Below the pieces are notes generated by a model. That model was given only the letters and a program-made list of their open reading frames with translations, ran no database searches and was not told the DNA's origin. Below are positions 1 through 64,000 of a DNA stretch of 64,000 nt, one piece after another. The first letter of the stretch is position 1. Every line of letters starts with the position of its first letter. The translations under genes and the position numbers were made by a program. Source of the DNA: Lama guanicoe (taxonomy: Eukaryota); the NCBI GenBank assembly GCA_013239625.1, contig MU053304.1, positions 1,240,001 to 1,304,000 of the forward strand, given 5' to 3'.

Positions 1-230
1 ATCCTTATAAGAAGAGGGGACCAGGACACAGACACAGAGAAGGAAGACCATGTGAAGACACAGACAGAAGAGGAGACACAAGCCAGGGAGAGATGCCTCT
101 GAAGATTCCAACCCTGCTGACACCCTGAGCATGGACTTCCAGCCTCCAGAATTGTGAGAAAATTGATTTCTGTAGCTTAAGCCACCCAGTCTGTGGTTCT
201 TTGCTGTGGCGGCCCTAGCAAACGAAAATA
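1..230 (+). mobile_element. MaLR LTR (MLT1-type) 3' portion
   Basis: Typical MLT1 text: 'accctgctgacaccctgagcatggacttccagcctccagaattgtgagaaaattgatttctgtagcttaagccacccagtctgtggttctttg'. Confidence 0.85.
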
Positions 231-794
231 GCGCCAAGCCTCGCTGTGTTGGAAGGGCTTTGCACAGCTTGTCTCCTTCGAGCTCAACCACAACTCTAAG
301 AGATAAATCCTTCCTTCTCAGATGCAGAAACTGAGGCCCAGGAAGTGATGATGAGGGGGCCTGAGGAAGGCTGCATCTCGGGCTGCTGGGGGGAGGGAGC
401 CCCAGCTGCTGACCCACCAGGGCCCCCTCCTTATCTGGCGTTTGGTCCTGTCCTCCATCTACCCCGCTCCCAACCCCACCCCTAAACGGACCTGTGTTGG
501 ACCCCTCACCCCCAACCTGCTCTACCAGCAGCTTTGTGCAGAGTCCCGAGATCTGAGATGCTGCCTGGCGCTACCAGAAGAAACAATTCTCTACGGAACC
601 ATTTCAGACACTGAGGCCAGTGGAGGGGGAGAAGTAAAGCAGCTTCGAGGGGAAGCATTTCCTCAGTGTCCCTTGAGACCGCCAGTCCTGATGCACTGAC
701 TCGCAGGCCTGTGCAGAGGCAGATTCTCCAGGACGAGGGTGTGAGGGTCCCGCAGGTTCTCCAGCTGCCGCTCCCAGTCAGGTGACAGCGGTGG

Positions 795-1010
795 TCAGTA
801 TTTGTGGAGGTCCTACCAGGTGCCAAGCCTTGTCCCAAGTGCATGATGTTGAGTTTCTCATTTAACCCTCTGAGCAGCCCTCCGAGGTGGTCACGGATAC
901 TGTCACCACTTTACAGGTGGGGAAACTGGGGCTTAGGGGGCTCAAGTGACTGTTAAGCGGTTGGGTCGGGATCCTGTCTGATTCTAGTGCTGGGTCCCTT
1001 CACCACTAAC
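795..1010 (-). mobile_element. MIR SINE
   Basis: MIR core 'ctcatttaaccctc...cactttacaggtggggaaactggggcttag'. Confidence 0.7.
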
Positions 1011-1789
1011 TGACACCGGCTGTATCCCCTGCCACGTGCTGCCTTAGGCTGCTGTTGGTCGGGCCTGTTCCCCAGGCCCCTTGCTCTTTTAGGAAAGAAT
1101 TCATGGGAAAGAGACGGAAACTCTGACAGCCCGCGTGACAAAGGTCTGAACTCCTGAACACATGGTCAGAAACCTCCCCTGCCTGCACCCCTCCCCCGCT
1201 GATCCCTCTACCTGGGAGCTGCGATTGTCCCCTCTGTCTGACGTTTCCCCCTCCAAGGCTACCCCGTGCTCATCTCAGCTGGGGTCACAGGGAGGAGGAG
1301 GTGCCCCTGCTGCCAGCTCTCTGTCATCAGTAGCAGGTTGTGGAACAGCCTGGTCAGTCCACAGCAGTAGGGGAGGGGATTGTCCTGGACTTCCCAAGGA
1401 TCAAGGACAGCCTGGGGACAGTGTGAAGCCAGACCTGTGGGTCCTGGTTGGTGGCCCGCTTGTGCTCTGCCCACTCCCCTCTGGCCTCCAGGGCCTGTGC
1501 CCTTTACTCACTGAAAAGAGTGCCCAGGAGGGCCCTCCGGGACCTTCTGACCACGAGCTGTGAAGCATGGTTTCGGGAGTCTGGCCGGGAGCCTCTGCCT
1601 TCCCCTGCTGGCTGCACAGCCCTGGACACTCTGCGGGTCGGAATCTGGGTGAAGGTGAACCAGGCAGGCCCTTCTCCTCTCCCCAGAGCCAGAGGGCAGC
1701 CGCCTGTGACCCAGCTGCCTCTCCCCGGGGTGAGTGTGGCAGACTGGTGGGGGGGACCCGTGCCCTCTGTGTGTGTGTAGGGGGGCCAC

Positions 1790-2210
1790 AGGGGATGGAG
1801 CGCGTGTGTCCGTGCGCATGGCCACGTCTACTGGCGAGCCTGGCCCCCGGCACGTCCCTGCCTCCGACGGGAAGGTGCTTGGCACAGGAAGAGGGCGGTG
1901 GTGTCAACAGGCCAGGCCGGGACACAGAGGCAGGTGGACTGGATGGCCTTGGTGGGAAGCCAGAGGGCATGACGAGGCTGCCTAAGGCTGCGCCCGCTTG
2001 GCCAGGTCTGAGGACGCGGCGGGGCCCCAGCTCCGGGTGCACCACCCCCTCCGCCGCCCCACCTGCCCATCGGGGCCGCTCCAGCTGCGGCCGGGGGGCT
2101 GGCTTGATGTGGCGGGTGGAGGAGCGCAAGAGGGGCGCCGCTGTGCCTCCTGGTGGGGCTCTCCCCTCCACACTCACCCTGCCTTATGGGCTGGCTTCCG
2201 GGCTCTCCTT
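1790..2210. promoter_or_regulatory. Small CpG-rich island with a CTCF-like motif (minus-strand CCACCAGGAGGCAC, 2143-2156)
   Basis: High GC and many intact CpGs relative to the flanks; motif matched by eye. Confidence 0.45.
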
Positions 2211-4089
2211 CAGGAAAAGTAGTGTAACTGCCTTTCCCTCTGAGCCCTTCATAATTTGCAATCCACTAACCCCTGTCTTCCCTCATCAGACACCCAACAC
2301 CCCGTGTCTCATTTTCTGGATGATTCTGCAGTTCTAGAAATGATAACCTGTTAATGTTCTGCAAAGGTGCTTTCTGTCTCCCCTGGAAAGTGGGCAACAT
2401 ATACTTCGGGATTCCACAGGACACCTCTGGCTACTTCCAGCTGGAAGGGGCAGAATGAGAGGACCCAGGGCCTGAGTTAGACTGGCTAGGCAGGTTGGGG
2501 TGACTGAGACAACGGGGGTGCCTTGAGAAAGCTGGGTGGGCAGGCAGCACAGCGGGTGGTGGGCGGGGTCTGAGAGGGCAGCGCTGGCGTATTCCTGTGG
2601 GTGGCTGGGAGTGGTAGGAGGAAGACAGGAAACCAGGAGCAGGGGGTGGGAAGGGCGGGGGGTCCAGGGACGGCAGCAGAGGTCTGGCTAAAGATGCGAA
2701 AGGCACACCAGGCCAGGCAGAGCCGTGCTCAGTGGGAGCTGGAGCTTGGGGCAGGGACTGTCCCAGGAGCTGTGGTCACCAGGGGGCTGTGGCCGAGGGA
2801 CCCAAAGGCATACTTGTGTGGCCTGTGAAAGGCCTGCTCAGAGCAGGTCAAGGCTGTTGAGAGGGGTCACTGGAGGCTTGAGAGGAAGCAGGTAGCCTGG
2901 ACCTATACCTGCTGGGCAGGTGTGCAGGTCGGGGCAGGGTCAGAGACAGAAGGATGAGGAACTTTCCTTTGGAAGAGCCTGCAGAGGGCGTGGCCACCAT
3001 AGGGGCCATGAGTCTGTGATGGGGGTGCTACACCCAGAGCGGGGCTGCTGGTCGGCGGAGGGAGGTTCGGCCTGTCCAGGAAAGGGTCTTTGTGGGGCAT
3101 CTGCCATCCGGTCACTGCAGGGCTGTGGCAGAGACCTGCGGTTTGGACGCAATGGCCACTGAGGGGTCTGGGTCTGGGTCTGGAGAACAGAGGCCCCCAC
3201 TCGCCCGCAGCCCCCTTTCAGCGGGCACCCTACCCAGTCTAAGAGCTGGTTTCTTCCCTTCATGGACTAGTTCCTTCCAGATGCCTGTGAAAACCCTGAC
3301 ATGTGCAGGACTCTGCGGAAGCAGAGCCCGGCTTTCAGGCCCCACGACAAGGCAGAAAGGCCAGTGCACCCAAAGACGTGAAGACAGAATGTGGGCTCCA
3401 GAGTGGGGCCGTCAGGTGGCCTGGGGCCATGGAGCAAGAGGCCCGACTAGGCCTTGAGGGAGACCAGGGGGCCAGGACCATGGGGGGAGTGGCGGCATGA
3501 GAAAAGCCTGAAGAGTCACAGCTAAAATGACACCAGCTAAAGCAATGAGGGATTAGCACTTGTGCCTCCAGTCAGCAGGGCACGAGAGAGGCTGTGAAGC
3601 GCTGGCTCCAGGCCCAGCAGAGTGAGCAAGTGTTAAGTGCGGGTAGATGGCTGTGGTCTTCAGTACCGGAGGTGGGTCTCCAGGAAACTGTGAAAGGCGG
3701 ACTGAGTTTTGAGAGTCAGCCTCTTTTGGAACCAACCCAGCTACCCTTTTGCATCGTTTCTGCCCTTCAACCCCTTCCCTGTCCCCATGGGCAGGGCTGG
3801 ACCCCTGGTGGACCCAGCCCTCCATTGCCTGGCCCTCCTGAGCTGAGACCCTGTGTGACGGCGAGACAGCTCCATTTTCCTACAAGCCCTGTCCCCCATC
3901 TGCCAGGTACCACAGTGCTGGCCCCACTCTACAGTGGATTAAGATGTCCTTTCACCTCTGCCTGGCCGGTTCCACTGGGGGTGGTACCAGGAGAGGGTCG
4001 GGGACAAGCTCCTGTGAAACTTGGGGGGTGCTTCAGCCTCTGGAGAAATGCCTGGATCCCGTGGTTACTCCAAGGGTGCCCTAAGGCAA

Positions 4090-4700
4090 TTTTGAGAGTG
4101 CTCCCGAACTCGAGTGAGGAAACCTAACCCTGATCCCAACTCAGAGAAGCCAGCGCATCATTCGAATGACCATCCATGCCTCAAAACCTGCTCCCTGTCC
4201 AGACGTAGCCCTGTCACCTACCCAGATGTTAATCTCCTCACCTGCTTTGGGACACCCCTCCCACACATATCCAAGTGACCGCAGTTCATTCGACCCAGAC
4301 TCTACCCCCCACCCCCCAGGCCCTCATCTTCTACCCTGCTGCCTGTTATTATTACGTTAGTCTCTCAATGTCTGGGTCCCCTCCAGGCACTCCCCTTCGG
4401 GGCCATTCTCCAAAGAGCTAAGCAAGAATCTTAGAAGTGCAAACCTCATCACCCGAGTTCCCCTTAATGGATTTCACTTGCCTTCTAGATAAAACCCCCG
4501 TCCCTCGGCAGACAAGGCCTCCTCCTGCGGTCAGCCTGTCCCTCTCCCCTCCTGGCCACTTCTTGGACCTCAGGGCCCAGGCCTCTGAAATCTCCCCCTG
4601 AAACCCCTGGACCTTTCTCTCTTGGAACCACGACACCTTTGCACCTGACCCCTCTGCCTGGGACACCTACTCAGCCCAAACTTTATATTCCCTCCTAACT
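4090..4700 (+). mobile_element. Degraded L2 fragment
   Basis: C/T-rich L2-like 3' region text (aaacctgctcc..., tgccttctagataaaacc..., gcacctgacccctctgcctgggacac). Confidence 0.45.
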
Positions 4701-7447
4701 CCTACTCACCTTGAATTTTATTTCCAATGTTTATGTCAAATCTTACTTAGTTTTGTTTTTGTTTTTGTTTTTTTTAAGTGGAAACCTCTGTTGTGCTTGT
4801 CGGTGTCCTGCCGGGTGGCTCTGCTCGGGGTCCCTGGGTCCCCGCCTTGGGATGCCTTCCTCACCCCCCTTCTGGGCGCCTCCCATCTGGGCTCCCTGCT
4901 GCCTCTGATGAGCACACGGGTAGTTACCCCTGTAATGGTTCATGCCTGTTGGTTTCTCAATATTTTATCCTCAGTACCCAGTAGCTCCTGAATTATGTTG
5001 GGTGTTAAGAAAGGTATTAATTAAAATATCTTTAATGCATATTCTATTTCAAAGCTATAGATCCAAGTGTGTGAATCTTTAAAATTAAAATTTTAAAGAG
5101 CTTAATTATTCTACAACTGAATTTCTATCTCAAACCCCCTTCCTGCCTCATGGCGGATACTTTAGCCAGGAAATCCACCCCCTCTGTGACTCCCCCTCCC
5201 CCATAGTCCAATTTATGCTTTTTATTCTATTTTCTTCCCCTCACTTCTGTAACAGGAACCAAGTCAGGGTGCCTCTCTGAAGTGTCCGGACACTGAGGGG
5301 AAGAGCTGGTTCCCTGGAGGCCGTGCAGAAATGCCCCTGACGTCTGCCGTGTCCTTTGTCTGGCAGTGGACATCTGTCCCCCAGCCTTTGCTGAGATGCC
5401 TTCCCAGCAAATCCAGAAGACAGAAGGGAGCAACTGCTGAGTGTGGGCCGGTGGCTTCAGTCATATCAAAGAGCACCGTCCCTCAACAAACCCCAAACCT
5501 CAGGATCCTACCTTGAAAGGGGCCTTAGAGCAGAAAGGGTGGATGTGAGTAATAACCCACCCGCTTCCCACCTCCTGGTTCCAAAGTAGGGAGGGGCTGG
5601 AAGAGAGGCTGAGCCTCGGAGAAGGTGCCCTTATCTGGGGCAGCACAGTAATGAGACTTTGCATATGAAGGAGCCCTGTGGGGCCCGGGCTGGTGTAGGA
5701 AGTTGTGGTGGTAGGAATGGTTCTGCATAACAAAGAGGGAGGGATATTTTTGGAGTGAGTTAGGGGTGGGGTTCAGGGATTGGCCCAGCGTGTGAGTGGA
5801 GAGGGTGGAGCCACTGCTGGCAGAAAGGCCAAGGGACTTTGTAAGAATAGGGACGCCTCCTTTGTCCCTGCACCCGAATTGGAGTGCTTACCCTGGGAAC
5901 AGAAGGGAGGCTCTTTGCGTCTCAAGTTCAAACTCCCACTCACTTGCCCTTGGGGAAGCCCTGGGGGAGGTAGCCTGCGATCCTGGTGTGACCCCAGAAA
6001 AATGATCAGTTGTCCCCTGTAAACAGACAGTTCTGGGAAGGGGTCAGCTTTGAGGCACGAGGTCACTTGGACAAACCTGGGGTATGGAGAAGTCAGCTCC
6101 CCAATCTCCTCTGTGAACACATTTAGCACCTGGGGTGATTTTAATACAGATTGTACACCAACCATCTGTAAAAGAAAAATGGTCCCCAAACTGGTTGGGG
6201 ACAGAAATTTTCTTCTGTGATGCAATGAGCAATTTCCTTCTGGAAAGACATCAGCATTCCCGATGAATTGCAGGAGCAAGTTTCTGATAAGCTTTGATGG
6301 AGTTAAGACTGGTGGGAAACCAGTGCTCAGCCCACCCAGCTGCCCCTAAGAAGGAGGGGGTGGCAGCTCTGCCTCTGTGCATCTGAGGGGACATGGAAAT
6401 AGTTCTTTCCCAGCTGCTTCCACAAAGAGAGGTTATAACACAAAAAACATGCCCTGAAATAGCAATGAAATGTGTGGTAGAGGGTCCACTTGACTCCAAA
6501 CTAGGACTCAAGATAGAAACGGGCTTATGGCGACCTGTATGGTCAGATGGATTTGGGGAGGGAACACCACACGCTGAGGGATGAGGGAGCTGGACCCCAT
6601 GAGGGTGACCCTTGTCCATACAGGTGATAGTTGCTTGGCCTGCCTCCCTCCGATGTTGTGATGATCAAATGACATAAGGATCAGATGGTAACATAATTGG
6701 AAAAGTAGGAGGTGGTTTGTAAATCAGGGAGTTAGTATTAATCTCATCTGACTCAGAGATGACCCGCCCCATGCCAGAAAAGCTCAGGATGCAGGATCCA
6801 CCCCAGCCTCCCTAAAATAGGCCTCTTTTCAATGGCATGCAATTTCCCCATCATCCAAAGATGCAGCTCACCCTGTGCACTTTCTCTATGATTTCTCCAG
6901 CTCTAAAGCCCTCTGAAGTGCGTGGCTTCCTTCCTTCCTGCAGCAGCTTCCTCACCCTACTCCTGTAGGCTCCCGTCCAGGATCCCCAGCAGTCAGTCCA
7001 GCCCAGGCCCTCCCCAGCCTGCTGCCTGCTCTTCAGCAAAGCCAAGGCCACCGGAGCTGGTATTGGAAGAAAAGGGTTAGTCGCCGCCGTCTCAGCTCCT
7101 GGCAGCCCCGACCAGCCTCTCCCCACCCCCAGCTCAGGCACAACGAGGATGTCTGTCTCCCTGCTGATTATGAGATAGCTCATGGCTGTTAGGTCTGCTT
7201 GAATAAGCCCTTTTGTCTAAGAGAATTTTCCCATGTCAAACATTTAGTCTGTTGTGTTATGGGTCAGTGAGCAAAGAGATAAGTCTGAATTCTTAAACAA
7301 CCTTGTGAGCACAAGACATCTGCCTGAAAGGCAATCAAACAACATCTGTCACACTGTCCTCAACTTTCAAGACCCTTTCTTAAAAAGCAAATCATCGTTT
7401 TATGTTTACATGTCTTTTAAAATTCAAATATTACAGAAATATATACT

Positions 7448-7636
7448 TTAAAAAAATGGAAGTGTAGTGAGTTACAATGTGTCAATCTCTGGTGTACAGC
7501 ATAATGTTTCAGTCATACATATACACACATATATTCATTTTCGTATTCTTTTTCATTATAGGTTACTACCAGATATTGAATATAGTTCCCTGGGCTATAC
7601 AGAAGACATTTGATTTTTTAAATCTATTTTATATAT
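7448..7636 (-). mobile_element. 5'-truncated L1 (3' UTR tip) with TSD
   Basis: L1 3' UTR text; flanking acagaaatatatact (7433-7447) and acagaaatacatact (7637-7651). Confidence 0.8.
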
Positions 7637-8849
7637 ACAGAAATACATACTCTGGAAGATGGAAGTCCCTCATAAATCTGCACCTGCCTTTCCCCCTCCC
7701 TCCAGTACCAGAAAACTACTGTTAATACTTCGTTGTCTGTTGCTCAACTTTTCTTTTCTGCACCTACTAACATAGATACTACTATTATCATTAACTTCTT
7801 TTTTAAAACATATTTTTATTGAAGTACAGTCAGTGTACAATGTTGTGTCAGTTTCTGGCATCATTATCTTTTTTATCATTGTACCATAGATATGTTTTGC
7901 AACTTGCCTTTTGACTTAACATATAACTTGTTTCAGTACTAGGATCTCATTTTTAAACAATTGTACAGTGTTCGTTGAGTCTATGAATAATCATGTATTT
8001 AATGGGCTTCCTGTTGACAGATATTTGGAACTCAACCCTTTCCAACCCAATTTTTCCTTTATATAAACAATACTGCAGTGGATATGCTGGCACATACTTT
8101 TAGGATACTTGTGAGAGGGTTCCTAGGAGTACAGGCTACGTTTCTAGAAGCAGAAATACTGAGTGAAAGGTAGAAACACTTAAAACTGAGTAGGCATTGC
8201 CATGTTGACTGGGCAAGCATGGATTTCTTGCAGGTAGAAAGTGCCACTGGGCACCTAGAGGGGTCAGTGCCAACAATGGGAAGAAGCGGAAGCTCATCCG
8301 GGTACCCCTGGGAGTGTTTCCCCAGCTGCCTACAAGGCTTGAGGACTAACCCAGGAATAAACTATCAGTCTAGAAAGGAGTGAGCCATCAGCGGAGTGAA
8401 TCCCAGGGAGGTGAGTCCTGAATGACGTGGACATTGTGTGACTAGCACAATCCTTTTGAGAGACACCTCTTCCCACTCCCCATCTCCAACCACCGAGTGT
8501 CAGTAGGAGCTGCTGATGCTGTTGTTTGCCGGCCTAGCCAGGGGTCAGCAAATACAATCTCTGGCTGATTAGAAGCCTTCCCTAGCGCTTTTTGATTGGG
8601 AAGTAAGAGAAGAGAGGTCTTGTTCCAGGTGAGAGGTTGGAAATGCCTGAGTCCAGAGTCAGCCAGGCGCCATGGTTTCTGTCCTGTAGAGGAAGACATT
8701 TGGGGAGACTGTGGTTGACTCCCAAACAGAAACTGAGACAAGAGGCAAAGAGAGCTCCAGAGCCTGGTGATCGAGGTTCTGATTCTTGCCTTGCCCAAGG
8801 CCCAAGGGCTAGTCCTTTTGATATGAGCCAAATAATTAGTTTTGCTTGG

Positions 8850-9430
8850 TTTTGACCTTTGTATAAATGGAATTATACGATTTGTACCCATTTGTCCTCA
8901 TTGATGCAACAGTAATCAGTGAGATTCATCCACGTTGTTGCACATGGCAACAGCTTTTTCAGTTTAACTGCCTCGTAGTATTCCAATGAGCTTGAGTACA
9001 TACCTCTGAATAGGATTTTGGGGCCACGTGATAACTCTATGATAACATCTGAGGAACTGCCAGACTGTTTCCCAAAACAATTGCACCATTTTTAAGTTCC
9101 CACCAGCAAAGCATGAGAGTCTCACTTTCTCTACATTCACATCGATATGTGTCATTGTCTGTCTTTTTGATTACAGTCGTCCTAATGGGTGTGAAGTGGT
9201 GTTCCACGGGGGTTTTGATGCATGGCTAGTGATGTTGAGCACGTTTTCATGTGTTCGTTGGCCATTTGTTAATCTTCTTTGGAGAAAAGCCTGTTCAAAT
9301 CCTTTGCCCATTTAAAAATTGGGTTATTTGTCTCTTTCACTAATGAATTATAAGAATTCTTTAAATAGCCTGGATACTAGACTCTTATCACATGTATGAT
9401 TCGCAGATATTTTCTCTTATTCTGAGGCTG
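8850..9430 (-). mobile_element. Old L1M fragment
   Basis: 'gaggaactgccagactgtttccc...ttggccatttg...tctttggagaaaagcctgttcaaatcctttgcccattt'. Confidence 0.8.
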
Positions 9431-10409
9431 ACTTGTGTTTTCAAAAGATCACTCTGGTTACTCTTTTGGCAGCAGACTGTGGGGAGAGGGCAGAGCTGAA
9501 GTAGGGAGAACAGACAGGAGGCTAACGTAGTCATCCAGACGAGAGATGATGCTGGTCAAAACACATTCAGAGTTTCTGAGTTGTAAAGCAGAGCCTGGGC
9601 CTGCTCTTAAATCTCTGTCTGGTTCTGGCCCTGGCACTGCCTTTGACCCTCCCCGGTTCTGACCTGGTTTTTTGTCTGCAGCTTTGCTCATGCCTACCTG
9701 ATTTCAGTTTATGTCCACGTCTCCAGTTTCTCTTTAATTTCCTTATATATTAATTTCATCTCACCAAATTGTAGGCAGCTTTGTGTATCACCCCACATTC
9801 CCTCTGTAACGGGCACAAAGCGTGGGGAAATAAAAGGGGTAGAGAGGGAAGCGGGTGGACAGACTCCTGGGCTTCGTGGACTCGCAGAAGCTGGACTCTT
9901 TCTTCTGATGCTTGCCCTCCCTTAGTTATTTATCTGGCCCTGCTTTCTGGTTCCACTCCCTGGATTCCCACTTGCCCATGATGTACTGCAAGCCTGGTAA
10001 GGGACTCAGAAGTGGAGGGATGCGATAGAGAGCCTTGGGGGACATCCCATAGATACTTGAAGACACAGACACTCCATTCTTTTTCTGCCTGTGGGGAAGC
10101 CTCTTCCAAATCTGCATGTCACTGAGCTTTAACAGGCACGCGTCGAGCCCTGGACACCCCACTCTCCTCTCTGGGAGTTAAGAGTGGCGGCTACAAAGCT
10201 TGCTAGACACAAAGACTGTACCCAAGATTTGACTGAATTTTTACATATTAGAAACAAATTATTAGAGATAAAAACTTTAAAGAACTATCATGTAAGATGG
10301 CCAGGGCTGGGACTACGGTAAAGCTAGACCCAGAGGCATCCGGGCGCAAAGTTTAAGGAAGCAGTCACTCTTCTTCTCATCTCTTGTTTTACTCTGGTCC
10401 TGGCCTTAA

Positions 10410-11050
10410 GAAAGTAAGAAAATATCAAATACCCAGGAAAAAAAATCTGATGAAAGAGATTTAAGATTTCTATAATGAATACACTGAACATTTAGAGAGA
10501 ATTTAAAGGAGGACAAAGCAGGTGAAGAGCTATACTTTGTTCATGGATTAGAGGACTAAACATTGTTCAAAACTAAATGTGACAGTTCTTCCTAAATCCA
10601 CCTATAGATTCAGGGCAACAATAAAAATCCTAACTGGTGACTTGGTGGTAATTGAGAAGACGATTCTGAAATTTATACAGAAATCCAAATAATTTAAAAT
10701 AGCCAAAGTAATTCTGAATAAAAACAAACCTGGAAGACTTACACTACCTGATTCCAAGACTTACTATAAAGCTACAGTAATCAAGACAGTCTGGTGGTGG
10801 TGCCAGAATAGACAAATAGTCTGGTGGAACAGAAAAGGGGGTCAAGAAACTGTCCTCACATTTTTGGTTCTTGAATTTGTGGCGAAAGCTCCATGGCAAG
10901 TCAGTAAAGAAACAATTTTTTTCCAATAGATAATGTGGGTCAATTGAACAACCTTATAGAAAAAATTAATCTTGACCCCTTACCTCACACAATATACATT
11001 AATTAATTTGAGATGGATCATAGTCCTAAACGTGAAAGTTAAAACAGTAA
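10410..11050 (+). mobile_element. Old L1 ORF2 fragment
   Basis: 'ggaagacttacactacctgattccaagacttactataaagctacagtaatcaagacagt' is degenerate ORF2. Confidence 0.8.
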
Positions 11051-11217
11051 GTATGATGGCTTATCTTGATCTTGGTGGTGATTATATGCCTCTATGAACA
11101 TGTTAAAAGTTTGTCCACTTTCTGACAATTCCTCCAGCAATATTATCTATGTTGTACGCTTTTCTAATCTATGAATTATAGTCCACAGCAAAATTTATTT
11201 AAAAAGTATAAAAGGAG

Positions 11218-12794
<1,577 letters not shown>

Positions 12795-13299
12795 AAAAAG
12801 TATAAAAGGAGTGTCAGAAGTATACATGCAAATGATTAAATTTTACCATGAGTAATTTACACTTTAACAAGAAAATGAAAAAACAAATTAGGTAAGGCTA
12901 TTGGGCTGTTGGGAGCTAGCCACCCTGACACAGATCAGTCACCAACTTCAACCTGATGAACTGTGCACCATGGCAGCCCTGCCCCCACGTACAATTCATC
13001 CCATTCCGAAGACATCATAAGAGGAAGTGGAGAGAGAGCTCAGTGGGCAGGAAGAAGGCAGAAGAGTGGTGTGATGAGTATCTGACTCTATTTAGAATCA
13101 GTTTCAAGATGTGATGAGCATGCAGAAGAGAATGGAAAACCCCGCTGCCTCCTGTCCCCAGCTTTCAGACAGGAAACTCAGCTATGAGTAAAACCAGAAC
13201 GCCAGTGTGATTGATGTGTTGAGTGGAGAAGCAGCAAGATGTCATTTTGTCCCCTCATGCCAACTCAAATCTGCTCTCTGAAACTATCTTATCTTTCCC

Positions 13300-13700
13300 T
13301 GGTGTCGTCTTTTGCCTCTCTCCAGAAACAGACCCAGAGACAGAATTGGAGGGCAAGCCCTTTTTATATGGAGGCAATCCCAGGACACACAGGTAGGGGG
13401 AGTGAGGAGGTGAAATAGGGAGGGAATGAGCCAACGGGGAGGGAGTTTCCAGGCCTGGTATCACAGAGCCACCCCAACCGGCTGCCAGGAAGCCGGGGTA
13501 CTTAATCCTGCCCCTCACTGGTGAAGGACAATCTCCAGGTACCTGAGTTCTACGGCACTTCTGGTTTGCTTTGCTTAGGGTCAGACACCCACCCAGGTCA
13601 GATCAAAACCCTCAGCCGGCATTGCAGGTATTGGCAACACACAGCCTTCCTGCACAGGGTTACTCCTGAGGAATCGTGGGCATGACAGTGTCCACTAAAG
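13300..13700 (-). mobile_element. Old ERVL-type LTR fragment
   Basis: LTR33/LTR16-like text ('agaaacagacccagagacagaattggagggcaag...ggaggcaatcccagga'); family uncertain. Confidence 0.4.
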
Positions 13701-14277
13701 CTGGTGAAGTCTGAGGAGGGCCCATCGTTTTTCCAGGCCCTATTAATCACAAGAATAGACGCCTGTTAACAAACAAAAAAGTCTGATCGGTTCTAATATT
13801 CAATATTCTATTGTACTTAAATCCTCTCTGTGACGTTAGCTGGGTCCTGTTGTCGCGTGGACACCAGCAGGATAATAGTCTGATTTTTTTTCTGACTCAG
13901 TCTTTTCCTCCTTTACTACCTGTTCTTTTTGGTCTCTGTAAGGACTTCAGCTCTGTAGGGCTGAAGTGAGCAGAGGAGGTAACGGGCAAGAAAGGCTTTG
14001 CTTAACTGGTTCCGTTGTAACTTGGCTCTGGTGTTCTCCGAGCAGGCGAGATGTCCAGTTACTGGATTATTTTCTCAAGGAGCATTTTTTGGGGGATCCT
14101 CAGGGATTCTACCTTTGGTGGGAAGCTTACACCTGGTTTCCTTGAAGTGAGCAATGGCTCCCCCTGCTGGCTAAATGATTATCAGCACAAGGCTCCCCCT
14201 GCTGCTTTCTGATTCATACCCCGTTGTACTTCTGTGTGATTCTCTTGGGGACACTCTTTCAAGAAGACCTGGCCTGA

Positions 14278-14367
14278 TTATCTATCTATCTATCTATCTA
14301 TCTACCTACCTACCTACCTACCTACCTACCTACCTATCTACCTACCTATCTATCTATCCATCTACCT
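14278..14367. repeat. (TATC)n/(TACC)n tetranucleotide microsatellite
   Basis: Directly visible. Confidence 0.95.
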
Positions 14368-14399
14368 AAAGTACATAAATAAACCATGTTTACTGTAGG

Positions 14400-14550
14400 A
14401 CAATGGGTGTGTGGGGAATATGATCTTGCTCCCCAGGGGACATTTGGCAATGTCTGGAGACATACTGATTGTCACAAAGACACAGGACAGGCCCCAAAAT
14501 AAAGAATTGTCTGGCCCCGAATATCAATAGTGCTAAAGGTTGAGACATCA
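14400..14550 (+). mobile_element. MER20-like hAT DNA transposon fossil
   Basis: 'ccccaggggacatttggcaatgtctggagaca...aagaattgtctggccccgaatatcaatagtgctaaaggttgaga'. Confidence 0.8.
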
Positions 14551-14811
14551 TTTGTAGAACAATAGACAATTCAATTGAAGAAGCAAATGTAAAAATAATT
14601 ACTGCTAGAGATTCCGACCAAATTCTTCCAGATAGGTTTTTAAGATAAAAAAATACATTTGGAAATGATTACAGATATATGAAGAAAGAAATGTGATTAT
14701 CATATATATATACTGTTTTGTAACTTTATTTCAATTAATAATATTACTCCATTTCAGTGATTTTATATCTGACACATCATTTTCCATCCCATCATAAAAC
14801 ACACTTTTAGT

Positions 14812-14941
14812 GGGGAGAGTATAGCTCAAGTGGTAGAGCACATGCTTAGCATACACAGGGGCCTGGGTTCAATCCCCAGTACCTCTTCCAAAAATTAATA
14901 AACCTAATTACATCCCCCACCAAAAAAATAATAAAATAAAA
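14812..14941 (+). mobile_element. tRNA-derived SINE (camelid Vic-1-like)
   Basis: A box tagctcaagtgg, B box ggttcaatcc, A-rich tail; TSD aaaacacactttta at 14796-14809 and 14942-14955. Confidence 0.9.
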
Positions 14942-15079
14942 AAAACACACTTTTAAATAATAAAAGTATACATTCGTGTAGTTAAAAGTGAGAATTACAC
15001 GAGTGAAAAAACGTTCTTTCACAGTGGTGATGTACAAGTTAGTTCGTGTGAATTCTTTAAACACCACAAATTGGATTGT

Positions 15080-16130
15080 GTAATAACCCTGTTGTGTACT
15101 CTGCCTTCATTGCTTAATAATGTATCTGAGGACAATTCCCGTAGCTACACGTAGAGACCCACCCCATTCCATACTCTGCTGCAGAGCATGACTTGTTACT
15201 CTGTTGATGGGCAGTTGGCTTTTTCCATGTTTTGCCATCACCGTCAATGATGCACGGACATTTCTACAGCACTTCTCAGTAGAATCCTGAGACTATTCCC
15301 CAAAGATTTGGAATTGGTGAATCAAAAGATATGCACTGACATATTCAGTAGCTTTTACAAAATTAGTTTTTAAAGAGTGTCTAATTTACATCTGCCATTG
15401 TCTCTTTTCCAATAGCCTCACCAATAAAATAATTAAATTTTGCTAATCTGGCTTCATAAACGTGGTATCTACTTGTTTCATTTGAATTTCTTTAATTATC
15501 AGTGAAGTGCGTTAAAAAATGCTTTATGATTGTTTTCTTTTTCTTCTATCAACTGTTCATTTCCTTTACCCATTTTTTTTCTATTGGATTATCTTTTATG
15601 TTGTTGACTATCATGATGTCACTGAATTTAAGGAAGGTAGTCATGCATCTATAAATACATTCTCCTGGTTGGTCTATTCCCTTGCAGAAGTTTACCTTTT
15701 TTTTAGACAAAAATTTAAAATTTTTTCAATTTATGTTGTCCAGATATGTTGTACTTTGCAGGCCTTTTGTATACCAAGGACATAACTAAATTCACCCATG
15801 TGTTCTTCTTTCATGGTCTTACTTTTTTACATGACATTAAAAAATTGATCTTAAATTCATTTTAGGGTTAAGGACAAGAGGCAGTCACCCTGAGACCTTT
15901 ATGGAGTCATCTCTCTCACTCCACTAATCTGAAATGCACCTTCACTGTAGTTTCTATTCTGTATGTGTTTAGGGGCCATTTTTAGACTTCTGTTCTGTTT
16001 CATGGATCAGTCTATTTCTCCACTATTGCCAAACTTTTAATTACTGGCATTTTATAAAATATATTTTTAGATACAGTAAGTCTTATCCTCTCACTACTCT
16101 CCAGAATTTTCTGGATAATTTATCTATTTA
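15080..16130 (-). mobile_element. Highly diverged L1 (L1ME-like)
   Basis: T-rich degenerate L1 antisense text. Confidence 0.55.
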
Positions 16131-16437
16131 TTTTTAAAATTTATATAATAACTAAATATATTAAAATATATAAAGAAAAATATAGGGAACTCTCAGTTTA
16201 AAAAATTAAATTAAACACTGCTAGTACAGCTGAAGCCCCTTGGACCCCACGTCCCTCCCTCTCTCCAGTGGTAACAACTATTCTAACTCTAGTGTTTAGC
16301 ATTCCATACATTTTAAAATACTCTTAATTAACTTTTCTCTATTGATCCCTTAAATTATATGGAGTATTGTTTTTCAAGTTTTAAATGTGCTTTTTTTTTT
16401 TTAGAGAACGTACACATTCTTAAATAAACCAACCACT

Positions 16438-16790
16438 TGTGATGATTAATTTTATGTGTCAATGTGGCTGGGCCATGGTGTCCAGATATTTGATGAAATA
16501 TTATTCTGGATGTTTCTGTGAAGGTGTTTTGGGATGAGATTAACATTTAAATCAGTGGACTTTGGGGAGAGCAGGCAACCCTCCATAATGTGGGTGGGTC
16601 TCACCCAAACAGCTGAAGGCCTGAGAAACACAAAAGATTGACCTTCCCCAGCAAGAAGGCATTCTGCCAGCAGATGCCTTTGAACTTAACTATGACATGG
16701 GCTCTTCCCTGGGCCTCCAGCCTGCCTGCCCATCCTGCAGATTTTGGACTTTCCACCTCCATAATTGCAGGAGGAATTCCTTAAACTAAG
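16438..16790 (+). mobile_element. MLT2 (ERVL) LTR
   Basis: Begins 'tgtgatgattaattttatgtgtcaa...gggatgagattaacatttaaatcagtggacttt'. Confidence 0.88.
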
Positions 16791-16792
16791 TA

Positions 16793-16794
16793 TC

Positions 16795-16827
<33 letters not shown>

Positions 16828-16857
16828 TATACACACACACACACACACACACACACA
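16793..16857. repeat. (TC)n(CA)n microsatellite
   Basis: Directly visible. Confidence 0.95.
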
Positions 16858-17914
16858 GCCTCTGAGTGCCTAAAGTATGTCTCTGAGGAAAAAAGAGGAG
16901 CGTATCAGAGACATTTTATGTCAGGATCAGTTTCACCTAATTCATTTGTTCAACAAATATTTATTGAATATCACTGTTTCCCAAGCACTGCTCTAGGCAC
17001 TGGGGGAAGAGCAGGGAACATGGCAGGGAGCCCCCATCCTGGGGCAGAGATGGACAGATGGATAACAATTGCACAGAGACCCCAAGATGCCACTGGGAGG
17101 GGGTCGAGGCCGGTCTCAACCTACCAAGACATTACAACAGGAGTTCAAATAAGAAAAAATAAAGGCTCAAAGAGCCGGAAATGGTGTGGGTTCCAGGAGG
17201 CTCAGTAGGGAGCTTCGGTGAGGGGCAGCATGGAGGCCTGACTTGGAGGAAAACTTGAAGGAGGCAGAAGAAGAGGCTCTGAATGCATTCAGGAGTCTTC
17301 CGTTTAAGGGAAAGAGGGCTTGGGTGGGATAAAGAAATAATGAGACAGAAGAGGGGGAAGGAGACGCACAAAGAAAGAGAGAAAGATCAGAAGAAAGTGG
17401 TAGACCCAGGGGTGAAGGTCAGGGTAAAAGAACGAAAAGACAGAAACATAAAGACAGGAAAATATAGGGCAAAAAGAGTATTTGAAAGGAAATCGCTGTG
17501 AATAGTATTTAAATCAAGTTTTCAGACGTTTGCTATCCATACCTCCAACCATCAGAGGCTGGTGGGGGCTCATAGCTGACCTTTGATATGCCCTGCTCCC
17601 CACCATCGGAGGCTGAGAAGACTTTCCAGCATCTCATGGCTTCCCTGCCCTGTACCTGGTTGCTCCCTTCTCTCCCTGAGAGATTTCTGGGGCACTGTGG
17701 GAGCTGGCTGGGCTGCAGGCAGCAGGACTTGGAGATTCTGAGCAGTTATTGCTCCCAGGGGCAACCCCAACCAGCGGGCACAAGAATGAGCTCACGGGTG
17801 CTGCCACTTCCCCACCTCATAGGCTGGTTCAGGAGTGTGTGCCATAGTTTCTCAGCCACAGTGTCCTGGAGGCCGACAAAGAAAAGTGGGAAAAGGTACA
17901 AATCTCCAGTGTCT

Positions 17915-18308
17915 GAATTTAACCTTTTACTCATTATGCCCTCATTACAATAAAATTAGCCTTGCAGATTAGAAGTACCCATCATGCACTGATGCCATGA
18001 CCCTTCTGATCCAAACTAAACAAGGACAAAAATCCCTCCTCCCCGCAGGAAGGTAGAGCTGGGATGAAAATCAGGGAATACGACCCCAAACCCTTCCCTC
18101 CCCAATAACTATTCCGCCCATTCATTTTCACACCCTGTGTAACCAACTTGCCAAAGAAACTCAGCACAGCTGCTCACCTGAGTCCGCCTGCTCTCCCCTT
18201 GAGAGTGGACTGTCTATTGCTTAATAAGTTCCCACCTTACTTTCTTAACTTCCATGTCTCATCTCTGAATTCTTTCAGCAGCAAGACAAGAACTTAATCC
18301 TGACAACA
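17915..18308 (+). mobile_element. Solo ERV LTR
   Basis: LTR-like 3' end (aataag signal, 'tctgaattcttt...caagacaagaac...aca'); start approximate. Confidence 0.55.
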
Positions 18309-18309
18309 C

Positions 18310-18769
18310 CTCTATCATCTTAAGTTTTCAGCTTGGCCTCTAATAAAAATACAGATTAACAGGAGAAAGACTGTTTATTAGCTCGCTTAGTGCATATAAC
18401 TGGGAGAAGCCCCAAGGAAAAGTGACTGAAAGTGGAGGCTTACAACCCTGGCTTTTTAGCATCTTTGACAAAGAACAAAAACCTGCAAGAAATGGCGGGA
18501 CAGAGGAGAGCAGTTTTAGGTTTCCGAGGATGGCAAACTGTGGGAAAGTAAATACATGCCGGGCAGCTGATAGTGTAAGGTTTGTTTGTAGGTTCCTCTG
18601 GTGCTGATAAGAGTGTGTCTCCAGCACCAGGAGAATTTATGTCTTGTCTTTAGGCAGAAACGAAGAGGGTAGAGAGACCGTTTCCTTTTTGGTTCTTAAT
18701 TGTCCTCAGCTCAAAATAATTTTGTGTTAAAGAGGCGTATTTGGGGGGATATAATCTGATTTCCTTCAC
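18310..18769 (-). mobile_element. ERV1-type LTR
   Basis: Reverse complement begins tgaaggaaatcagattatatcccccc-aaatacgcctc...attttgagctgagg, typical of ERV1 LTR 5' ends. Confidence 0.6.
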
Positions 18770-18899
18770 CTGCCTCTGGGGCAACCTGAACTAGTGCTGG
18801 ACCACGGGTCCCCCTACTCTTTGCAAAACCTCTTACAACAAAAGCAGGTCTTAGAATGAATCCAGGGCGGTCACAGAAGTACAGGGAGGGGTCCTAAAG

Positions 18900-19750
18900 A
18901 CTGGCTTGATGACTTTGGCTGAGCAAGGTAGCAACCAGCGGAGGATTCTAAGCAAAGGCGTGACAACAGCTGACCCACACTTTAAAGGATCAGTGCTGTG
19001 CCAGGAGGAGAGGTGCGCAGGTACAGATGTTCAGATAAGCTCAGGGGAGAAGTCTGGCTCTGTGGTACATTTGCGAATCATCAGCTCAGAGCTGGTATCC
19101 AAAGCTGGGAGGCTGGAGGAGATCTCTGAGGAAGAGTTAGGAAAGGGAAGGAGTCCAAGAATTGAACCCTGGGGCATGCCTTGCTTCAGAGGCCACGGAG
19201 ATGGGGAGGAACCAGCAAGAGACTGGGAAAAAGCAGCCCTGGAGGAAATCCAGGAGAAGGTCAAGTCTCAGGAGCCAAGAGCCAGTGTAAGGAGGGAGTG
19301 GCCAGTTTTGTCAAACGCTGCCAGATGTTTCAGTTAGATGAAGGCTGAAAGTTGACTGTTGGATTCAGCGACATAAAGTTGGCTCATGACTTTGACAAGA
19401 GCAACGTTGGTGAGTGGTGGGACTAAGAGCTTTACTGCACTAGTTCAAGAGAGAGGAAAGAAGAGGAATTGGAGAAAGAGTAGAGACCTCTCTTTGGAGC
19501 ATTTTGCTGTGAAGGCAAAGAGAGAAATAGGGAAGTAGCTGGAGGGGATAATGGGATAGGAAAAGGTATTTTTAGGGTGGGAGAAATAATACTGTGTTTC
19601 TGTGCTGCTGGGAAAGACCCAATGCAGTGGAAAACCTGGGGATGCAGCAGGTGGAAAGCAGAATTTCAGAAGAGATGCCCTTGACTAGGTAAGAAGAATA
19701 GGGTCCAGTGTGCCAGTGGGAGGTGTGGCCTTAGCCAGGGCACAGGTGAC
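18900..19750 (-). mobile_element. L2 LINE fragment
   Basis: 'aaccctggggcatgcc...gaggaaccagcaagagactg...gtcaaacgctgccaga...catgactttgacaagagca'. Confidence 0.8.
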
Positions 19751-20137
19751 TCGTCCATGGTAACTTTCTGAGTCAGGTAATGGAGTATTACACAAGACAG
19801 TCCCAGTGTAGGCACTACTACGGCATGCCAAAAAGGGAACCAGAGGTGCTTCAGAGCTGTCGGCTCTATGGGGGACCCCGCTCTGTTGGGATGGTTTTGC
19901 ACGTGGAAGTTTACGACACAGCCCAAGTGCTCCCTCCCTACAGCAGCCTTCTCAGCTCCCACAGTCTATCAAATCACCCTGTTTTATCTTCCTCACAGAC
20001 TTAGTCACCATCTGAAAAGAGCTTGCTAATCAAATAACTAATTCTTTGATTTCCACCTCCTAGAATGTATGCTCTGCCATGGTTATGACCTTGACTGTTT
20101 TGCTCACTGCCGTAGTCTAAAAAAATAGCGGCTGGCC

Positions 20138-20328
20138 AATGCGATACTGGTAAACCAACTCTTTGGAAAAAACAAAACAAAACAAAACCAAAAAGAGCAA
20201 AAGCCTGATTACTATGGTATAAATATTTCCACCAGGGCCGATTTCAAGCTACCAACGTGGCATCACTGAATGCGGAGATGGGAAGGGGTGCACACACTGG
20301 CTCTCATGAGCCGGCACACACCACCTGT
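20138..20328 (-). mobile_element. MER63-like hAT DNA transposon fossil
   Basis: 'gccgatttcaagctaccaacgtggcatcactgaatgcggagatgggaag...ggctctcatgagccgg'. Confidence 0.75.
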
Positions 20329-20926
20329 ATTGTGCTTGTAGGAGGTGCTCCATACATACTGGCCGAGTGAAAGAATAAATGAATTACTACTAGCCTGAGC
20401 CATTAGTCCATTAAATATAGCTCTCTGGATATTCTTGGAAGGTTTATATTTTTCCGGTTGCCTTTTAATCCCCCATCTTTGCTTCTTTTCCTCTCCCCTG
20501 GGCATTCTGTATGTCTCCTGCACTGCTTGGCTGAAAACCTCTCAGTCTGAGCAGTGGAGAGGAGTTTGGTCACATCCTGACCCTGGGCGCATCTCCCTGT
20601 TTGTCCCTCTGCTCAGAGCTGCAGCCCGCAGGGTTAAGATTGCCTTCCTTTCTTCTCCATCACCTGCCTCTTTGGGAACTAAATGTTTTCCTCCGGTTCA
20701 CCTCTCTTCAGGCCCACCAGACTAAGCCTGGAGACCATTCTTCCATAGTCCAGAAGTCAGTAATGTGTCCCTTCATCCCAAACGACATCTCTCTACTGAG
20801 CCATCTTAGCATCTTCAAGTATCACAGTGCACACACACACTCTCTTTCTCTCCTGTGATTTCTCTTTTTCTTTTTACACTGGGCAGGGTTAAATCTGTGG
20901 GCAGGGTTGCTACTCTGATTTCCACC

Positions 20927-21794
20927 TAAGATTCCTCCCTAAGGTTAGGAGAATTTGCATCCTTCACCGAAACTGTTCACATCTTAGAAGGCAAAAATGG
21001 CTTCGGTGAAGTTATTTTTTCTTCACTGTAAAAAAGCCTTTTCTTATAAGAACAAAGTGTAACTGGGTAGAGAAAGACAATTGCAAAAGCAGTCCCTTGA
21101 GTCACACTGAAGTGGTTCTACAGTTTTCTTTCACTGTGAATGTCTGATGGTATCTCTGGTCAACATGGCTGCCTCAGATCCTACCTGCAGGGTTCGCTTA
21201 ATTCAAGACTTCAGAAAGACAACCAAAGAATGAATGGAAATGGACAGCCCTAAGATGAACTTGTGATTCCTCTTCTTGAGTGAAAACTCTCCTGAGCTGG
21301 GCTCTGGAATTGTCCCTTCTTTGGTCCCACCCAGACTTCTCCCTGGTCCTGTTGCTATTCAGCCAATATGTGGATACTGCCCTGCCCTGTCCTGCCCCGT
21401 GTAGTGCTTCTTTGCACTGGAAACTCTATCACCCAAGGGCAGGAGCATTTCGGTCTTGGTACCTGCAGCTGCTCCAAATGAAATTAAGCTTTTCCAGCTG
21501 TGCTGGCGAGTGCTTCGCTCCAGTCCTCTTTGCAAAAGACCTGCTGCCAGTTACTTACAGATTTGGAAATGATTTTTCCCCTATTTGGATGGTTCTCTGC
21601 CTCTCTTTAGTATTCTCTGCTAGCTGCCTTTGCATTTTCCCAAATTTTAAATTGTTAGCCTGGGCTGTGTTGGGAAAGAATGTATAAGTGTGGTCCTTTC
21701 TCAAGACAGGTGTTCATGACACACAACATAAGGGTCATTAAACTTCCCGTGTAACTCTTTTAAGATTCCTCCCTAAGGTTAGGAGAATTTGCAT
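20927..21794 (+). repeat. Exact 34-bp direct repeat (20927-20960 and 21761-21794) ending in the octamer ATTTGCAT
   Basis: taagattcctccctaaggttaggagaatttgcat occurs twice, 834 bp apart. Confidence 0.95.
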
Positions 21795-22440
21795 TTTATC
21801 ATTTTAGAGTGAACTATAAACCCCCTTGACAACTTTATGAGCTGACACTCTTCAACTTTTCAATTCTTCTTCAAAATACAATGAGAATGGAAATAATGAC
21901 AAAAATAATTATTACTTATTTAGGACATACCATGGGCCAGGACTTCTGCTCTTTTCACATATTTTTAAATTTAATTCTTAGAACAACTCTAGAATTATTC
22001 TAATTATCCTATAAAGAAACAAACACATGGAAAGTAACATGGCCTAGGTCACTGAAAGTAAATTACAGACCTAGAAATCAAACCCAGGTCTGGCTGACTC
22101 CTTGCTTTTTAATATTTTCACTAAATTTTGAGACCTGTCTCTTCCAAGGACCATTACCAATTATTTTGCTGGACTGGAGCAACAACGCCAAAAGCCATGA
22201 CCACCTTAGTGGTAATGAAATTAAATCAAGGTCTAGCATTGCTTAGTGGATAGAGGATTTCTACCTTTAGATTTCTTGTGCTAAAACAACTTTTGTTTCA
22301 TTGATTAGCACCCACTGAGGTTGCTTCTTTCAAAATTACTTACATGGAGGCCCAAGAGATAGCCAGTATCAAGGAAGGTATTTATTGCCCTGCATTAGAT
22401 GGTCCAGAATGACTAATGTAATGAAACATGCTTGGGATCC

Positions 22441-22493
22441 ATGATGATGATGATGATGATGATGACGACGGCGGCGGCGGCGGCGGTGGTGAT
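22441..22493. repeat. (GAT)n(GGC)n compound trinucleotide repeat
   Basis: Directly visible. Confidence 0.95.
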
Positions 22494-22659
22494 GTTTTCA
22501 GTCTGAGTTTATTTCCTGTCTTAATAACCAAAGTGTCAGATCTGGGACTTTGCTTAGATGTTTTCATTCCTCTGGAATGTACAATGAGCTATCTTTCCTG
22601 GTTATTATTCAGGTTGTAATAAAAAGCCCTTTTCCTAAAATGGGACTACATTCCAGGTA

Positions 22660-22795
22660 TACATCCTTCTATGGGAACTTGGCAGAGATGAAAATTATTT
22701 GGCCCCACCCCAGACCTACTGAGTCAGAACCTCTGGGGTGGGGTCCAGCAAGCTGTGTTTTAAGAAGCCCTCCAGGTGCCTCATGTGCAGGTTGA
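22660..22795 (+). mobile_element. MER5A hAT fossil
   Basis: 'ccccaccccagacctactgagtcagaacctctggggtggggtccagcaagctgtgttttaagaagccctccaggtg'. Confidence 0.85.
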
Positions 22796-25028
22796 CCTGT
22801 ACAGTCTACAATATGTATTATCTAGTTCTTTATAACACATTTGCCCATCCTAACGTGTCTCCAGAAAGGTCAGATCTAGGTGCTGTTCTGTGCTATATGA
22901 TGCTGAGCCCCCTAGGATGCCAGCCTGACTGTGGGGACTTCACGTGACCCCCACAGCTAGCAAAAACACGCCAGAGTGGAAAACAGTGTTATGCAGGAAA
23001 AGCAACCCAGGGGCTCAGAATTTAAAAACAAGCGTTGGTCTTTGTTTGAACAAAGGAGGAGGAAATGCTTACAGCCAGAGGCTGGGGACCATCGTGCCCA
23101 AATTCCTTAACACATCAGCTTACACATTCTGTTTCACACGCTGTCAAGAGAAATGAAGAGATTACCTGGGTATTCTTTTAGTGCAGTGATGGTTATGCAA
23201 CTGTGACCTTTCATTGCCCCAGATACTTAATAACTCTTAAGAGGTAGACGTTAACTTGCAGAACACTGATAATAACACAAATGATTCTTATCCGAAAGCT
23301 TTGTAAATAATTCTTATCCATAGTAATGCAAATGCATTTTGTCTGGGAAAGATGAAATTGATTACTATCTGGTAGGAAAAATGACTTCAGAGTTTAATGC
23401 CCAGGAGACTATTAACCAGTTTTGCATATATTAGCAAATTCATTTCAGCATTTCTTTGACTTTGACATAAATCTCAGTTCTTCAAAATCTCTTGTGAACT
23501 AGTTTTAACATCTTTCTGGTTCTCTCATTAATTAATAAATCAAATAAAACCATTGACACATGTTCATTTTATATGTATATAAGAGTTTTACATTCTTTCA
23601 GAAATTACAGATATGAATACAGCCTATTCCCCCTTCCATGGGTTGCTTTGGGGTCAGCTGAGAAGGAAGAATCTCATGACACACAGGTAAGGAAGATGAG
23701 ACCTAGTGATACTCAGCAAGGGATGGGACAGTGGAACACTGTGGTCCACAATGAACACTCTCCAGAAAGCTCATGTGGAAAGAATACTGATAACCAATAT
23801 CTGAAAGGGGTCACGGTATTTGTCCAGCAAAACACTGAGGATTTATAAAGCATTCTTAATATTTGTACCGGGGAGAAACATATTAAGGATATTTTTGTTA
23901 CTTGGGGTTTTAACTTTCAGGACTTGTGACATGAAGTTCTTTTGTTTATGGAGGCTGTTTCTCAAGGCTGGGAAACACTTAACTCCAGGCACCACCGGTT
24001 GCACCTGCTCCAGATGCCAGCCTGGCCCTAGCAGATGCTCTGTGTAGATATTATTCCCTGAGGCCATGATGCCGTCTCAGTTATAGTCGTCAGTTTGGAA
24101 AGACCCACCGTGTTCTCTGTGCGGGACTTCTCATGAATGCACAAAACGTTCGGTTCTGTCTGGCAACCGCACATTTCACAGAGGGAGTTCCTATCACTAA
24201 GGAGACCCTTCTTTACATCACCTCTGGTGTGAAGCCACATCCCCACCACACATCATCTCCAGAGGAACAGTCATATGCTGCACATTAACTCATGCTAGAC
24301 GGTACTTACAATGCTGCAGGAATGAAGCTCTCCCTGCAAGATGGTGTCCACTTATAACCGTCCACTTCTCGTCTCCCCTTAAAAGACAACTCTTAGCTGT
24401 GGTTATGCTCACCTTAATATCCAGATCTTCCTTCTCTGTTCAAGCCACTGTTGAGACTCCGCTTGCAGAGTAGAAAATCTGTAGGGCAAGTCGGTGGAAG
24501 TCCACAGGCTGTGTGCTGAGGTGGAGGCTGGCCAGATGAGCATCCAGGCGCCTTCTCACTGCTCTGCAGCTTCAGATGCCCTGGTTCACTGCACAAGTCC
24601 TCTGAGGGGAGCTCACCTCAGAGCATTCCCAGCCGGGGGTTGGGGGGGAATCCAGAGGACAGGGATGCTTTGTCTTTGGGGGCTTCTAAGCCCAATGAAG
24701 GTCTCGGGGACGTAGGAAGATGGACAGCTCAGAAAGGGGATGGAAAAGAGTCAAAAACACAGGGCATCCTCATAATTTGAACTAAGACTTCTCTGTCCAG
24801 GTCATACATCTGCTTACAGGCGTATGAACTGCCCAACAGGAAAATCATTTCATGCACTAATCCCTCATACTATTTCACTCACTTTTATTTAGAAGGAAAT
24901 AATGTCACTTCTAACCTTGATTTTGAGCTATTTGGTTAGAGGGTTAAGAAATGAGTTCTACTTTTCTAAGATAGACTACAGGATGAATCAGGAGACGGAA
25001 AAGTTCAAGACATTTCTGAAGGGGATTG

Positions 25029-25062
25029 TGCAATAGCAACATTCAGCCACCAGAGGGCAGTG
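25029..25062 (+). promoter_or_regulatory. CTCF site (core plus upstream motif)
   Basis: Core cagCCACCAGAGGGCAGtg preceded by TGCAATAGC at the spacing typical of the ZF9-11 upstream motif. Confidence 0.75.
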
Positions 25063-25169
25063 TCGACTTCCTAGGGGTTCTGGAGAGAGGAAAGAGGTGC
25101 CGAGAGAAAGGAGGGTAAATGCAAATTTAAAGTAAAATTTCACCTGCTAAAATTAGAATTAAAAAACAA

Positions 25170-25710
25170 GCCCGGTCGTAGGGTCTTTCCTTTCATTCTG
25201 CTGTGCGCTCCTGACGAAAGCGGACGCCCGCCGAAGACTGCAGCAGGTTCCTGGAAGACCCCGACATCAGGTCGCTGACGGGGGAGGTCTTGCGGGGCGG
25301 GGTTGCCGGGTGGGTTAGGGAGAGGACGGGTGCCTAGGGCTGCAGAGGGCGGAGGGAAGCCCTTGAAGGGGCTCAGGGCAGCGGCTGTTTACCAGCTGGG
25401 TGGAAAGCGTGTTTGATAAGGTGCATTGCTTTGGTGGGAAGTCTTGGCTGACGTCTGCCCTGCAAGGGGGAGGGCGCTCTGGGAGAGCGCGCGGCTGGCT
25501 CCGCGCCGGCTGAGGTTGTGCCGGCAGCTGCCTTCCGGTAAGCGCGCTCGGGCGGCGCGCACGCAGGAGAGCGAAGCCGGGGCTGGCGGGGAGGCCCCCG
25601 CCCGGCTCCCAGCCGGTGTTTGCTGGGAGCAAACCGCCGGTGCCGGACCCCTTATTCCCCAAGCGCCGCTTCAGTGGCTCCTCCTGGGACTCTTGCAGGG
25701 ACCGCATCAG
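25170..25710 (+). promoter_or_regulatory. CpG-island promoter and probable non-coding exon 1 of the plus-strand HSR gene
   Basis: Dense CpGs, GC box (ggggcgggg), TGACGT half-CRE, IRF-like ctttcctttc, strong donor CCG|GTAAGC at 25537/25538; link to the gene is inferred. Confidence 0.6.
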
Positions 25711-26179
25711 ATCAGGATTCCTTCCTTTGGGGATGAACGAGGTGCCAGGGACAGGAATCCCTCCTCTGCCTGAGTTTCTTCACTTTTGTTTCCTGTTAAA
25801 CCATGAAGTTCAACTGGCCACACCTAGTCACCCCAAGGTGTGGCGGCATTTAGGAAGGAGAGGAGCAGACCCCCCAAGGCTTGCTTCAAGCCGACGGCCA
25901 ATGCTTTCCGCCACTGCTTGTCTGTAGATAGTGGAAGCCAGCGGATTTAGAAACTCAGATGCGGCTCTGAGATGGTTCTGATATTTGTCATGACATTAGT
26001 GACCTGTAAGTTCTCACTCTTTCCTAGGCTGAGAATTTGCCCTCTCCCTCCCCCACTCCCCCATTTACTTTTCTGTCCCAGAATACGCTCAGCTCTAGTG
26101 TCCTGGCTTTCCAGAAAGCACCAAGTGACAACTCAGTTGGAATAATTAACATAAAGCTCCAGATTCCAATAATATGATT

Positions 26180-29100
26180 TTTATTTTTAAAATTGTGGTA
26201 AAATGTATATAGCAATGTTTATCATTTAAACCATTTGTTAGTGGATAATTTAGTGATATTAAATACATTCACAATGTTGTGTAACCATCATCGCTATCTA
26301 TTTCCAAACCTTTTTTGTCACCCTCAACATAAATTATGTGCCCATTAAACAATAACTCCTCCCGCCCAGCTCCTGTAACCTACATCCGCTTCTTGTTTCT
26401 ATGAATTTGTTTATTTTCGGTTCTTCATATAATTAGAACCATATGTTTGTCCTGTGTCTGGCTTATTTCACTTAGCATGTTTTCAAGGTCCATCTATATA
26501 GTGGCATATATTAAAATTCTTATTCTTTTTTATAGCTGGGTAAGATTCTATTGTATGTGCACACCACATTTTGTTTATCCACTCATCTGTTGATGGACAC
26601 TTGGGTTATTTCCACTTTTTGGCTATTGTGACTAATGCTGCTGTAAACATTGGTGTACAAATACCCGTTTAATTCCCTGTTTTCTTTTGGGTATACACCT
26701 AGGAGTGGGATTGCTAGGTTGTATGGTAGTAAGATATTTATGTTTAACTTTCTGAAGAGCTGCCCAGCTGTCTTCCACAGTGGCTGTACCAGCAATGCAC
26801 GAGGGTTCCAATTTCCCTACATCATCACTAATACTTGTTATTTTCTGTGTATGTGTGTTTTAAAATTATTTTTATCATAGCCATCTTAGTAAATATGAAG
26901 TGATATCTCATTGTGATTTTGATTTGCATTTCCATAATGACTTATGATGTTGGGCATCTTGTCATGTGCTTTTTGGCCATTTGTATATCCTCTTTGGAGA
27001 AACGTCTACTCAAGTCCTTTGCTCATTTTTAAAAAATTGAATTATAGTTGATTTACAATATTGTGCTGGTTTCAGGTATAACAGCAAAGTGATTCAGTTT
27101 TATATATATATGTATTCAAATTATTTTCTATTATAGGTTATTGAATATAGTTCCCTGTTAAACAGCAAATCCTTGTCTACTGTATATTGAATATAGTTCT
27201 TCAATATATTGAATATTGTTCCCTGTGTTATACAGTAAATCATTGTTGCTTATCTATTTTAGGTATAGTAGTTTGTATCTGTTCATCGCATACTCCTAAT
27301 TTATCCCTCTCTGCTCATCCCTTTCCCTTGACCGTAAGTTTGTTTTCTATGTCTGTGAGTCTGTTTCTGTTTTGTATATAGATTCATCTGCATTAGTTTT
27401 TAGATTCCACAGATGTGTCATATCATATTATATTTGTCTTTCTCTGTCTGACTTACTTCACTTAGTATAATGATCTCTAAGTCCATCCTTGTTGCTGCAA
27501 ATGGAAATATTTCGTTTTTTTCTATGGCTGAGTAATATTCCATTGTGTATATATATGTCACATCTTCTAAAGCCAATTGTCTGTTGATACTTTGCCCATT
27601 TTTGAATTGAGTTGTTGGCATTTTTTTTTTTTGCTATTGTGGAGCTTCAGGAATTCTTTACATATTCTGAGTATGAATCCCTTATCAGATATGTGGTTTG
27701 CAAATATTGTCTTCCATTCTATAGGTTGTCTTTTCACTTTCTTGATACTGTCATTTGAGGCACAGAAGTTCTCAGTTTTGATGAAGTCCAATTTATCTAT
27801 TTTTTATTCTGCTGCCTATGCTTTTGGTGTCATAGCCACAAAATCATTGCCAAATCCAGTTTTCATGAAGATTTCATGCATCATGAAGATTTTCCCCAAT
27901 GCTTTCTTCTAAGAATTTTATAGTTTTGTCTCCTATTGTTAGGCCTTTGATCTATTTTGAGTTAATTCTTATGTATGGAAAAAGTCATGGGTCAAATTTC
28001 ATTCGTTTGTGTGTGGATATCCAGTTTTCCCAGAATCATTTGTTGAAAAGACTGTGCTTTCCTCATTGAATAGTCTTGGCACACTTGTTGAGAATCGATT
28101 GATCGCATATATAAGGATTCACTTCTGGTTTCTCTGTTCTATTTTATTGATCCGTATGTCTGCCCTTATGCCAGTACTATACTGTTTTAATTACTGTAGC
28201 TTTGTACTATGTTTCAAAGTTGGGAAATGTGAGTCTTCCAAATTCATTCTTCCTTTTTAAGATTGTTTTGGCTATTCAGGGTCCCTTGAAATTCTATGTA
28301 AATTTGAGGATCAGTTTTTCCATTTCTGTGAAAAAGGCTGTTGGAATTTTAATAGGAGTTGTGATCAATTTGTAGACTGCTTTGGGTAGTACTGACGTCT
28401 TAGCAATGTTAAGTCTTCCAATCCATGAACATGGGCTGTCTTTACATTTATTTAGGCCTTCTTTAATTTCTTTCAGCACTTTTTGTAATTTTCAGGATAC
28501 AAATCCTTCACTTCCTTGGTTAGATTTATTCTAAAGTACTCACTTATTTTAGATGGTTTGGGGATGGAATTGCTTTCTTAATTTTTTTTTAATTGTTGAA
28601 AAATAGCTCTGTGCTGGGGATCAGCCTAAGAAGAAAGCTTATGGTCTTTTCAGGTGTTTTCTGAGCCTATGTCTGTCCCTGGGTGTGTGCAGTGGCTTTC
28701 TAAATCCCCTTATGTATGTTGCTGCTTTTGAATGTCCTAATCTTAAATGTCTGGCTTCCAAAAGGGGAGAAAAGGAAACAACAAACAAATGAACACACAA
28801 AAAGCAGGTGCAACTCCTTCATATCCCCAGGAAACCACTTCAGCCAGTGGGAGTTGCAACCATGACTGTCTTTCTCTATGCCTGCACCTTAGCAGTGAAA
28901 AGCAGTGATCTGCAATCAGAACACAGAACCCTAATATTTAGAGGACCAATTCCTTATTGTCCACCCTGGCTCCAGCAAGCACGCCAGAAATGTGGGCACA
29001 GCTGCTGCCACTGGGCTGGGAGGGATGAGGGGTAGGTAGCCACTATAGCACTAAGGGTAAAATTGGCTAAAATTAGCCACACTTTACCAGTCAAGCTTTC

Positions 29101-29240
29101 TCCTGCGAGCTGCAAACATTCAGATTGACTCCAGATTTCCAAAACAATGACTTCAGACAGTTTCTGCTAGTACAGTCATTGTCAAAGTGGAGAGACAGAT
29201 TCCTGGCACCTCCCACTTTGTCATCGTCCCTGATGTCCCC
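26180..29240 (-). mobile_element. Old L1 (3' UTR, ORF2 and 5' pieces) with a younger L1 3' end nested at about 27030-27580
   Basis: ORF2 peptides on the minus strand (e.g. CSWIGRLNIAKTSVLPKAVYK, KKVKRQPIEWKTIFANHISDKG). Confidence 0.88.
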
Positions 29241-29758
29241 TCCCATTGTTAAGCCCCATAGTAAAATTAATGGACTGAAATGAAATCTCCCCTTTTTTGT
29301 AGGTTAAACTCCCAAAGAAATTATAACCCCCAAATCCCCCTGGTTAATGTCCTTATTCTACTCAGACATTGCTGCGGAGGATGGGGTGAGGTCCAGATTC
29401 TCACTGCTCTGGCTGCTGCAGCCTGTGCCTCTTGGGAGATGTGGCTCTTTTAGCACACCAACCAAGTTCCAGCAAACCCTTGCTCTCTTATGTTTTCCTA
29501 AGTCCAAGAGGCAAGAAGATTGCCAAAACTAATAAGAATATCACAAGTCGGGTTACAACCCACAAAATTAAAAAAAAGCAAGCAAATCTGAAGCCAACCT
29601 AACAATATGTAATCTGTGACAATCCCCTGATCCCAGGACACCAATGGCCATAGACTCTCGCAAAGGCTTCTTCACTGGAGTGTGGGGAACAGACAGATCA
29701 AACCGCAGAAGGAAGAAAAATCATTGGTCAATATCCAGAATCCATTGTAGAACTTAAT

Positions 29759-29888
29759 GTTATTTATTTTGATTTTGGTGGGGAGGTATTTAGGTTTATT
29801 TATTTATTTAATGGAGGTACTAGGGATTGAACACAGGACCTCATGCATGCTAAGCAGGTACTCTACCACTGAGCTGTACCCTCCACCC
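29759..29888 (-). mobile_element. tRNA-derived SINE (Vic-1-like)
   Basis: Same family as 14812; TSD tgtagaacttaat (29746-29758) and tgtggaacttaat (29889-29901). Confidence 0.88.
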
Positions 29889-30199
29889 TGTGGAACTTAA
29901 TTTAAATTTGGGATAGTTTCCATCTGAAGGTCAATTGTAGCCTTATGTTTTCCAAATTCAGGGGGAAATCTACCTATTTGAATGGCTTCCTCTTTCAGAG
30001 AGTGGCATCTACCTTCTTGCAAATTTTGTAAATTTTTAGTGACACCATCTCGTGTTCCCAAGGCTTCTTGTGGCTTCCTTCTCCCCTGTAGTGTCCACCT
30101 TGAATATTTAAAACCTCTTGGTTTCCATTTGCCCTTTGAGCCCTATACTCTGGGACATCAGTGGTGCGTCCGTGTGGGACCTGTCTAGGGAGGCAGCTT

Positions 30200-30930
30200 C
30201 ATGTATAACTGGCACCTCTCCCAGCAAAGACTATAACTATGTATCTCCTTCGGTTTTTGTGGGGATTTGAGGGGGGCCCACAATAACACCTTTTATGCAT
30301 TTAATTTCAGACTCACTTAAGGGAGAGATAAGAAGTCAGTAGCTGGAGATCGTAACATCAGCTTTATTACTAATCAAAACTGGACTGGGGGACATGGCTT
30401 AGCTGTGTGACAATGATGGGTTTCTTTGTCCTGGGAACCATGATTAAGGAACTGCTCCAGCCAGGCAAGGCTGCAACGCCTACACCTGGGGCATCCAACT
30501 AGAGGCCTTCTCTCTGCTGCCAGGCTGGCTCCAGAGAGATAGGCAGAAAGAGACCCGCCTCATAGCCTGGGCTCCTTCTCCAAAATGTCTAAGAGCCTAT
30601 CTGTCATAGACAGGAGGGGGGAGGGAGGGACCAGGGGTGTCACGCTGACTAGTGTCCTCCCTCCTGGAAGGAGATTATCTGGAGCCGGGAATGAATGGCC
30701 CCACCCGAGGTAACCTGGCTTCTGCTCTTTCCTTCCAGTTCTCACCCACAGGAGGAAACCCAGTCTTTTCATTTTTCAACCACAGTGACCACCGCTGCTG
30801 CTGCTGCCTCTTGGCTTTGAATTCTGCAGGCCCAGGAATTCTACTTCTCTGGGTAATAAACCCCTGGTCTCAGCTCAAACTAACCCCTCAATACAAAATC
30901 CTGAACTGAAGCTGTACTTGGCGAAACTGG
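30200..30930 (-). mobile_element. Probable ERV LTR
   Basis: LTR-like composition with antisense AATAAA (ctttatt near 30362); family not recognised. Confidence 0.35.
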
Positions 30931-31416
30931 GTGAAACTTACCTCAGCAGCCCAGGAAGGACCAACTTGCCTGCTGGCCCATGCTTTCCCCCAGCTTCAAA
31001 TTCTCCTCTTCTGAGTGTTTCAGACCTCGAATAATCTGAGCTGTTTCTGTGAGAACAGAAATGTTACATGTCAATACTTTCCCTGTAGCCATGGAAAGGT
31101 CTCTTGTATCACATATGTCTTTCAAGCTGTTCCAGCAGGATCTTTCAAAGTTCAGCCTGCTTCTTGGGTTAGTTCTGCCCTTGCCTTCTCTATGTGGGTC
31201 TCATGCTGTTTCTGGGATCAGAGCATCTTTCCCCGCCGACTTGTCAAGTCTTGACCACTACACAAAAACCTAGTTCTTAAACTGATCTTTAAGATTTTTT
31301 TCCAATGCCTTTTTTCTTCACATACTGAATTCTGAGGATTTTTAAAGCTCGTATACTTTCTGCTGTAAGTTAACAAATACCTTGACTCAAATTGGCCTAA
31401 AAAAGAGAAGATATAT

Positions 31417-33307
31417 ATAAATATATATATATTTACATATATGTTCAATATATAAAAAATTTTATTGACGACTAGTTGATTTACAATATTATATTAATTT
31501 CAGGTGTACACCATAGTGATTCAATATTATAATAGATTATACTTCATTTGAAGTTATTATAGAGTACTGATGGATTTTCTGTGCTGTACAATATACCCCT
31601 GTAGCTTATTTACTTTATCCCCAGTAGTTTGTACCTCTGAATTCCGTATCCTTACCCTGTCCCTCCGCCTTGTCCTCTCTTGACTGGTAACCACTAGTTT
31701 GTTCTCTGTATCTGTGAGTCTGTTTCTGTTTTGTTATATTCATTCATTCGTTTTATTTTTTAATGATTCCACATATAACCGTTCTCATTTTTAAAAATTT
31801 GGTTTTCTCTTTGCTGTCCTGATTGGATGAGTTCCCTTGTTCTGTCTTCTAGGTCACATATGCACTCTTCTTTGTCACTTAGTTTGCTATTCATACGTTC
31901 TTGTGTGTTTTTCATTTCAGTTATTGTATTCCTCAGTTCTGACTGATTCTTTTTTACATTTTCTAGTTCCTCATTGAAATTCATACCGTATTCCTCTATT
32001 CTTTTCCTTAATTTACTTAGCACTTTTATTGCTAATGCTTTCAACTCTTTATCTGGTAAATTACTTATTTCTGTTTCATTAGTTGTTTTTTCAGGGGTTT
32101 TGTCTTGTCCTTTCATTTGGAACAAATTCCCCTGTCTTCTCATTGTGCTTAACTTTCTTGGTCTCTATGATTTAGGTGAAATATTTACCTATCCCAGTCT
32201 TGACTGGGTGTCCTGCTGTGGGAATGGCCCTGTACAGTCTGCTTGTGCCCAGGGGCTTTGGTGGGAGAGCTGGATCTGACATGAGCATAAGCCACATCTT
32301 TTCCCAGGGTGTCCTGGCAGCTGTCACCTTGGTAGGAGGTGGGGCTGGAGATGGAGGGGCTAGGGCCAGGGTTAGTTGTGAACCAGGGCTTCTCCCCTTC
32401 TCAGCGGCCAACACCATCCTACTAGGGGCAGGGGTAGGTTCTACGTTGCTGGAGCAGAAGTTCTGAGGGTTTGTGTCTGTGCCGGCATCATTCCCTCTAA
32501 GTTTGTGTTCTCCTCCCTCCCAGCGCTGGCACCCTCGCCCCAGACGGGAGCAGTGCTGGAGAGAGAGAGGCTGGGCTGGGCACTTGGCATAGGTCAGGGG
32601 GGTTTTGGCAGTCCCCGCAGCAGTCAGAGTTCCAGACTACTTTTGATCTGGTGCCTTTGTAGGCACCAGCAGTGACTCCCTCACCTCGTTCAGTGCAGTG
32701 CCAGGTCCAAGCAGGCTTCGTCCCCTACAACTGTGTACTGCCCTTGGCTGTGGCAGCCCTTGTCCCAGTGCGGAGCTGCGCCACAGAGCAGCCAGGGCCA
32801 GACAAGTGCTTGGGCCAGACTAGGGCATGTGCCGGGGCAGTCGTGGTAAAGCAGCCAGAGGCCCAGGCAGTGTCAGTCTGCTTCCTCCACCTTGTTCGGG
32901 AGTATACAAACACGTGCACTCTTCAAGAGCAAGGTCCAGGTTTCTTATAGCCCCAGTGTCAGTCCCACTGGCTGTCAAACCAGCTAACTTGTATTCTTGG
33001 TGCCGGACCCCAGGAGTGGGACACTCAGTTTATGGATCGAACTGCTCACTCCCCACAGAGCTGAGCCTGTGTAACCTCCTCCTCTTCTGTGCCCCTTCCA
33101 GGGGTGCTGGTATCGACCTGATCACTTCTCTTCCCTTCCTACCCGTTTCTGCGTGGCTCTTTTATACAGCCTTTGCTGTGTAAGAAAGAGTCTTTCTCCC
33201 AGTCTTCAGTTTGTTTTCCGTGAGGATTGATCCACGTGTGTTTTTGATGTGTTCATGGGGGAGGTGAGCTCCATGTCCTCTTACTCTGCCATCTTGATCT
33301 CTCCCCC
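31417..33307 (-). mobile_element. Internally deleted L1: 5'UTR plus ORF1 N-terminus fused directly to 3'UTR
   Basis: 5' end ggggagagatcaagatggcagagtaagagg; ORF1 MRRQGNLFQMKGQDKTPEK...QIFKNEN (32143 to about 31781) joins 'ttatatgtggaatc' 3'UTR; TSD-like aaaagagaagatatat (31401-31416) and aaatgagaaggtatat (33308-33323). Confidence 0.85.
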
Positions 33308-33737
33308 AAATGAGAAGGTATATTCTCTTTAATAACAAAAAGTCTAGCAGAACACAGGACTCAGGGTTGGCAGATTTAATGGCCCAATGATGTCATTAGG
33401 CACTTGGGTACTTTCCATTTTTTCTGCTCTCATGCCTCTTCATTAACCTAAGGTTGATGATTCATCTTGACCTAAGTCTGTTGGTAACCTCATCATAAGA
33501 CCAGCAGCAACTGGGTGACGTGCTGCCTTATTAGACCCACAACTGGCTTGGATGGGTCATCTAGGGCAGAGGAGTTTGGAGGAGCCAATCAGAATGTCCT
33601 CTTTCTTTGAGCTGAGTACTCTCAATGTGGATCTTTTAATCTCCTAAGCATTTAGGTTTGTGTTAATTCTCCTGATATTTCTTCTACCTTGACCAAGAAT
33701 CTGTTTTATCCCCTATAGCTTAAGGATCCTCATTCTT

Positions 33738-33862
33738 GTTTTCTGAGGAGGAGGAAATTAGGTTTCTTCATTGATTTCCACTTGGAGGAGGTACAGGGGA
33801 TTGAACCGGGGACCTCTTGCATGTTGAACATGTGCTCTACCACTTGAGCTATACCCTTCCCC
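33738..33862 (-). mobile_element. tRNA-derived SINE (Vic-1-like)
   Basis: Same family; TSD aggatcctcattctt at 33723-33737 and 33864-33878. Confidence 0.9.
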
Positions 33863-34734
33863 TAGGATCCTCATTCTTTTTAATCTTTCTGCTAATAAAT
33901 GCACTGCATTACTGGGGTTGAAACAACAATCAGTTCCTTGCAACTCACCATCATAGTCAGCCCTCTTTCACTGGAGGCATGTGGTTCCATCAAACGAGGA
34001 GAAGTGGCGGTTGAGGCAAGCTTCACTTTCACTGTTTGAACCCAGAGATGGTTCCAAAGACAAAGACAAATAGAAGCTGAGACAGTCAACATCGATTGTC
34101 TAGCGATTACAAACTTAAATAGCCCGAAGATGAAAAGAATGCAATGTTTCTCAACGTGGGGTCTATGGACTGCTGCATCAGAGCCATGATCCCACCTAGA
34201 TCTCTGATACCCTGTTGTTTTACTTCATGTCCCTGCTCTCATTTTCTTTCTGCTTCAGTTTATATTTAACTTTTACTTATGTATTTAAAGTATTTTACAA
34301 AGTCACTTTAAGCCCTTTGTTGAATGCTGGTGGAGTATGAATGAAAAAATCATTGTCTAGGAGCATAAATGTAGCTGGATGTTAGCGGGGTTCACCTTGT
34401 TCTTTAAGATCTAGATGATCTTGGATCCCGTCCTCTTGGCGCATCCCATGAGGAGCATTCTTGATTTCCTGAATACTTTGCCTAGAAATCTACTTAACCA
34501 GATCACTGAGTTTGTTAGGGCTATTTCCTATGTCCCACGTTACTGCAGATGAGAGTTTTATGACATTTTCCATCACTGCATAGCCAGGGTCTCTTTCCCT
34601 CCAGCTTCCTCTAATATTTTTTCCTGTAAGCTCCACTGACAGTTCCTTGGGGACCTTCAGGTTTTCATTCACTGCTTGTTCCCAAGTCAATGCCACATGT
34701 TTTATATTCTTGTTACAACAGCAGCTCCCTTGAA

Positions 34735-35150
34735 AATCTGTTCTAGTTACACTGTTGTGAAACAAATTACCCCAAAATGAAGTGACTTAAAACAAACAAA
34801 AAAATCACTTACTTTGTGCATTCACTTGCAATTTCAGTAAGCGCTCAGTGGGGATGGCTAGCTTCTGCTCATTGTGGCATCACTGGTGTAACCGAACTGA
34901 GGCTAGAGGATCTGCTTCCAATATGGCTCCAAATCTACCTACAATACAGTGCATGCACTGCATGCCTGGCTGGCTGGTGCTGGCCAGAATCTCATGGCCT
35001 GGGCCTGGAAACCAGCACAATGTCAGTACTGCCATCTTCCACTTAGTCAAGCAGTTCACAGACCCCAGGTTCAGGAAAACGGAACAGACTTCCCTCTCTA
35101 TGGGAGGAGTGTCAAAAGTTCTGGGGGTGTATTTGCAAGTGCCATACTAC
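34735..35150 (-). mobile_element. Old MLT1 (MaLR) LTR, with MaLR-internal sequence at about 34390-34730
   Basis: 'aacaaattaccccaaaatgaagtgacttaaaacaa...gaggctagaggatctgcttccaatatggctc'. Confidence 0.7.
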
Positions 35151-35749
35151 CTTTAAAAGGTTGGCTATTTTTTACTAACTTGGCTCCTGCCTCTGGCCTC
35201 AGTGGCCTAGAGATCTCTCTGTTCCTCTTTGCTTACTTTCAGAAACTCTAAGAACATTTTCCCCAGTTTATAAGGCAGCGCATTATAATTTATAAATCTG
35301 CATTTATAATACAGAGCTCTCTCCAGTCTTTTGCGTGTCAGTACTGCATTTCCCTGAACTGCTGAGTAGTTTCCGTTGTATGAACGTACCACAATTTTTT
35401 TAATCAGTTCACCCACTGATGAATATTTGGGTTGTTTCCTGTTTGTGGCATCATGAATAAAGCTGCTATGAACATTCCTGTACAAGCCTTTTTGTGAGCA
35501 TAAGTTTTTATTTATCTTGATTAAATACCTAGAGTTTCATTAAATTCAGCAAATGTTTGTGATTTTCAGTGTAGTGTTCTTTCTTGTTAGGTTTATTCTT
35601 TAAATTTGTTTTCCTCACCTTATTGCATGGGCTACGATCTCCAGTAAATGTAAATAGAAATGGTGACCATGGACATCTTTGTCTTGTTCTCAGATTGAAT
35701 GGGAAAGTACTTATTATTTCTCCTGTAAGTAAGATGCTAAGAATAGTTT

Positions 35750-37045
35750 TTTTTTTACTTTTTTTTTTTTAGTCTCTCACTATTCTTTTTTTTTTTTTAC
35801 TTTTTTTTTTCTTTTTTTTTTCATACACTTTTGTTTTTTTTTCCTTTTTTTTTCTATTTTGGTGTTTTTGGATTTTTTTTTTTTTNNNNNNNNNNNNNNN
35901 NNNNNNNNNNNNNNNNNNNNNNNNNNNNNNNNNNNNNNNNNNNNNNNNNNNNNNNNNNNNNNNNNNNNNNNNNNNNNNNNNNNNNNNNNNNNNNNNNNNN
36001 NNNNNNNNNNNNNNNNNNNNNNNNNNNNNNNNNNNNNNNNNNNNNNNNNNNNNNNNNNNNNNNNNNNNNNNNNNNNNNNNNNNNNNNNNNNNNNNNNNNN
36101 NNNNNNNNNNNNNNNNNNNNNNNNNNNNNNNNNNNNNNNNNNNNNNNNNNNNNNNNNNNNNNNNNNNNNNNNNNNNNNNNNNNNNNNNNNNNNNNNNNNN
36201 NNNNNNNNNNNNNNNNNNNNNNNNNNNNNNNNNNNNNNNNNNNNNNNNNNNNNNNNNNNNNNNNNNNNNNNNNNNNNNNNNNNNNNNNNNNNNNNNNNNN
36301 NNNNNNNNNNNNNNNNNNNNNNNNNNNNNNNNNNNNNNNNNNNNNNNNNNNNNNNNNNNNNNNNNNNNNNNNNNNNNNNNNNNNNNNNNNNNNNNNNNNN
36401 NNNNNNNNNNNNNNNNNNNNNNNNNNNNNNNNNNNNNNNNNNNNNNNNNNNNNNNNNNNNNNNNNNNNNNNNNNNNNNNNNNNNNNNNNNNNNNNNNNNN
36501 NNNNNNNNNNNNNNNNNNNNNNNNNNNNNNNNNNNNNNNNNNNNNNNNNNNNNNNNNNNNNNNNNNNNNNNNNNNNNNNNNNNNNNNNNNNNNNNNNNNN
36601 NNNNNNNNNNNNNNNNNNNNNNNNNNNNNNNNNNNNNNNNNNNNNNNNNNNNNNNNNNNNNNNNNNNNNNNNNNNNNNNNNNNNNNNNNNNNNNNNNNNN
36701 NNNNNNNNNNNNNNNNNNNNNNNNNNNNNNNNNNNNNNNNNNNNNNNNNNNNNNNNNNNNNNNNNNNNNNNNNNNNNNNNNNNNNNNNNNNNNNNNNNNN
36801 NNNNNNNNNNNNNNNNNNNNNNNNNNNNNNNNNNNNNNNNNNNNNNNNNNNNNNNNNNNNNNNNNNNNNNNNNNNNNNTAGGAGAAAATTTTTCAAATGT
36901 ATGTCAGATAATGTTTTGCCTATGTTTTCTTCTAGGAGTGGTATTGTATCTTGTCTTATGTTTAAGTCTTTAATCCATTTTGAGTTGATTTTTGTATATG
37001 GTGTAAGGGAGTGTTCTAGCTTCATTGTTTTACATGCTGCTGTCC
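35750..37045 (-). mobile_element. Young L1 3' portion interrupted by an assembly gap
   Basis: Long T-rich tail on the left of the gap; ORF2 peptide [28 protein letters not shown] on the right. Confidence 0.85.
35886..36878. other. Assembly gap (993 N)
   Basis: N run. Confidence 1.
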
Positions 37046-37427
37046 TGTTTTATTCTCTTTATCTGTTGCTGGATTTGATTTGATAATGTTCTGTAGTTTT
37101 TCCATCTATGTCCATAGAGACATTGACTTGCATGTTTCATCTTTGTAATGTCTGTCAGGTTTTTGTATTGGGATTCTGCCTTCCTCCTAGAGCAAGCTAG
37201 GTTTCTTATTTCTTTATTCACTGAAAAAGTTTGTGTAAGATTGTTAACATTCTTCCTTAAGTGTATATTTTGAAGAATTCACAAATGATGTCATCTGGGC
37301 CTAGGTTTTCATTTGTTTGCTTTTTTCTTTTTTCCTTTTTTGTATTTTTTGGTGGGGTGGGTAGGGAGTGAGAAGAGCATCTTGAAATCTTGGTATTTAT
37401 TTTCTCATTGTATTTTTTTTTCCTTAG

Positions 37428-37581
37428 GATGCTTCCAGTTCAGAAGAAGGAGATTTTCCATGAGATCCTTTTGAATCACTTTAAGGAAAATAAGGTGGAG
37501 ATAACAAGTGCAATAACAAAGCCATTTCCCTTCCTTGAGAGCCTCAGAGATAGCTCCTTCATCACTGAAAAAATCTATAGT
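37428..37581 (+). CDS. SP100/SP140-family paralog, HSR/CARD exon 1 (ATG at 37429): MLPVQKKEIFHEILLNHFKENKVEITSAITKPFPFLESLRDSSFITEKIYS
   Basis: Acceptor tttttccttAG, donor GTGAGT; matches the HSR motif F.ENKVEI..AI..PFPFL..LRD...I. Confidence 0.92.
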
Positions 37582-38487
37582 GTGAGTAAAGTTTATTATA
37601 TTTCCCCATGGTAACCCATCCCCATGCTGATTTGTATTTGACATCCTAAATTCAAAATTTAATGTATCACTAACTGGCTGAGAGTCCTTTTATGCTTTTC
37701 TTGGGGAGACCCTTTTAAGTTAGTTAATCACCCTGTAAGCTCAAGGGTGACAGAGAAAGCACATATCACTTCTATTCCGATCAAAGCCCTTCTCTTCTGT
37801 GACACATGTTAGAGTGGGGATGGGTGGTAATGGTGATATGGCTGGATTGCAACATATGCTTTGTAAGATGTATAGCAATTTATACAACATAACAAAATTA
37901 AACTAAATTAAAATAATAAAATTGGGGCAGTATTTCATTATAATACCCATTTATGGTAAATGAAATCCCCAGGGAATTTGTGCTAGTATAAATCAAATTT
38001 CTGCCTTTTTTTTGTCTCCTCCAGAGTGTTTAAACTTTGTTAGGTGGTTCTGGAGTCTTGGAATTCCAGTAAATTAGATCAGTGGACCCTCCTGGGGAAA
38101 CAGAGAAGGAAACCATCTCCGCACTGCGTGATTGTGCAGGTCCCTGTGTGCTCCTCGTGGCAGGGGCAGGACCATCTCCCTACATCCTGGAGCCCTTTCA
38201 GGGCTTCTCACACCTGGAGGGTAGGCAGTGGTTGCTGGGAAATCCACAGAATTGCTATAAGCTTCATTCTTGAAACAGCCTAGGCAGGATGAAAATTCAA
38301 AAAGTCAAGAGGAAGGGTTATTTTAAGCAGCTGATCAAGTATTTAAGAAGTTCTAAAATATTGCATGAAAAATACTAGTCTATCTACATTGAGCAAGTAG
38401 AATTAGTGCTCTGTGCAGTTCCTTTCTAGATGTCTCTTTAACTCTGAAACTATTATTTTATATTTTTTCCATTGCACCTTTTAAAAG

Positions 38488-38656
38488 GATTCTCAAGAAG
38501 CCTGTAGAAACTTGGTTCCTGTAGGGAAAGTGATATATCATATTCTCTGTCACCTTGAGAAGACGTTTGATAAATCACTTCTACGAGCCCTGTTCAGCAG
38601 GGTCCATCTGAAGGAGTATCCTGACTTAATTCCAATTCATAGAAGCTTTGAAAATG
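38488..38656 (+). CDS. HSR/CARD exon 2: [56 protein letters not shown]
   Basis: AG/GT bounded, 169 nt, phase 0 to 1; resembles human SP100 [27 protein letters not shown]...EYPDLIHIYKGFEN. Confidence 0.93.
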
Positions 38657-40950
38657 GTAATCAATTCTCTCTTTTCCCTTCTGGGGTCTAGGTCATTCAT
38701 TTCATTCATTCATTCACTAAGTCACTCATTTAGCAGCTATTCATGAGATGCTCCCCCATCCTAGGCCCCGTGCTAAGCAGTGTGATGTAAGTAACTGTGA
38801 GCGGTGACATTCTTCAGAGGCAACCAGGCTGTCTTTAATTTCCACAGAAAACTTTATCAAAGGCAAAAAATTTAACTCTCCAAATAAAGAATGAAGAAGT
38901 CACAATAGCCCATCAGCCCAGAAGGAGGGCCAGCATGTGGAAAGGTGTGGGCGTGAGGAAGGGATTCAAGCAAAGCTGAGCTGATTCTGCATATGATGGT
39001 TAGAGGCAGACTGTGCAGTTTCTGACATCCTAAACTGAGGAACTGGAGTATAATTTTTATAGTAACAGGGAAGTAACACCAGTTTCTTAAGCAAGGGGAA
39101 AAAAAATCAAAAGAAGCTAATATAAAGTATGGAGTTTTTTTTTTCAGTCATTTTATATTGGTTACTTAAGAAAAAATTGAAGTATAGTTGATTTACAATG
39201 TGTTAGTTCCTGGTGTACAGCATTTTGATTCAGTTGTACACACACATATGTTTATTTTCATATTCTTTATCATTAAAGGTTATTACAAGATACTGAAAAT
39301 AGTTCTCTGTGCTGAACAGTAAGACCTTGTTGTTTTTCTGTTTTATGTATAGTAGTTAGTATCTGCAGATCCCAAACAAGTATGGAGTGTATTGATTTGT
39401 GAAAATAGTAAATTGATTAAAATTAGAAGAATCTAATTTCTATATTGATACGTGAGTTAGAGACAGGAATAGAGTAAATCAAAAATCAAACATCTGGGCA
39501 CACATTTTAAGTCACCAATTTTTAAAAGATTTATTGATATATAATTCACATACATTGTCAATATATTTGTACCAGGATGTCCCCAGGTCATAGGAGCAGA
39601 GGGAATAGCAGTGACCTTTACTGTCCACATCCCAGGGGCTCTGGTCCTCTTCACCGATTGCAGGAACTCCCCCTCCCTGGGCCCAGGGTCCACAGCACAA
39701 GTGTTAGTTTCCGGGGCTCCTGGTTCTGGTGCTCCTGTGACTCCCACCTACATTTGCTGTCACCCACCTGCCCCTGGGAGAGGTCTCTGCCACCACCCCC
39801 GGGACCCCGCTGTCCATGGGAGCTGTGGGTCAGTGACTAAAGCCAAGAGGCTGGGGACTGTGGTCCATGGCATGGCATCACTCCACTTGCTCAGTCCCCA
39901 CCTTCATCCCATTCACAGAAGCCCCCAACCCCTTGCTGGAACACCTGCACACAGGCTTCCTTCTCTGAGCTTTGGGCCCTTTGTTCTCTTCATCTCTTCC
40001 ACCTGATTTTTCTGGGATTTGAAGCTGTGTCTTGGGGAAGACAAAGCCCCTGCGGTCCAACAGTCCTGTCCATTCTTGCTCCTGGCAGGCATTGTCCTAG
40101 GAGATGCTTCTGCCATCAGTCCTGGGACAGCCTGGGCTCCGTTGCCTCCCATGGTGTCTCTTCTCTCAACTTTTGGCAGGGACTCAGCCCTTAGGCTTCC
40201 TGGTTTATTTTCTTCCTCTTACATTTGCTAGGTCATCTATAAGCAGGCGCCCTGGGCTGGTCTTCTGACCTTTCCTTGTTGGCAGCCTCCAGGTTTCCTG
40301 GTATGGGGGTCATGGGGACGTCCTGTAGTGCTGTAATCCCACTCCCTGCCTGCAGCTTCAGAATGTTCTTCCTGTGCTGATGGGGTCTGGGTCACCCGTG
40401 GGAGGTGTCTAGCTCCTTCCCTGCCTTCTGGTTGTCTCTTTTGAAAGTGCTCATCCTCCCTGACCCAGTTCAGCCCAACTTTCCTCTCATCTAGTCCCAT
40501 CTTTAAAGTTCTTGGGCTTTCTCTCTTACACTCATGGATCTCTTTAGGATCCTAGCCCTTCTGCAGAGAAAATCCCTGTTTCTTCCCTAAGGTTTGTACA
40601 GTTCACAGAGACATTCCATTATAGAATTTATACTGAGATAAGCTTTCACTCCTCTCTGATCATCTTGTTGAGTAATGAATTACTGTTTATGACCTTTCCT
40701 CTGCTCCACCATCCTTAAAAATCAGGAGGCTCATCACCTCTTTTTCAGTGGGTTTTTTTCTCTTTGCTGTCCCAGGGAAAGGCACAAGCAATACCAAGTC
40801 AGGAGCCACTGAGATTTGGAGTGATCCAGGGGCCAGAAGTCCCCCACTGCAGGACATGGGTTTGTGGGTGGTCCAGATGTGTAATTATGAAGTAATGTCC
40901 CTGAGCACTTACTTGCTTACAGACTCTAATGAATTTTTCCCTCTGTTCAG

Positions 40951-41019
40951 TGATCCAAGACACATATTTTTCACAGGAAAGTGATAGAGAGACATTGAAA
41001 TTGCCCAGCTCTGAACAAG
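40951..41019 (+). CDS. Post-HSR exon: VIQDTYFSQESDRETLKLPSSEQ
   Basis: ttcAG / GTAATT, 69 nt, phase 1-1; resembles SP100 VIHDKLPLQESEEEE...SLEQ. Confidence 0.82.
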
Positions 41020-42435
41020 GTAATTATGATGAGATACAAACTTATTTTTTTGGTTACTAAGAGAAAAAGGAGACAAAGGAACTGAGCTCTAGAAGGGAAA
41101 CCATGATTCTGGAAGAAGAAAATCTGAAGATCAAGGGCCAGGTAGTTAAGTGTCACTTTGTATCAATTCCAAAATGACCCAATTCCATGTAGAACCCAAC
41201 ATGTTAGCAAGAGGTGGCAATGAGAGACTTTCTGCCCAATAACCTAGAAAGTGGAATAAGAATGTAAATGTGAATTATAAGTTTCCATAGGAGACCTTCA
41301 GCATAAAGGTGTGAAGGGCTAAGGACTATGGGCCCAAGGTCAACATCAAGAGAGACCATTGATGATGGCAAAAGAAGGGACTGATTTAAATGTGAGGGAT
41401 GTTGTTGAAGAGTGGATTATTTAAGGAGAAAGGAAATCACAGAGAAGAGAGGAAGTGGAGGAGACATGGAGAAGAGGATGTGGGTATTTGAGAAGGAGAG
41501 GAAGAAGGAGGGCAAATGAGGGACAGGGAGAAAGAGACAAAGGACATAATAAAAAACAACCACATTATCTACAGCTCCCTTGAATGAACATTTATTCTGG
41601 CAGCTGTGGATTTAGGCTCATGGCTGCCATTGGAGGGTATTATCACTTATATGCCCATTTTGCAGATAAGAAAACTGAGCTCTAGAGAGATCATGTAATT
41701 AGTTGGCCTGGGGTCAAATGGATCCAGGCATTCTGAACGCACTGCCTGCATTCTTTCTTTTAAATGGAAGTAAAATTCACATAACATAAAGATAACTATT
41801 TTAAGTGTACAATTTAGTCACATTTAGCACATTCACAGTGTTATGCAACTATCACCTCTATCTGGTTCCAAAACATCTTGATCTCCTGAAAAGGAAACCT
41901 TATATCTATTAAGCTGTCACTTCCCATTCCCTTCTTTCCACTGTCAGGAGACACTGATATGACTATTTTTAGTGCATCTTCTAGTTTCTGTGGGTTGAGT
42001 GGAGAAAATCTCAGACAAAGAGAATGTGATTGGAGCCTGACATATAGGTGGGGACATGTAGAGGAAGAGATCTGGGAAGGGAAATAGAGATACAAGGACT
42101 GAGTTGGAGAGCATCGCTGGAGGGAAGAAAGAGACAGAAACATGAAGCGACTGGAGAAGCCAGTGGAGACCCAGATGCAGGTATGTCTTCCTAGGATAGA
42201 AGCACCAATACCTAGAGATTGGATCCTGGTAAAAAATTGAGAAGCAGAGCGGAAGAGAATGAGGTCTAACAAGATGGAAAGAGGCAGAGCAGAGCTTGAT
42301 TGGTTTTCCTTGGGGTTCTGGGAGCAGGTGTGTTTCTTCACAAGGAAGTTTTCATCCTCAGAGCTCACTATGACCACACCTTAGTCTATTTCCTGGCCCT
42401 TGACTCTGGTCTCTCCTTTCTTTTTTTCTTTTCAG

Positions 42436-42515
42436 TGCCCACTGAACCCAAAGCTCTTGGAATGAAAAAGAGAGATCAGGAGAGTTTCACAGCCTTTCGC
42501 TAAATGGTAGACAAG
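42436..42515 (+). CDS. 80-nt exon giving VPTEPKALGMKKRDQESFTAFR* (TAA 42501-42503); probable last coding exon of a ~152-aa HSR-only protein
   Basis: Strong polypyrimidine acceptor ttttcAG; donor CAAG|gtaattatgat identical to that of the previous exon; length not a multiple of 3. Confidence 0.65.
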
Positions 42516-43374
42516 GTAATTATGATTAAATCCCATATTTTAAACTACCGGTTACCTGATTAGGTTACTAGGTGGAGGGAGGAAAGTCTGTACATGGGAA
42601 CCCAGCCTCTGACTGCTTTTTACGGCTTGAGGGAGGCAAGGAGGGTGAGGCCTTGGGTATAGATTTTAAAGAGACATTCACTGCATGAACCTGAGAGTAA
42701 GTGTCTCTTCAATTTGATGACTTAGGCCTCTTGCTTGCCTCATCCTAGCCCTGCCTTGGAGGCAAGGATGAACTCAATGGAGGAAGATGCCCTGAGTGGA
42801 GAACATAAGAACAAGTTTAGAAAAAACCCCAATAATGAGTTGTAAGAGCGGGCCCAGCTTTACCTAAATAGATGAGATCCAGACTTCTCCAGGGTGGTGG
42901 AGGCTTGGCAGGGAGATAATTTTTATCCTACTTGCCAAAAATTGACACAGGAATAGGCAAATAATGTGTGTGACTGTCAGATTGGCAAGTGAGAGAGATC
43001 AGTGTAGAAGACCTTTAGAAGGGAGGAGGTAGGGGCAGGAGGCTCTAGAGATACGGTCAAAGCCACAAGAAGAGATCTTTAGTAATGGAGGGGTGCAACC
43101 TTTGAGATAAGGGTGACAGCAATTGGAAGAGAAGAGGCAGACAGAGGGTAGAAATACCAAGCAAGAAAAAGTGGAGGTGAGACACAGAAACCATGAAGAC
43201 AAAGATTATGGTTTTATTGCCTTGTAGACATCACCCAGTTTGGCCTCTAATTTAGGGAACTTGTTTCAGTCAGCATGCCTTTTCTGGCTAACTTTGTAAG
43301 CCTATGTTCCTTGAATTCTGAGTTGGTGGTTCACATGCACTGCAATTAATAAGGAAATTTATTCATTTATTCTG

Positions 43375-43458
43375 AGAATATCAGTGACAACAATTTGAAA
43401 ACAAATGTTGGAAAAGAGAACCAGGGAGCTTCTAGCTCACCACCAAAAACTGGGTCAA
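43375..43458 (+). pseudogene. Decayed SP100-like linker exon (NISDNNLKTNVGKENQGASSSPPKTGS)
   Basis: Open 84-nt frame resembling SP100/SP140 'E.QEASSS...GS' repeat exons; acceptor reads TG, donor reads GCAAGG. Confidence 0.55.
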
Positions 43459-45035
43459 GCAAGGCAAACAAGTCTTGGGTTTTAGGATTCCAGGAGTCTG
43501 AATTCAGAACTACTTTTTCCTTTTTCATTCTGAGTACCAAACACATGAAAATGAATTAGTGATACTAAAATTCCGTTCTCTGCATTTCCTTTACTACATG
43601 AACAGAGACATAAAATCATTATAAATTCATATTTAACAGTATGAGCACTATTGATTGAAAAGAAGTGCTCCTATTTTGATGTGGTAGAAATATGCTCATA
43701 AAATGAGATCTCTTTAGTTACCTGTTGTCATGCCTAATAACTTCAGTCTTGAATTCATACAGTAATTTTCACCCATTCTTATCCACTTCCTTATCTTTTA
43801 TGGAGCACAGAAGGCTAAGTAGTCCTTTCTTGGGTAAATAATATTGTTATCATTTGGTCAAAAACCTGAGAAAGCTCAGAAATCCTGCTGTCTCATAACG
43901 TTCAAATAGAAAGGATTCAAATCAACTAGTGGCAAAATCAGCTTTTAGGTTTTGATGGATGTCCTCCAGAGAGTTGTCCTTTTTCAATCAGTTTAAGTTT
44001 ACCAGGGGTGAACAAGCTTGTGGTCCAGCAGTGAGATTTATTGGCTGGTTACAAGACAGTGGGACACACACAAGAAGACTGACCTATGGGACACTTTGCC
44101 AAACCAAGATATAGATACAGTTGTTGTAGGTTTTGGGAGAGTTTAATGAAACTTAAAACTTACTTAAACTCTTTGGGAGTTTAAATAAAATTTACAGGAA
44201 GCAGTGGTCTGATAGGTTCAAAGTAAGCCAGAACTCTGTGTAAAGAGGTCAGGATCAGGTCTGGATTGTGAAATGGACTCAGGGTTCTGTTACGAGGAAA
44301 CTACAAAATTAAGGAAATGTTCACTATTGTATTCAGAAATCCCAATTTGCAGCTGGATTGGAAATCAATAACCTATCTCTTTATCAAAATAACTCAAACC
44401 CTCTAACTTTTATTCTTGATGATATCAGTTCAAACAGCAAGTTTTTTGACAGTGTGAGAATTTTGACAACAAAGTTCCTCAGTGAGTAAGAAAGCGGAAG
44501 TCATTCAAAGAAGGATTATTGTGATAATTTAACAGCTGTAGCAAGTTCTTAGGAGAAGTACTGTTTCCTATTATTTTTTGCAATTGGTTTTCACTGTATC
44601 TGTTATTCCACTCTCATGAATGGCAGGGTAGAGTTTTGCTTTCTTAGACTAAGCTAATTTCTACTTTCTCAATAACATTAAGTATGTGGTGATTTATCAA
44701 AGGAGTCTGCCAAAAAAAAAAAAGTCTTATTTTAACTTTACAGCAGTCATGAGATGTCTTATTTTATATGTGAGGAAGCCAAAGCCCATAAATGTTTAAG
44801 GTTCTCCCCACTTCTTGGCTCATCATGCCAAGGAAGAGCTAGAATTATCATCCTTGATTTCTAGAACTCAGTCCCATAGCTGTCTGTTTTCTTTAGAAAG
44901 AGGGGAGGGAGAGAGAGAGAGAGAGAGAGAAGTGATAACCAACACATTTTAATCCTGACTGTGAATTGTGTGAAATGTCAAGATTTACCATTTTTCAGTG
45001 TACAGATTATTGTTTTTTGTCTCCTTGCTTTATAG

Positions 45036-45089
45036 ATCCCGTGGATATTGGAAACTCTTCTACTTGGGACAGACATACTAGGAATAAAG
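45036..45089 (+). pseudogene. Decayed exon (DPVDIGNSSTWDRHTRNK)
   Basis: Acceptor ttatAG intact; resembles SP140 DTVDIANNSTLGK; donor reads ATATGT instead of GTATGT. Confidence 0.65.
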
Positions 45090-45789
45090 ATATGTGCAAA
45101 TCTAGAATTCTTGGTATACAAATGAATCTTTAAAAAAATCTATGCAACATTAAATCCAATTGTTTACTACATCATTCAAAATAAAATAATAAATTTTAAA
45201 GAGTCCAGATTAATCATTTTTATTAGTTAAGGTAGGTTATCTGTTATATGAAATAGAACCTAAACATTTGTAATTGCTAAAAGAAGTTATTTCTTGCTTG
45301 CAGGAACAATCCACAGTGTTCCAGACCATGAGTGGGAGAAGGAGTATTGAGAAGAGGATAGGGTGCTCTGCCCCATGTAGTCATTCAGAGACCAAGTGTA
45401 CTAGAGACTATGCCATCTTCAACACTTGTCTTCCAAAATTACCCCGGGTGAGAGACAGAGTAAAAGCCAGAAGAGATGTATAGAGACAGGTAGGAAGAGT
45501 AAGAAGTGGAATGACAGTGAAGGGTCAGCAAAGTTGAAAGTGAGACAAAGCAGAACTCCCCACTGTGGGTAAAATTTTCTGTCTCTGGAGATAGTGCTGA
45601 AGCAACAGTAACCTCTGTAGGTGAGGTGCACGTGAGAGTCATACCAGGGTACTTTCAGGCAGGCATAGTCCTACCTGAGTTGCTGGATCTTCCCTGGTCA
45701 TCCCTCACCTTCTTGTTATGTGATTTTCTTTTGTGTTGGCTCCTTGGGCACACATTAAGTCCTCTAAGTGATTTCATTTCTCTGTGCAG

Positions 45790-45864
45790 AGGTTAATAGA
45801 GATGACACTCTGGAAGTCAGACAAGCCCCAGAAGCCTCTAGCTTTGCACTGAGAAGTGGTCCAG
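45790..45864 (+). pseudogene. SP100-like linker exon (EVNRDDTLEVRQAPEASSFALRSGP); splice sites intact but downstream of the stop
   Basis: tgcAG / GTAAGG, 75 nt; resembles SP100 EEAPAEASSGALRS. Confidence 0.65.
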
Positions 45865-45924
45865 GTAAGGAAGATGCAAAATGTCCATCAATACAAGCTT
45901 GAAATCAGAGCTCCTGTCTCCTGA

Positions 45925-48420
45925 TTAATTGAAAGTTTTCCTCTAAGATCAGGAACAAGACAAGGGTACTCACTCTCACCACTTCTATTCGACATAGTCC
46001 TGGAATTCCTAATTAGAGCAATCAGACAAGAAAAAGAGATAAAAAAGCACTCAAATTGGAAAGGGAGAAGGAGAATTGTATCTGTTTGCAAATGACATGG
46101 TCTTATATACAAAAATCCTCAAGAGTCTACAAAAAAAAAAACCTATTAGAACTAATAAACAAATTCAGTAAAGTGGCAAGATACAAAATCAACATACAAA
46201 AATCAGTTCCGTTTCTATACACTAACAATGAAATATATGAAAAAGAAATAAAGAGAACAATCCCATTCACAATATCATCAAAAACAATAAAATGCTTAGG
46301 AATAAATTTAACCAAGGAGGTGAAAGAGCTGTGCACTGAAAACTACAAGACTTTGATGAAAGAAATTGAAGAAGACACAAACAAATGGAAAGATATCCTG
46401 AGTTCATGGATTGGGAGAATTAATATTGTTAAAATGTCCATACTACCCAAAGCCATCTATAGGTTCAGTGCAATCCTTATCAAAATTCCAATGACATTTT
46501 CCACACAAATAGAAAAAAAAATTATAAAATTTGTATATATAAAAGATCCTGGCTAGACAGAGAAATCCTGAGAAAGAACAAAGCTAGAAGCATCACACTT
46601 CCTGGTTTAAAACTATATTATAAAGCTATAGTATTCAAAACAGTGTGGTACTAAACATATAAATAGACACAGAGACTGATGGAACAGAACTGAGAGCCAG
46701 AAATAAGCCCTCACATATGCAGTCAACTAATATTTGACAAGAGAGCCAAGAATACTCAGTGGGGAAGAGTTTCTTTAATAAATGGTGTTGAGAACACTGG
46801 ATAATCCAAAGCAGAAGGATAAAATTGGACCCCTTATCTTACACCACTCACAAAAACTAACTTGAAATGGGTTAAAGACTTAAATGTCAAGACCTGAAAC
46901 TGTAAAACTTTTAGAAGAAAACATAGGGGGAAAACTCAAAACTCTTTAACATTGGTCTTGGCAATGAGTTTTTGGATATGACACCTAAAACACAAGCAAC
47001 AAAAACAAAAATAACAAGTAGGCTATCTCATTAAAATGGCCATACTGCCCAAAGCAATCTACAGATTTAATGTGATCCCTATCAAATCACCCAGGACCCT
47101 CTTCACAGAACTAGAATAAAAAATCATAAAAGCTATATGGAATTATAAAAGACCCACAATAGTCAAAGTAATACTAAAGAAAAAGAACAAAGCTGGAGGA
47201 ATAACCATCCCAGACTTCAGACAATACTACAAAGCTACAGTAAACAAAACAGGGTGGTACTGGCACAAAAACAGACACATAGATCAATGGAACAGAATAG
47301 AGAGCCTACAAATAAACCCACAGACCTACAGTCAATTAATCTTTGGCAAAGGAGGCAAAAATATACAATGGAGAAAAGACAGTCTTTTCAGCAAGTGGTG
47401 CTGGGAAAACTGGACAGACCCATGCAGAACACTTCCTCACACATACACAAAAATAAACTCAAAATGGCTTAAGGACTTAAACATAAGACACTATAAACCT
47501 CCTAGAAGAAAACATAGACAAAACATTCTCTGACATACAAATAGCCAACAGGCACATGAAAGAAGCTCAACATCGCTAGTTATTAGAGAAATGCAAATCA
47601 AAGCCACAATGAGGTATCACCTTGCATTGGTCAGAATGGCCATCATCAAAAAGTCTACAAATAAATGCTGGAGAGGGCATGGAGAAAAGTTAACCCTCCT
47701 ATACGGTTGGTGAAAATGAAAATTAGTGCAGCCACTATGGAAAACATTATGGAGTTTCCTTAAAAATATTAAAAAATAAGCTACCCTTTTATCCAGCAAT
47801 CCCACTTCTGGGTATATATTCAGAAAAAATAAAAACTCTGATTCAAAAAGATACATGCACCCTAAGGTTTATAACAAAACTATTCACAATAGCCAATTCA
47901 AGTGCCCATCAACAGATGATTGGCTTAAGAAGATGTGGCATACATATGTAATGAGATACTACTTAGCCATCAAAGAGAATGAAATATGCCATTTGCAGCA
48001 ACATGGATGGACCTAGAGAATATTATGCTTATTGAAATAAATCAGACAGAAAAAGACAAACACTAAATGATATCACTTACATGTGGAATCTAAAAAATAA
48101 TGCAGATGAATCTAAATACAAAACAGAAACAGACTCACAGACATAGAAAACAAACTTATGGTTACCAAAGGGGAGAGGGAAGGGAGGAGGGATAAATTAG
48201 GAGTATGGGGTCAACAGATACAAAATAACTACACATAAAACAGGCAAGCAACAAGGATTTACTGTGTAGCACAGGGAATTATACTAATATGTTGTAATAA
48301 CCTATAATCTAATCTAATCTATTCTAATCTAATCTAATCTAATCTAATCTAATCTAATCACTTTGCTGGACACCTGAAACTAACACAACATTGTAAATCA
48401 ACTGTATTTCAATTTTTAAA
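45925..48420 (+). mobile_element. Composite L1 (two ORF2 segments with a repeated region at about 47030, plus 3'UTR containing (CTAAT)n at about 48305-48359)
   Basis: ORF2 peptide [22 protein letters not shown]...[20 protein letters not shown]; 3' end 'acacaacattgtaaatcaactgtatttcaatttttaaaaaag'. Confidence 0.92.
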
Positions 48421-49357
48421 AAAGATTCAGATTGCTTATCACTTCCATAGACAGCAAAGCAAAAAGAGCGAAGGTGATAGCTCCCCATGTCCCAGTGGGT
48501 AGCACCAATGCCAAGGGGGATGTGGATGACATATGATGAAGCAAGAGTGACGGTACACATTCGTGTTACCTCATGCCTCTTCAGAGCTTGGAATATGAGG
48601 AAAGCATGTCATGACAGAAGGCAGTGGGTGGGAAATAGCCTTGTAGCAGCTCCTCACAAGCCTCCCAGGCTTTCATGTTCTGGAGGATGATAGGGCGTTC
48701 TCAAGACTTAGATTAGATCAGCTGCTGGTAGGTCTTGCCTATGTGGACATGCAAGTTCCCCAGGATGCCATGGCAGAGCCATTCCCCAACAGGACCAAGG
48801 ACTGTCAGAGGTTTGAGTGCCCAGGTGAGGCATGCTTCTATCAGCTGTACCAAGTATGATTCTGCGAATTGAAAATTGGAAATGCTACGCATCCACTACG
48901 GGCTTCCTGATGCCACTGGGGATGAGGCCACAAGCAATGCTATCCAGTATCCAGTAAGGTAACCAGCGACTAAAATATATAAATCACAGTAGCTTTCTAT
49001 AACAGGCAAAACTCAGTAACAAAATATATTGGGAAAAGGTCACATTCACAATAACAAAAAAAAAGTGTTAAATACCTGAGAGTAAAATAAGAAATGATTA
49101 AATCCTGTGGAGAGGAGAAAAGAAAAGAAAACTTAAAAGCCTAATAAAAGATTCAAGTAAAGCACATAACACGATCTTTTATAGAAAGACATGGTATTTT
49201 CTTTTGTAAATTTCACCCTAAATTATTCAATAAGAGTCTCTGACAATTTTAAATTTCATTTAGAAAAATAAGTTAGCAGGAATGTCAACAAAAAACAAGT
49301 TTGAAAAAGAAGTGTGATATGTTATTTGCACAGCAATGGGCCTAATGGTCAGTGGGG

Positions 49358-49531
49358 TCACAGGCATGATCTCTTGTCGCTTCTGGAGTCTCTGAAGGGG
49401 GACCTAGAAAGAGGGTAGGGCTCAAACTGAGTACTGTTTGTGCTTATTTCCTGGATGGCAAAAATGTCTGTGAAATCATTCTCAGATCTGGCCTCTAGAT
49501 GAAGTCCCAGCCTGATGAATTTCTCCTTGTC
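49358..49531 (-). pseudogene. SP100: SP100-like terminal bromodomain exon (DKEKFIRLGLHLEARSENDFTDIFAIQEIS...*), unreachable in frame
   Basis: tttttcAG acceptor; resembles human SP100C EDKFTRLGIQVQDIFEKNFRNIFAIQETS. Confidence 0.8.
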
Positions 49532-50695
49532 CTGAAAAAGCAAAGACAAAAACAATAATAGCTATTGCCAGTGGGCTTAGGTTGCCAACGAGCTTGACTC
49601 CCAATGTTCCAGATAACCTGGAGTTTCATTTTAGACTACCCCAAATGCTAAGCGAAAATTAATCCAGTTGAGAGTAGCTTATGTTCTTTGATTGCTGGAT
49701 CATTTTTCTTCATCTTGAATACAGAGGAGCAAAAATAGTACTATACTGCATTTTAATTCTTCATGAGAAATTTATTGATTAATTTTTTAAAATCTAGTTA
49801 TTTGATTTTTGAACACAGCACATATTCCTTGTAGTACTCTGATTGTGCAGAAATGTCTAAGGCAAATTCATGGTGTTTTCTTTTATCCTTCATTCCCATC
49901 CCTTAAGGTAGTCCTTGTTAACTTTATTATACACCACAAAGAAATTCAAATGTAAAGAAATTCAAGATTTTGAAATATGAGAAATGTGATTTGGTATCTT
50001 TCTTTAGAGATGAGACACACAAGTTGCCTTTAAAATGTGCTTCTAGCAGATGAGAGAACTGGCCCCACTTCTCCACGAGCACCGAGGCCGTAAACCTTCT
50101 GCTTGTAAGAACTCTACCATGCTCTGAATCCGGAGTGCAGTTCTAGAACCACTGGAAATAGGAAGATGCCCAGGTGTGTGTGTGGGTCCTGTCCACACAT
50201 TCCTGAGGGCCTGGATGTCAGAGGGCAGGAGCACGAACTGCACAGGAACATACTCTGTATCTCAACACCCAGTCTCCCCAGAATGGTCCCTGAGTCTGGG
50301 CTGCGTGGGGTCAGGAGCCCAGGCCCAGGGCAGGGACTTTTGAGGTACCCACAGAACTGTCCAGATCCAGTGGAAAAAAAAAAGAAGAAAGAAAGAACAT
50401 CACTTCCATTTCCTGTGGAAGAGACTAGGTCTGCAGTTCACTGTTCTCTGTGGGCAAACCGTCTATCTAGAAGGAGTAAACTCTGAGGTCCTCGGGCAAC
50501 GTTTTCAGTGATACCTCTGGCCTCCTGTTATTATCTGCCCCACCATAGCCCAGAGGGCTTTTAAAATACTGCCAGAATTTTTACTTTGTGGACTTGCCAG
50601 ATGATGAGGGAAACTGCAACTTTTACTTGCTTACAAGAAGGTGAAAGACAAAGCAACTTAATCGAGAGAAAATAGAAGCAGGGAGAACCACTTAC

Positions 50696-50838
50696 ACTGG
50701 AATACTGTCTGTAGTTCTGGAAGACGAGACACATGTCCTGCACAAATCCCTCCACCTGGCAGTAGGTATATCTTCCTCAACTTTTTCTTGAGTTTGTTTA
50801 ACCACATGGGCTTCTTCGGCCCGAGATGCCTCTCTACT
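50696..50838 (-). pseudogene. SP100: SP100-like bromodomain exon with two frameshifts
   Basis: SREASR / PKKPMWLNKLKKKL / TYCQVEGFVQDMCLVFQNYRQYS lie in different frames; 143 nt between intact AG and GTAAGT. Confidence 0.85.
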
Positions 50839-50904
50839 CTGTTGACAAAGTGCCAAAGGGCAGGCTATTAGAGGGTTCCAAGTCTACCTTCTGTAGACTC
50901 CCAC

Positions 50905-51275
50905 TGTTATGGACTGAGCACTTATGTTCCTCAAATTCATATGGTGAAATCGTCACCCCTACTGTGATGGTATCAGGAAGTGGGACCTTTTGGAGATAAT
51001 TAGGTCATGAGGGTGGAGCCCTCATGGATGAGATTAGTGCCCTTGTAAGAGACTTCAGAGAACTCCCTCCCTCCCTTGTGAGGATAAAAAGAAAAGACAG
51101 CTCTCTGCAACCTGGAAGAGAGCCCTCACTAGGACCTGATCCTGCTAGCACCCTGATCTTGGACTTCCAGCCCCTAGAACTGTGAGCAATAAATTCCTGT
51201 TGTTTAAGCCACCCAGACTATTGCAATTTGTTATAGCAGCTGAGCTTTGAAGGGCTGACTGAGCTGACTAAGACA
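50905..51275 (+). mobile_element. MLT1A-like MaLR LTR
   Basis: 'tgttatggactga...aggtcatgagggtggagccctcatggatgagattagtgcccttgtaaga...gactaagaca'. Confidence 0.9.
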
Positions 51276-51372
51276 TTCACCAACAAGACAAAGATAATGG
51301 CAACTTGTACCCTCTGGACTCATAACACAAATTTGACAGATGCCAGTTTTGGGTTTTGTTGCTCTTACTTAT

Positions 51373-51446
51373 ATAATGTGGTTCTGAGGCAAAAAAGGGG
51401 TTTTTTTTGGAGAGCAATATAACTTCAAGAGGAGAAACTCACATTT
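51373..51446 (-). pseudogene. SP100: SP100-like bromodomain exon (KCEFLLLKLYCSPK / FFASEPHY) with a +2 frameshift and lost donor
   Basis: An A8C4 run shifts the frame; the ancestral donor reads ATAAGT; using the next GT (51367-51368) ends the frame in TAA. Confidence 0.85.
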
Positions 51447-51718
51447 CTGCAAAAGAGAGGAAATTTTAAGTGAAAAGCAGCTTGGAGAGAATGAGCCTTA
51501 TGTATGCTCAGATAGATGCACAACTCCCAAACTTGCAGATTGTGAAACAGACACCAAGTTTCTGTGGCGTAGAAATGTTGGTGTCAGGTCATGTGATCAG
51601 AGCACAGCAAGGGACAGCAGTTTGCCTTGGGCACCTTTCCTCCTGCCCCCTGCAAGGTGGTGCTGCTTCTCTTGTGTAAACAGAAAGGAGGAGGCTTCAG
51701 GTTTGCATTTCAACTCAC

Positions 51719-51839
51719 CAGCTGCTCCTCAGGCAGCATCTTCCTCTTCAGGACCTCAGATTCCTGATGACATGGTTGGCTTTCTGAGTACCTTTCCTGA
51801 AGAGCCTTTATCTTGCAGAAGTTGCAACTCCATGGGTTC
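51719..51839 (-). pseudogene. SP100: SP100-like PHD C-terminal/linker exon (NPWSCNFCKIKALQERYSESQPCHQESEVLKRKMLPEEQL); open but downstream of stops
   Basis: cAG / GTGAGT, 121 nt, phase 2 to 0; closest to SP100 [40 protein letters not shown]. Confidence 0.88.
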
Positions 51840-52439
51840 CTGAGAGGTTGGACATAAGGTCAGCAAAGGGAGGTTCTCTGTGAATCAACCTTTGTGTCTA
51901 TAGCCACTGGAGTGCTCTGCTCAGATTGTAGTTTCCAGCTGTACCCAACTTCTCTCTGACATCCCTCAGCACTAGAGCCTCATTTGGGCTCAAATGCCAA
52001 AGACAACCCTCCCATCAATAGCAGTAGAAGGCTGACAGTCTAAGTGAGGTGTCACAGTGGGTAAAGACTCTCATTCACCTCAAAACTTAGGGTTCCCATC
52101 TGAGCCACTGTGATTTTGGTAATGACTCCTGCCTGCTAGAATCGCGGGTTCCAACCTTGGAAATTAGTACCTTAAGCACTGGAGTCTTGGTCCTCAAAGA
52201 GTCATCAGATCACATTAAAAATCAGAAGACCAGCTCTTTCTCTCAACTTAGCTGAATAAGCACAGGGCATAAGCCACAGGCATCCTTTCCTCTGGCCCTG
52301 CCAACTCTACATCTAGAATCTGTGCTGCAGAAACTTCTTGAAAAGGAAATCTACCAACAGAGTGCCAGATATCTTCCATTTGCTCCTAGATTCATTCTCT
52401 CCTCTCCTCCCCCAGGCTCTGTACTGCGGACCTCTTGAC

Positions 52440-52965
52440 AGTTAGATGGATACAATGATCCACCCTAGAGATATCATTTAGCCTCTCTCCTTGGCCACCC
52501 CAGTGGTTGCTCAGGGGGCCCATTACAAAGTGCCCATGGTGCAGGGCTGGAGACTACACATAAGCTCAACGACTTGTCTTCTGCCTCTGCAGACTGTCTA
52601 ACTGCAGAAATTTATGCTGAATCCTTGAGTGTGCACATTCTCTGGTTGCTACATGGGAGCAGGTGAATTATACTAGATTCCTCCCATTATGGAGAGCCAT
52701 GCTGTATTCTATAGGGACAGACAGAATCCTGGTAGAGATCATCCTTCCTGGCTAGAGCGAGTCTGCTCACACCACCACTTATAGAGTGCCTTGTCAATCT
52801 ATGTGTTATCTCACATATCATCACCTCTGACCAAAGATATATCTTACAGCCAAGAAAATGCAGCAGTGGACTAATACCTACAGAATTCAAGGGTCTTATG
52901 TACCCCGTGATTCAGGGTCAACTAACTTGATAGACTGCTGTGATTGCCTTCTGAAAGCTCATCAC
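52440..52965 (+). mobile_element. ERVL internal (integrase) fossil
   Basis: Degenerate integrase motifs (ITSDQRYILTAKKMQQW-like, equivalent to SDQGTHFTA.EV.QW). Confidence 0.6.
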
Positions 52966-53230
52966 AGCCCCAGCTTTGTCAGCTTTGGTGTGTTCCCATA
53001 GCAGGTGGTGTCTGCTTTAAACCAGCAGCTAATGTAGGGAGTCATCACCTCATCAAAGTGCATGGGTCTGGGAACCAAGTGAGGGAGGTGGGGGGGGTCA
53101 CTCCTTTGTTTATTATACCTAAAAACAACTTGAAGACTTTTCTCCTCATTAATCTACTGCTGCTAGCTTTGTTAAACAGCTCTGTCCCTATTTCTGGATC
53201 CCCATACTTAAGGACTCTGCTTCTCAATCA

Positions 53231-53446
<216 letters not shown>

Positions 53447-53604
53447 CTAGAAAAAGAGATAACACAGACATCACTGGGATCAGTGAGACCCTGGAAGGTT
53501 GACACACTGGGACTCTAGAACACATGGCTTTTGCTTGTACCAAGGTGACACTTGTAAATTTATCTCCTCAAACTATTAAGGAACAACACTGAATGGAGAT
53601 TTCA

Positions 53605-55111
53605 TTTATTTTTATTTTTAAAAGTTAAAAATTAATTTATTTCTTATTGATGAATAGTCAATTACAATGTGTCAATCCGGTGTACAGCATAATGTCCCAG
53701 TAATACATATACATACATATATTCATTTTCATACTCTTTTCATTAAAGTTTATTACAAGATATTGAATATAGTCCCCTGTCCTATACAGAAGAAATTTGT
53801 TTTTTACCTATTTTTATACATAGTGGTTAATATTTGCAAATCTCAAACTCCCAAATTTATCCCTTTCCACCCTCTTTCCCCTCGGTAACCATAAGATTGT
53901 TTACTATGTCTGAGAATCTGTTTCTGTTTTGTAGATGAGTTCATTCATGTCTTCTTTTTTCCTTTTTTAGATTCCATGTATGAATGATATCATACAGTAT
54001 ATTTCTTTCTCTTTTTGGCTTAACTCATGTAGAAAATGACATTCTCCAGATCTATCCATGTTGTAGCAAATAACATTCTTTAACTCTTTTTTGGCTGAGT
54101 AGTATTCCATTGTATAAATATACCACATCTTCTTTATCCAGTCATCTGCTGATGAACATTTAGGCTGTTTCCGTGTCTTGGCTATCGTATATAGTGTTGC
54201 TATGAACATTCAGGTGCATGTATCTTTTCGAATTAGAGTTCCCTCTGGATATATGCCCAAGAATGCGACTGCTGGATCATACAGAAACTTTATTTTTAGT
54301 TTTTTGAGGAATCTCCATACTGTTTTCCATAATGGCTACACCAAACTGTATTCCTACCAACAGAGTAGGAGGGTTCCCATTTCTCCATAGCCTCTCCAGA
54401 ATTTATCATTTGTGGAAGGGATAGCCTGGGATTTCAAAATTTGTAGATACTGACAGGCATATTCAGAATAGATAGACAAGATTGTACTCTATAGCACAGG
54501 GAAATATATACAAGATCTTGTGGTAGCTCACAGCGAAAAAACATGTGACAATGAATATATGTATATTCATGTGTAACTGAAAAATTGTGCTGTACACTGG
54601 AATTTGACACAACATTGTAAAATGACTGTAACTCAATAAAAAATTGTTAAAAAAATGATAGCCATTCTGACTGGTGTGAGGTGATACCTCATTGTATTTT
54701 TGATTTGCATTTCTCTGATAATCGAGCATTTTTTCAAATGCCTATTGGCCATTTGTATGTCTTCATTGGAGAATTGCTTGTTCAGGTCTTCTGCCCATTT
54801 TTGGATTGGTTTTTTGTTGTTGTTGTTGTTATCAAGTTGTATGAGCTGTTTATATATTCTAGAAATTAAACCTTTGCCAGTTGTATCATTTGCAAATATT
54901 TTCTCCCATTCCATAGATTGTCATTTTGTTTTGCTTATGGTTTCCTTTGCTGTGAGAGTGGGCATCCTTGTTTTGTTCCAGATTTTAGTGGGAAAGCTTT
55001 CAGCTTTTCACCATTGAGTATTATGCTGGCTGTGGGTTTGTCATAAATAGTTTTTACTGTATTGAGATATGTTCCCTCTGTACCCACTTTGGTAAGAGTT
55101 TTTATCATAAG
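53605..55111 (-). mobile_element. L1 3' portion with TSD, containing an oppositely oriented L1 3' end at about 54416-54655
   Basis: TSD tgaatggagatttca (53590-53604) and tgagtggagatttca (55112-55126). Confidence 0.88.
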
Positions 55112-57459
55112 TGAGTGGAGATTTCAGAAGACATTCTGGTCTGCAGTGATGTTCAGGAGGAAGTGGCTGTGTGTTACACCTTTAAAGTTTTCTTTATGAA
55201 GCCAGAGATTCTGACACAGGAAGGCTAACAACAACAACAAAAAAGGAATAAATTAAAGATAGTCTGAGAAATTTATTATTCTGTAGGCAAAACCTGGTTC
55301 AGGAATACAATGTCTTATCTAGTTGTCTACATTGCATCATCTATATTGACTCATTGAAGAGTGATTACTGAGAATTTAATATGAGAGAATAAACTTCTGA
55401 GATACCATTGCATCCCATTTTCTTGTCCATAAGTTCTCTGTGAGTTGAAGGACCTGAGGAGGAGTTCCTGGACAATGGATTCCATGCCTGGAGTGCCCCT
55501 GGGCCTGTGACAGAGCCTCTGGGTTGGAAAGACCATGGGCACAGGTGACCAGATGAATGCCAGGGAGGACAGAGCTCTTTGGCTCTGGGAGCCTGAAATA
55601 GCCTGTCCCCATGATGTAGCTTAGCACATAAGATGTGGAGGTGCCATCTCTCAAAGTCCAGAGAGAATGGGAGCAGCAGCCACTGGAGTTGAAGGCCAAG
55701 GCCCTAACTTCATTTTCTGAGCCTGTGGAAGACCTGGTTCTTTGTCTTATATAAGGAAGATGACAGGATTCACAAAATTGACTGATGCTGGATTTTTCAC
55801 CAATCTCATTATGTGGGACTTTTAGCCAGATTTAATTTCATTTAGTGAACTTAAAAATTTGACAGTGTTTTTGTGTCTAATTATTGTCGAATAAAAAACT
55901 CAAATTAGAAAAATAGAATTTATTGACCAAAATAAGAATTGGTCAAGGAATGAGCCCACTGGTGGGCAAAGAAAATCACATTTTCCCTCTTCTTTTGTGA
56001 TAATCTCTGTGGCAGTAACATGTGAATCCCTGTATACTACAATTTCTTTGTATGAGGGTGATGTGCCTATGCTGGAAAAATGCCCAGAGGATGGGCACCC
56101 GGCTTCTCTCCTGGGCTACCTGAGCAGAAAGAGAACCGTATGGGGGGGGGAACATTTCGTCCAATGGGTAGCAGCTCTGCATCTAGATGAATATATTCTT
56201 TCTACACAATAGGATGGAAGAAGGAATTCACATCCTTGTGTGACGATCTAGGCACAAAATGATGCATAGACTTAGGGGCTGGCCCATCCAGTGATGGGTA
56301 GCTGGGACTCTGGTGGGTGGTGAGGAAGTGGGGAGGTGGCAGGGAGTGCCACTCTACCTCTTCTTTCTAGAAACACACTTAAAGCTTTATTTGATGACAC
56401 TCCACTCTCTTGGATTGTTTTTCTAACACCCTGCCTCTTTCTTTTTAGGTTCCTCACTTGGAATGTTGGAATTTTGGAGGGCTCTGTCTTATGTCCCCTT
56501 CTATGTCCCTTTACTCTCCTAGATGACCACAACTACTCCCATCACCACACTTACCACACTTTGTCCCTAGGCTTTAAGACCTGTGTCTCTAGTCTTCTTT
56601 CAAGTCTCCAAGCACCCAAATTGTACTTTCCATCATCTCCAATTAGATGTCTTTCATCATGAATAAAGTTCATCTTGCCTCAAACCACATTCCTCATCTT
56701 CCTGTCTTGAATTGGCTCCTCTTTTAGTGCTCCACCATCTCACTAAGCACCCCACCATTCCACCCGGGAACCTGAAAGTGAACATGGAGTCCTCCCTTTT
56801 CCCGTCCCAGATATCCAATTATTACCAGTCCTGCTGATTCCAATTTTTAAATATCTAATCTCATTCTCAGTGATTCTGTGAGATCCACTGCTACAAGAAT
56901 GCAGGGCCTTTAATTATAAAACAATATTATTAGCCAAAGAAAAACGGTCTGCTCTTTGGGTTCCAAATCGTAACAGTCAGAATATCATTTCTGAGCCCAG
57001 TGAGCTGAGGTGAATTGCAACATACCTCAATTTGTAAATTCTTTTCATGTATAAATTCAATATAAAAAGAAGAGACACAAAAGCTGCACATAGGAGGAAA
57101 TTCTAGGCTGCAAGATGTATCTTGTCCATGTGCTCCCTTTCAATAGGAAAACCTAAGGAATGGCCTGCCAGGGACATCCTTGGGGACACCCCCTAGTGGG
57201 CTTGAGTTGCCCTGGTATGGGGCCATGTAACTGTTTTTCTGTTTTGTCACAACAGATGAGACTCATGGATGCTGACCACTATTTTTAGGTTACTAGGTCA
57301 GAGTTCCTGAACCATCAGTCTATAAGTACACTGCGAGTGGGCCTGAGGAAGAAAGAATGATGCATGCAAATTCACTGTTTGAAGCTCCATTGTCTAGAAA
57401 GCCTGCAAACTTGGTGCATGTCTCTTTAATCTTTTTAGCAAGAAATTTGCCCTTTCATT

Positions 57460-57940
57460 CAACAGTGGTTCTACACCTGTTGTACAGTAGAATCACCTGG
57501 TGAGCTTTAAGAAAATTCTGATGCCTAGGACCCCATCCTCAGAGATCTTGACTCAGTTAGTCTGGGTTGAGTGTGTGTTTTAAAGCAGTGTGTTTTAAAT
57601 GTTCCCCAGATGGTTTTAATGTGCAGTCATTAGTTGAGACCTTTGGCTTCTTAAAGTAGTGGTCTCTGGACCAGCAAAAGCAGCATTACCTGGAACTTTT
57701 TTGAAATGCGAATTCTTGGGCTCCATCCCTCACTTACTGAATCAGAAGCCCATGAGATTCTGATGGACACCACAGATTGTACAGCGTGGGTCTACAGTGA
57801 CCCACACATTTTGTCATGCATTAAAACCACCAGGGGAGTTTTGGAAAATCTTGGTCCTCAGACAGCATCTTAGAACAATAACATCAGAACCTCTGAGGGT
57901 AAGTAATTGCAATATGCAGCCAAGAGTGGGAGCTCAAGGT
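57460..57940. mobile_element. Cluster of MER5-type hAT fossils
   Basis: 'agaatcacctggtgagcttt', 'ggaccagcaaaagcagcattacctgg', 'acttactgaatcagaa'. Confidence 0.7.
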
Positions 57941-58438
57941 CTAGAGGAACTTCTCCCAGCAAGGGCTGGGAGTTATAGGCAGTCATTATCACCTACAAGC
58001 TCTGTCACAAGAAAGGTTATGAAGAGGGGGAGAACATCCTATCTGGAAGAGTTGCCTTTTCATCTTCATAGAGGGCTTGGCCATGTTGGAAGAAAAACCC
58101 TCTGTGTCCACCTCAGTCATCAAAAAAGCTACGCAGACCTCAGAGATGAGAGCTATTCCACTACTCAAGGGTCCCATCTCCAGCAGAGGAACAGAAGCAG
58201 TGTGAATGTATCTAGAGCTTGCTGGGCAATGCATTTGCTAGAAAACCAGAGGGCATGGAAACCCTTATATTTCCCTCTCTGTTGGTGCCATGTATTAGTC
58301 CAGCTACACAACATTATGTAGTGAGAGGCACCTCCTGCAGTTGTGCAAAAAGTGACTGCCTGAAATGTCCTTATTACAATGAAAGCAATCAAAGTGATAT
58401 TTAGCTTAGAGAGAGGCAGTAGTTCAAGTGATAATTAC

Positions 58439-58477
58439 CTTTTATCTTTTTATTGACGGATCTGGTAAAAATCCTCT
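58439..58477 (-). CDS. SP100: SP100-like post-SAND exon RGFLPDPSIKR* with in-frame TAA (58442-58444)
   Basis: ttttcAG / GTAATT, 39 nt; equivalent to human NKFLPEPPSTRKK. Confidence 0.85.
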
Positions 58478-58977
58478 CTGAAAGAGAAATGAGATTCATG
58501 CCATTATGAGTTCTTGTTTCTACTTTGTGAACTTGGTAATTTCAGCTGCCTTCCAGATGTGTCCCATTGTCAATGCAAATTCAAGGTGTCTTCATGGAAA
58601 ATAACCTCCCTCTCCAAATCTGTAACATGCTGCTCTCTGTTATCCAGACTCAGCTTTCAAACCTGAACCTCCTCTCTTGCTCTCGTTATAAAGTTTTTCC
58701 AAGTTTTCCTTCACAACCTCTTCTATACCCACCACTTCCTTTCTATTCCCACAGTACCCCTCTAGCTTTTATCTTTATACCTTGCATACTACAGCTACTT
58801 CATTGGCACACATCTGGTGAATGACTGACCAGGTGTCAGGCCCTATCAGTGGCTTTGGGCACACAAAGATACCTATGCCTTTGGGGAGACAAGTGGGAAA
58901 AGCTGGCACATAACAGGTAAGGATGATAAAGTGTAAACTGTGGTCTCATAGAGTATTTTGGGATCTGGAGATGGGTG

Positions 58978-59452
58978 TGTATAGAAGGCTAAATAATGCC
59001 CCTCCTTGCAAAAATGCCTAGTTCCCACACCCATGAATGCGTTAACTTTCATGGTGAAAGGGGCTTTACAGATATAATTAAATGAAGGAGCTTGAAATGG
59101 GGCGATGATTCTGATTATCTTGACGGGGCCAATGTAACCACAAGGGTTAAGAGTGGGGCAGGAGGCTCAGAGTGAGTAGTAGGACACATGATGACAGAAC
59201 AAGAGGTTGGAGTGTTGCAGAGACGGGGCCATGAGCCACGGGATGCAGGCTGCTTCTAGAAGCTGGAAGAGGCAAGGGACAGATTCTCCCTGGAAGGCTC
59301 CAAAAGGAACCAGCCCTGCTGACACCCCGACTTGAGTCCAGTGAAACTGATTTCAGACTTCTGGTCTCCAGAACTGTAAGATAATAGACTTATATTGTTT
59401 TAAGGCATTAAGTTTGTGGAAAATTGTTATAACAACTATAGGAAACAAATTA
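58978..59452 (+). mobile_element. MLT1D-like MaLR LTR
   Basis: 'catggtgaaaggggctttacagatataattaa...agaagctggaagaggcaagggacagattctccc...ccagaactgtaagataata'. Confidence 0.9.
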
Positions 59453-60711
59453 AGTGAATTTTAAAGAACTTCATCAAACTGTGCTGTGTGAGCTGAGCCT
59501 TGCAGTTGAGTGAGGGTTTACCAGGCAGAAAGGCAGTGAAGGTCACATGAGGGGTCCATGGGTTAAATGGGCCTCCTCGAGTCCATCTTTCATTCTCTGA
59601 TCAGATTCATACTTCTAACGCCCTATTTCAACTTTTTCAGTCTGTCTCTAACTCAAACCTCCCATGATCTCCCCATGATTAAATGAAGCGTTCAGCCTCT
59701 TTCCTTCGACCTCAAGACCTCCACACTCAACCCAGCTCATGTATTGAGCCTTATTACCTGCGTTTGACAAAATGTTGGGAGGATTTTCATGCCATCCTTT
59801 CAATGTAGAATTTTTCATTCCTACAGTTTTGCTTGTTAGAACCATTCTTCTTCTATGACCCAGCTCAATGCAAACTGTTCTAAGAAACTGTCTTCAGCCT
59901 CAAAGCCAGAAATGACCTTCCCTCCCCTAAGCTGCTGCATCTCTTCCTGCCAGCACCTCTCATTACAGCATCCATGAGCTGTATAGTCCTGTGGTTACAA
60001 ATGTGCAGCCTTACTCCTGGTTAGGAACTGGGAGCCACACTACAGTCCCTGTGGCTTTAGATGTATTTCAACAAATATTTGCTAAGCAAAGAGCTTTTCT
60101 GCATCATTAGAGTGGTACAAGGAAGGACCATCTGGGGCACGTGATAGAGTCAGAAGGCACAGGTTCGTCTGTGACAGAGACCTGGCCTGCTTTGTCCACA
60201 TCAGGGAGCTGATATGAAGACCAAGTAGATATTTTTAAATATATTTTAAATATTCTTTTTCAGGAATGAATTTCAGATGGCTATCAAAATAAACAATGTT
60301 GAAATATTCTGTCATCCAGGAAACACCCATATTGGTGTATTATTTTCATATACCTGTTTCTACTATTGTTACTTTAAACATTGGCTCCCCAGATCTAAGA
60401 CCCTCCCCTGCCAAATTTAAATTATCTTCCTGTAACCAGATTGCACAGTGACAATTACTAGTGGCAGAGCCAAGGCTACAGTTTACTGTCTTACTTTCAA
60501 AAGTGTAAGAGTTTATGTACTTAGAGGGTGAATCTGTAATGTAAACCAGCAAAGGTAACACCCACATGGCAGGTTAGTAATAATACATGCATTGGGACCC
60601 GAGCAAGGCGGGTCATGACGGTTTTCTGGACATTGAAAAATTCTGCTAAACTTTGAAGTTCATGAACCATGATACTAAATCCTTGATTTCAGCCCTTTGT
60701 CACTAGAATAC

Positions 60712-60854
60712 CTCAATCAAGTATTTTAGGGGCCATCCACCGCAGCGCACACTCATCTTCCAGTTCTTGGATGCTGCGCGTTTTCCTTCAACTTCAAATT
60801 CCCTGAGGGTGAACCGCCTTCCATCCTTACTCTGTACGCACTTCTCGGAGACTC
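60712..60854 (-). CDS. SP100: SAND domain exon: GVSEKCVQSKDGRRFTLREFEVEGKRAASKNWKMSVRCGGWPLKYLIE
   Basis: cAG / GTATTC, 143 nt, intact KNWK DNA-binding motif. Confidence 0.93.
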
Positions 60855-61479
60855 CTGTGAGACCAAGACAAGCTAAGGTACCTCTATCACCACGGTGTGC
60901 TCCTGATTATGAAAAAACCCAGAACTTGAAAACTCCCACAATGTGGATTGAGGGCACCCATTTTGGGGTCAGAATCGGCAGCAGGAGAGCTGAGTTCCCT
61001 CTCTGAGGCCGCACAGCAACTTGAAAGGTGAGGGAAGAAGTGGACTTCTTGCTGTGTGCACGCACTTATTTGACTTTCATGCAATGAGAAGGATAGTAAT
61101 TACTACCAATATTTACTTTTAACAAATATTTCACTATATTCAAAAGAGAAAACAAAATGGATGGTTCTAAAGAAGAATGGGCAAGATTCTTTCTCTTCCC
61201 TTCTCTGAGATCTGAGTTTCTGAGGGGGCAGATAAGAGACACAGGTGGCTGTGTTGCAGGTGTCAGCACAGCCACATCTGCCTCGTCTTGTACAAAGCTG
61301 ATCATCCAGCTAATGGCAATCAATTATTTCTCATATTTTAGCGGGTTGAAAATATTGTGAAAGTGACCAAAGACCTTGTTCACATGGGCTTGGACAAAAA
61401 AAAAATAGTAAGATTTGTGCAAAGGATAAAGGCATTTGGGAACCTGAATTTGGGGAGGGGTCCCATCATTCTCAGAACT

Positions 61480-61880
61480 TAAAAGAGTGGCTCACTCTGC
61501 CTAAACGGTTTATATAAACAGTATGGTTTATGCAGAACATCTGCTCTCCTTCTGGGAGTTCGGAATTTTGGCATGTGCTAGGCAGAGGGTACTTAGGCAA
61601 TTAACCCCTGATAGAAACCCTGGACTCTTTGGCTCAGGGCAGCTTCCCTGGCAGACAACATTTCACACTTGTTGTTATGACTTGCAGTAGAATTAAGTGC
61701 ATCTTGGGCGAGGACTCTTGGAAACTAACACCTGGCTTCCTTTGGGCTTTGTTCCCTGTGCCTTCTCCCTTTGCTGATTTTGCTTTGTATCAGTTTAATA
61801 AATCGTAGCCGTGTGTTAGACTATATGCTGAGTCCTTTAAGTGTGACTCACCAAACCTGGCGGTGGCCTTAGATACCGTA
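61480..61880 (+). mobile_element. MER21-like LTR
   Basis: 'ttggcatgtgctaggcagagggt...gcttccctggcagacaacatttcacac...gactatatgctgagtcct'. Confidence 0.75.
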
Positions 61881-61961
61881 CAAAAAGTTGTTGACACCCT
61901 ATACAGTATCTTATTCACTTGGGAGTTTTCCAGCTGAAGTATAGATGACTGTGAAACCCAC

Positions 61962-62066
61962 CTTTTCTCATTTTCTCCTTATTTAAAACCCCTTCAACCT
62001 CACCGCAAGTCACGGGAAGTTCAGGAAGTCGAAAATCCATATTTGCTTCTCTGGGAATCTTTGAAC
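61962..62066 (-). CDS. SP100: SAND N-terminal exon: [35 protein letters not shown]
   Basis: gcAG / GTGGGT, 105 nt; resembles SP100 [35 protein letters not shown]. Confidence 0.93.
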
Positions 62067-63300
62067 CTGCAAGGAAGTATTATTATTATTTTTTCATTTC
62101 ACCTCCCTCTCTAATTATGCACTGTCTCTCCTCACCCATCTTGAGACCGTTCTTTATAACTGAACTATAACTTAATTCAACTTAAACATTTCTAGGTCTT
62201 TCTTTTAAGGCAGATTAGAAACATAAAGATAATGTCATCCTCCACTCCCAATGTCTAAAATTCTGCATACAGACTTCATGTGTAAGGGTCTGAATTCCAT
62301 AGCTTGCTGGCTACAACTACCTGTTGCAGGAAAATTTTCCTTCTGTTGTTCTGAAGGAAGATTTCTAGTCATATTATTGCTTTGAAGTTACGGAGACGGA
62401 GAAGAAAGACTTCAACTTTTAATTTTTTTCTCCCCATTTGAGGCCTCAAATGGGGAAACAAAGCAGGGTGACAACGGGGCCCCTAGAAGGGCCGGTGTCT
62501 GTCCTCTCACCTTGCTCTCTGCTTTGTTTCACTTCTCCCTCATGTGAGCCACCTCAGGGTGGGTGCTCTAGGAGACACTGCAAGTTGCTCAGGGAGAGGG
62601 CCTCGGCACATCCTTGGGCGAGGGTGCTGGGGTCTGAATCCTCTGAAGCAGGTGTGGAAAGTCTTAGAAAGAACTTCAGTAGAAGGAACACCTACTCTTG
62701 CCCTTGTAGCCCACCTTGAGGGGGATCCATTAAAGACATATGCTTGGGTTTCTCTCTGGAGGAGAAGGGTAGGTTGTCCAGAGTCCTTCCAGAGTTAATT
62801 CTACAAGAGCTGTGGTGGACGTAGGAGGCCACTCAGTCTAACTCACCTGCCACCCACTCATTTATTGGAGGAAGTGGAAGCAAAAAAGAATGGCGAGCCG
62901 AAGTCACACAATCAAAGGAAGTTTAAGAATTAGGACACAGGTCTTGTATTACCACCCAGGGTCCCCCTTGGTGGGCAGTCTGTGGCTCTCTATGTGGGCA
63001 AGAGAAGGGTCAGATAAACAGCATGTGAGTCATACCCTTTATATATTTTTCTTTCTATTTCCCCCCTCAAAAGTTATCAGTGCAATGAGGGGAGCCCTGG
63101 GGTCTCTCACAGACCAACTGGCTAATCAGTGGATCACCATCCTTTCATGTTGTGGAAATTAACCAAGGCCAATGAACATCCTAACATTTCTTATCGATTC
63201 TATAAACCGATTAAGAAAATTGATTGATTACTTAAACCACAGTATAAAATCAAAGTTTAGATATTTAATTATTAAAAGTGAACTAATCATTTATTTTTAC

Positions 63301-63348
63301 CTCTTCTTCTGCCTCTTTTCAGAGGCCCAGAGTTGACGGTTTTTCTCC
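63301..63348 (-). CDS. SP100: Basic (NLS-like) exon: RKTVNSGPLKRGRRR
   Basis: ttAG / GTAAAA, 48 nt, phase 1-1; resembles SP100 RKANTRPLKRRRKR. Confidence 0.85.
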
Positions 63349-63489
63349 CTAAGAAAGTAGAAAAATAACACAAATGTCTCTTATTTATAACATTGCATTG
63401 CAAACAGCAGTGTTTTCCCAAAAACACTGTTCAAATGTAACTTTTTAGGAGCCTATCTAGCATATAAGGAAAAATAACAAATGCCTATA

Positions 63490-63715
63490 TCAGGAGTTAG
63501 GGACTTTTCCTGTAAAGGGCCAGATAGTAAATATTTAAGGTGTTGCAGTCCATAATCTCTCTTGTGACTAACTCTGCTGTTTTATTGTGAAAGCATTCAT
63601 AGATAATACATAAATGAAAAGATGTGGCTGTGGCTGTGTTCTGATAAACTTTATTTACAAAACAGTTTATGGGTTGAATTTGTCCTGTGGACTATAATTT
63701 GTGGAACCCTGGCCT
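63490..63715 (+). mobile_element. MER58A-like hAT fossil
   Basis: 'ctgtaaagggccagatagtaaatattt...gtggctgtgttctgataaactttatttacaaaac'. Confidence 0.85.
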
Positions 63716-64000
63716 AGACTTAGTTATAAAGACGATGCTTAACTGAGATTTATCTTAGATTTCTTTTGCTAATATCTTCAAATCATTCCAAATAAAATTC
63801 AAAACATGTTTTATGTATTTCCCAAGCAACAGAGCAACAGAATGAGAAAAGTAATGAAGTTGGACATCTGTTGAGTGCTTATTGTGTGCCAGGAACCATC
63901 TTTAAACGTTTAATTTCCTTGATAAATTTACTTCATACTTAGAGCAAATTTATCAAATAAACTAATAATATCCTCATTTTGCAAATGAGGAAATTGTTAT

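What the first reader, a model, noticed from the sequence alone, without database searches (positions are those of the whole stretch)
37428..45864. HSR/CARD-only SP100-family gene: candidate decoy regulator of speckled proteins
Seen: four plus-strand exons with canonical splice sites splice to a 152-aa ORF (MLPVQKKEIF...FKENKVEITSAITKPFPFLESLRD...CRNLVPV...[14 protein letters not shown]...QESFTAFR*). The HSR exons have no lesions, whereas downstream exons are decayed. No SAND, PHD or bromo exons occur before the convergent SP100 3' end. The supplied ORF track misses most of this gene. Established: the HSR/CARD domain mediates oligomerisation and PML-body targeting of SP100-family proteins, and CARD-only proteins (CARD16/17/18) act as decoys in the caspase-1 system. 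From recall, mouse has an HSR-containing gene (A630001G21Rik) antisense and downstream of Sp100, which may be the ortholog. Inference: an old, poorly characterised fifth family member that titrates SP100/SP110/SP140 assembly.
Basis: partly seen in the sequence, partly recalled or inferred. Interest (0 to 1): 0.8.

Follow-up and report, generated by a model that had tools for sequence, protein, structure and literature searches.

The report
CARD-only speckled-protein gene beside SP100
This is a real, already annotated alpaca gene that encodes only the assembly (HSR/CARD) domain of the SP100 family; it is the counterpart of the unstudied mouse gene A630001G21Rik, and may tune how SP100-type proteins clump in the nucleus.

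Summary
Four plus-strand exons (37429-37581, 38488-38656, 40951-41019, 42436-42503) with AG/GT borders splice to a 152-aa ORF. That ORF is identical to an existing alpaca RefSeq model named 'nuclear body protein SP140-like protein isoform X2'.

The first two exons are an HSR domain (Pfam). They fold as a six-helix CARD that matches the solved SP100 CARD filament subunit 9tnz.

No SAND, PHD or bromodomain exon lies on the plus strand. SP100's own such exons run convergently on the minus strand from 62067 to 49409.

A tree of 62 HSR domains gives four clades: SP100, SP140, SP110 and this short 'HSR-only' clade (97/94 support). The fourth clade holds sloth, manatee, bats, carnivores, whales, primates and rodents, including mouse LOC319997/A630001G21Rik. 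Position between SP100 and CAB39 is shared with mouse.

Most orthologues add a SUMO-interaction-like tail. The alpaca copy has lost it.

The 'decoy' function is untested. It is made plausible by the 2026 result that the SP110 CARD alone dissolves SP100 CARD filaments. I obtained no RNA or complex evidence.

The parts
25159..25270 (+). Putative first exon, non-coding in alpaca, followed by GT at 25271. It lies in a short CpG-rich patch.
   Evidence: The N-terminal extensions of the sperm-whale and Pteropus orthologue models match here (E 4.8e-4 and 1e-3). Sequence read. Region 25000-25600 has GC 0.60 and CpG o/e 0.8. Its frame does not continue into the HSR frame in the alpaca (my reading).
37428..37581 (+). 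Exon with the start codon (ATG at 37429) and the first half of the HSR/CARD. Acceptor AG at 37426-37427, donor GTGAGT.
   Evidence: Pfam HSR E 1.5e-16; sequence; splice check.
38488..38656 (+). Second half of the HSR/CARD. AG acceptor, GTAAT donor, ends in phase 1.
   Evidence: Pfam HSR E 3.9e-21. 96% identical to Camelus ferus and 67-88% to the other 42 orthologue hits.
40951..41019 (+). Linker exon (VIQDTYFSQESDRETLKLPSSEQ), conserved in orthologues and similar to the SP100 consensus after its HSR.
   Evidence: tblastn to 20+ orthologues; tail-HMM E 5.5e-5; SP100 consensus.
42436..42515 (+). Exon 4. The ORF ends at TAA 42501-42503, four codons before a donor-like GTAATT at 42516. ATTAAA at 42525.
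   Evidence: Homologous to the 'VP.ESK.L.MKERKSE..' exon of seal and bat orthologues.
45036..45133 (+). Alternative terminal exon used by the Camelus models. It is also open in the window (162-aa product). ATTAAA/AATAAA at 45149-45188.
   Evidence: tblastn to P0001: 97% over 32 aa. Splice and ORF check. PolyA signals.
45771..45875 (+). Weak remnant of the SIM/acidic exon of orthologues (..EVNRDDTLEVRQAPEASSFALRSGPG..). It lacks the VISSE core and lies downstream of both stops.
   Evidence: tblastn E 0.011-0.034 to Myotis and manatee proteins. Tail-HMM E 0.12, second best of 1348 frames, on the right strand and in the right order.
49409..62067 (-). 3' part of the convergent SP100 gene. SAND exons at 62067-61960 and 60855-60712; PHD exons at 53443-53345 and 51859-51719; bromodomain-end exons at 50767-50708 and 49522-49409.
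   Evidence: Pfam SAND hit. tblastn with SP100-clade proteins, 98% to Camelus SP100 in the SAND exon. SP100's HSR exons lie at contig 1338221-1339608 (-), outside the window.

Best explanation
This is a real single-copy gene. It is the camelid orthologue of mouse A630001G21Rik (LOC319997) and a fourth ancient lineage of the speckled-protein cluster beside SP100, SP140 and SP110. It lies between CAB39 and the 3' end of SP100.

It encodes an HSR/CARD oligomerisation domain and no chromatin-reader domain. In most placentals the CARD is followed by a disordered linker and a SIM-like 'IIVISSE(D/S)S' plus acidic tail. In the alpaca a stop in exon 4 leaves the CARD plus about 45 residues.

Most likely mechanism (inferred, not shown): the CARD joins or caps CARD assemblies of its neighbours, SP100 above all. 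This would change the size or persistence of SP100/PML-body oligomers without adding any DNA- or histone-reading activity. That is the activity shown for the isolated SP110 CARD on SP100 filaments.

Shown here: the gene structure, the domain, the fold, orthology, synteny and conservation. Inferred: expression in the alpaca, nuclear-body targeting, hetero-oligomerisation and the direction of the effect.
For: Structure and identity with a RefSeq model.

Composition. 43 of 43 hits and the A630001G21-type hits carry PF03172 only. All 73 rows of the clade in the 201-row FastTree are 114-455 aa, against up to 1609 aa in the SP100 clade.

Tree of 62 HSR domains: HSR-only clade 97/94 with 30 rows; SP100 99/91; SP140 100/97; SP110 100/100. 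Inside the clade, camelids, carnivores, primates and muroids each group together, as expected for orthologues.

Names and synteny. Names 'RIKEN cDNA A630001G21 gene' and 'LOC319997 [Mus musculus]'. Alpaca order is CAB39 coding exons (contig 1129771-1151476, minus), this gene, then SP100 (minus). Mouse order is Sp100, A630001G21Rik, LOC631657, Cab39 (table passage of PMC3420870).

Constraint. In 6 of 8 species pairs the CARD's tree distance is smaller than that of SP100's CARD. In 7 of 8 pairs its identity is higher.

Fold. AlphaFold2 gives six helices with pLDDT 66-86 (10-residue block means) over residues 11-110. The top PDB match is 9tnz, the SP100 CARD filament: TM 0.91 by target, rmsd 1.3 A, 59% identity. 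It is the only PDB sequence hit, E 7.6e-51.

Transcripts in relatives. Contigs of 1.1-1.6 kb from sequencing-run assemblies encode whole multi-exon orthologues of 201-312 aa (P0010, P0013, P0234, P0238, P0243, P0248). This is only possible for spliced RNA (inference).

Precedent (PMC13649554, abstract and sections 11-12 read). The SP110 CARD alone rescues. The SP100 CARD alone is toxic and forms filaments. SP110 CARD at 1:10 breaks those filaments.

Mouse context. The gene is listed among differentially expressed genes of stimulated macrophages next to Sp100, Sp110, Sp140, Pml and Daxx (passage). [quoted passage not shown]
Against: No expression evidence for the alpaca was obtained.

The alpaca and camel forms lack the SIM-like tail kept by rodents, bats, primates, sea cows and others. 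The camelid copy may therefore be partly disabled.

Alpaca versus camel shows 5 of 109 CARD differences, against 3 of 99 for SP100. These are small numbers, but they do not point to tighter constraint in camelids.

No canonical ISRE lies near the putative first exon (0 strict matches in the window; none of the 15 core matches lies at 23500-25400).

[quoted passage not shown] CARD-CARD pairing in this family is therefore selective and cannot be assumed.

dN/dS could not be computed, because no orthologous DNA was at hand.
Confidence: 0.5

Rival explanations
1. In camelids the gene is a decaying remnant. The ancestral CARD+SIM protein was cut short by the exon-4 stop, the tail exons are eroding, and the still-open CARD exons have no function of their own. 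Any transcript is noise or is degraded.
For: The stop lies four codons before a conserved donor-like site where orthologues read on. The SIM exon survives only as a weak remnant without the VISSE core, and the rest of the orthologue tail, C-terminal end included, is undetected. An L1 fragment lies directly behind the remnant. Alpaca and Camelus models use different last exons. There are slightly more CARD changes between alpaca and camel than in SP100.
Against: The 107-codon CARD is open with intact AG/GT borders in the alpaca, and models exist for C. ferus and C. dromedarius. My rough estimate, not a computation: two lineages separated for more than 15 million years would probably have picked up a stop or frameshift if evolution were neutral. 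Short tail-less models also occur in dog, hedgehog, sloth, chinchilla and degu, so the CARD alone may be a normal product.
Confidence: 0.2
2. The protein is a building block rather than an inhibitor. Its CARD forms its own filaments or co-polymerises with SP100 or SP140 and so seeds or enlarges nuclear bodies. In species with the SIM-like tail it would bridge to SUMOylated PML.
For: 59% identity and a near-identical fold to the filament-forming SP100 CARD. A SIM-like IIVISSE motif and acidic tract are conserved in rodents, bats, primates and sea cows, as in the SP100 consensus. The SP100 CARD alone forms filaments.
Against: In the tree the clade sits on the SP110 side of the central branch (95/82, unrooted), and the SP110 CARD does not form filaments. 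The alpaca form lacks the SIM.
Confidence: 0.2
3. The locus matters mainly as RNA. Convergent transcription towards the SP100 3' end regulates SP100 isoform choice or polyadenylation, and the short ORF is incidental.
For: The gene is convergent with SP100, and its last candidate exons (42.5-45.9 kb) lie 3.5-7 kb from SP100's last coding exon at 49409-49522.
Against: CARD protein sequence is conserved in all four placental superorders, at or above the level of SP100's CARD. That is not expected for an incidental ORF.
Confidence: 0.05

Closest known systems
Mouse A630001G21Rik (LOC319997; UniProt Q3UTB2 as cited in PMC5098112) and its 'SP140-like' / 'Sp-100-like' gene models in other mammals
   Same: Same clade in the HSR tree, same position between SP100 and CAB39, and HSR as the only Pfam domain.
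   Different: Mouse, rat and hamster proteins (184-315 aa) keep a 'DE(I/V)IVISSESSECSDED' SIM-like/acidic tail. The alpaca protein stops before it.
SP100 (short isoform SP100A type) and its CARD filament, PDB 9tnz
   Same: Homologous CARD (E 7.6e-51, TM 0.91). The exon after the HSR is similar, and orthologues carry a similar SIM-like motif. It is the neighbouring gene.
   Different: Separate clade, 50-60% identity to the alpaca's own SP100 CARD, far shorter, and no isoform with SAND/PHD/bromo or HMG parts.
SP110 CARD as a breaker of SP100 CARD oligomers (Aird et al. 2026, PMC13649554)
   Same: A CARD of the same family that acts on SP100 through the CARD alone. The HSR-only clade groups with SP110 in the unrooted tree (95/82).
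   Different: SP110 is a full-length reader protein. Whether the present CARD binds SP100 at all is untested, and other SP CARDs did not substitute for SP110's.
CARD-only proteins of the caspase-1 system (CARD16, CARD17, CARD18); recalled, not checked in a paper here
   Same: A single CARD without an effector domain, encoded next to the gene family whose CARD assemblies it could regulate.
   Different: Those are recent primate duplicates of CASP1 (recalled). This gene is an old lineage found in all four placental superorders, and in most species it has a SIM-like tail.

Membership tests
Speckled-protein (SP100/SP110/SP140) family | N-terminal HSR/CARD domain (Pfam PF03172) | tested here: met
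   E 1.5e-16 and 3.9e-21 for the two exons, both above the 24.9-bit cut-off. The fold matches the SP100 CARD 9tnz.
Speckled-protein (SP100/SP110/SP140) family | Location in the SP gene cluster | tested here: met
   On the same contig as the SP100, SP140 and SP110 HSR and SAND exons, within 150 kb.
Speckled-protein (SP100/SP110/SP140) family | SAND domain | tested here: not met
   No plus-strand SAND exon. The only SAND exons in the window belong to SP100 on the minus strand. Orthologues carry PF03172 only.
Speckled-protein (SP100/SP110/SP140) family | PHD finger and bromodomain | tested here: not met
   tblastn with 9 long SP100-clade proteins finds such exons only on the minus strand at 53443-49409.
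A630001G21Rik orthologous group | Membership of the HSR-only clade in a domain tree | tested here: met
   30-row clade with support 97/94 that holds the window's protein, Mus musculus LOC319997, and the 'RIKEN cDNA A630001G21' proteins of three rodents.
A630001G21Rik orthologous group | Position between SP100 and CAB39, convergent with SP100 | tested here: met
   for the alpaca; the table passage in PMC3420870 for mouse gene order. The strand of the mouse gene was not checked.
A630001G21Rik orthologous group | SIM-like (I/V)IVISSE motif with an acidic tail | tested here: not met
   Absent from the 152-aa and 162-aa products. The remnant exon at 45771-45875 lacks the motif.
CARD-only regulators (works-like comparison) | Binds and caps or disperses the CARD oligomer of a full-length relative | not testable with these tools
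It needs co-IP or filament assays.

The most novel reading that the evidence does not exclude
Placental mammals carry a fifth, CARD-only speckled protein. It would act as an endogenous, interferon-responsive breaker or cap of SP100-family CARD filaments, in parallel to SP110. It has gone unnoticed because the human-centred literature counts four members.

No Homo, Pan or Gorilla protein model of this clade appeared in three searches, while orangutan, gibbon, capuchin and Old World monkey models did. African apes may therefore have lost it, which would make PML-body and interferon-toxicity control differ between humans and the usual model animals.
Probability: 0.2. Interest if true: 0.7.

Novelty: new member of a known kind. 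Interest (0 to 1): 0.45.

Why it matters
The speckled proteins control interferon responses, PML bodies and resistance to tuberculosis and herpesviruses. The papers read here speak of four members.

This clade is a further old member that keeps only the assembly domain, and mice have it. After the 2026 demonstration that one SP CARD can dissolve another's filaments, its role can be tested directly with the same assays. It may also confound mouse genetics of the Sp100/Sp110/Sp140 region.

As a gene model it is not new. The exact protein and its orthologues are in public annotation under misleading names such as 'SP140-like' and 'Sp-100-like'.

Tried and rejected
RNA evidence. The run search listed no holder on record as RNA. 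I therefore make no statement on expression in the alpaca.

Alpaca isoform X1. Its 22-aa N-terminal extension was not found in the window. It may lie in the assembly gap at 35886-36878.

AIRE as an outgroup. The own-genome exons matched the HSR profile too weakly (E 3.3e-4 and 0.38), so the tree is unrooted.

Elephant protein P0255. I first took it for a member, but it fell in the SP100 clade. The partial rat protein P0254 was left out of the tree.

ISRE search near the 5' exon: none.

Window 1-4000 as a CpG-island promoter: rejected. GC is 0.60 but CpG o/e is only 0.31.

Interface residues of the SP100 filament are given only in figures, so interface conservation was not scored.

Literature. 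Searches for A630001G21Rik, Sp140l1/Sp140l2, speckled-protein evolution, SP100 CARD filaments, and CARD-only/decoy found no paper that describes this clade or its function. 'Sp140l2' is a mouse gene name in the amplified region; I could not tell whether it is the same gene.

Earlier notes of this scan: nothing relevant.

One paper look-up failed on a too-short term and was not repeated. PMC11661405 is held only as a 2.6-kb stub.
Full report
WHERE THE WINDOW LIES. The window is contig C593:1240001-1304000 of a 2.05-Gb assembly. The proteins it encodes are identical or nearly identical to Vicugna pacos RefSeq models.

THE OBSERVATION. The plus strand holds four exons:
- 37428/37429-37581, with ATG at 37429, a pyrimidine tract and AG just upstream, and donor GTGAGT;
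- 38488-38656;
- 40951-41019;
- 42436-42503.

Internal borders are AG...GT. Spliced in a script they give 459 nt, which is 152 aa and a single terminal stop. The product is identical to P0046 = XP_072817932.1, 'nuclear body protein SP140-like protein isoform X2 [Vicugna pacos]'. It has one difference from an older model (P0047), and it equals the last 152 residues of isoform X1 (P0045, 174 aa).

Pfam places an HSR domain (PF03172) across exons 1 and 2: E 1.5e-16 for profile positions 2-44 and E 3.9e-21 for positions 42-98. The exon-4 frame matches nothing.

SURROUNDINGS. A search of the whole assembly with the HSR profile finds four HSR exon pairs on this contig: this gene, a pair 60 kb further on the minus strand, one at 1.414 Mb (minus) and one at 1.428 Mb (plus). 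It also finds a weak AIRE-like pair on another contig and a 744-bp duplicate contig. By identity to named proteins these are SP100 (97% to Camelus bactrianus SP100), SP140 and SP110.

The SAND profile hits the window only at 60712-60858 on the minus strand. tblastn with nine long SP100-clade proteins lays SP100's exons on the minus strand only:
- SAND at 62067-61960 and 60855-60712;
- PHD at 53443-53345 and 51859-51719;
- bromodomain end at 50767-50708 and 49522-49409.

SP100 therefore ends convergently a few kilobases beyond this gene, and no reader-domain exon belongs to the plus-strand gene. CAB39 coding exons lie on the minus strand at 1129771-1151476 of the same contig. The order is CAB39, this gene, SP100, SP140, SP110.

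THE 5' END. The N-terminal extensions of the sperm-whale and Pteropus models both match 25159-25264 (E 4.8e-4 and 1e-3). This stretch ends in CAG|GT at 25270/25271 and sits in a short patch with GC 0.60 and CpG o/e 0.8. I take it as the first exon. In the alpaca its frame does not run into the HSR frame, so it would be 5' UTR. An assembly gap (35886-36878) lies between it and the ATG exon. The 22-aa extension of alpaca isoform X1 was not found in the window.

THE 3' END AND THE 'DECAYED' EXONS. Orthologues from seals, bats, primates, sea cows and rodents continue after the third exon as follows:
- an exon of the type 'VP.ESK.L.MKERKSE...';
- a variable stretch;
- a SIM-like '(I/V)I(V/I)ISSE(D/S)S' motif with an acidic run;
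- in many Laurasiatheria and primates, a '..SEFRAP(A/V)S' end.

In the window, exon 4 is the homologue of the first of these. It reads PTEPKALGMKKRDQESFTAFR*MVDK and is then followed by GTAATT. So a stop sits four codons before what looks like the old donor.

A profile of 53 orthologue tails, run over 1348 open frames of 38.7-64 kb on both strands, finds exon 3 (E 5.5e-5). The next best hit is 45768-45899 on the plus strand (E 0.12), and everything else is noise. tblastn gives the same place (45771-45875, E 0.011-0.034), where the orthologues' 'VISSES..' is replaced by 'EVNRDD..'. An L1 ORF2 fragment starts at 45925. The rest of the orthologue tail, including the C-terminal end, was not detected.

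The Camelus models (162 aa) skip exon 4 and end in another exon. In the window that exon is at 45036-45133, has an AG acceptor and is open, giving a 162-aa product with 7 differences from C. ferus. Both candidate ends are followed by polyA signals within 16-55 nt. Either way the camelid protein is a CARD plus 45-55 residues. 'Downstream exons decayed' is thus partly right: one stop, one eroded exon, and the rest not found.

WHAT THE GENE IS. The exon-2 peptide found 43 proteins of 114-455 aa, all with HSR as the only Pfam domain. They come from camels, whales, bats, hedgehog, carnivores, sea cows, tarsier, Old World monkeys and hystricognath rodents, and are named 'SP140-like' or 'Sp-100-like'.

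A profile search of 1.84 billion representatives found 319 proteins. Named members of the same group include marmots, lemurs, dingo, mole-rat, orangutan, two-toed sloth and a cricetid. That cricetid protein's nearest relatives are named 'RIKEN cDNA A630001G21 gene' (Cricetulus, Peromyscus, Mus spicilegus) and 'uncharacterized protein LOC319997 [Mus musculus]'.

A FastTree of 201 HSR domains, then an IQ-TREE of 62 chosen rows over 110 columns, give four clades:
- SP140, support 100/97;
- SP100, support 99/91;
- SP110, support 100/100;
- an HSR-only clade, support 97/94, with 30 rows.

For the 62-row tree I left out the partial rat protein P0254. I used no AIRE outgroup, so the tree is unrooted.

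The HSR-only clade holds the window's protein, the mouse, rat and hamster proteins, sloth, manatee and orangutan. Inside it, camelids, carnivores, primates and muroids each group together. The central branch puts the HSR-only clade with SP110 (95/82). An elephant protein that I had provisionally labelled as a member fell in SP100. In the 201-row tree all 73 rows of the clade are 455 aa or shorter, while the SP100 clade reaches 1609 aa.

In the mouse the gene order is Sp110, LOC434484, Sp100, A630001G21Rik, LOC631657, Cab39 (table passage of PMC3420870). This matches the alpaca order.

CONSTRAINT. No orthologous DNA was available, so dN/dS was not computed. As a proxy I compared the CARD of this gene with that of SP100 in the same eight species pairs. 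The tree distance is smaller for this gene in 6 of 8 pairs, for example camelid-whale 0.24 against 0.38. Identity is higher in 7 of 8 pairs, for example 92/109 against 72/99. The exceptions are Pteropus-sloth (distance) and alpaca-camel (5/109 against 3/99 differences). The domain is at least as constrained as SP100's across orders. For the camelid branch alone the numbers are too small to tell.

FOLD. AlphaFold2 with the 19-row orthologue alignment gives six helices (4-28, 32-41, 47-58, 63-77, 80-89, 96-113). Block pLDDT is 66-86 over residues 11-110, and the tail is disordered (mean 65.7, pTM 0.50; only one of five models was good). Foldseek's only significant PDB match is 9tnz_A, the SP100 CARD filament (E 2.7e-6, TM 0.91 by target, rmsd 1.3 A, 59% identity). 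Weak CARD8, MAVS, RIG-I and Apaf-1 CARD matches follow. The profile's only PDB sequence hit is the same entry (E 7.6e-51).

HOW IT MAY WORK. I read the abstract and sections 11-12 of Aird et al. 2026 (PMC13649554). They report:
- the SP100 CARD alone forms micrometre-long double-stranded filaments and is sufficient for interferon-driven toxicity;
- the SP110 CARD alone is sufficient to protect;
- SP110 and SP100 bind CARD to CARD;
- SP110 CARD at 1:10 breaks SP100 filaments;
- other SP CARDs could not replace SP110's.

A natural protein that is little more than such a CARD, encoded next to SP100, is therefore a reasonable candidate modulator of these assemblies. Whether it caps, co-polymerises or does nothing is open.

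Mouse passages show A630001G21Rik in a differentially-expressed-gene list next to Sp100, Sp110, Sp140, Pml and Daxx (PMC9627492). [quoted passage not shown] I read passages only. No canonical ISRE was found near the putative first exon.

Spliced transcripts exist in relatives. Contigs of 1.1-1.6 kb from run assemblies encode whole multi-exon orthologues. That these contigs are cDNA is my inference.

WHAT WAS NOT OBTAINED. 

KNOWN OR NEW. The gene model is public, and the mouse gene has a name and a UniProt entry (Q3UTB2, as cited in PMC5098112). Five literature searches found no paper that treats it as a family member or tests it. The reviews and the 2026 paper speak of four speckled proteins (listing).

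No Homo, Pan or Gorilla model of the clade appeared, or among the names. Pongo, Symphalangus, Sapajus and cercopithecid models did appear. This is a lead, not a finding.

VERDICT. The 'decoy' mechanism is plausible but untested. I rate it a new (undescribed) member of a known family, of moderate interest.

Noticed in passing
window 42921-42986 (+): A 22-residue frame is 82% identical to an internal segment of Hipposideros larvatus isoform 1 (P0014, aa 173-194; E 1.6e-8), but it carries an in-frame stop in the alpaca. It may be a cassette exon shared by bat and camelid and disabled here, or an exonised conserved element.
   Followed up: no
window 39680-39827 (+): This stretch resembles residues 191-237 of the walrus model P0020 (E 8e-7). 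It is probably intron sequence retained in that model, or a shared repeat.
   Followed up: no
window 35886-36878: A 993-N assembly gap lies between the putative first exon and the ATG exon. The N-terminal extension of alpaca isoform X1 (P0045) was not found anywhere in the window and may lie in the gap.
   Followed up: partly
window 45925-46556 (+) and beyond: A LINE-1 ORF2-like open frame lies directly downstream of the eroded SIM-type exon. It may have displaced the original last exon.
   Followed up: no
window 1-4000: The region is GC-rich (0.60) but CpG-poor (o/e 0.31), so it is not a CpG island. Its nature was not determined. CAB39 coding exons are 89 kb away on the minus strand.
   Followed up: partly
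proteins P0090 (Pongo), P0080 (Lemur), P0087 (Symphalangus): The orangutan and ring-tailed lemur models both lack the 13 residues 'DSQEAC..PVQ' at the start of the second CARD exon, perhaps through an internal acceptor. The gibbon model has a long insertion between the two CARD exons. No Homo, Pan or Gorilla model was seen in any search.
   Followed up: partly
G000:C49501:460-591 (L006): A 744-bp contig duplicates the first HSR exon of SP100 with the same 85-aa open frame. It is probably an unplaced allelic copy.
   Followed up: no
HSR tree: The unrooted tree splits {SP100, SP140} from {SP110, HSR-only} with support 95/82. If that holds with a root, the CARD-only gene and SP110 would be sister lineages.
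   Followed up: no

Follow-up and report, generated by a model that had tools for sequence, protein, structure and literature searches.

Camelid SP100 ends after its SAND domain and has very probably lost the PHD-bromodomain isoform SP100C

The 64,000-nucleotide stretch of Lama guanicoe DNA analyzed here (the window) was found to carry the SP100 gene of this South American camelid, coded on the minus strand (Table 1). The first three exons of the table were joined by canonical splicing into a single open frame, in which 108 of 109 residues were identical to alpaca SP100, in agreement with the earlier note, which had described these exons, including the KNWK segment, as intact. The SAND domain retained the K-[DN]-W-K motif, and its second exon matched the alpaca model at 100% and the Bactrian model at 98%. 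The HSR/CARD region lies outside the window; the alpaca model that matches the window exons carries a Pfam HSR domain (E=2.4e-42), and only 3 of 103 HSR residues differ between alpaca and camels. Complete models of 545 aa with HSR and SAND were found for four camelid species (alpaca, dromedary, Bactrian and wild camel).

Table 1. Features of the SP100 locus in the window (positions of the window; strand as coded).
Feature	Position	Strand	Remarks
SP100 exon before SAND (basic stretch), 48 nt, live	63301..63348	-	identical to alpaca SP100 model
SAND exon 1, live, canonical AG/GT	61962..62066	-	single residue difference from alpaca SP100 model
SAND exon 2 with KNWK motif, live	60712..60854	-	Pfam SAND E=3.5e-16
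Last coding exon of camelid SP100	58439..58477	-	TAA replaces Lys codon; end point of 10/10 SAND-complete camelid models
Vestigial SP100B-type read-through end (V-I-I-T-stop), now behind TAA	58424..58438	-	same four terminal residues in blue and minke whale models
Alternative exon of RefSeq X2 models in four camelids, runs into L1	55084..55224	-	ATG at 55108, donor after 55084
L1 fragment, internally deleted, on SP100 strand, poly(A) signals at 53641-53610	53610..55120 (ends approximate)	-	72-78% to + strand L1 at 47532-48308
Short inverted L1 3' end nested inside L1 fragment	about 54660-54420		
PHD exon 1	53327..53446	-	opens with TGA; coding part intact but end out of phase; Pfam PHD E=5.4e-6
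PHD exon 2 and linker	51719..51839	-	fully intact, both splice sites good; 40/40 residues identical to Camelus models
Bromodomain exon 1	51373..51446	-	+2 in A8C4, donor GT>AT at 51372-51371
Bromodomain exon 2	50696..50838	-	-2 and +1 frameshifts
Last SP100C exon, open	49358..49531	-	end unlike Camelus models and outgroups

Behind the SAND exons, a TAA at 58444-58442 was found as codon 12 of a 39-nt exon, 3 nt from the exon donor, at a position where orthologues encode Lys. All ten SAND-complete models of alpaca, dromedary, Bactrian and wild camel ended at this codon, and PHD or bromodomain was present in 0 of 20 camelid SP100 models. Likewise, no camelid protein with SAND plus PHD-bromodomain was detected among the matches listed (120 of 715) or among 101 further matches. 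Lesions were judged against intact orthologue proteins, the Camelus evidence being predicted proteins and not DNA; these models show that the Lys-to-stop change ends the predicted SP100 protein in both camelid tribes. Since the exon with the TAA is common to the B and C isoforms, the B-type end is trimmed too. Human SP100 has the same exon order and domains, and its B and C forms are splice choices. Camelid SP100 ends after SAND like human SP100B (PMC7882683), but differs from the human gene in that the DNA itself precludes C and the stop comes five residues before the B-type end.

The seven lesions listed in the earlier note were all located on the minus strand where it had placed them. In PHD exon 1, TGA is the first codon past the acceptor at 53446 (Pro in most orthologues), and a second AG provides an acceptor at 53442. 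The phase-2 donor that this exon requires would fall at 116 nt; the closest GT, at 53326, is phase 0 at 120 nt, and the following phase-2 GT is weak and 83 nt beyond, a pattern that would be the same for a 4-nt insertion as for a decayed donor 4 nt upstream. In bromodomain exon 1, the A8C4 run at 51408-51397 produces the +2 shift, and the GT that lies 4 nt downstream of the AT donor restores the frame but takes in a TAA. Substitutions in the window bromodomain (I>V, F>S) occupy columns that are invariant in 10/10 outgroups, and the end of the last SP100C exon suggests a further indel near the old stop. The window splice chain as it stands meets two stops before the PHD and is out of frame after it; no single open frame runs from SAND through PHD to bromodomain, and the five downstream PHD-bromodomain exons are unreadable as one frame in the window. 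A small pre-PHD exon of horse, rhino, bat, cat, pangolin and macaque left no remnant in the window intron, and was not counted as a camelid lesion because most cetartiodactyl models also do without it.

The same exons were found to be annotated under another name in Old World camels. Three Camelus species have a separate RefSeq 'nuclear body protein SP140-like protein' that starts at an ATG in the L1 (XP_045373337.1, XP_032335069.1 and XP_031307003.1) and comprises the same exons as window 53442-49400. RefSeq marks two of these, from C. ferus and C. dromedarius, as LOW QUALITY, and both bypass the beginning of bromodomain exon 2; the Bactrian model (131 aa) bears no such flag and skips both broken bromodomain exons. 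As modelled in C. ferus, the dead exons find their best match in the solved PHD-bromodomain of human SP100C (216 bits vs 199 for SP140). We interpret these 'SP140-like' models as SP100's orphaned tail under a gene label of its own, the kind of mis-annotation, as SP140L, that the earlier note had predicted. In the models of C. ferus and C. dromedarius, I-S-K is read across the dead donor of bromodomain exon 1, so the GT>AT change appears common to both tribes. By contrast, the Camelus models have the ancestral K-S-P at the A8C4 site and an in-frame PHD junction, so that of the seven lesions at least one and probably two would be confined to Lamini.

Decay of the module was uneven. The earlier note had described the PHD-bromodomain module as a whole as eroded; this holds for the bromodomain exons, which appear broken in both tribes, but not for the PHD coding sequence. 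The eight PHD zinc ligands (C4-H-C3, read off the orthologue alignment) are all kept, and between window and Camelus 1/77 PHD residues differ vs 9/93 in the bromodomain (Fisher p=0.023). Zebu and argali, in which the module is functional, differ at 1/78 PHD and 13/104 bromodomain residues. The camelid PHD branch was the shortest of eight cetartiodactyl tips (0.09-0.11 vs 0.15-0.58); the camelid bromodomain branch (0.33 vs 0.22-0.45 in six other cetartiodactyls) was not clearly long, with the Lamini branch slightly inflated by one position created by the +1 shift. Camelid PHD exons thus look as constrained as in lineages with a working PHD, which counts against the reading that SP100C was lost.

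Taken together, these results make it very probable that the camelid SP100 orthologue still encodes a 545-aa, SP100B-like product of HSR/CARD, linker and SAND as well as shorter forms, and that SP100C is no longer possible. The earlier note's view of a lineage-specific loss within a live gene is upheld by the models of four camelids and by close outgroups that keep the module; the TAA and GT>AT changes, mirrored in protein models of other camelid species, are not due to chance. From these comparisons we infer loss of the module on the stem of the camelids. The bromodomain would probably have gone first and the PHD late, because the PHD exons barely diverged and are in frame in Camelus and neither tribe has a working bromodomain donor; lesions at the PHD end and probably at A8C4 would have followed on the Lamini side.

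A different order, given loss, is possible though we consider it the less likely one: an L1 may have come first, diverting splicing and polyadenylation before the PHD exon and so releasing the module, with the TAA and frameshifts as later debris. An L1 fragment does lie between SAND and PHD and is common to both tribes. It is assigned to LINE-1 from a weak Pfam RVT_1 match (E=0.03, below cut-off), its resemblance to other copies within the window and its terminal AATAAA cluster, and carries what we take to be an ORF2 motif. It is on the SP100 strand, has three AATAAA signals 165-195 nt upstream of the PHD acceptor, and receives the X2 models of four species, which splice into an exon running into it. 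Truncation of immune genes by TE-derived poly(A) signals is a known route (PMC13709765); in IL18R1-Short and IFNAR2-S, the lost domains are preceded by an exon and poly(A) signals that come from an intronic retroelement (PMC13709765). Camelid SP100 differs from these in that the full-length form is gone, and its L1 signals are candidates from sequence. Against this order, six other poly(A)-like hexamers are present between the TAA and the 55224 exon (eight are listed before 55224, two just upstream of it included), the Camelus models imply that splicing can get past the L1, and the L1 and the TAA are both older than the split, so that living species cannot order them.

An improbable reading is gene fission: SP100 stops, the L1 supplies a start exon, and through the 53442 acceptor the PHD was detached, not killed, living on in Old World camels as a small protein of its own that was lost secondarily in South American camelids. 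The ATG, donor and acceptor are all in the window, the RefSeq models have the PHD junction in frame in all three Camelus species, with the Bactrian one not low quality, and the kept zinc ligands, the single difference between tribes and the short PHD branch are as expected of a working domain. However, the background was low too: non-coding-derived frames (3/55, p=0.31) and linker (16/329, p=0.22) did not differ significantly from the PHD, and a neutral simulation, post hoc as a test, gave P(at most 1)=0.07 at 2.5% and 0.03 at 3% divergence. The PHD exons are expected to mutate slowly because they hold only 1 CpG. The ATG is about 120 nt behind the SP100 stop and may share an exon with the X2 end, no promoter was found, and the window frame breaks between zinc ligands 6 and 7, at the out-of-phase junction. 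The bromodomain is, moreover, reported to be critical for the fold of the SP100C PHD (PMC7882683). If fission were true, a stand-alone PHD could serve as a free H3-tail reader or decoy, and, more broadly, viral antagonists would have driven several losses of the SP100 reader module, in camelids, rorquals, Kogia and mouse.

It is very unlikely that an intact SP100 lies elsewhere and that this locus is a whole-gene pseudogene or a paralogue (SP140L, for example), although the 5' exons are beyond the window and RefSeq labels the fragments 'SP140-like'. A unitary pseudogene was rejected on the intact 545-aa models in four camelid species, in which the HSR is conserved. The window PHD-bromodomain exons clustered with cetartiodactyl SP100 and away from SP140 (clade of 8 cetartiodactyl rows, support 100/99) in an SP tree that left out artiodactyl SP110. 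SP100 models of Rice's whale splice into the counterpart of window 24711-24643, which ties the locus together, and downstream DNA of the window is shared with that whale SP100 locus. An SP100 orthologue is expected at the end of the SP cluster, adjoining CAB39; in a Pfam scan of 60 of the 226 long frames in 1-35880, one family and no CAB39 domain were detected. SP140L, reported as a hybrid specific to higher primates with 3' exons from SP140 (PMC4548144), was rejected since the window 3' exons group with SP100.

Least probable of all is that the lesions are sequencing or assembly errors in an intact module. A8C4 is a homopolymer with ancestral K-S-P in Camelus, models of Camelus do not show the PHD-end lesion, and the word share in six DNA runs not marked as a possible source of the assembly (0.93-0.96) is too coarse to confirm single sites. 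The stop common to the tribes nevertheless largely refutes this reading: protein models of four species mirror the TAA and those of two Camelus species, from separate assemblies, mirror GT>AT, and the earlier note had likewise doubted that all were errors. Even if one or two Lamini-side lesions are errors or polymorphisms, the isoform is not rescued. Six RNA or RNA-like runs shared 0.07-0.16 of words, which counts neither way.

We compared these results to other lineages. PHD and bromodomain are both kept in SP100 of pig, warthog, hippo, zebu, argali, right whale, sperm whale and narwhal; thus, in the comparison with pig, cattle and whale that the earlier note had proposed, pig, hippo, ruminants and most whales retain the module. 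Among the fetched models, a PHD was found in 0/28 of rorquals, 0/16 of Kogia, 5/6 of right whale and 7/8 of sperm whale. Rorquals and Kogia are PHD-less like camelids, but are known from gene models only and have no stop at the camelid position. Musk deer (0/3 models with PHD, minor isoforms only) shows the limit of counting models, and no loss is claimed for it. In PMC8248984, PHD and bromodomain are listed for all human SP members and in mouse for SP140 only, which implies the same module loss in mouse Sp100, a separate lineage known here from print; beaver, mole-rat and vole models retain both domains. Loss of SP100C in camelids is a known kind of event, with a precedent in mouse and probable parallels in whales, and is noteworthy but less surprising than the earlier note implied.

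Under the 50-nt rule for nonsense-mediated decay, camelid transcripts ending within the intron or the L1-containing exon would escape because the stop is 3 nt from the donor, and those spliced onward through the old exons would be degraded. The remaining protein would retain oligomerisation, nuclear-body targeting and SAND DNA binding, and would lose the reading of H3K4me0/H3K9me3 tails, to which SP100C binds (PMC7882683). SP100 restricts many DNA viruses and SP100C is its interferon-favoured isoform (PMC7882683). In one assay, SP100 CARD function was independent of PHD, BRD and SAND (PMC13649554). On this evidence, the annotation of the Camelus 'SP140-like' genes is corrected to SP100's orphaned tail, and camelids would be a natural knockout of SP100C, fixed for more than 11 million years, that can reveal what the reader module contributes. 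Counting mouse and the candidate whales, the loss seems to have recurred, and thus drift and escape from viral antagonists become testable as its causes.

The loss of the PHD-bromodomain module from SP100 is real and camelid-wide; domain loss of this kind is known, and the camelid case is new. All seven lesions described in the earlier note were found in the window sequence: TAA after SAND, TGA opening the first PHD exon, a phase mismatch at the PHD end, a +2 shift (A8C4) and a dead donor (GT>AT) in the first bromodomain exon, and -2 and +1 shifts in the second. Splicing the window chain as it stands gave a stop at TAA, a second stop at TGA and loss of frame past the sixth zinc ligand. The TAA replaces a Lys in an exon shared by isoforms B and C; behind it, V-I-I-T-stop can still be read in the intron, and blue and minke whale models end in this way. 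The last SP100C exon ends unlike its counterparts in Camelus and the outgroups, which by its sequence may be an eighth lesion, though one of little weight. From region 49300-53560, 458 words were sampled, of which 0.93-0.98 were present in 14 DNA or unlabelled runs with four organism labels; eight runs are marked as a possible source, while the remaining six come from five studies and contain 0.93-0.96. These read words show the region to be generally present in these animals, single bases being below their resolution. Searches by title or abstract start found no report that camelid or whale SP100 has lost domains (subscription papers and supplementary gene-loss tables may record it), nor did literature naming SP100 plus a camelid, among the matches listed; RefSeq models the short camelid protein without comment.

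The upstream exons are those of a live SP100. The four exons from 63348 are canonically spliced in a single frame, and an alternative exon differs at 0/32 residues from alpaca and 2/32 from camels. These matches indicate a South American camelid as the source of the window. In a PHD-bromodomain tree of 24 rows the dead exons grouped with pig, hippo, zebu and whale SP100 (100/99), apart from SP140; SP140L is restricted to higher primates according to the accessible text of PMC4548144. HSR, linker and SAND make up the longest SP100 frame in camelids.

Coordinates of SP100 and neighbouring features in the window
Feature	Position	Strand	Remark
SP100 KNWK exon	60854-60712	minus	100% to alpaca, 98% to Bactrian camel SP100
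SP100, four exons	63348 to 58439	minus	108/109 residues as in P0001 (alpaca SP100 model)
L1, internally deleted	~55120-53610	SP100 strand	between stop exon and PHD
Two adjoining L1 3' fragments	45930-48400	+	separate both speckled-protein genes
Second speckled-protein gene	37430-38656	+	candidate exons to ~45900; tail to tail with SP100
Assembly gap	35886-36878		993 N; ~550 bases upstream of that gene's first HSR exon
CpG-island-like kilobase	25001-26000		sole one in window; GC 0.58, o/e 0.67
Counterpart of Rice's whale SP100 terminal exon	24643-24711	minus	78%; 34 kb past SAND
Intronless open frame	11412-12527	+	372 codons, Pfam Peptidase_M24, no stop

In the plus-strand gene, two HSR exons are open (Pfam E=2.5e-16 and 9.7e-21) and reach no more than 68% against the proteins fetched. 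Two candidate middle exons have stops in some frames, and the final exon has an ending like that of the short SP100 isoform; no KNWK and no PHD were found on this strand of the window. The mouse counterpart of this gene may be A630001G21Rik, and the CpG-island-like kilobase is its possible promoter. The intronless frame looks like a PA2G4/EBP1 retrocopy without its N-terminus.

Sharing of lesions among camelids was judged on predicted proteins, not DNA. A whole SAND was present in 10 of 20 fetched camelid SP100 models, all 10 (from alpaca, dromedary, Bactrian and wild camel) stopping at TAA, and PHD or bromodomain in none of the 20; the main camelid protein cluster had 15 of its 21 members among the matches listed. 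Searching with the second PHD exon retrieved separate 'SP140-like' models, read here as SP100 tail, of 131 aa in C. bactrianus and 208 aa in C. ferus and C. dromedarius, the latter two flagged LOW QUALITY; models so flagged may carry silent corrections. Both long models read I-S-K across the bromodomain donor, thus GT>AT is common to both tribes. The PHD exons are joined in frame in 3/3 Camelus models, placing the PHD-end lesion on the Lamini side, and the A8C4 shift probably arose there too, since both long models read K-S-P at that site.

The L1 behind the stop exon contains a nested inverted 3' end, and its tail has three AATAAA. In four species the RefSeq X2 models are predicted to join 58439 to an exon at 55224 running into this L1, and the Camelus 'SP140-like' models to start at its ATG (55108), exit at 55084 and go on into the PHD exon by way of a second AG (53442), beyond the TGA position. 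Use of the L1 by both kinds of model in several camelids indicates that it is common to both tribes.

Because lesions are shared in these predicted proteins, the loss is dated from them to before the Camelini-Lamini split and after divergence from other even-toed ungulates. The tribes split approximately 16-17 million years ago. Accessible parts of the literature give more than 11 million years for this split (PMC13751797) and 55-60 million for that of camelids from other even-toed ungulates (PMC6389616).

Both domains are present in models of pig, warthog, hippo, zebu, argali, right whale, narwhal and sperm whale, with PHD in 5/6 right whale, 7/8 sperm whale, 4/4 narwhal and beluga and 9/13 pig models. 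No PHD was detected in 28 rorqual models among those listed (five species; SAND in 20) or in 16 of Kogia; the models included first-numbered isoforms of blue whale, Rice's whale, humpback and Kogia, minke being represented by other isoforms, and the main rorqual cluster had 15 of its 23 members among the matches listed. These gene models make rorquals and Kogia no more than candidates for PHD loss. Musk deer had no PHD in three models, minor isoforms only. Terminal exon usage in Rice's whale hints that the PHD-bromodomain exons may be deleted in rorquals. Rice's whale (P0240) and humpback (P0247) SP100 have lost the conserved Trp following SAND R-C-G-G, and SAND may be eroding in rorquals. Where the bromodomain would be, SP100 isoforms of sperm whale (P0064), musk deer (P0120) and sheep (P0124) share a C-terminus of unrelated sequence that resembles a Tigger transposase end. 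Mouse Sp100 lacks both domains, by implication of the accessible text of PMC8248984.

Decay of the module was uneven. Compared to C. ferus, 1/77 residues differed in the PHD exons and 9/93 in the bromodomain (both via the window; p=0.023), against 5/94 in SAND, 3/103 in HSR and 16/329 in the linker (via P0001). The camelid PHD branch was the shortest of the cetartiodactyls tested. Although this branch and the 1/77 would suit a stand-alone PHD protein retained in camels, the bromodomain is reportedly critical to the PHD fold (accessible text of PMC7882683), the PHD exons are CpG-poor, and their count is not significantly below that of the linker or of non-coding-derived frames (3/55); we consider such a protein very improbable. 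Neutral simulation of the PHD count gave 0.03-0.15 at 2-3% divergence, and PHD is likewise slower than the bromodomain in lineages with a working module. Late release of the PHD, together with chance, would account most simply for the uneven decay.

By the 50-nt rule of NMD, transcripts spliced through the old exons would be targets, and those terminating soon past the stop exon would be stable. SP100 SAND binds unmethylated CpG DNA, PHD-bromodomain reads H3K4me0 and H3K9me3, and interferon favours SP100C, as stated in the accessible text of PMC7882683; that of PMC13649554 describes CARD-driven toxicity as independent of all reader domains. By default, the camelid loss would reflect drift once need for the module relaxed; possibly, selection instead shed a virus-targeted surface.
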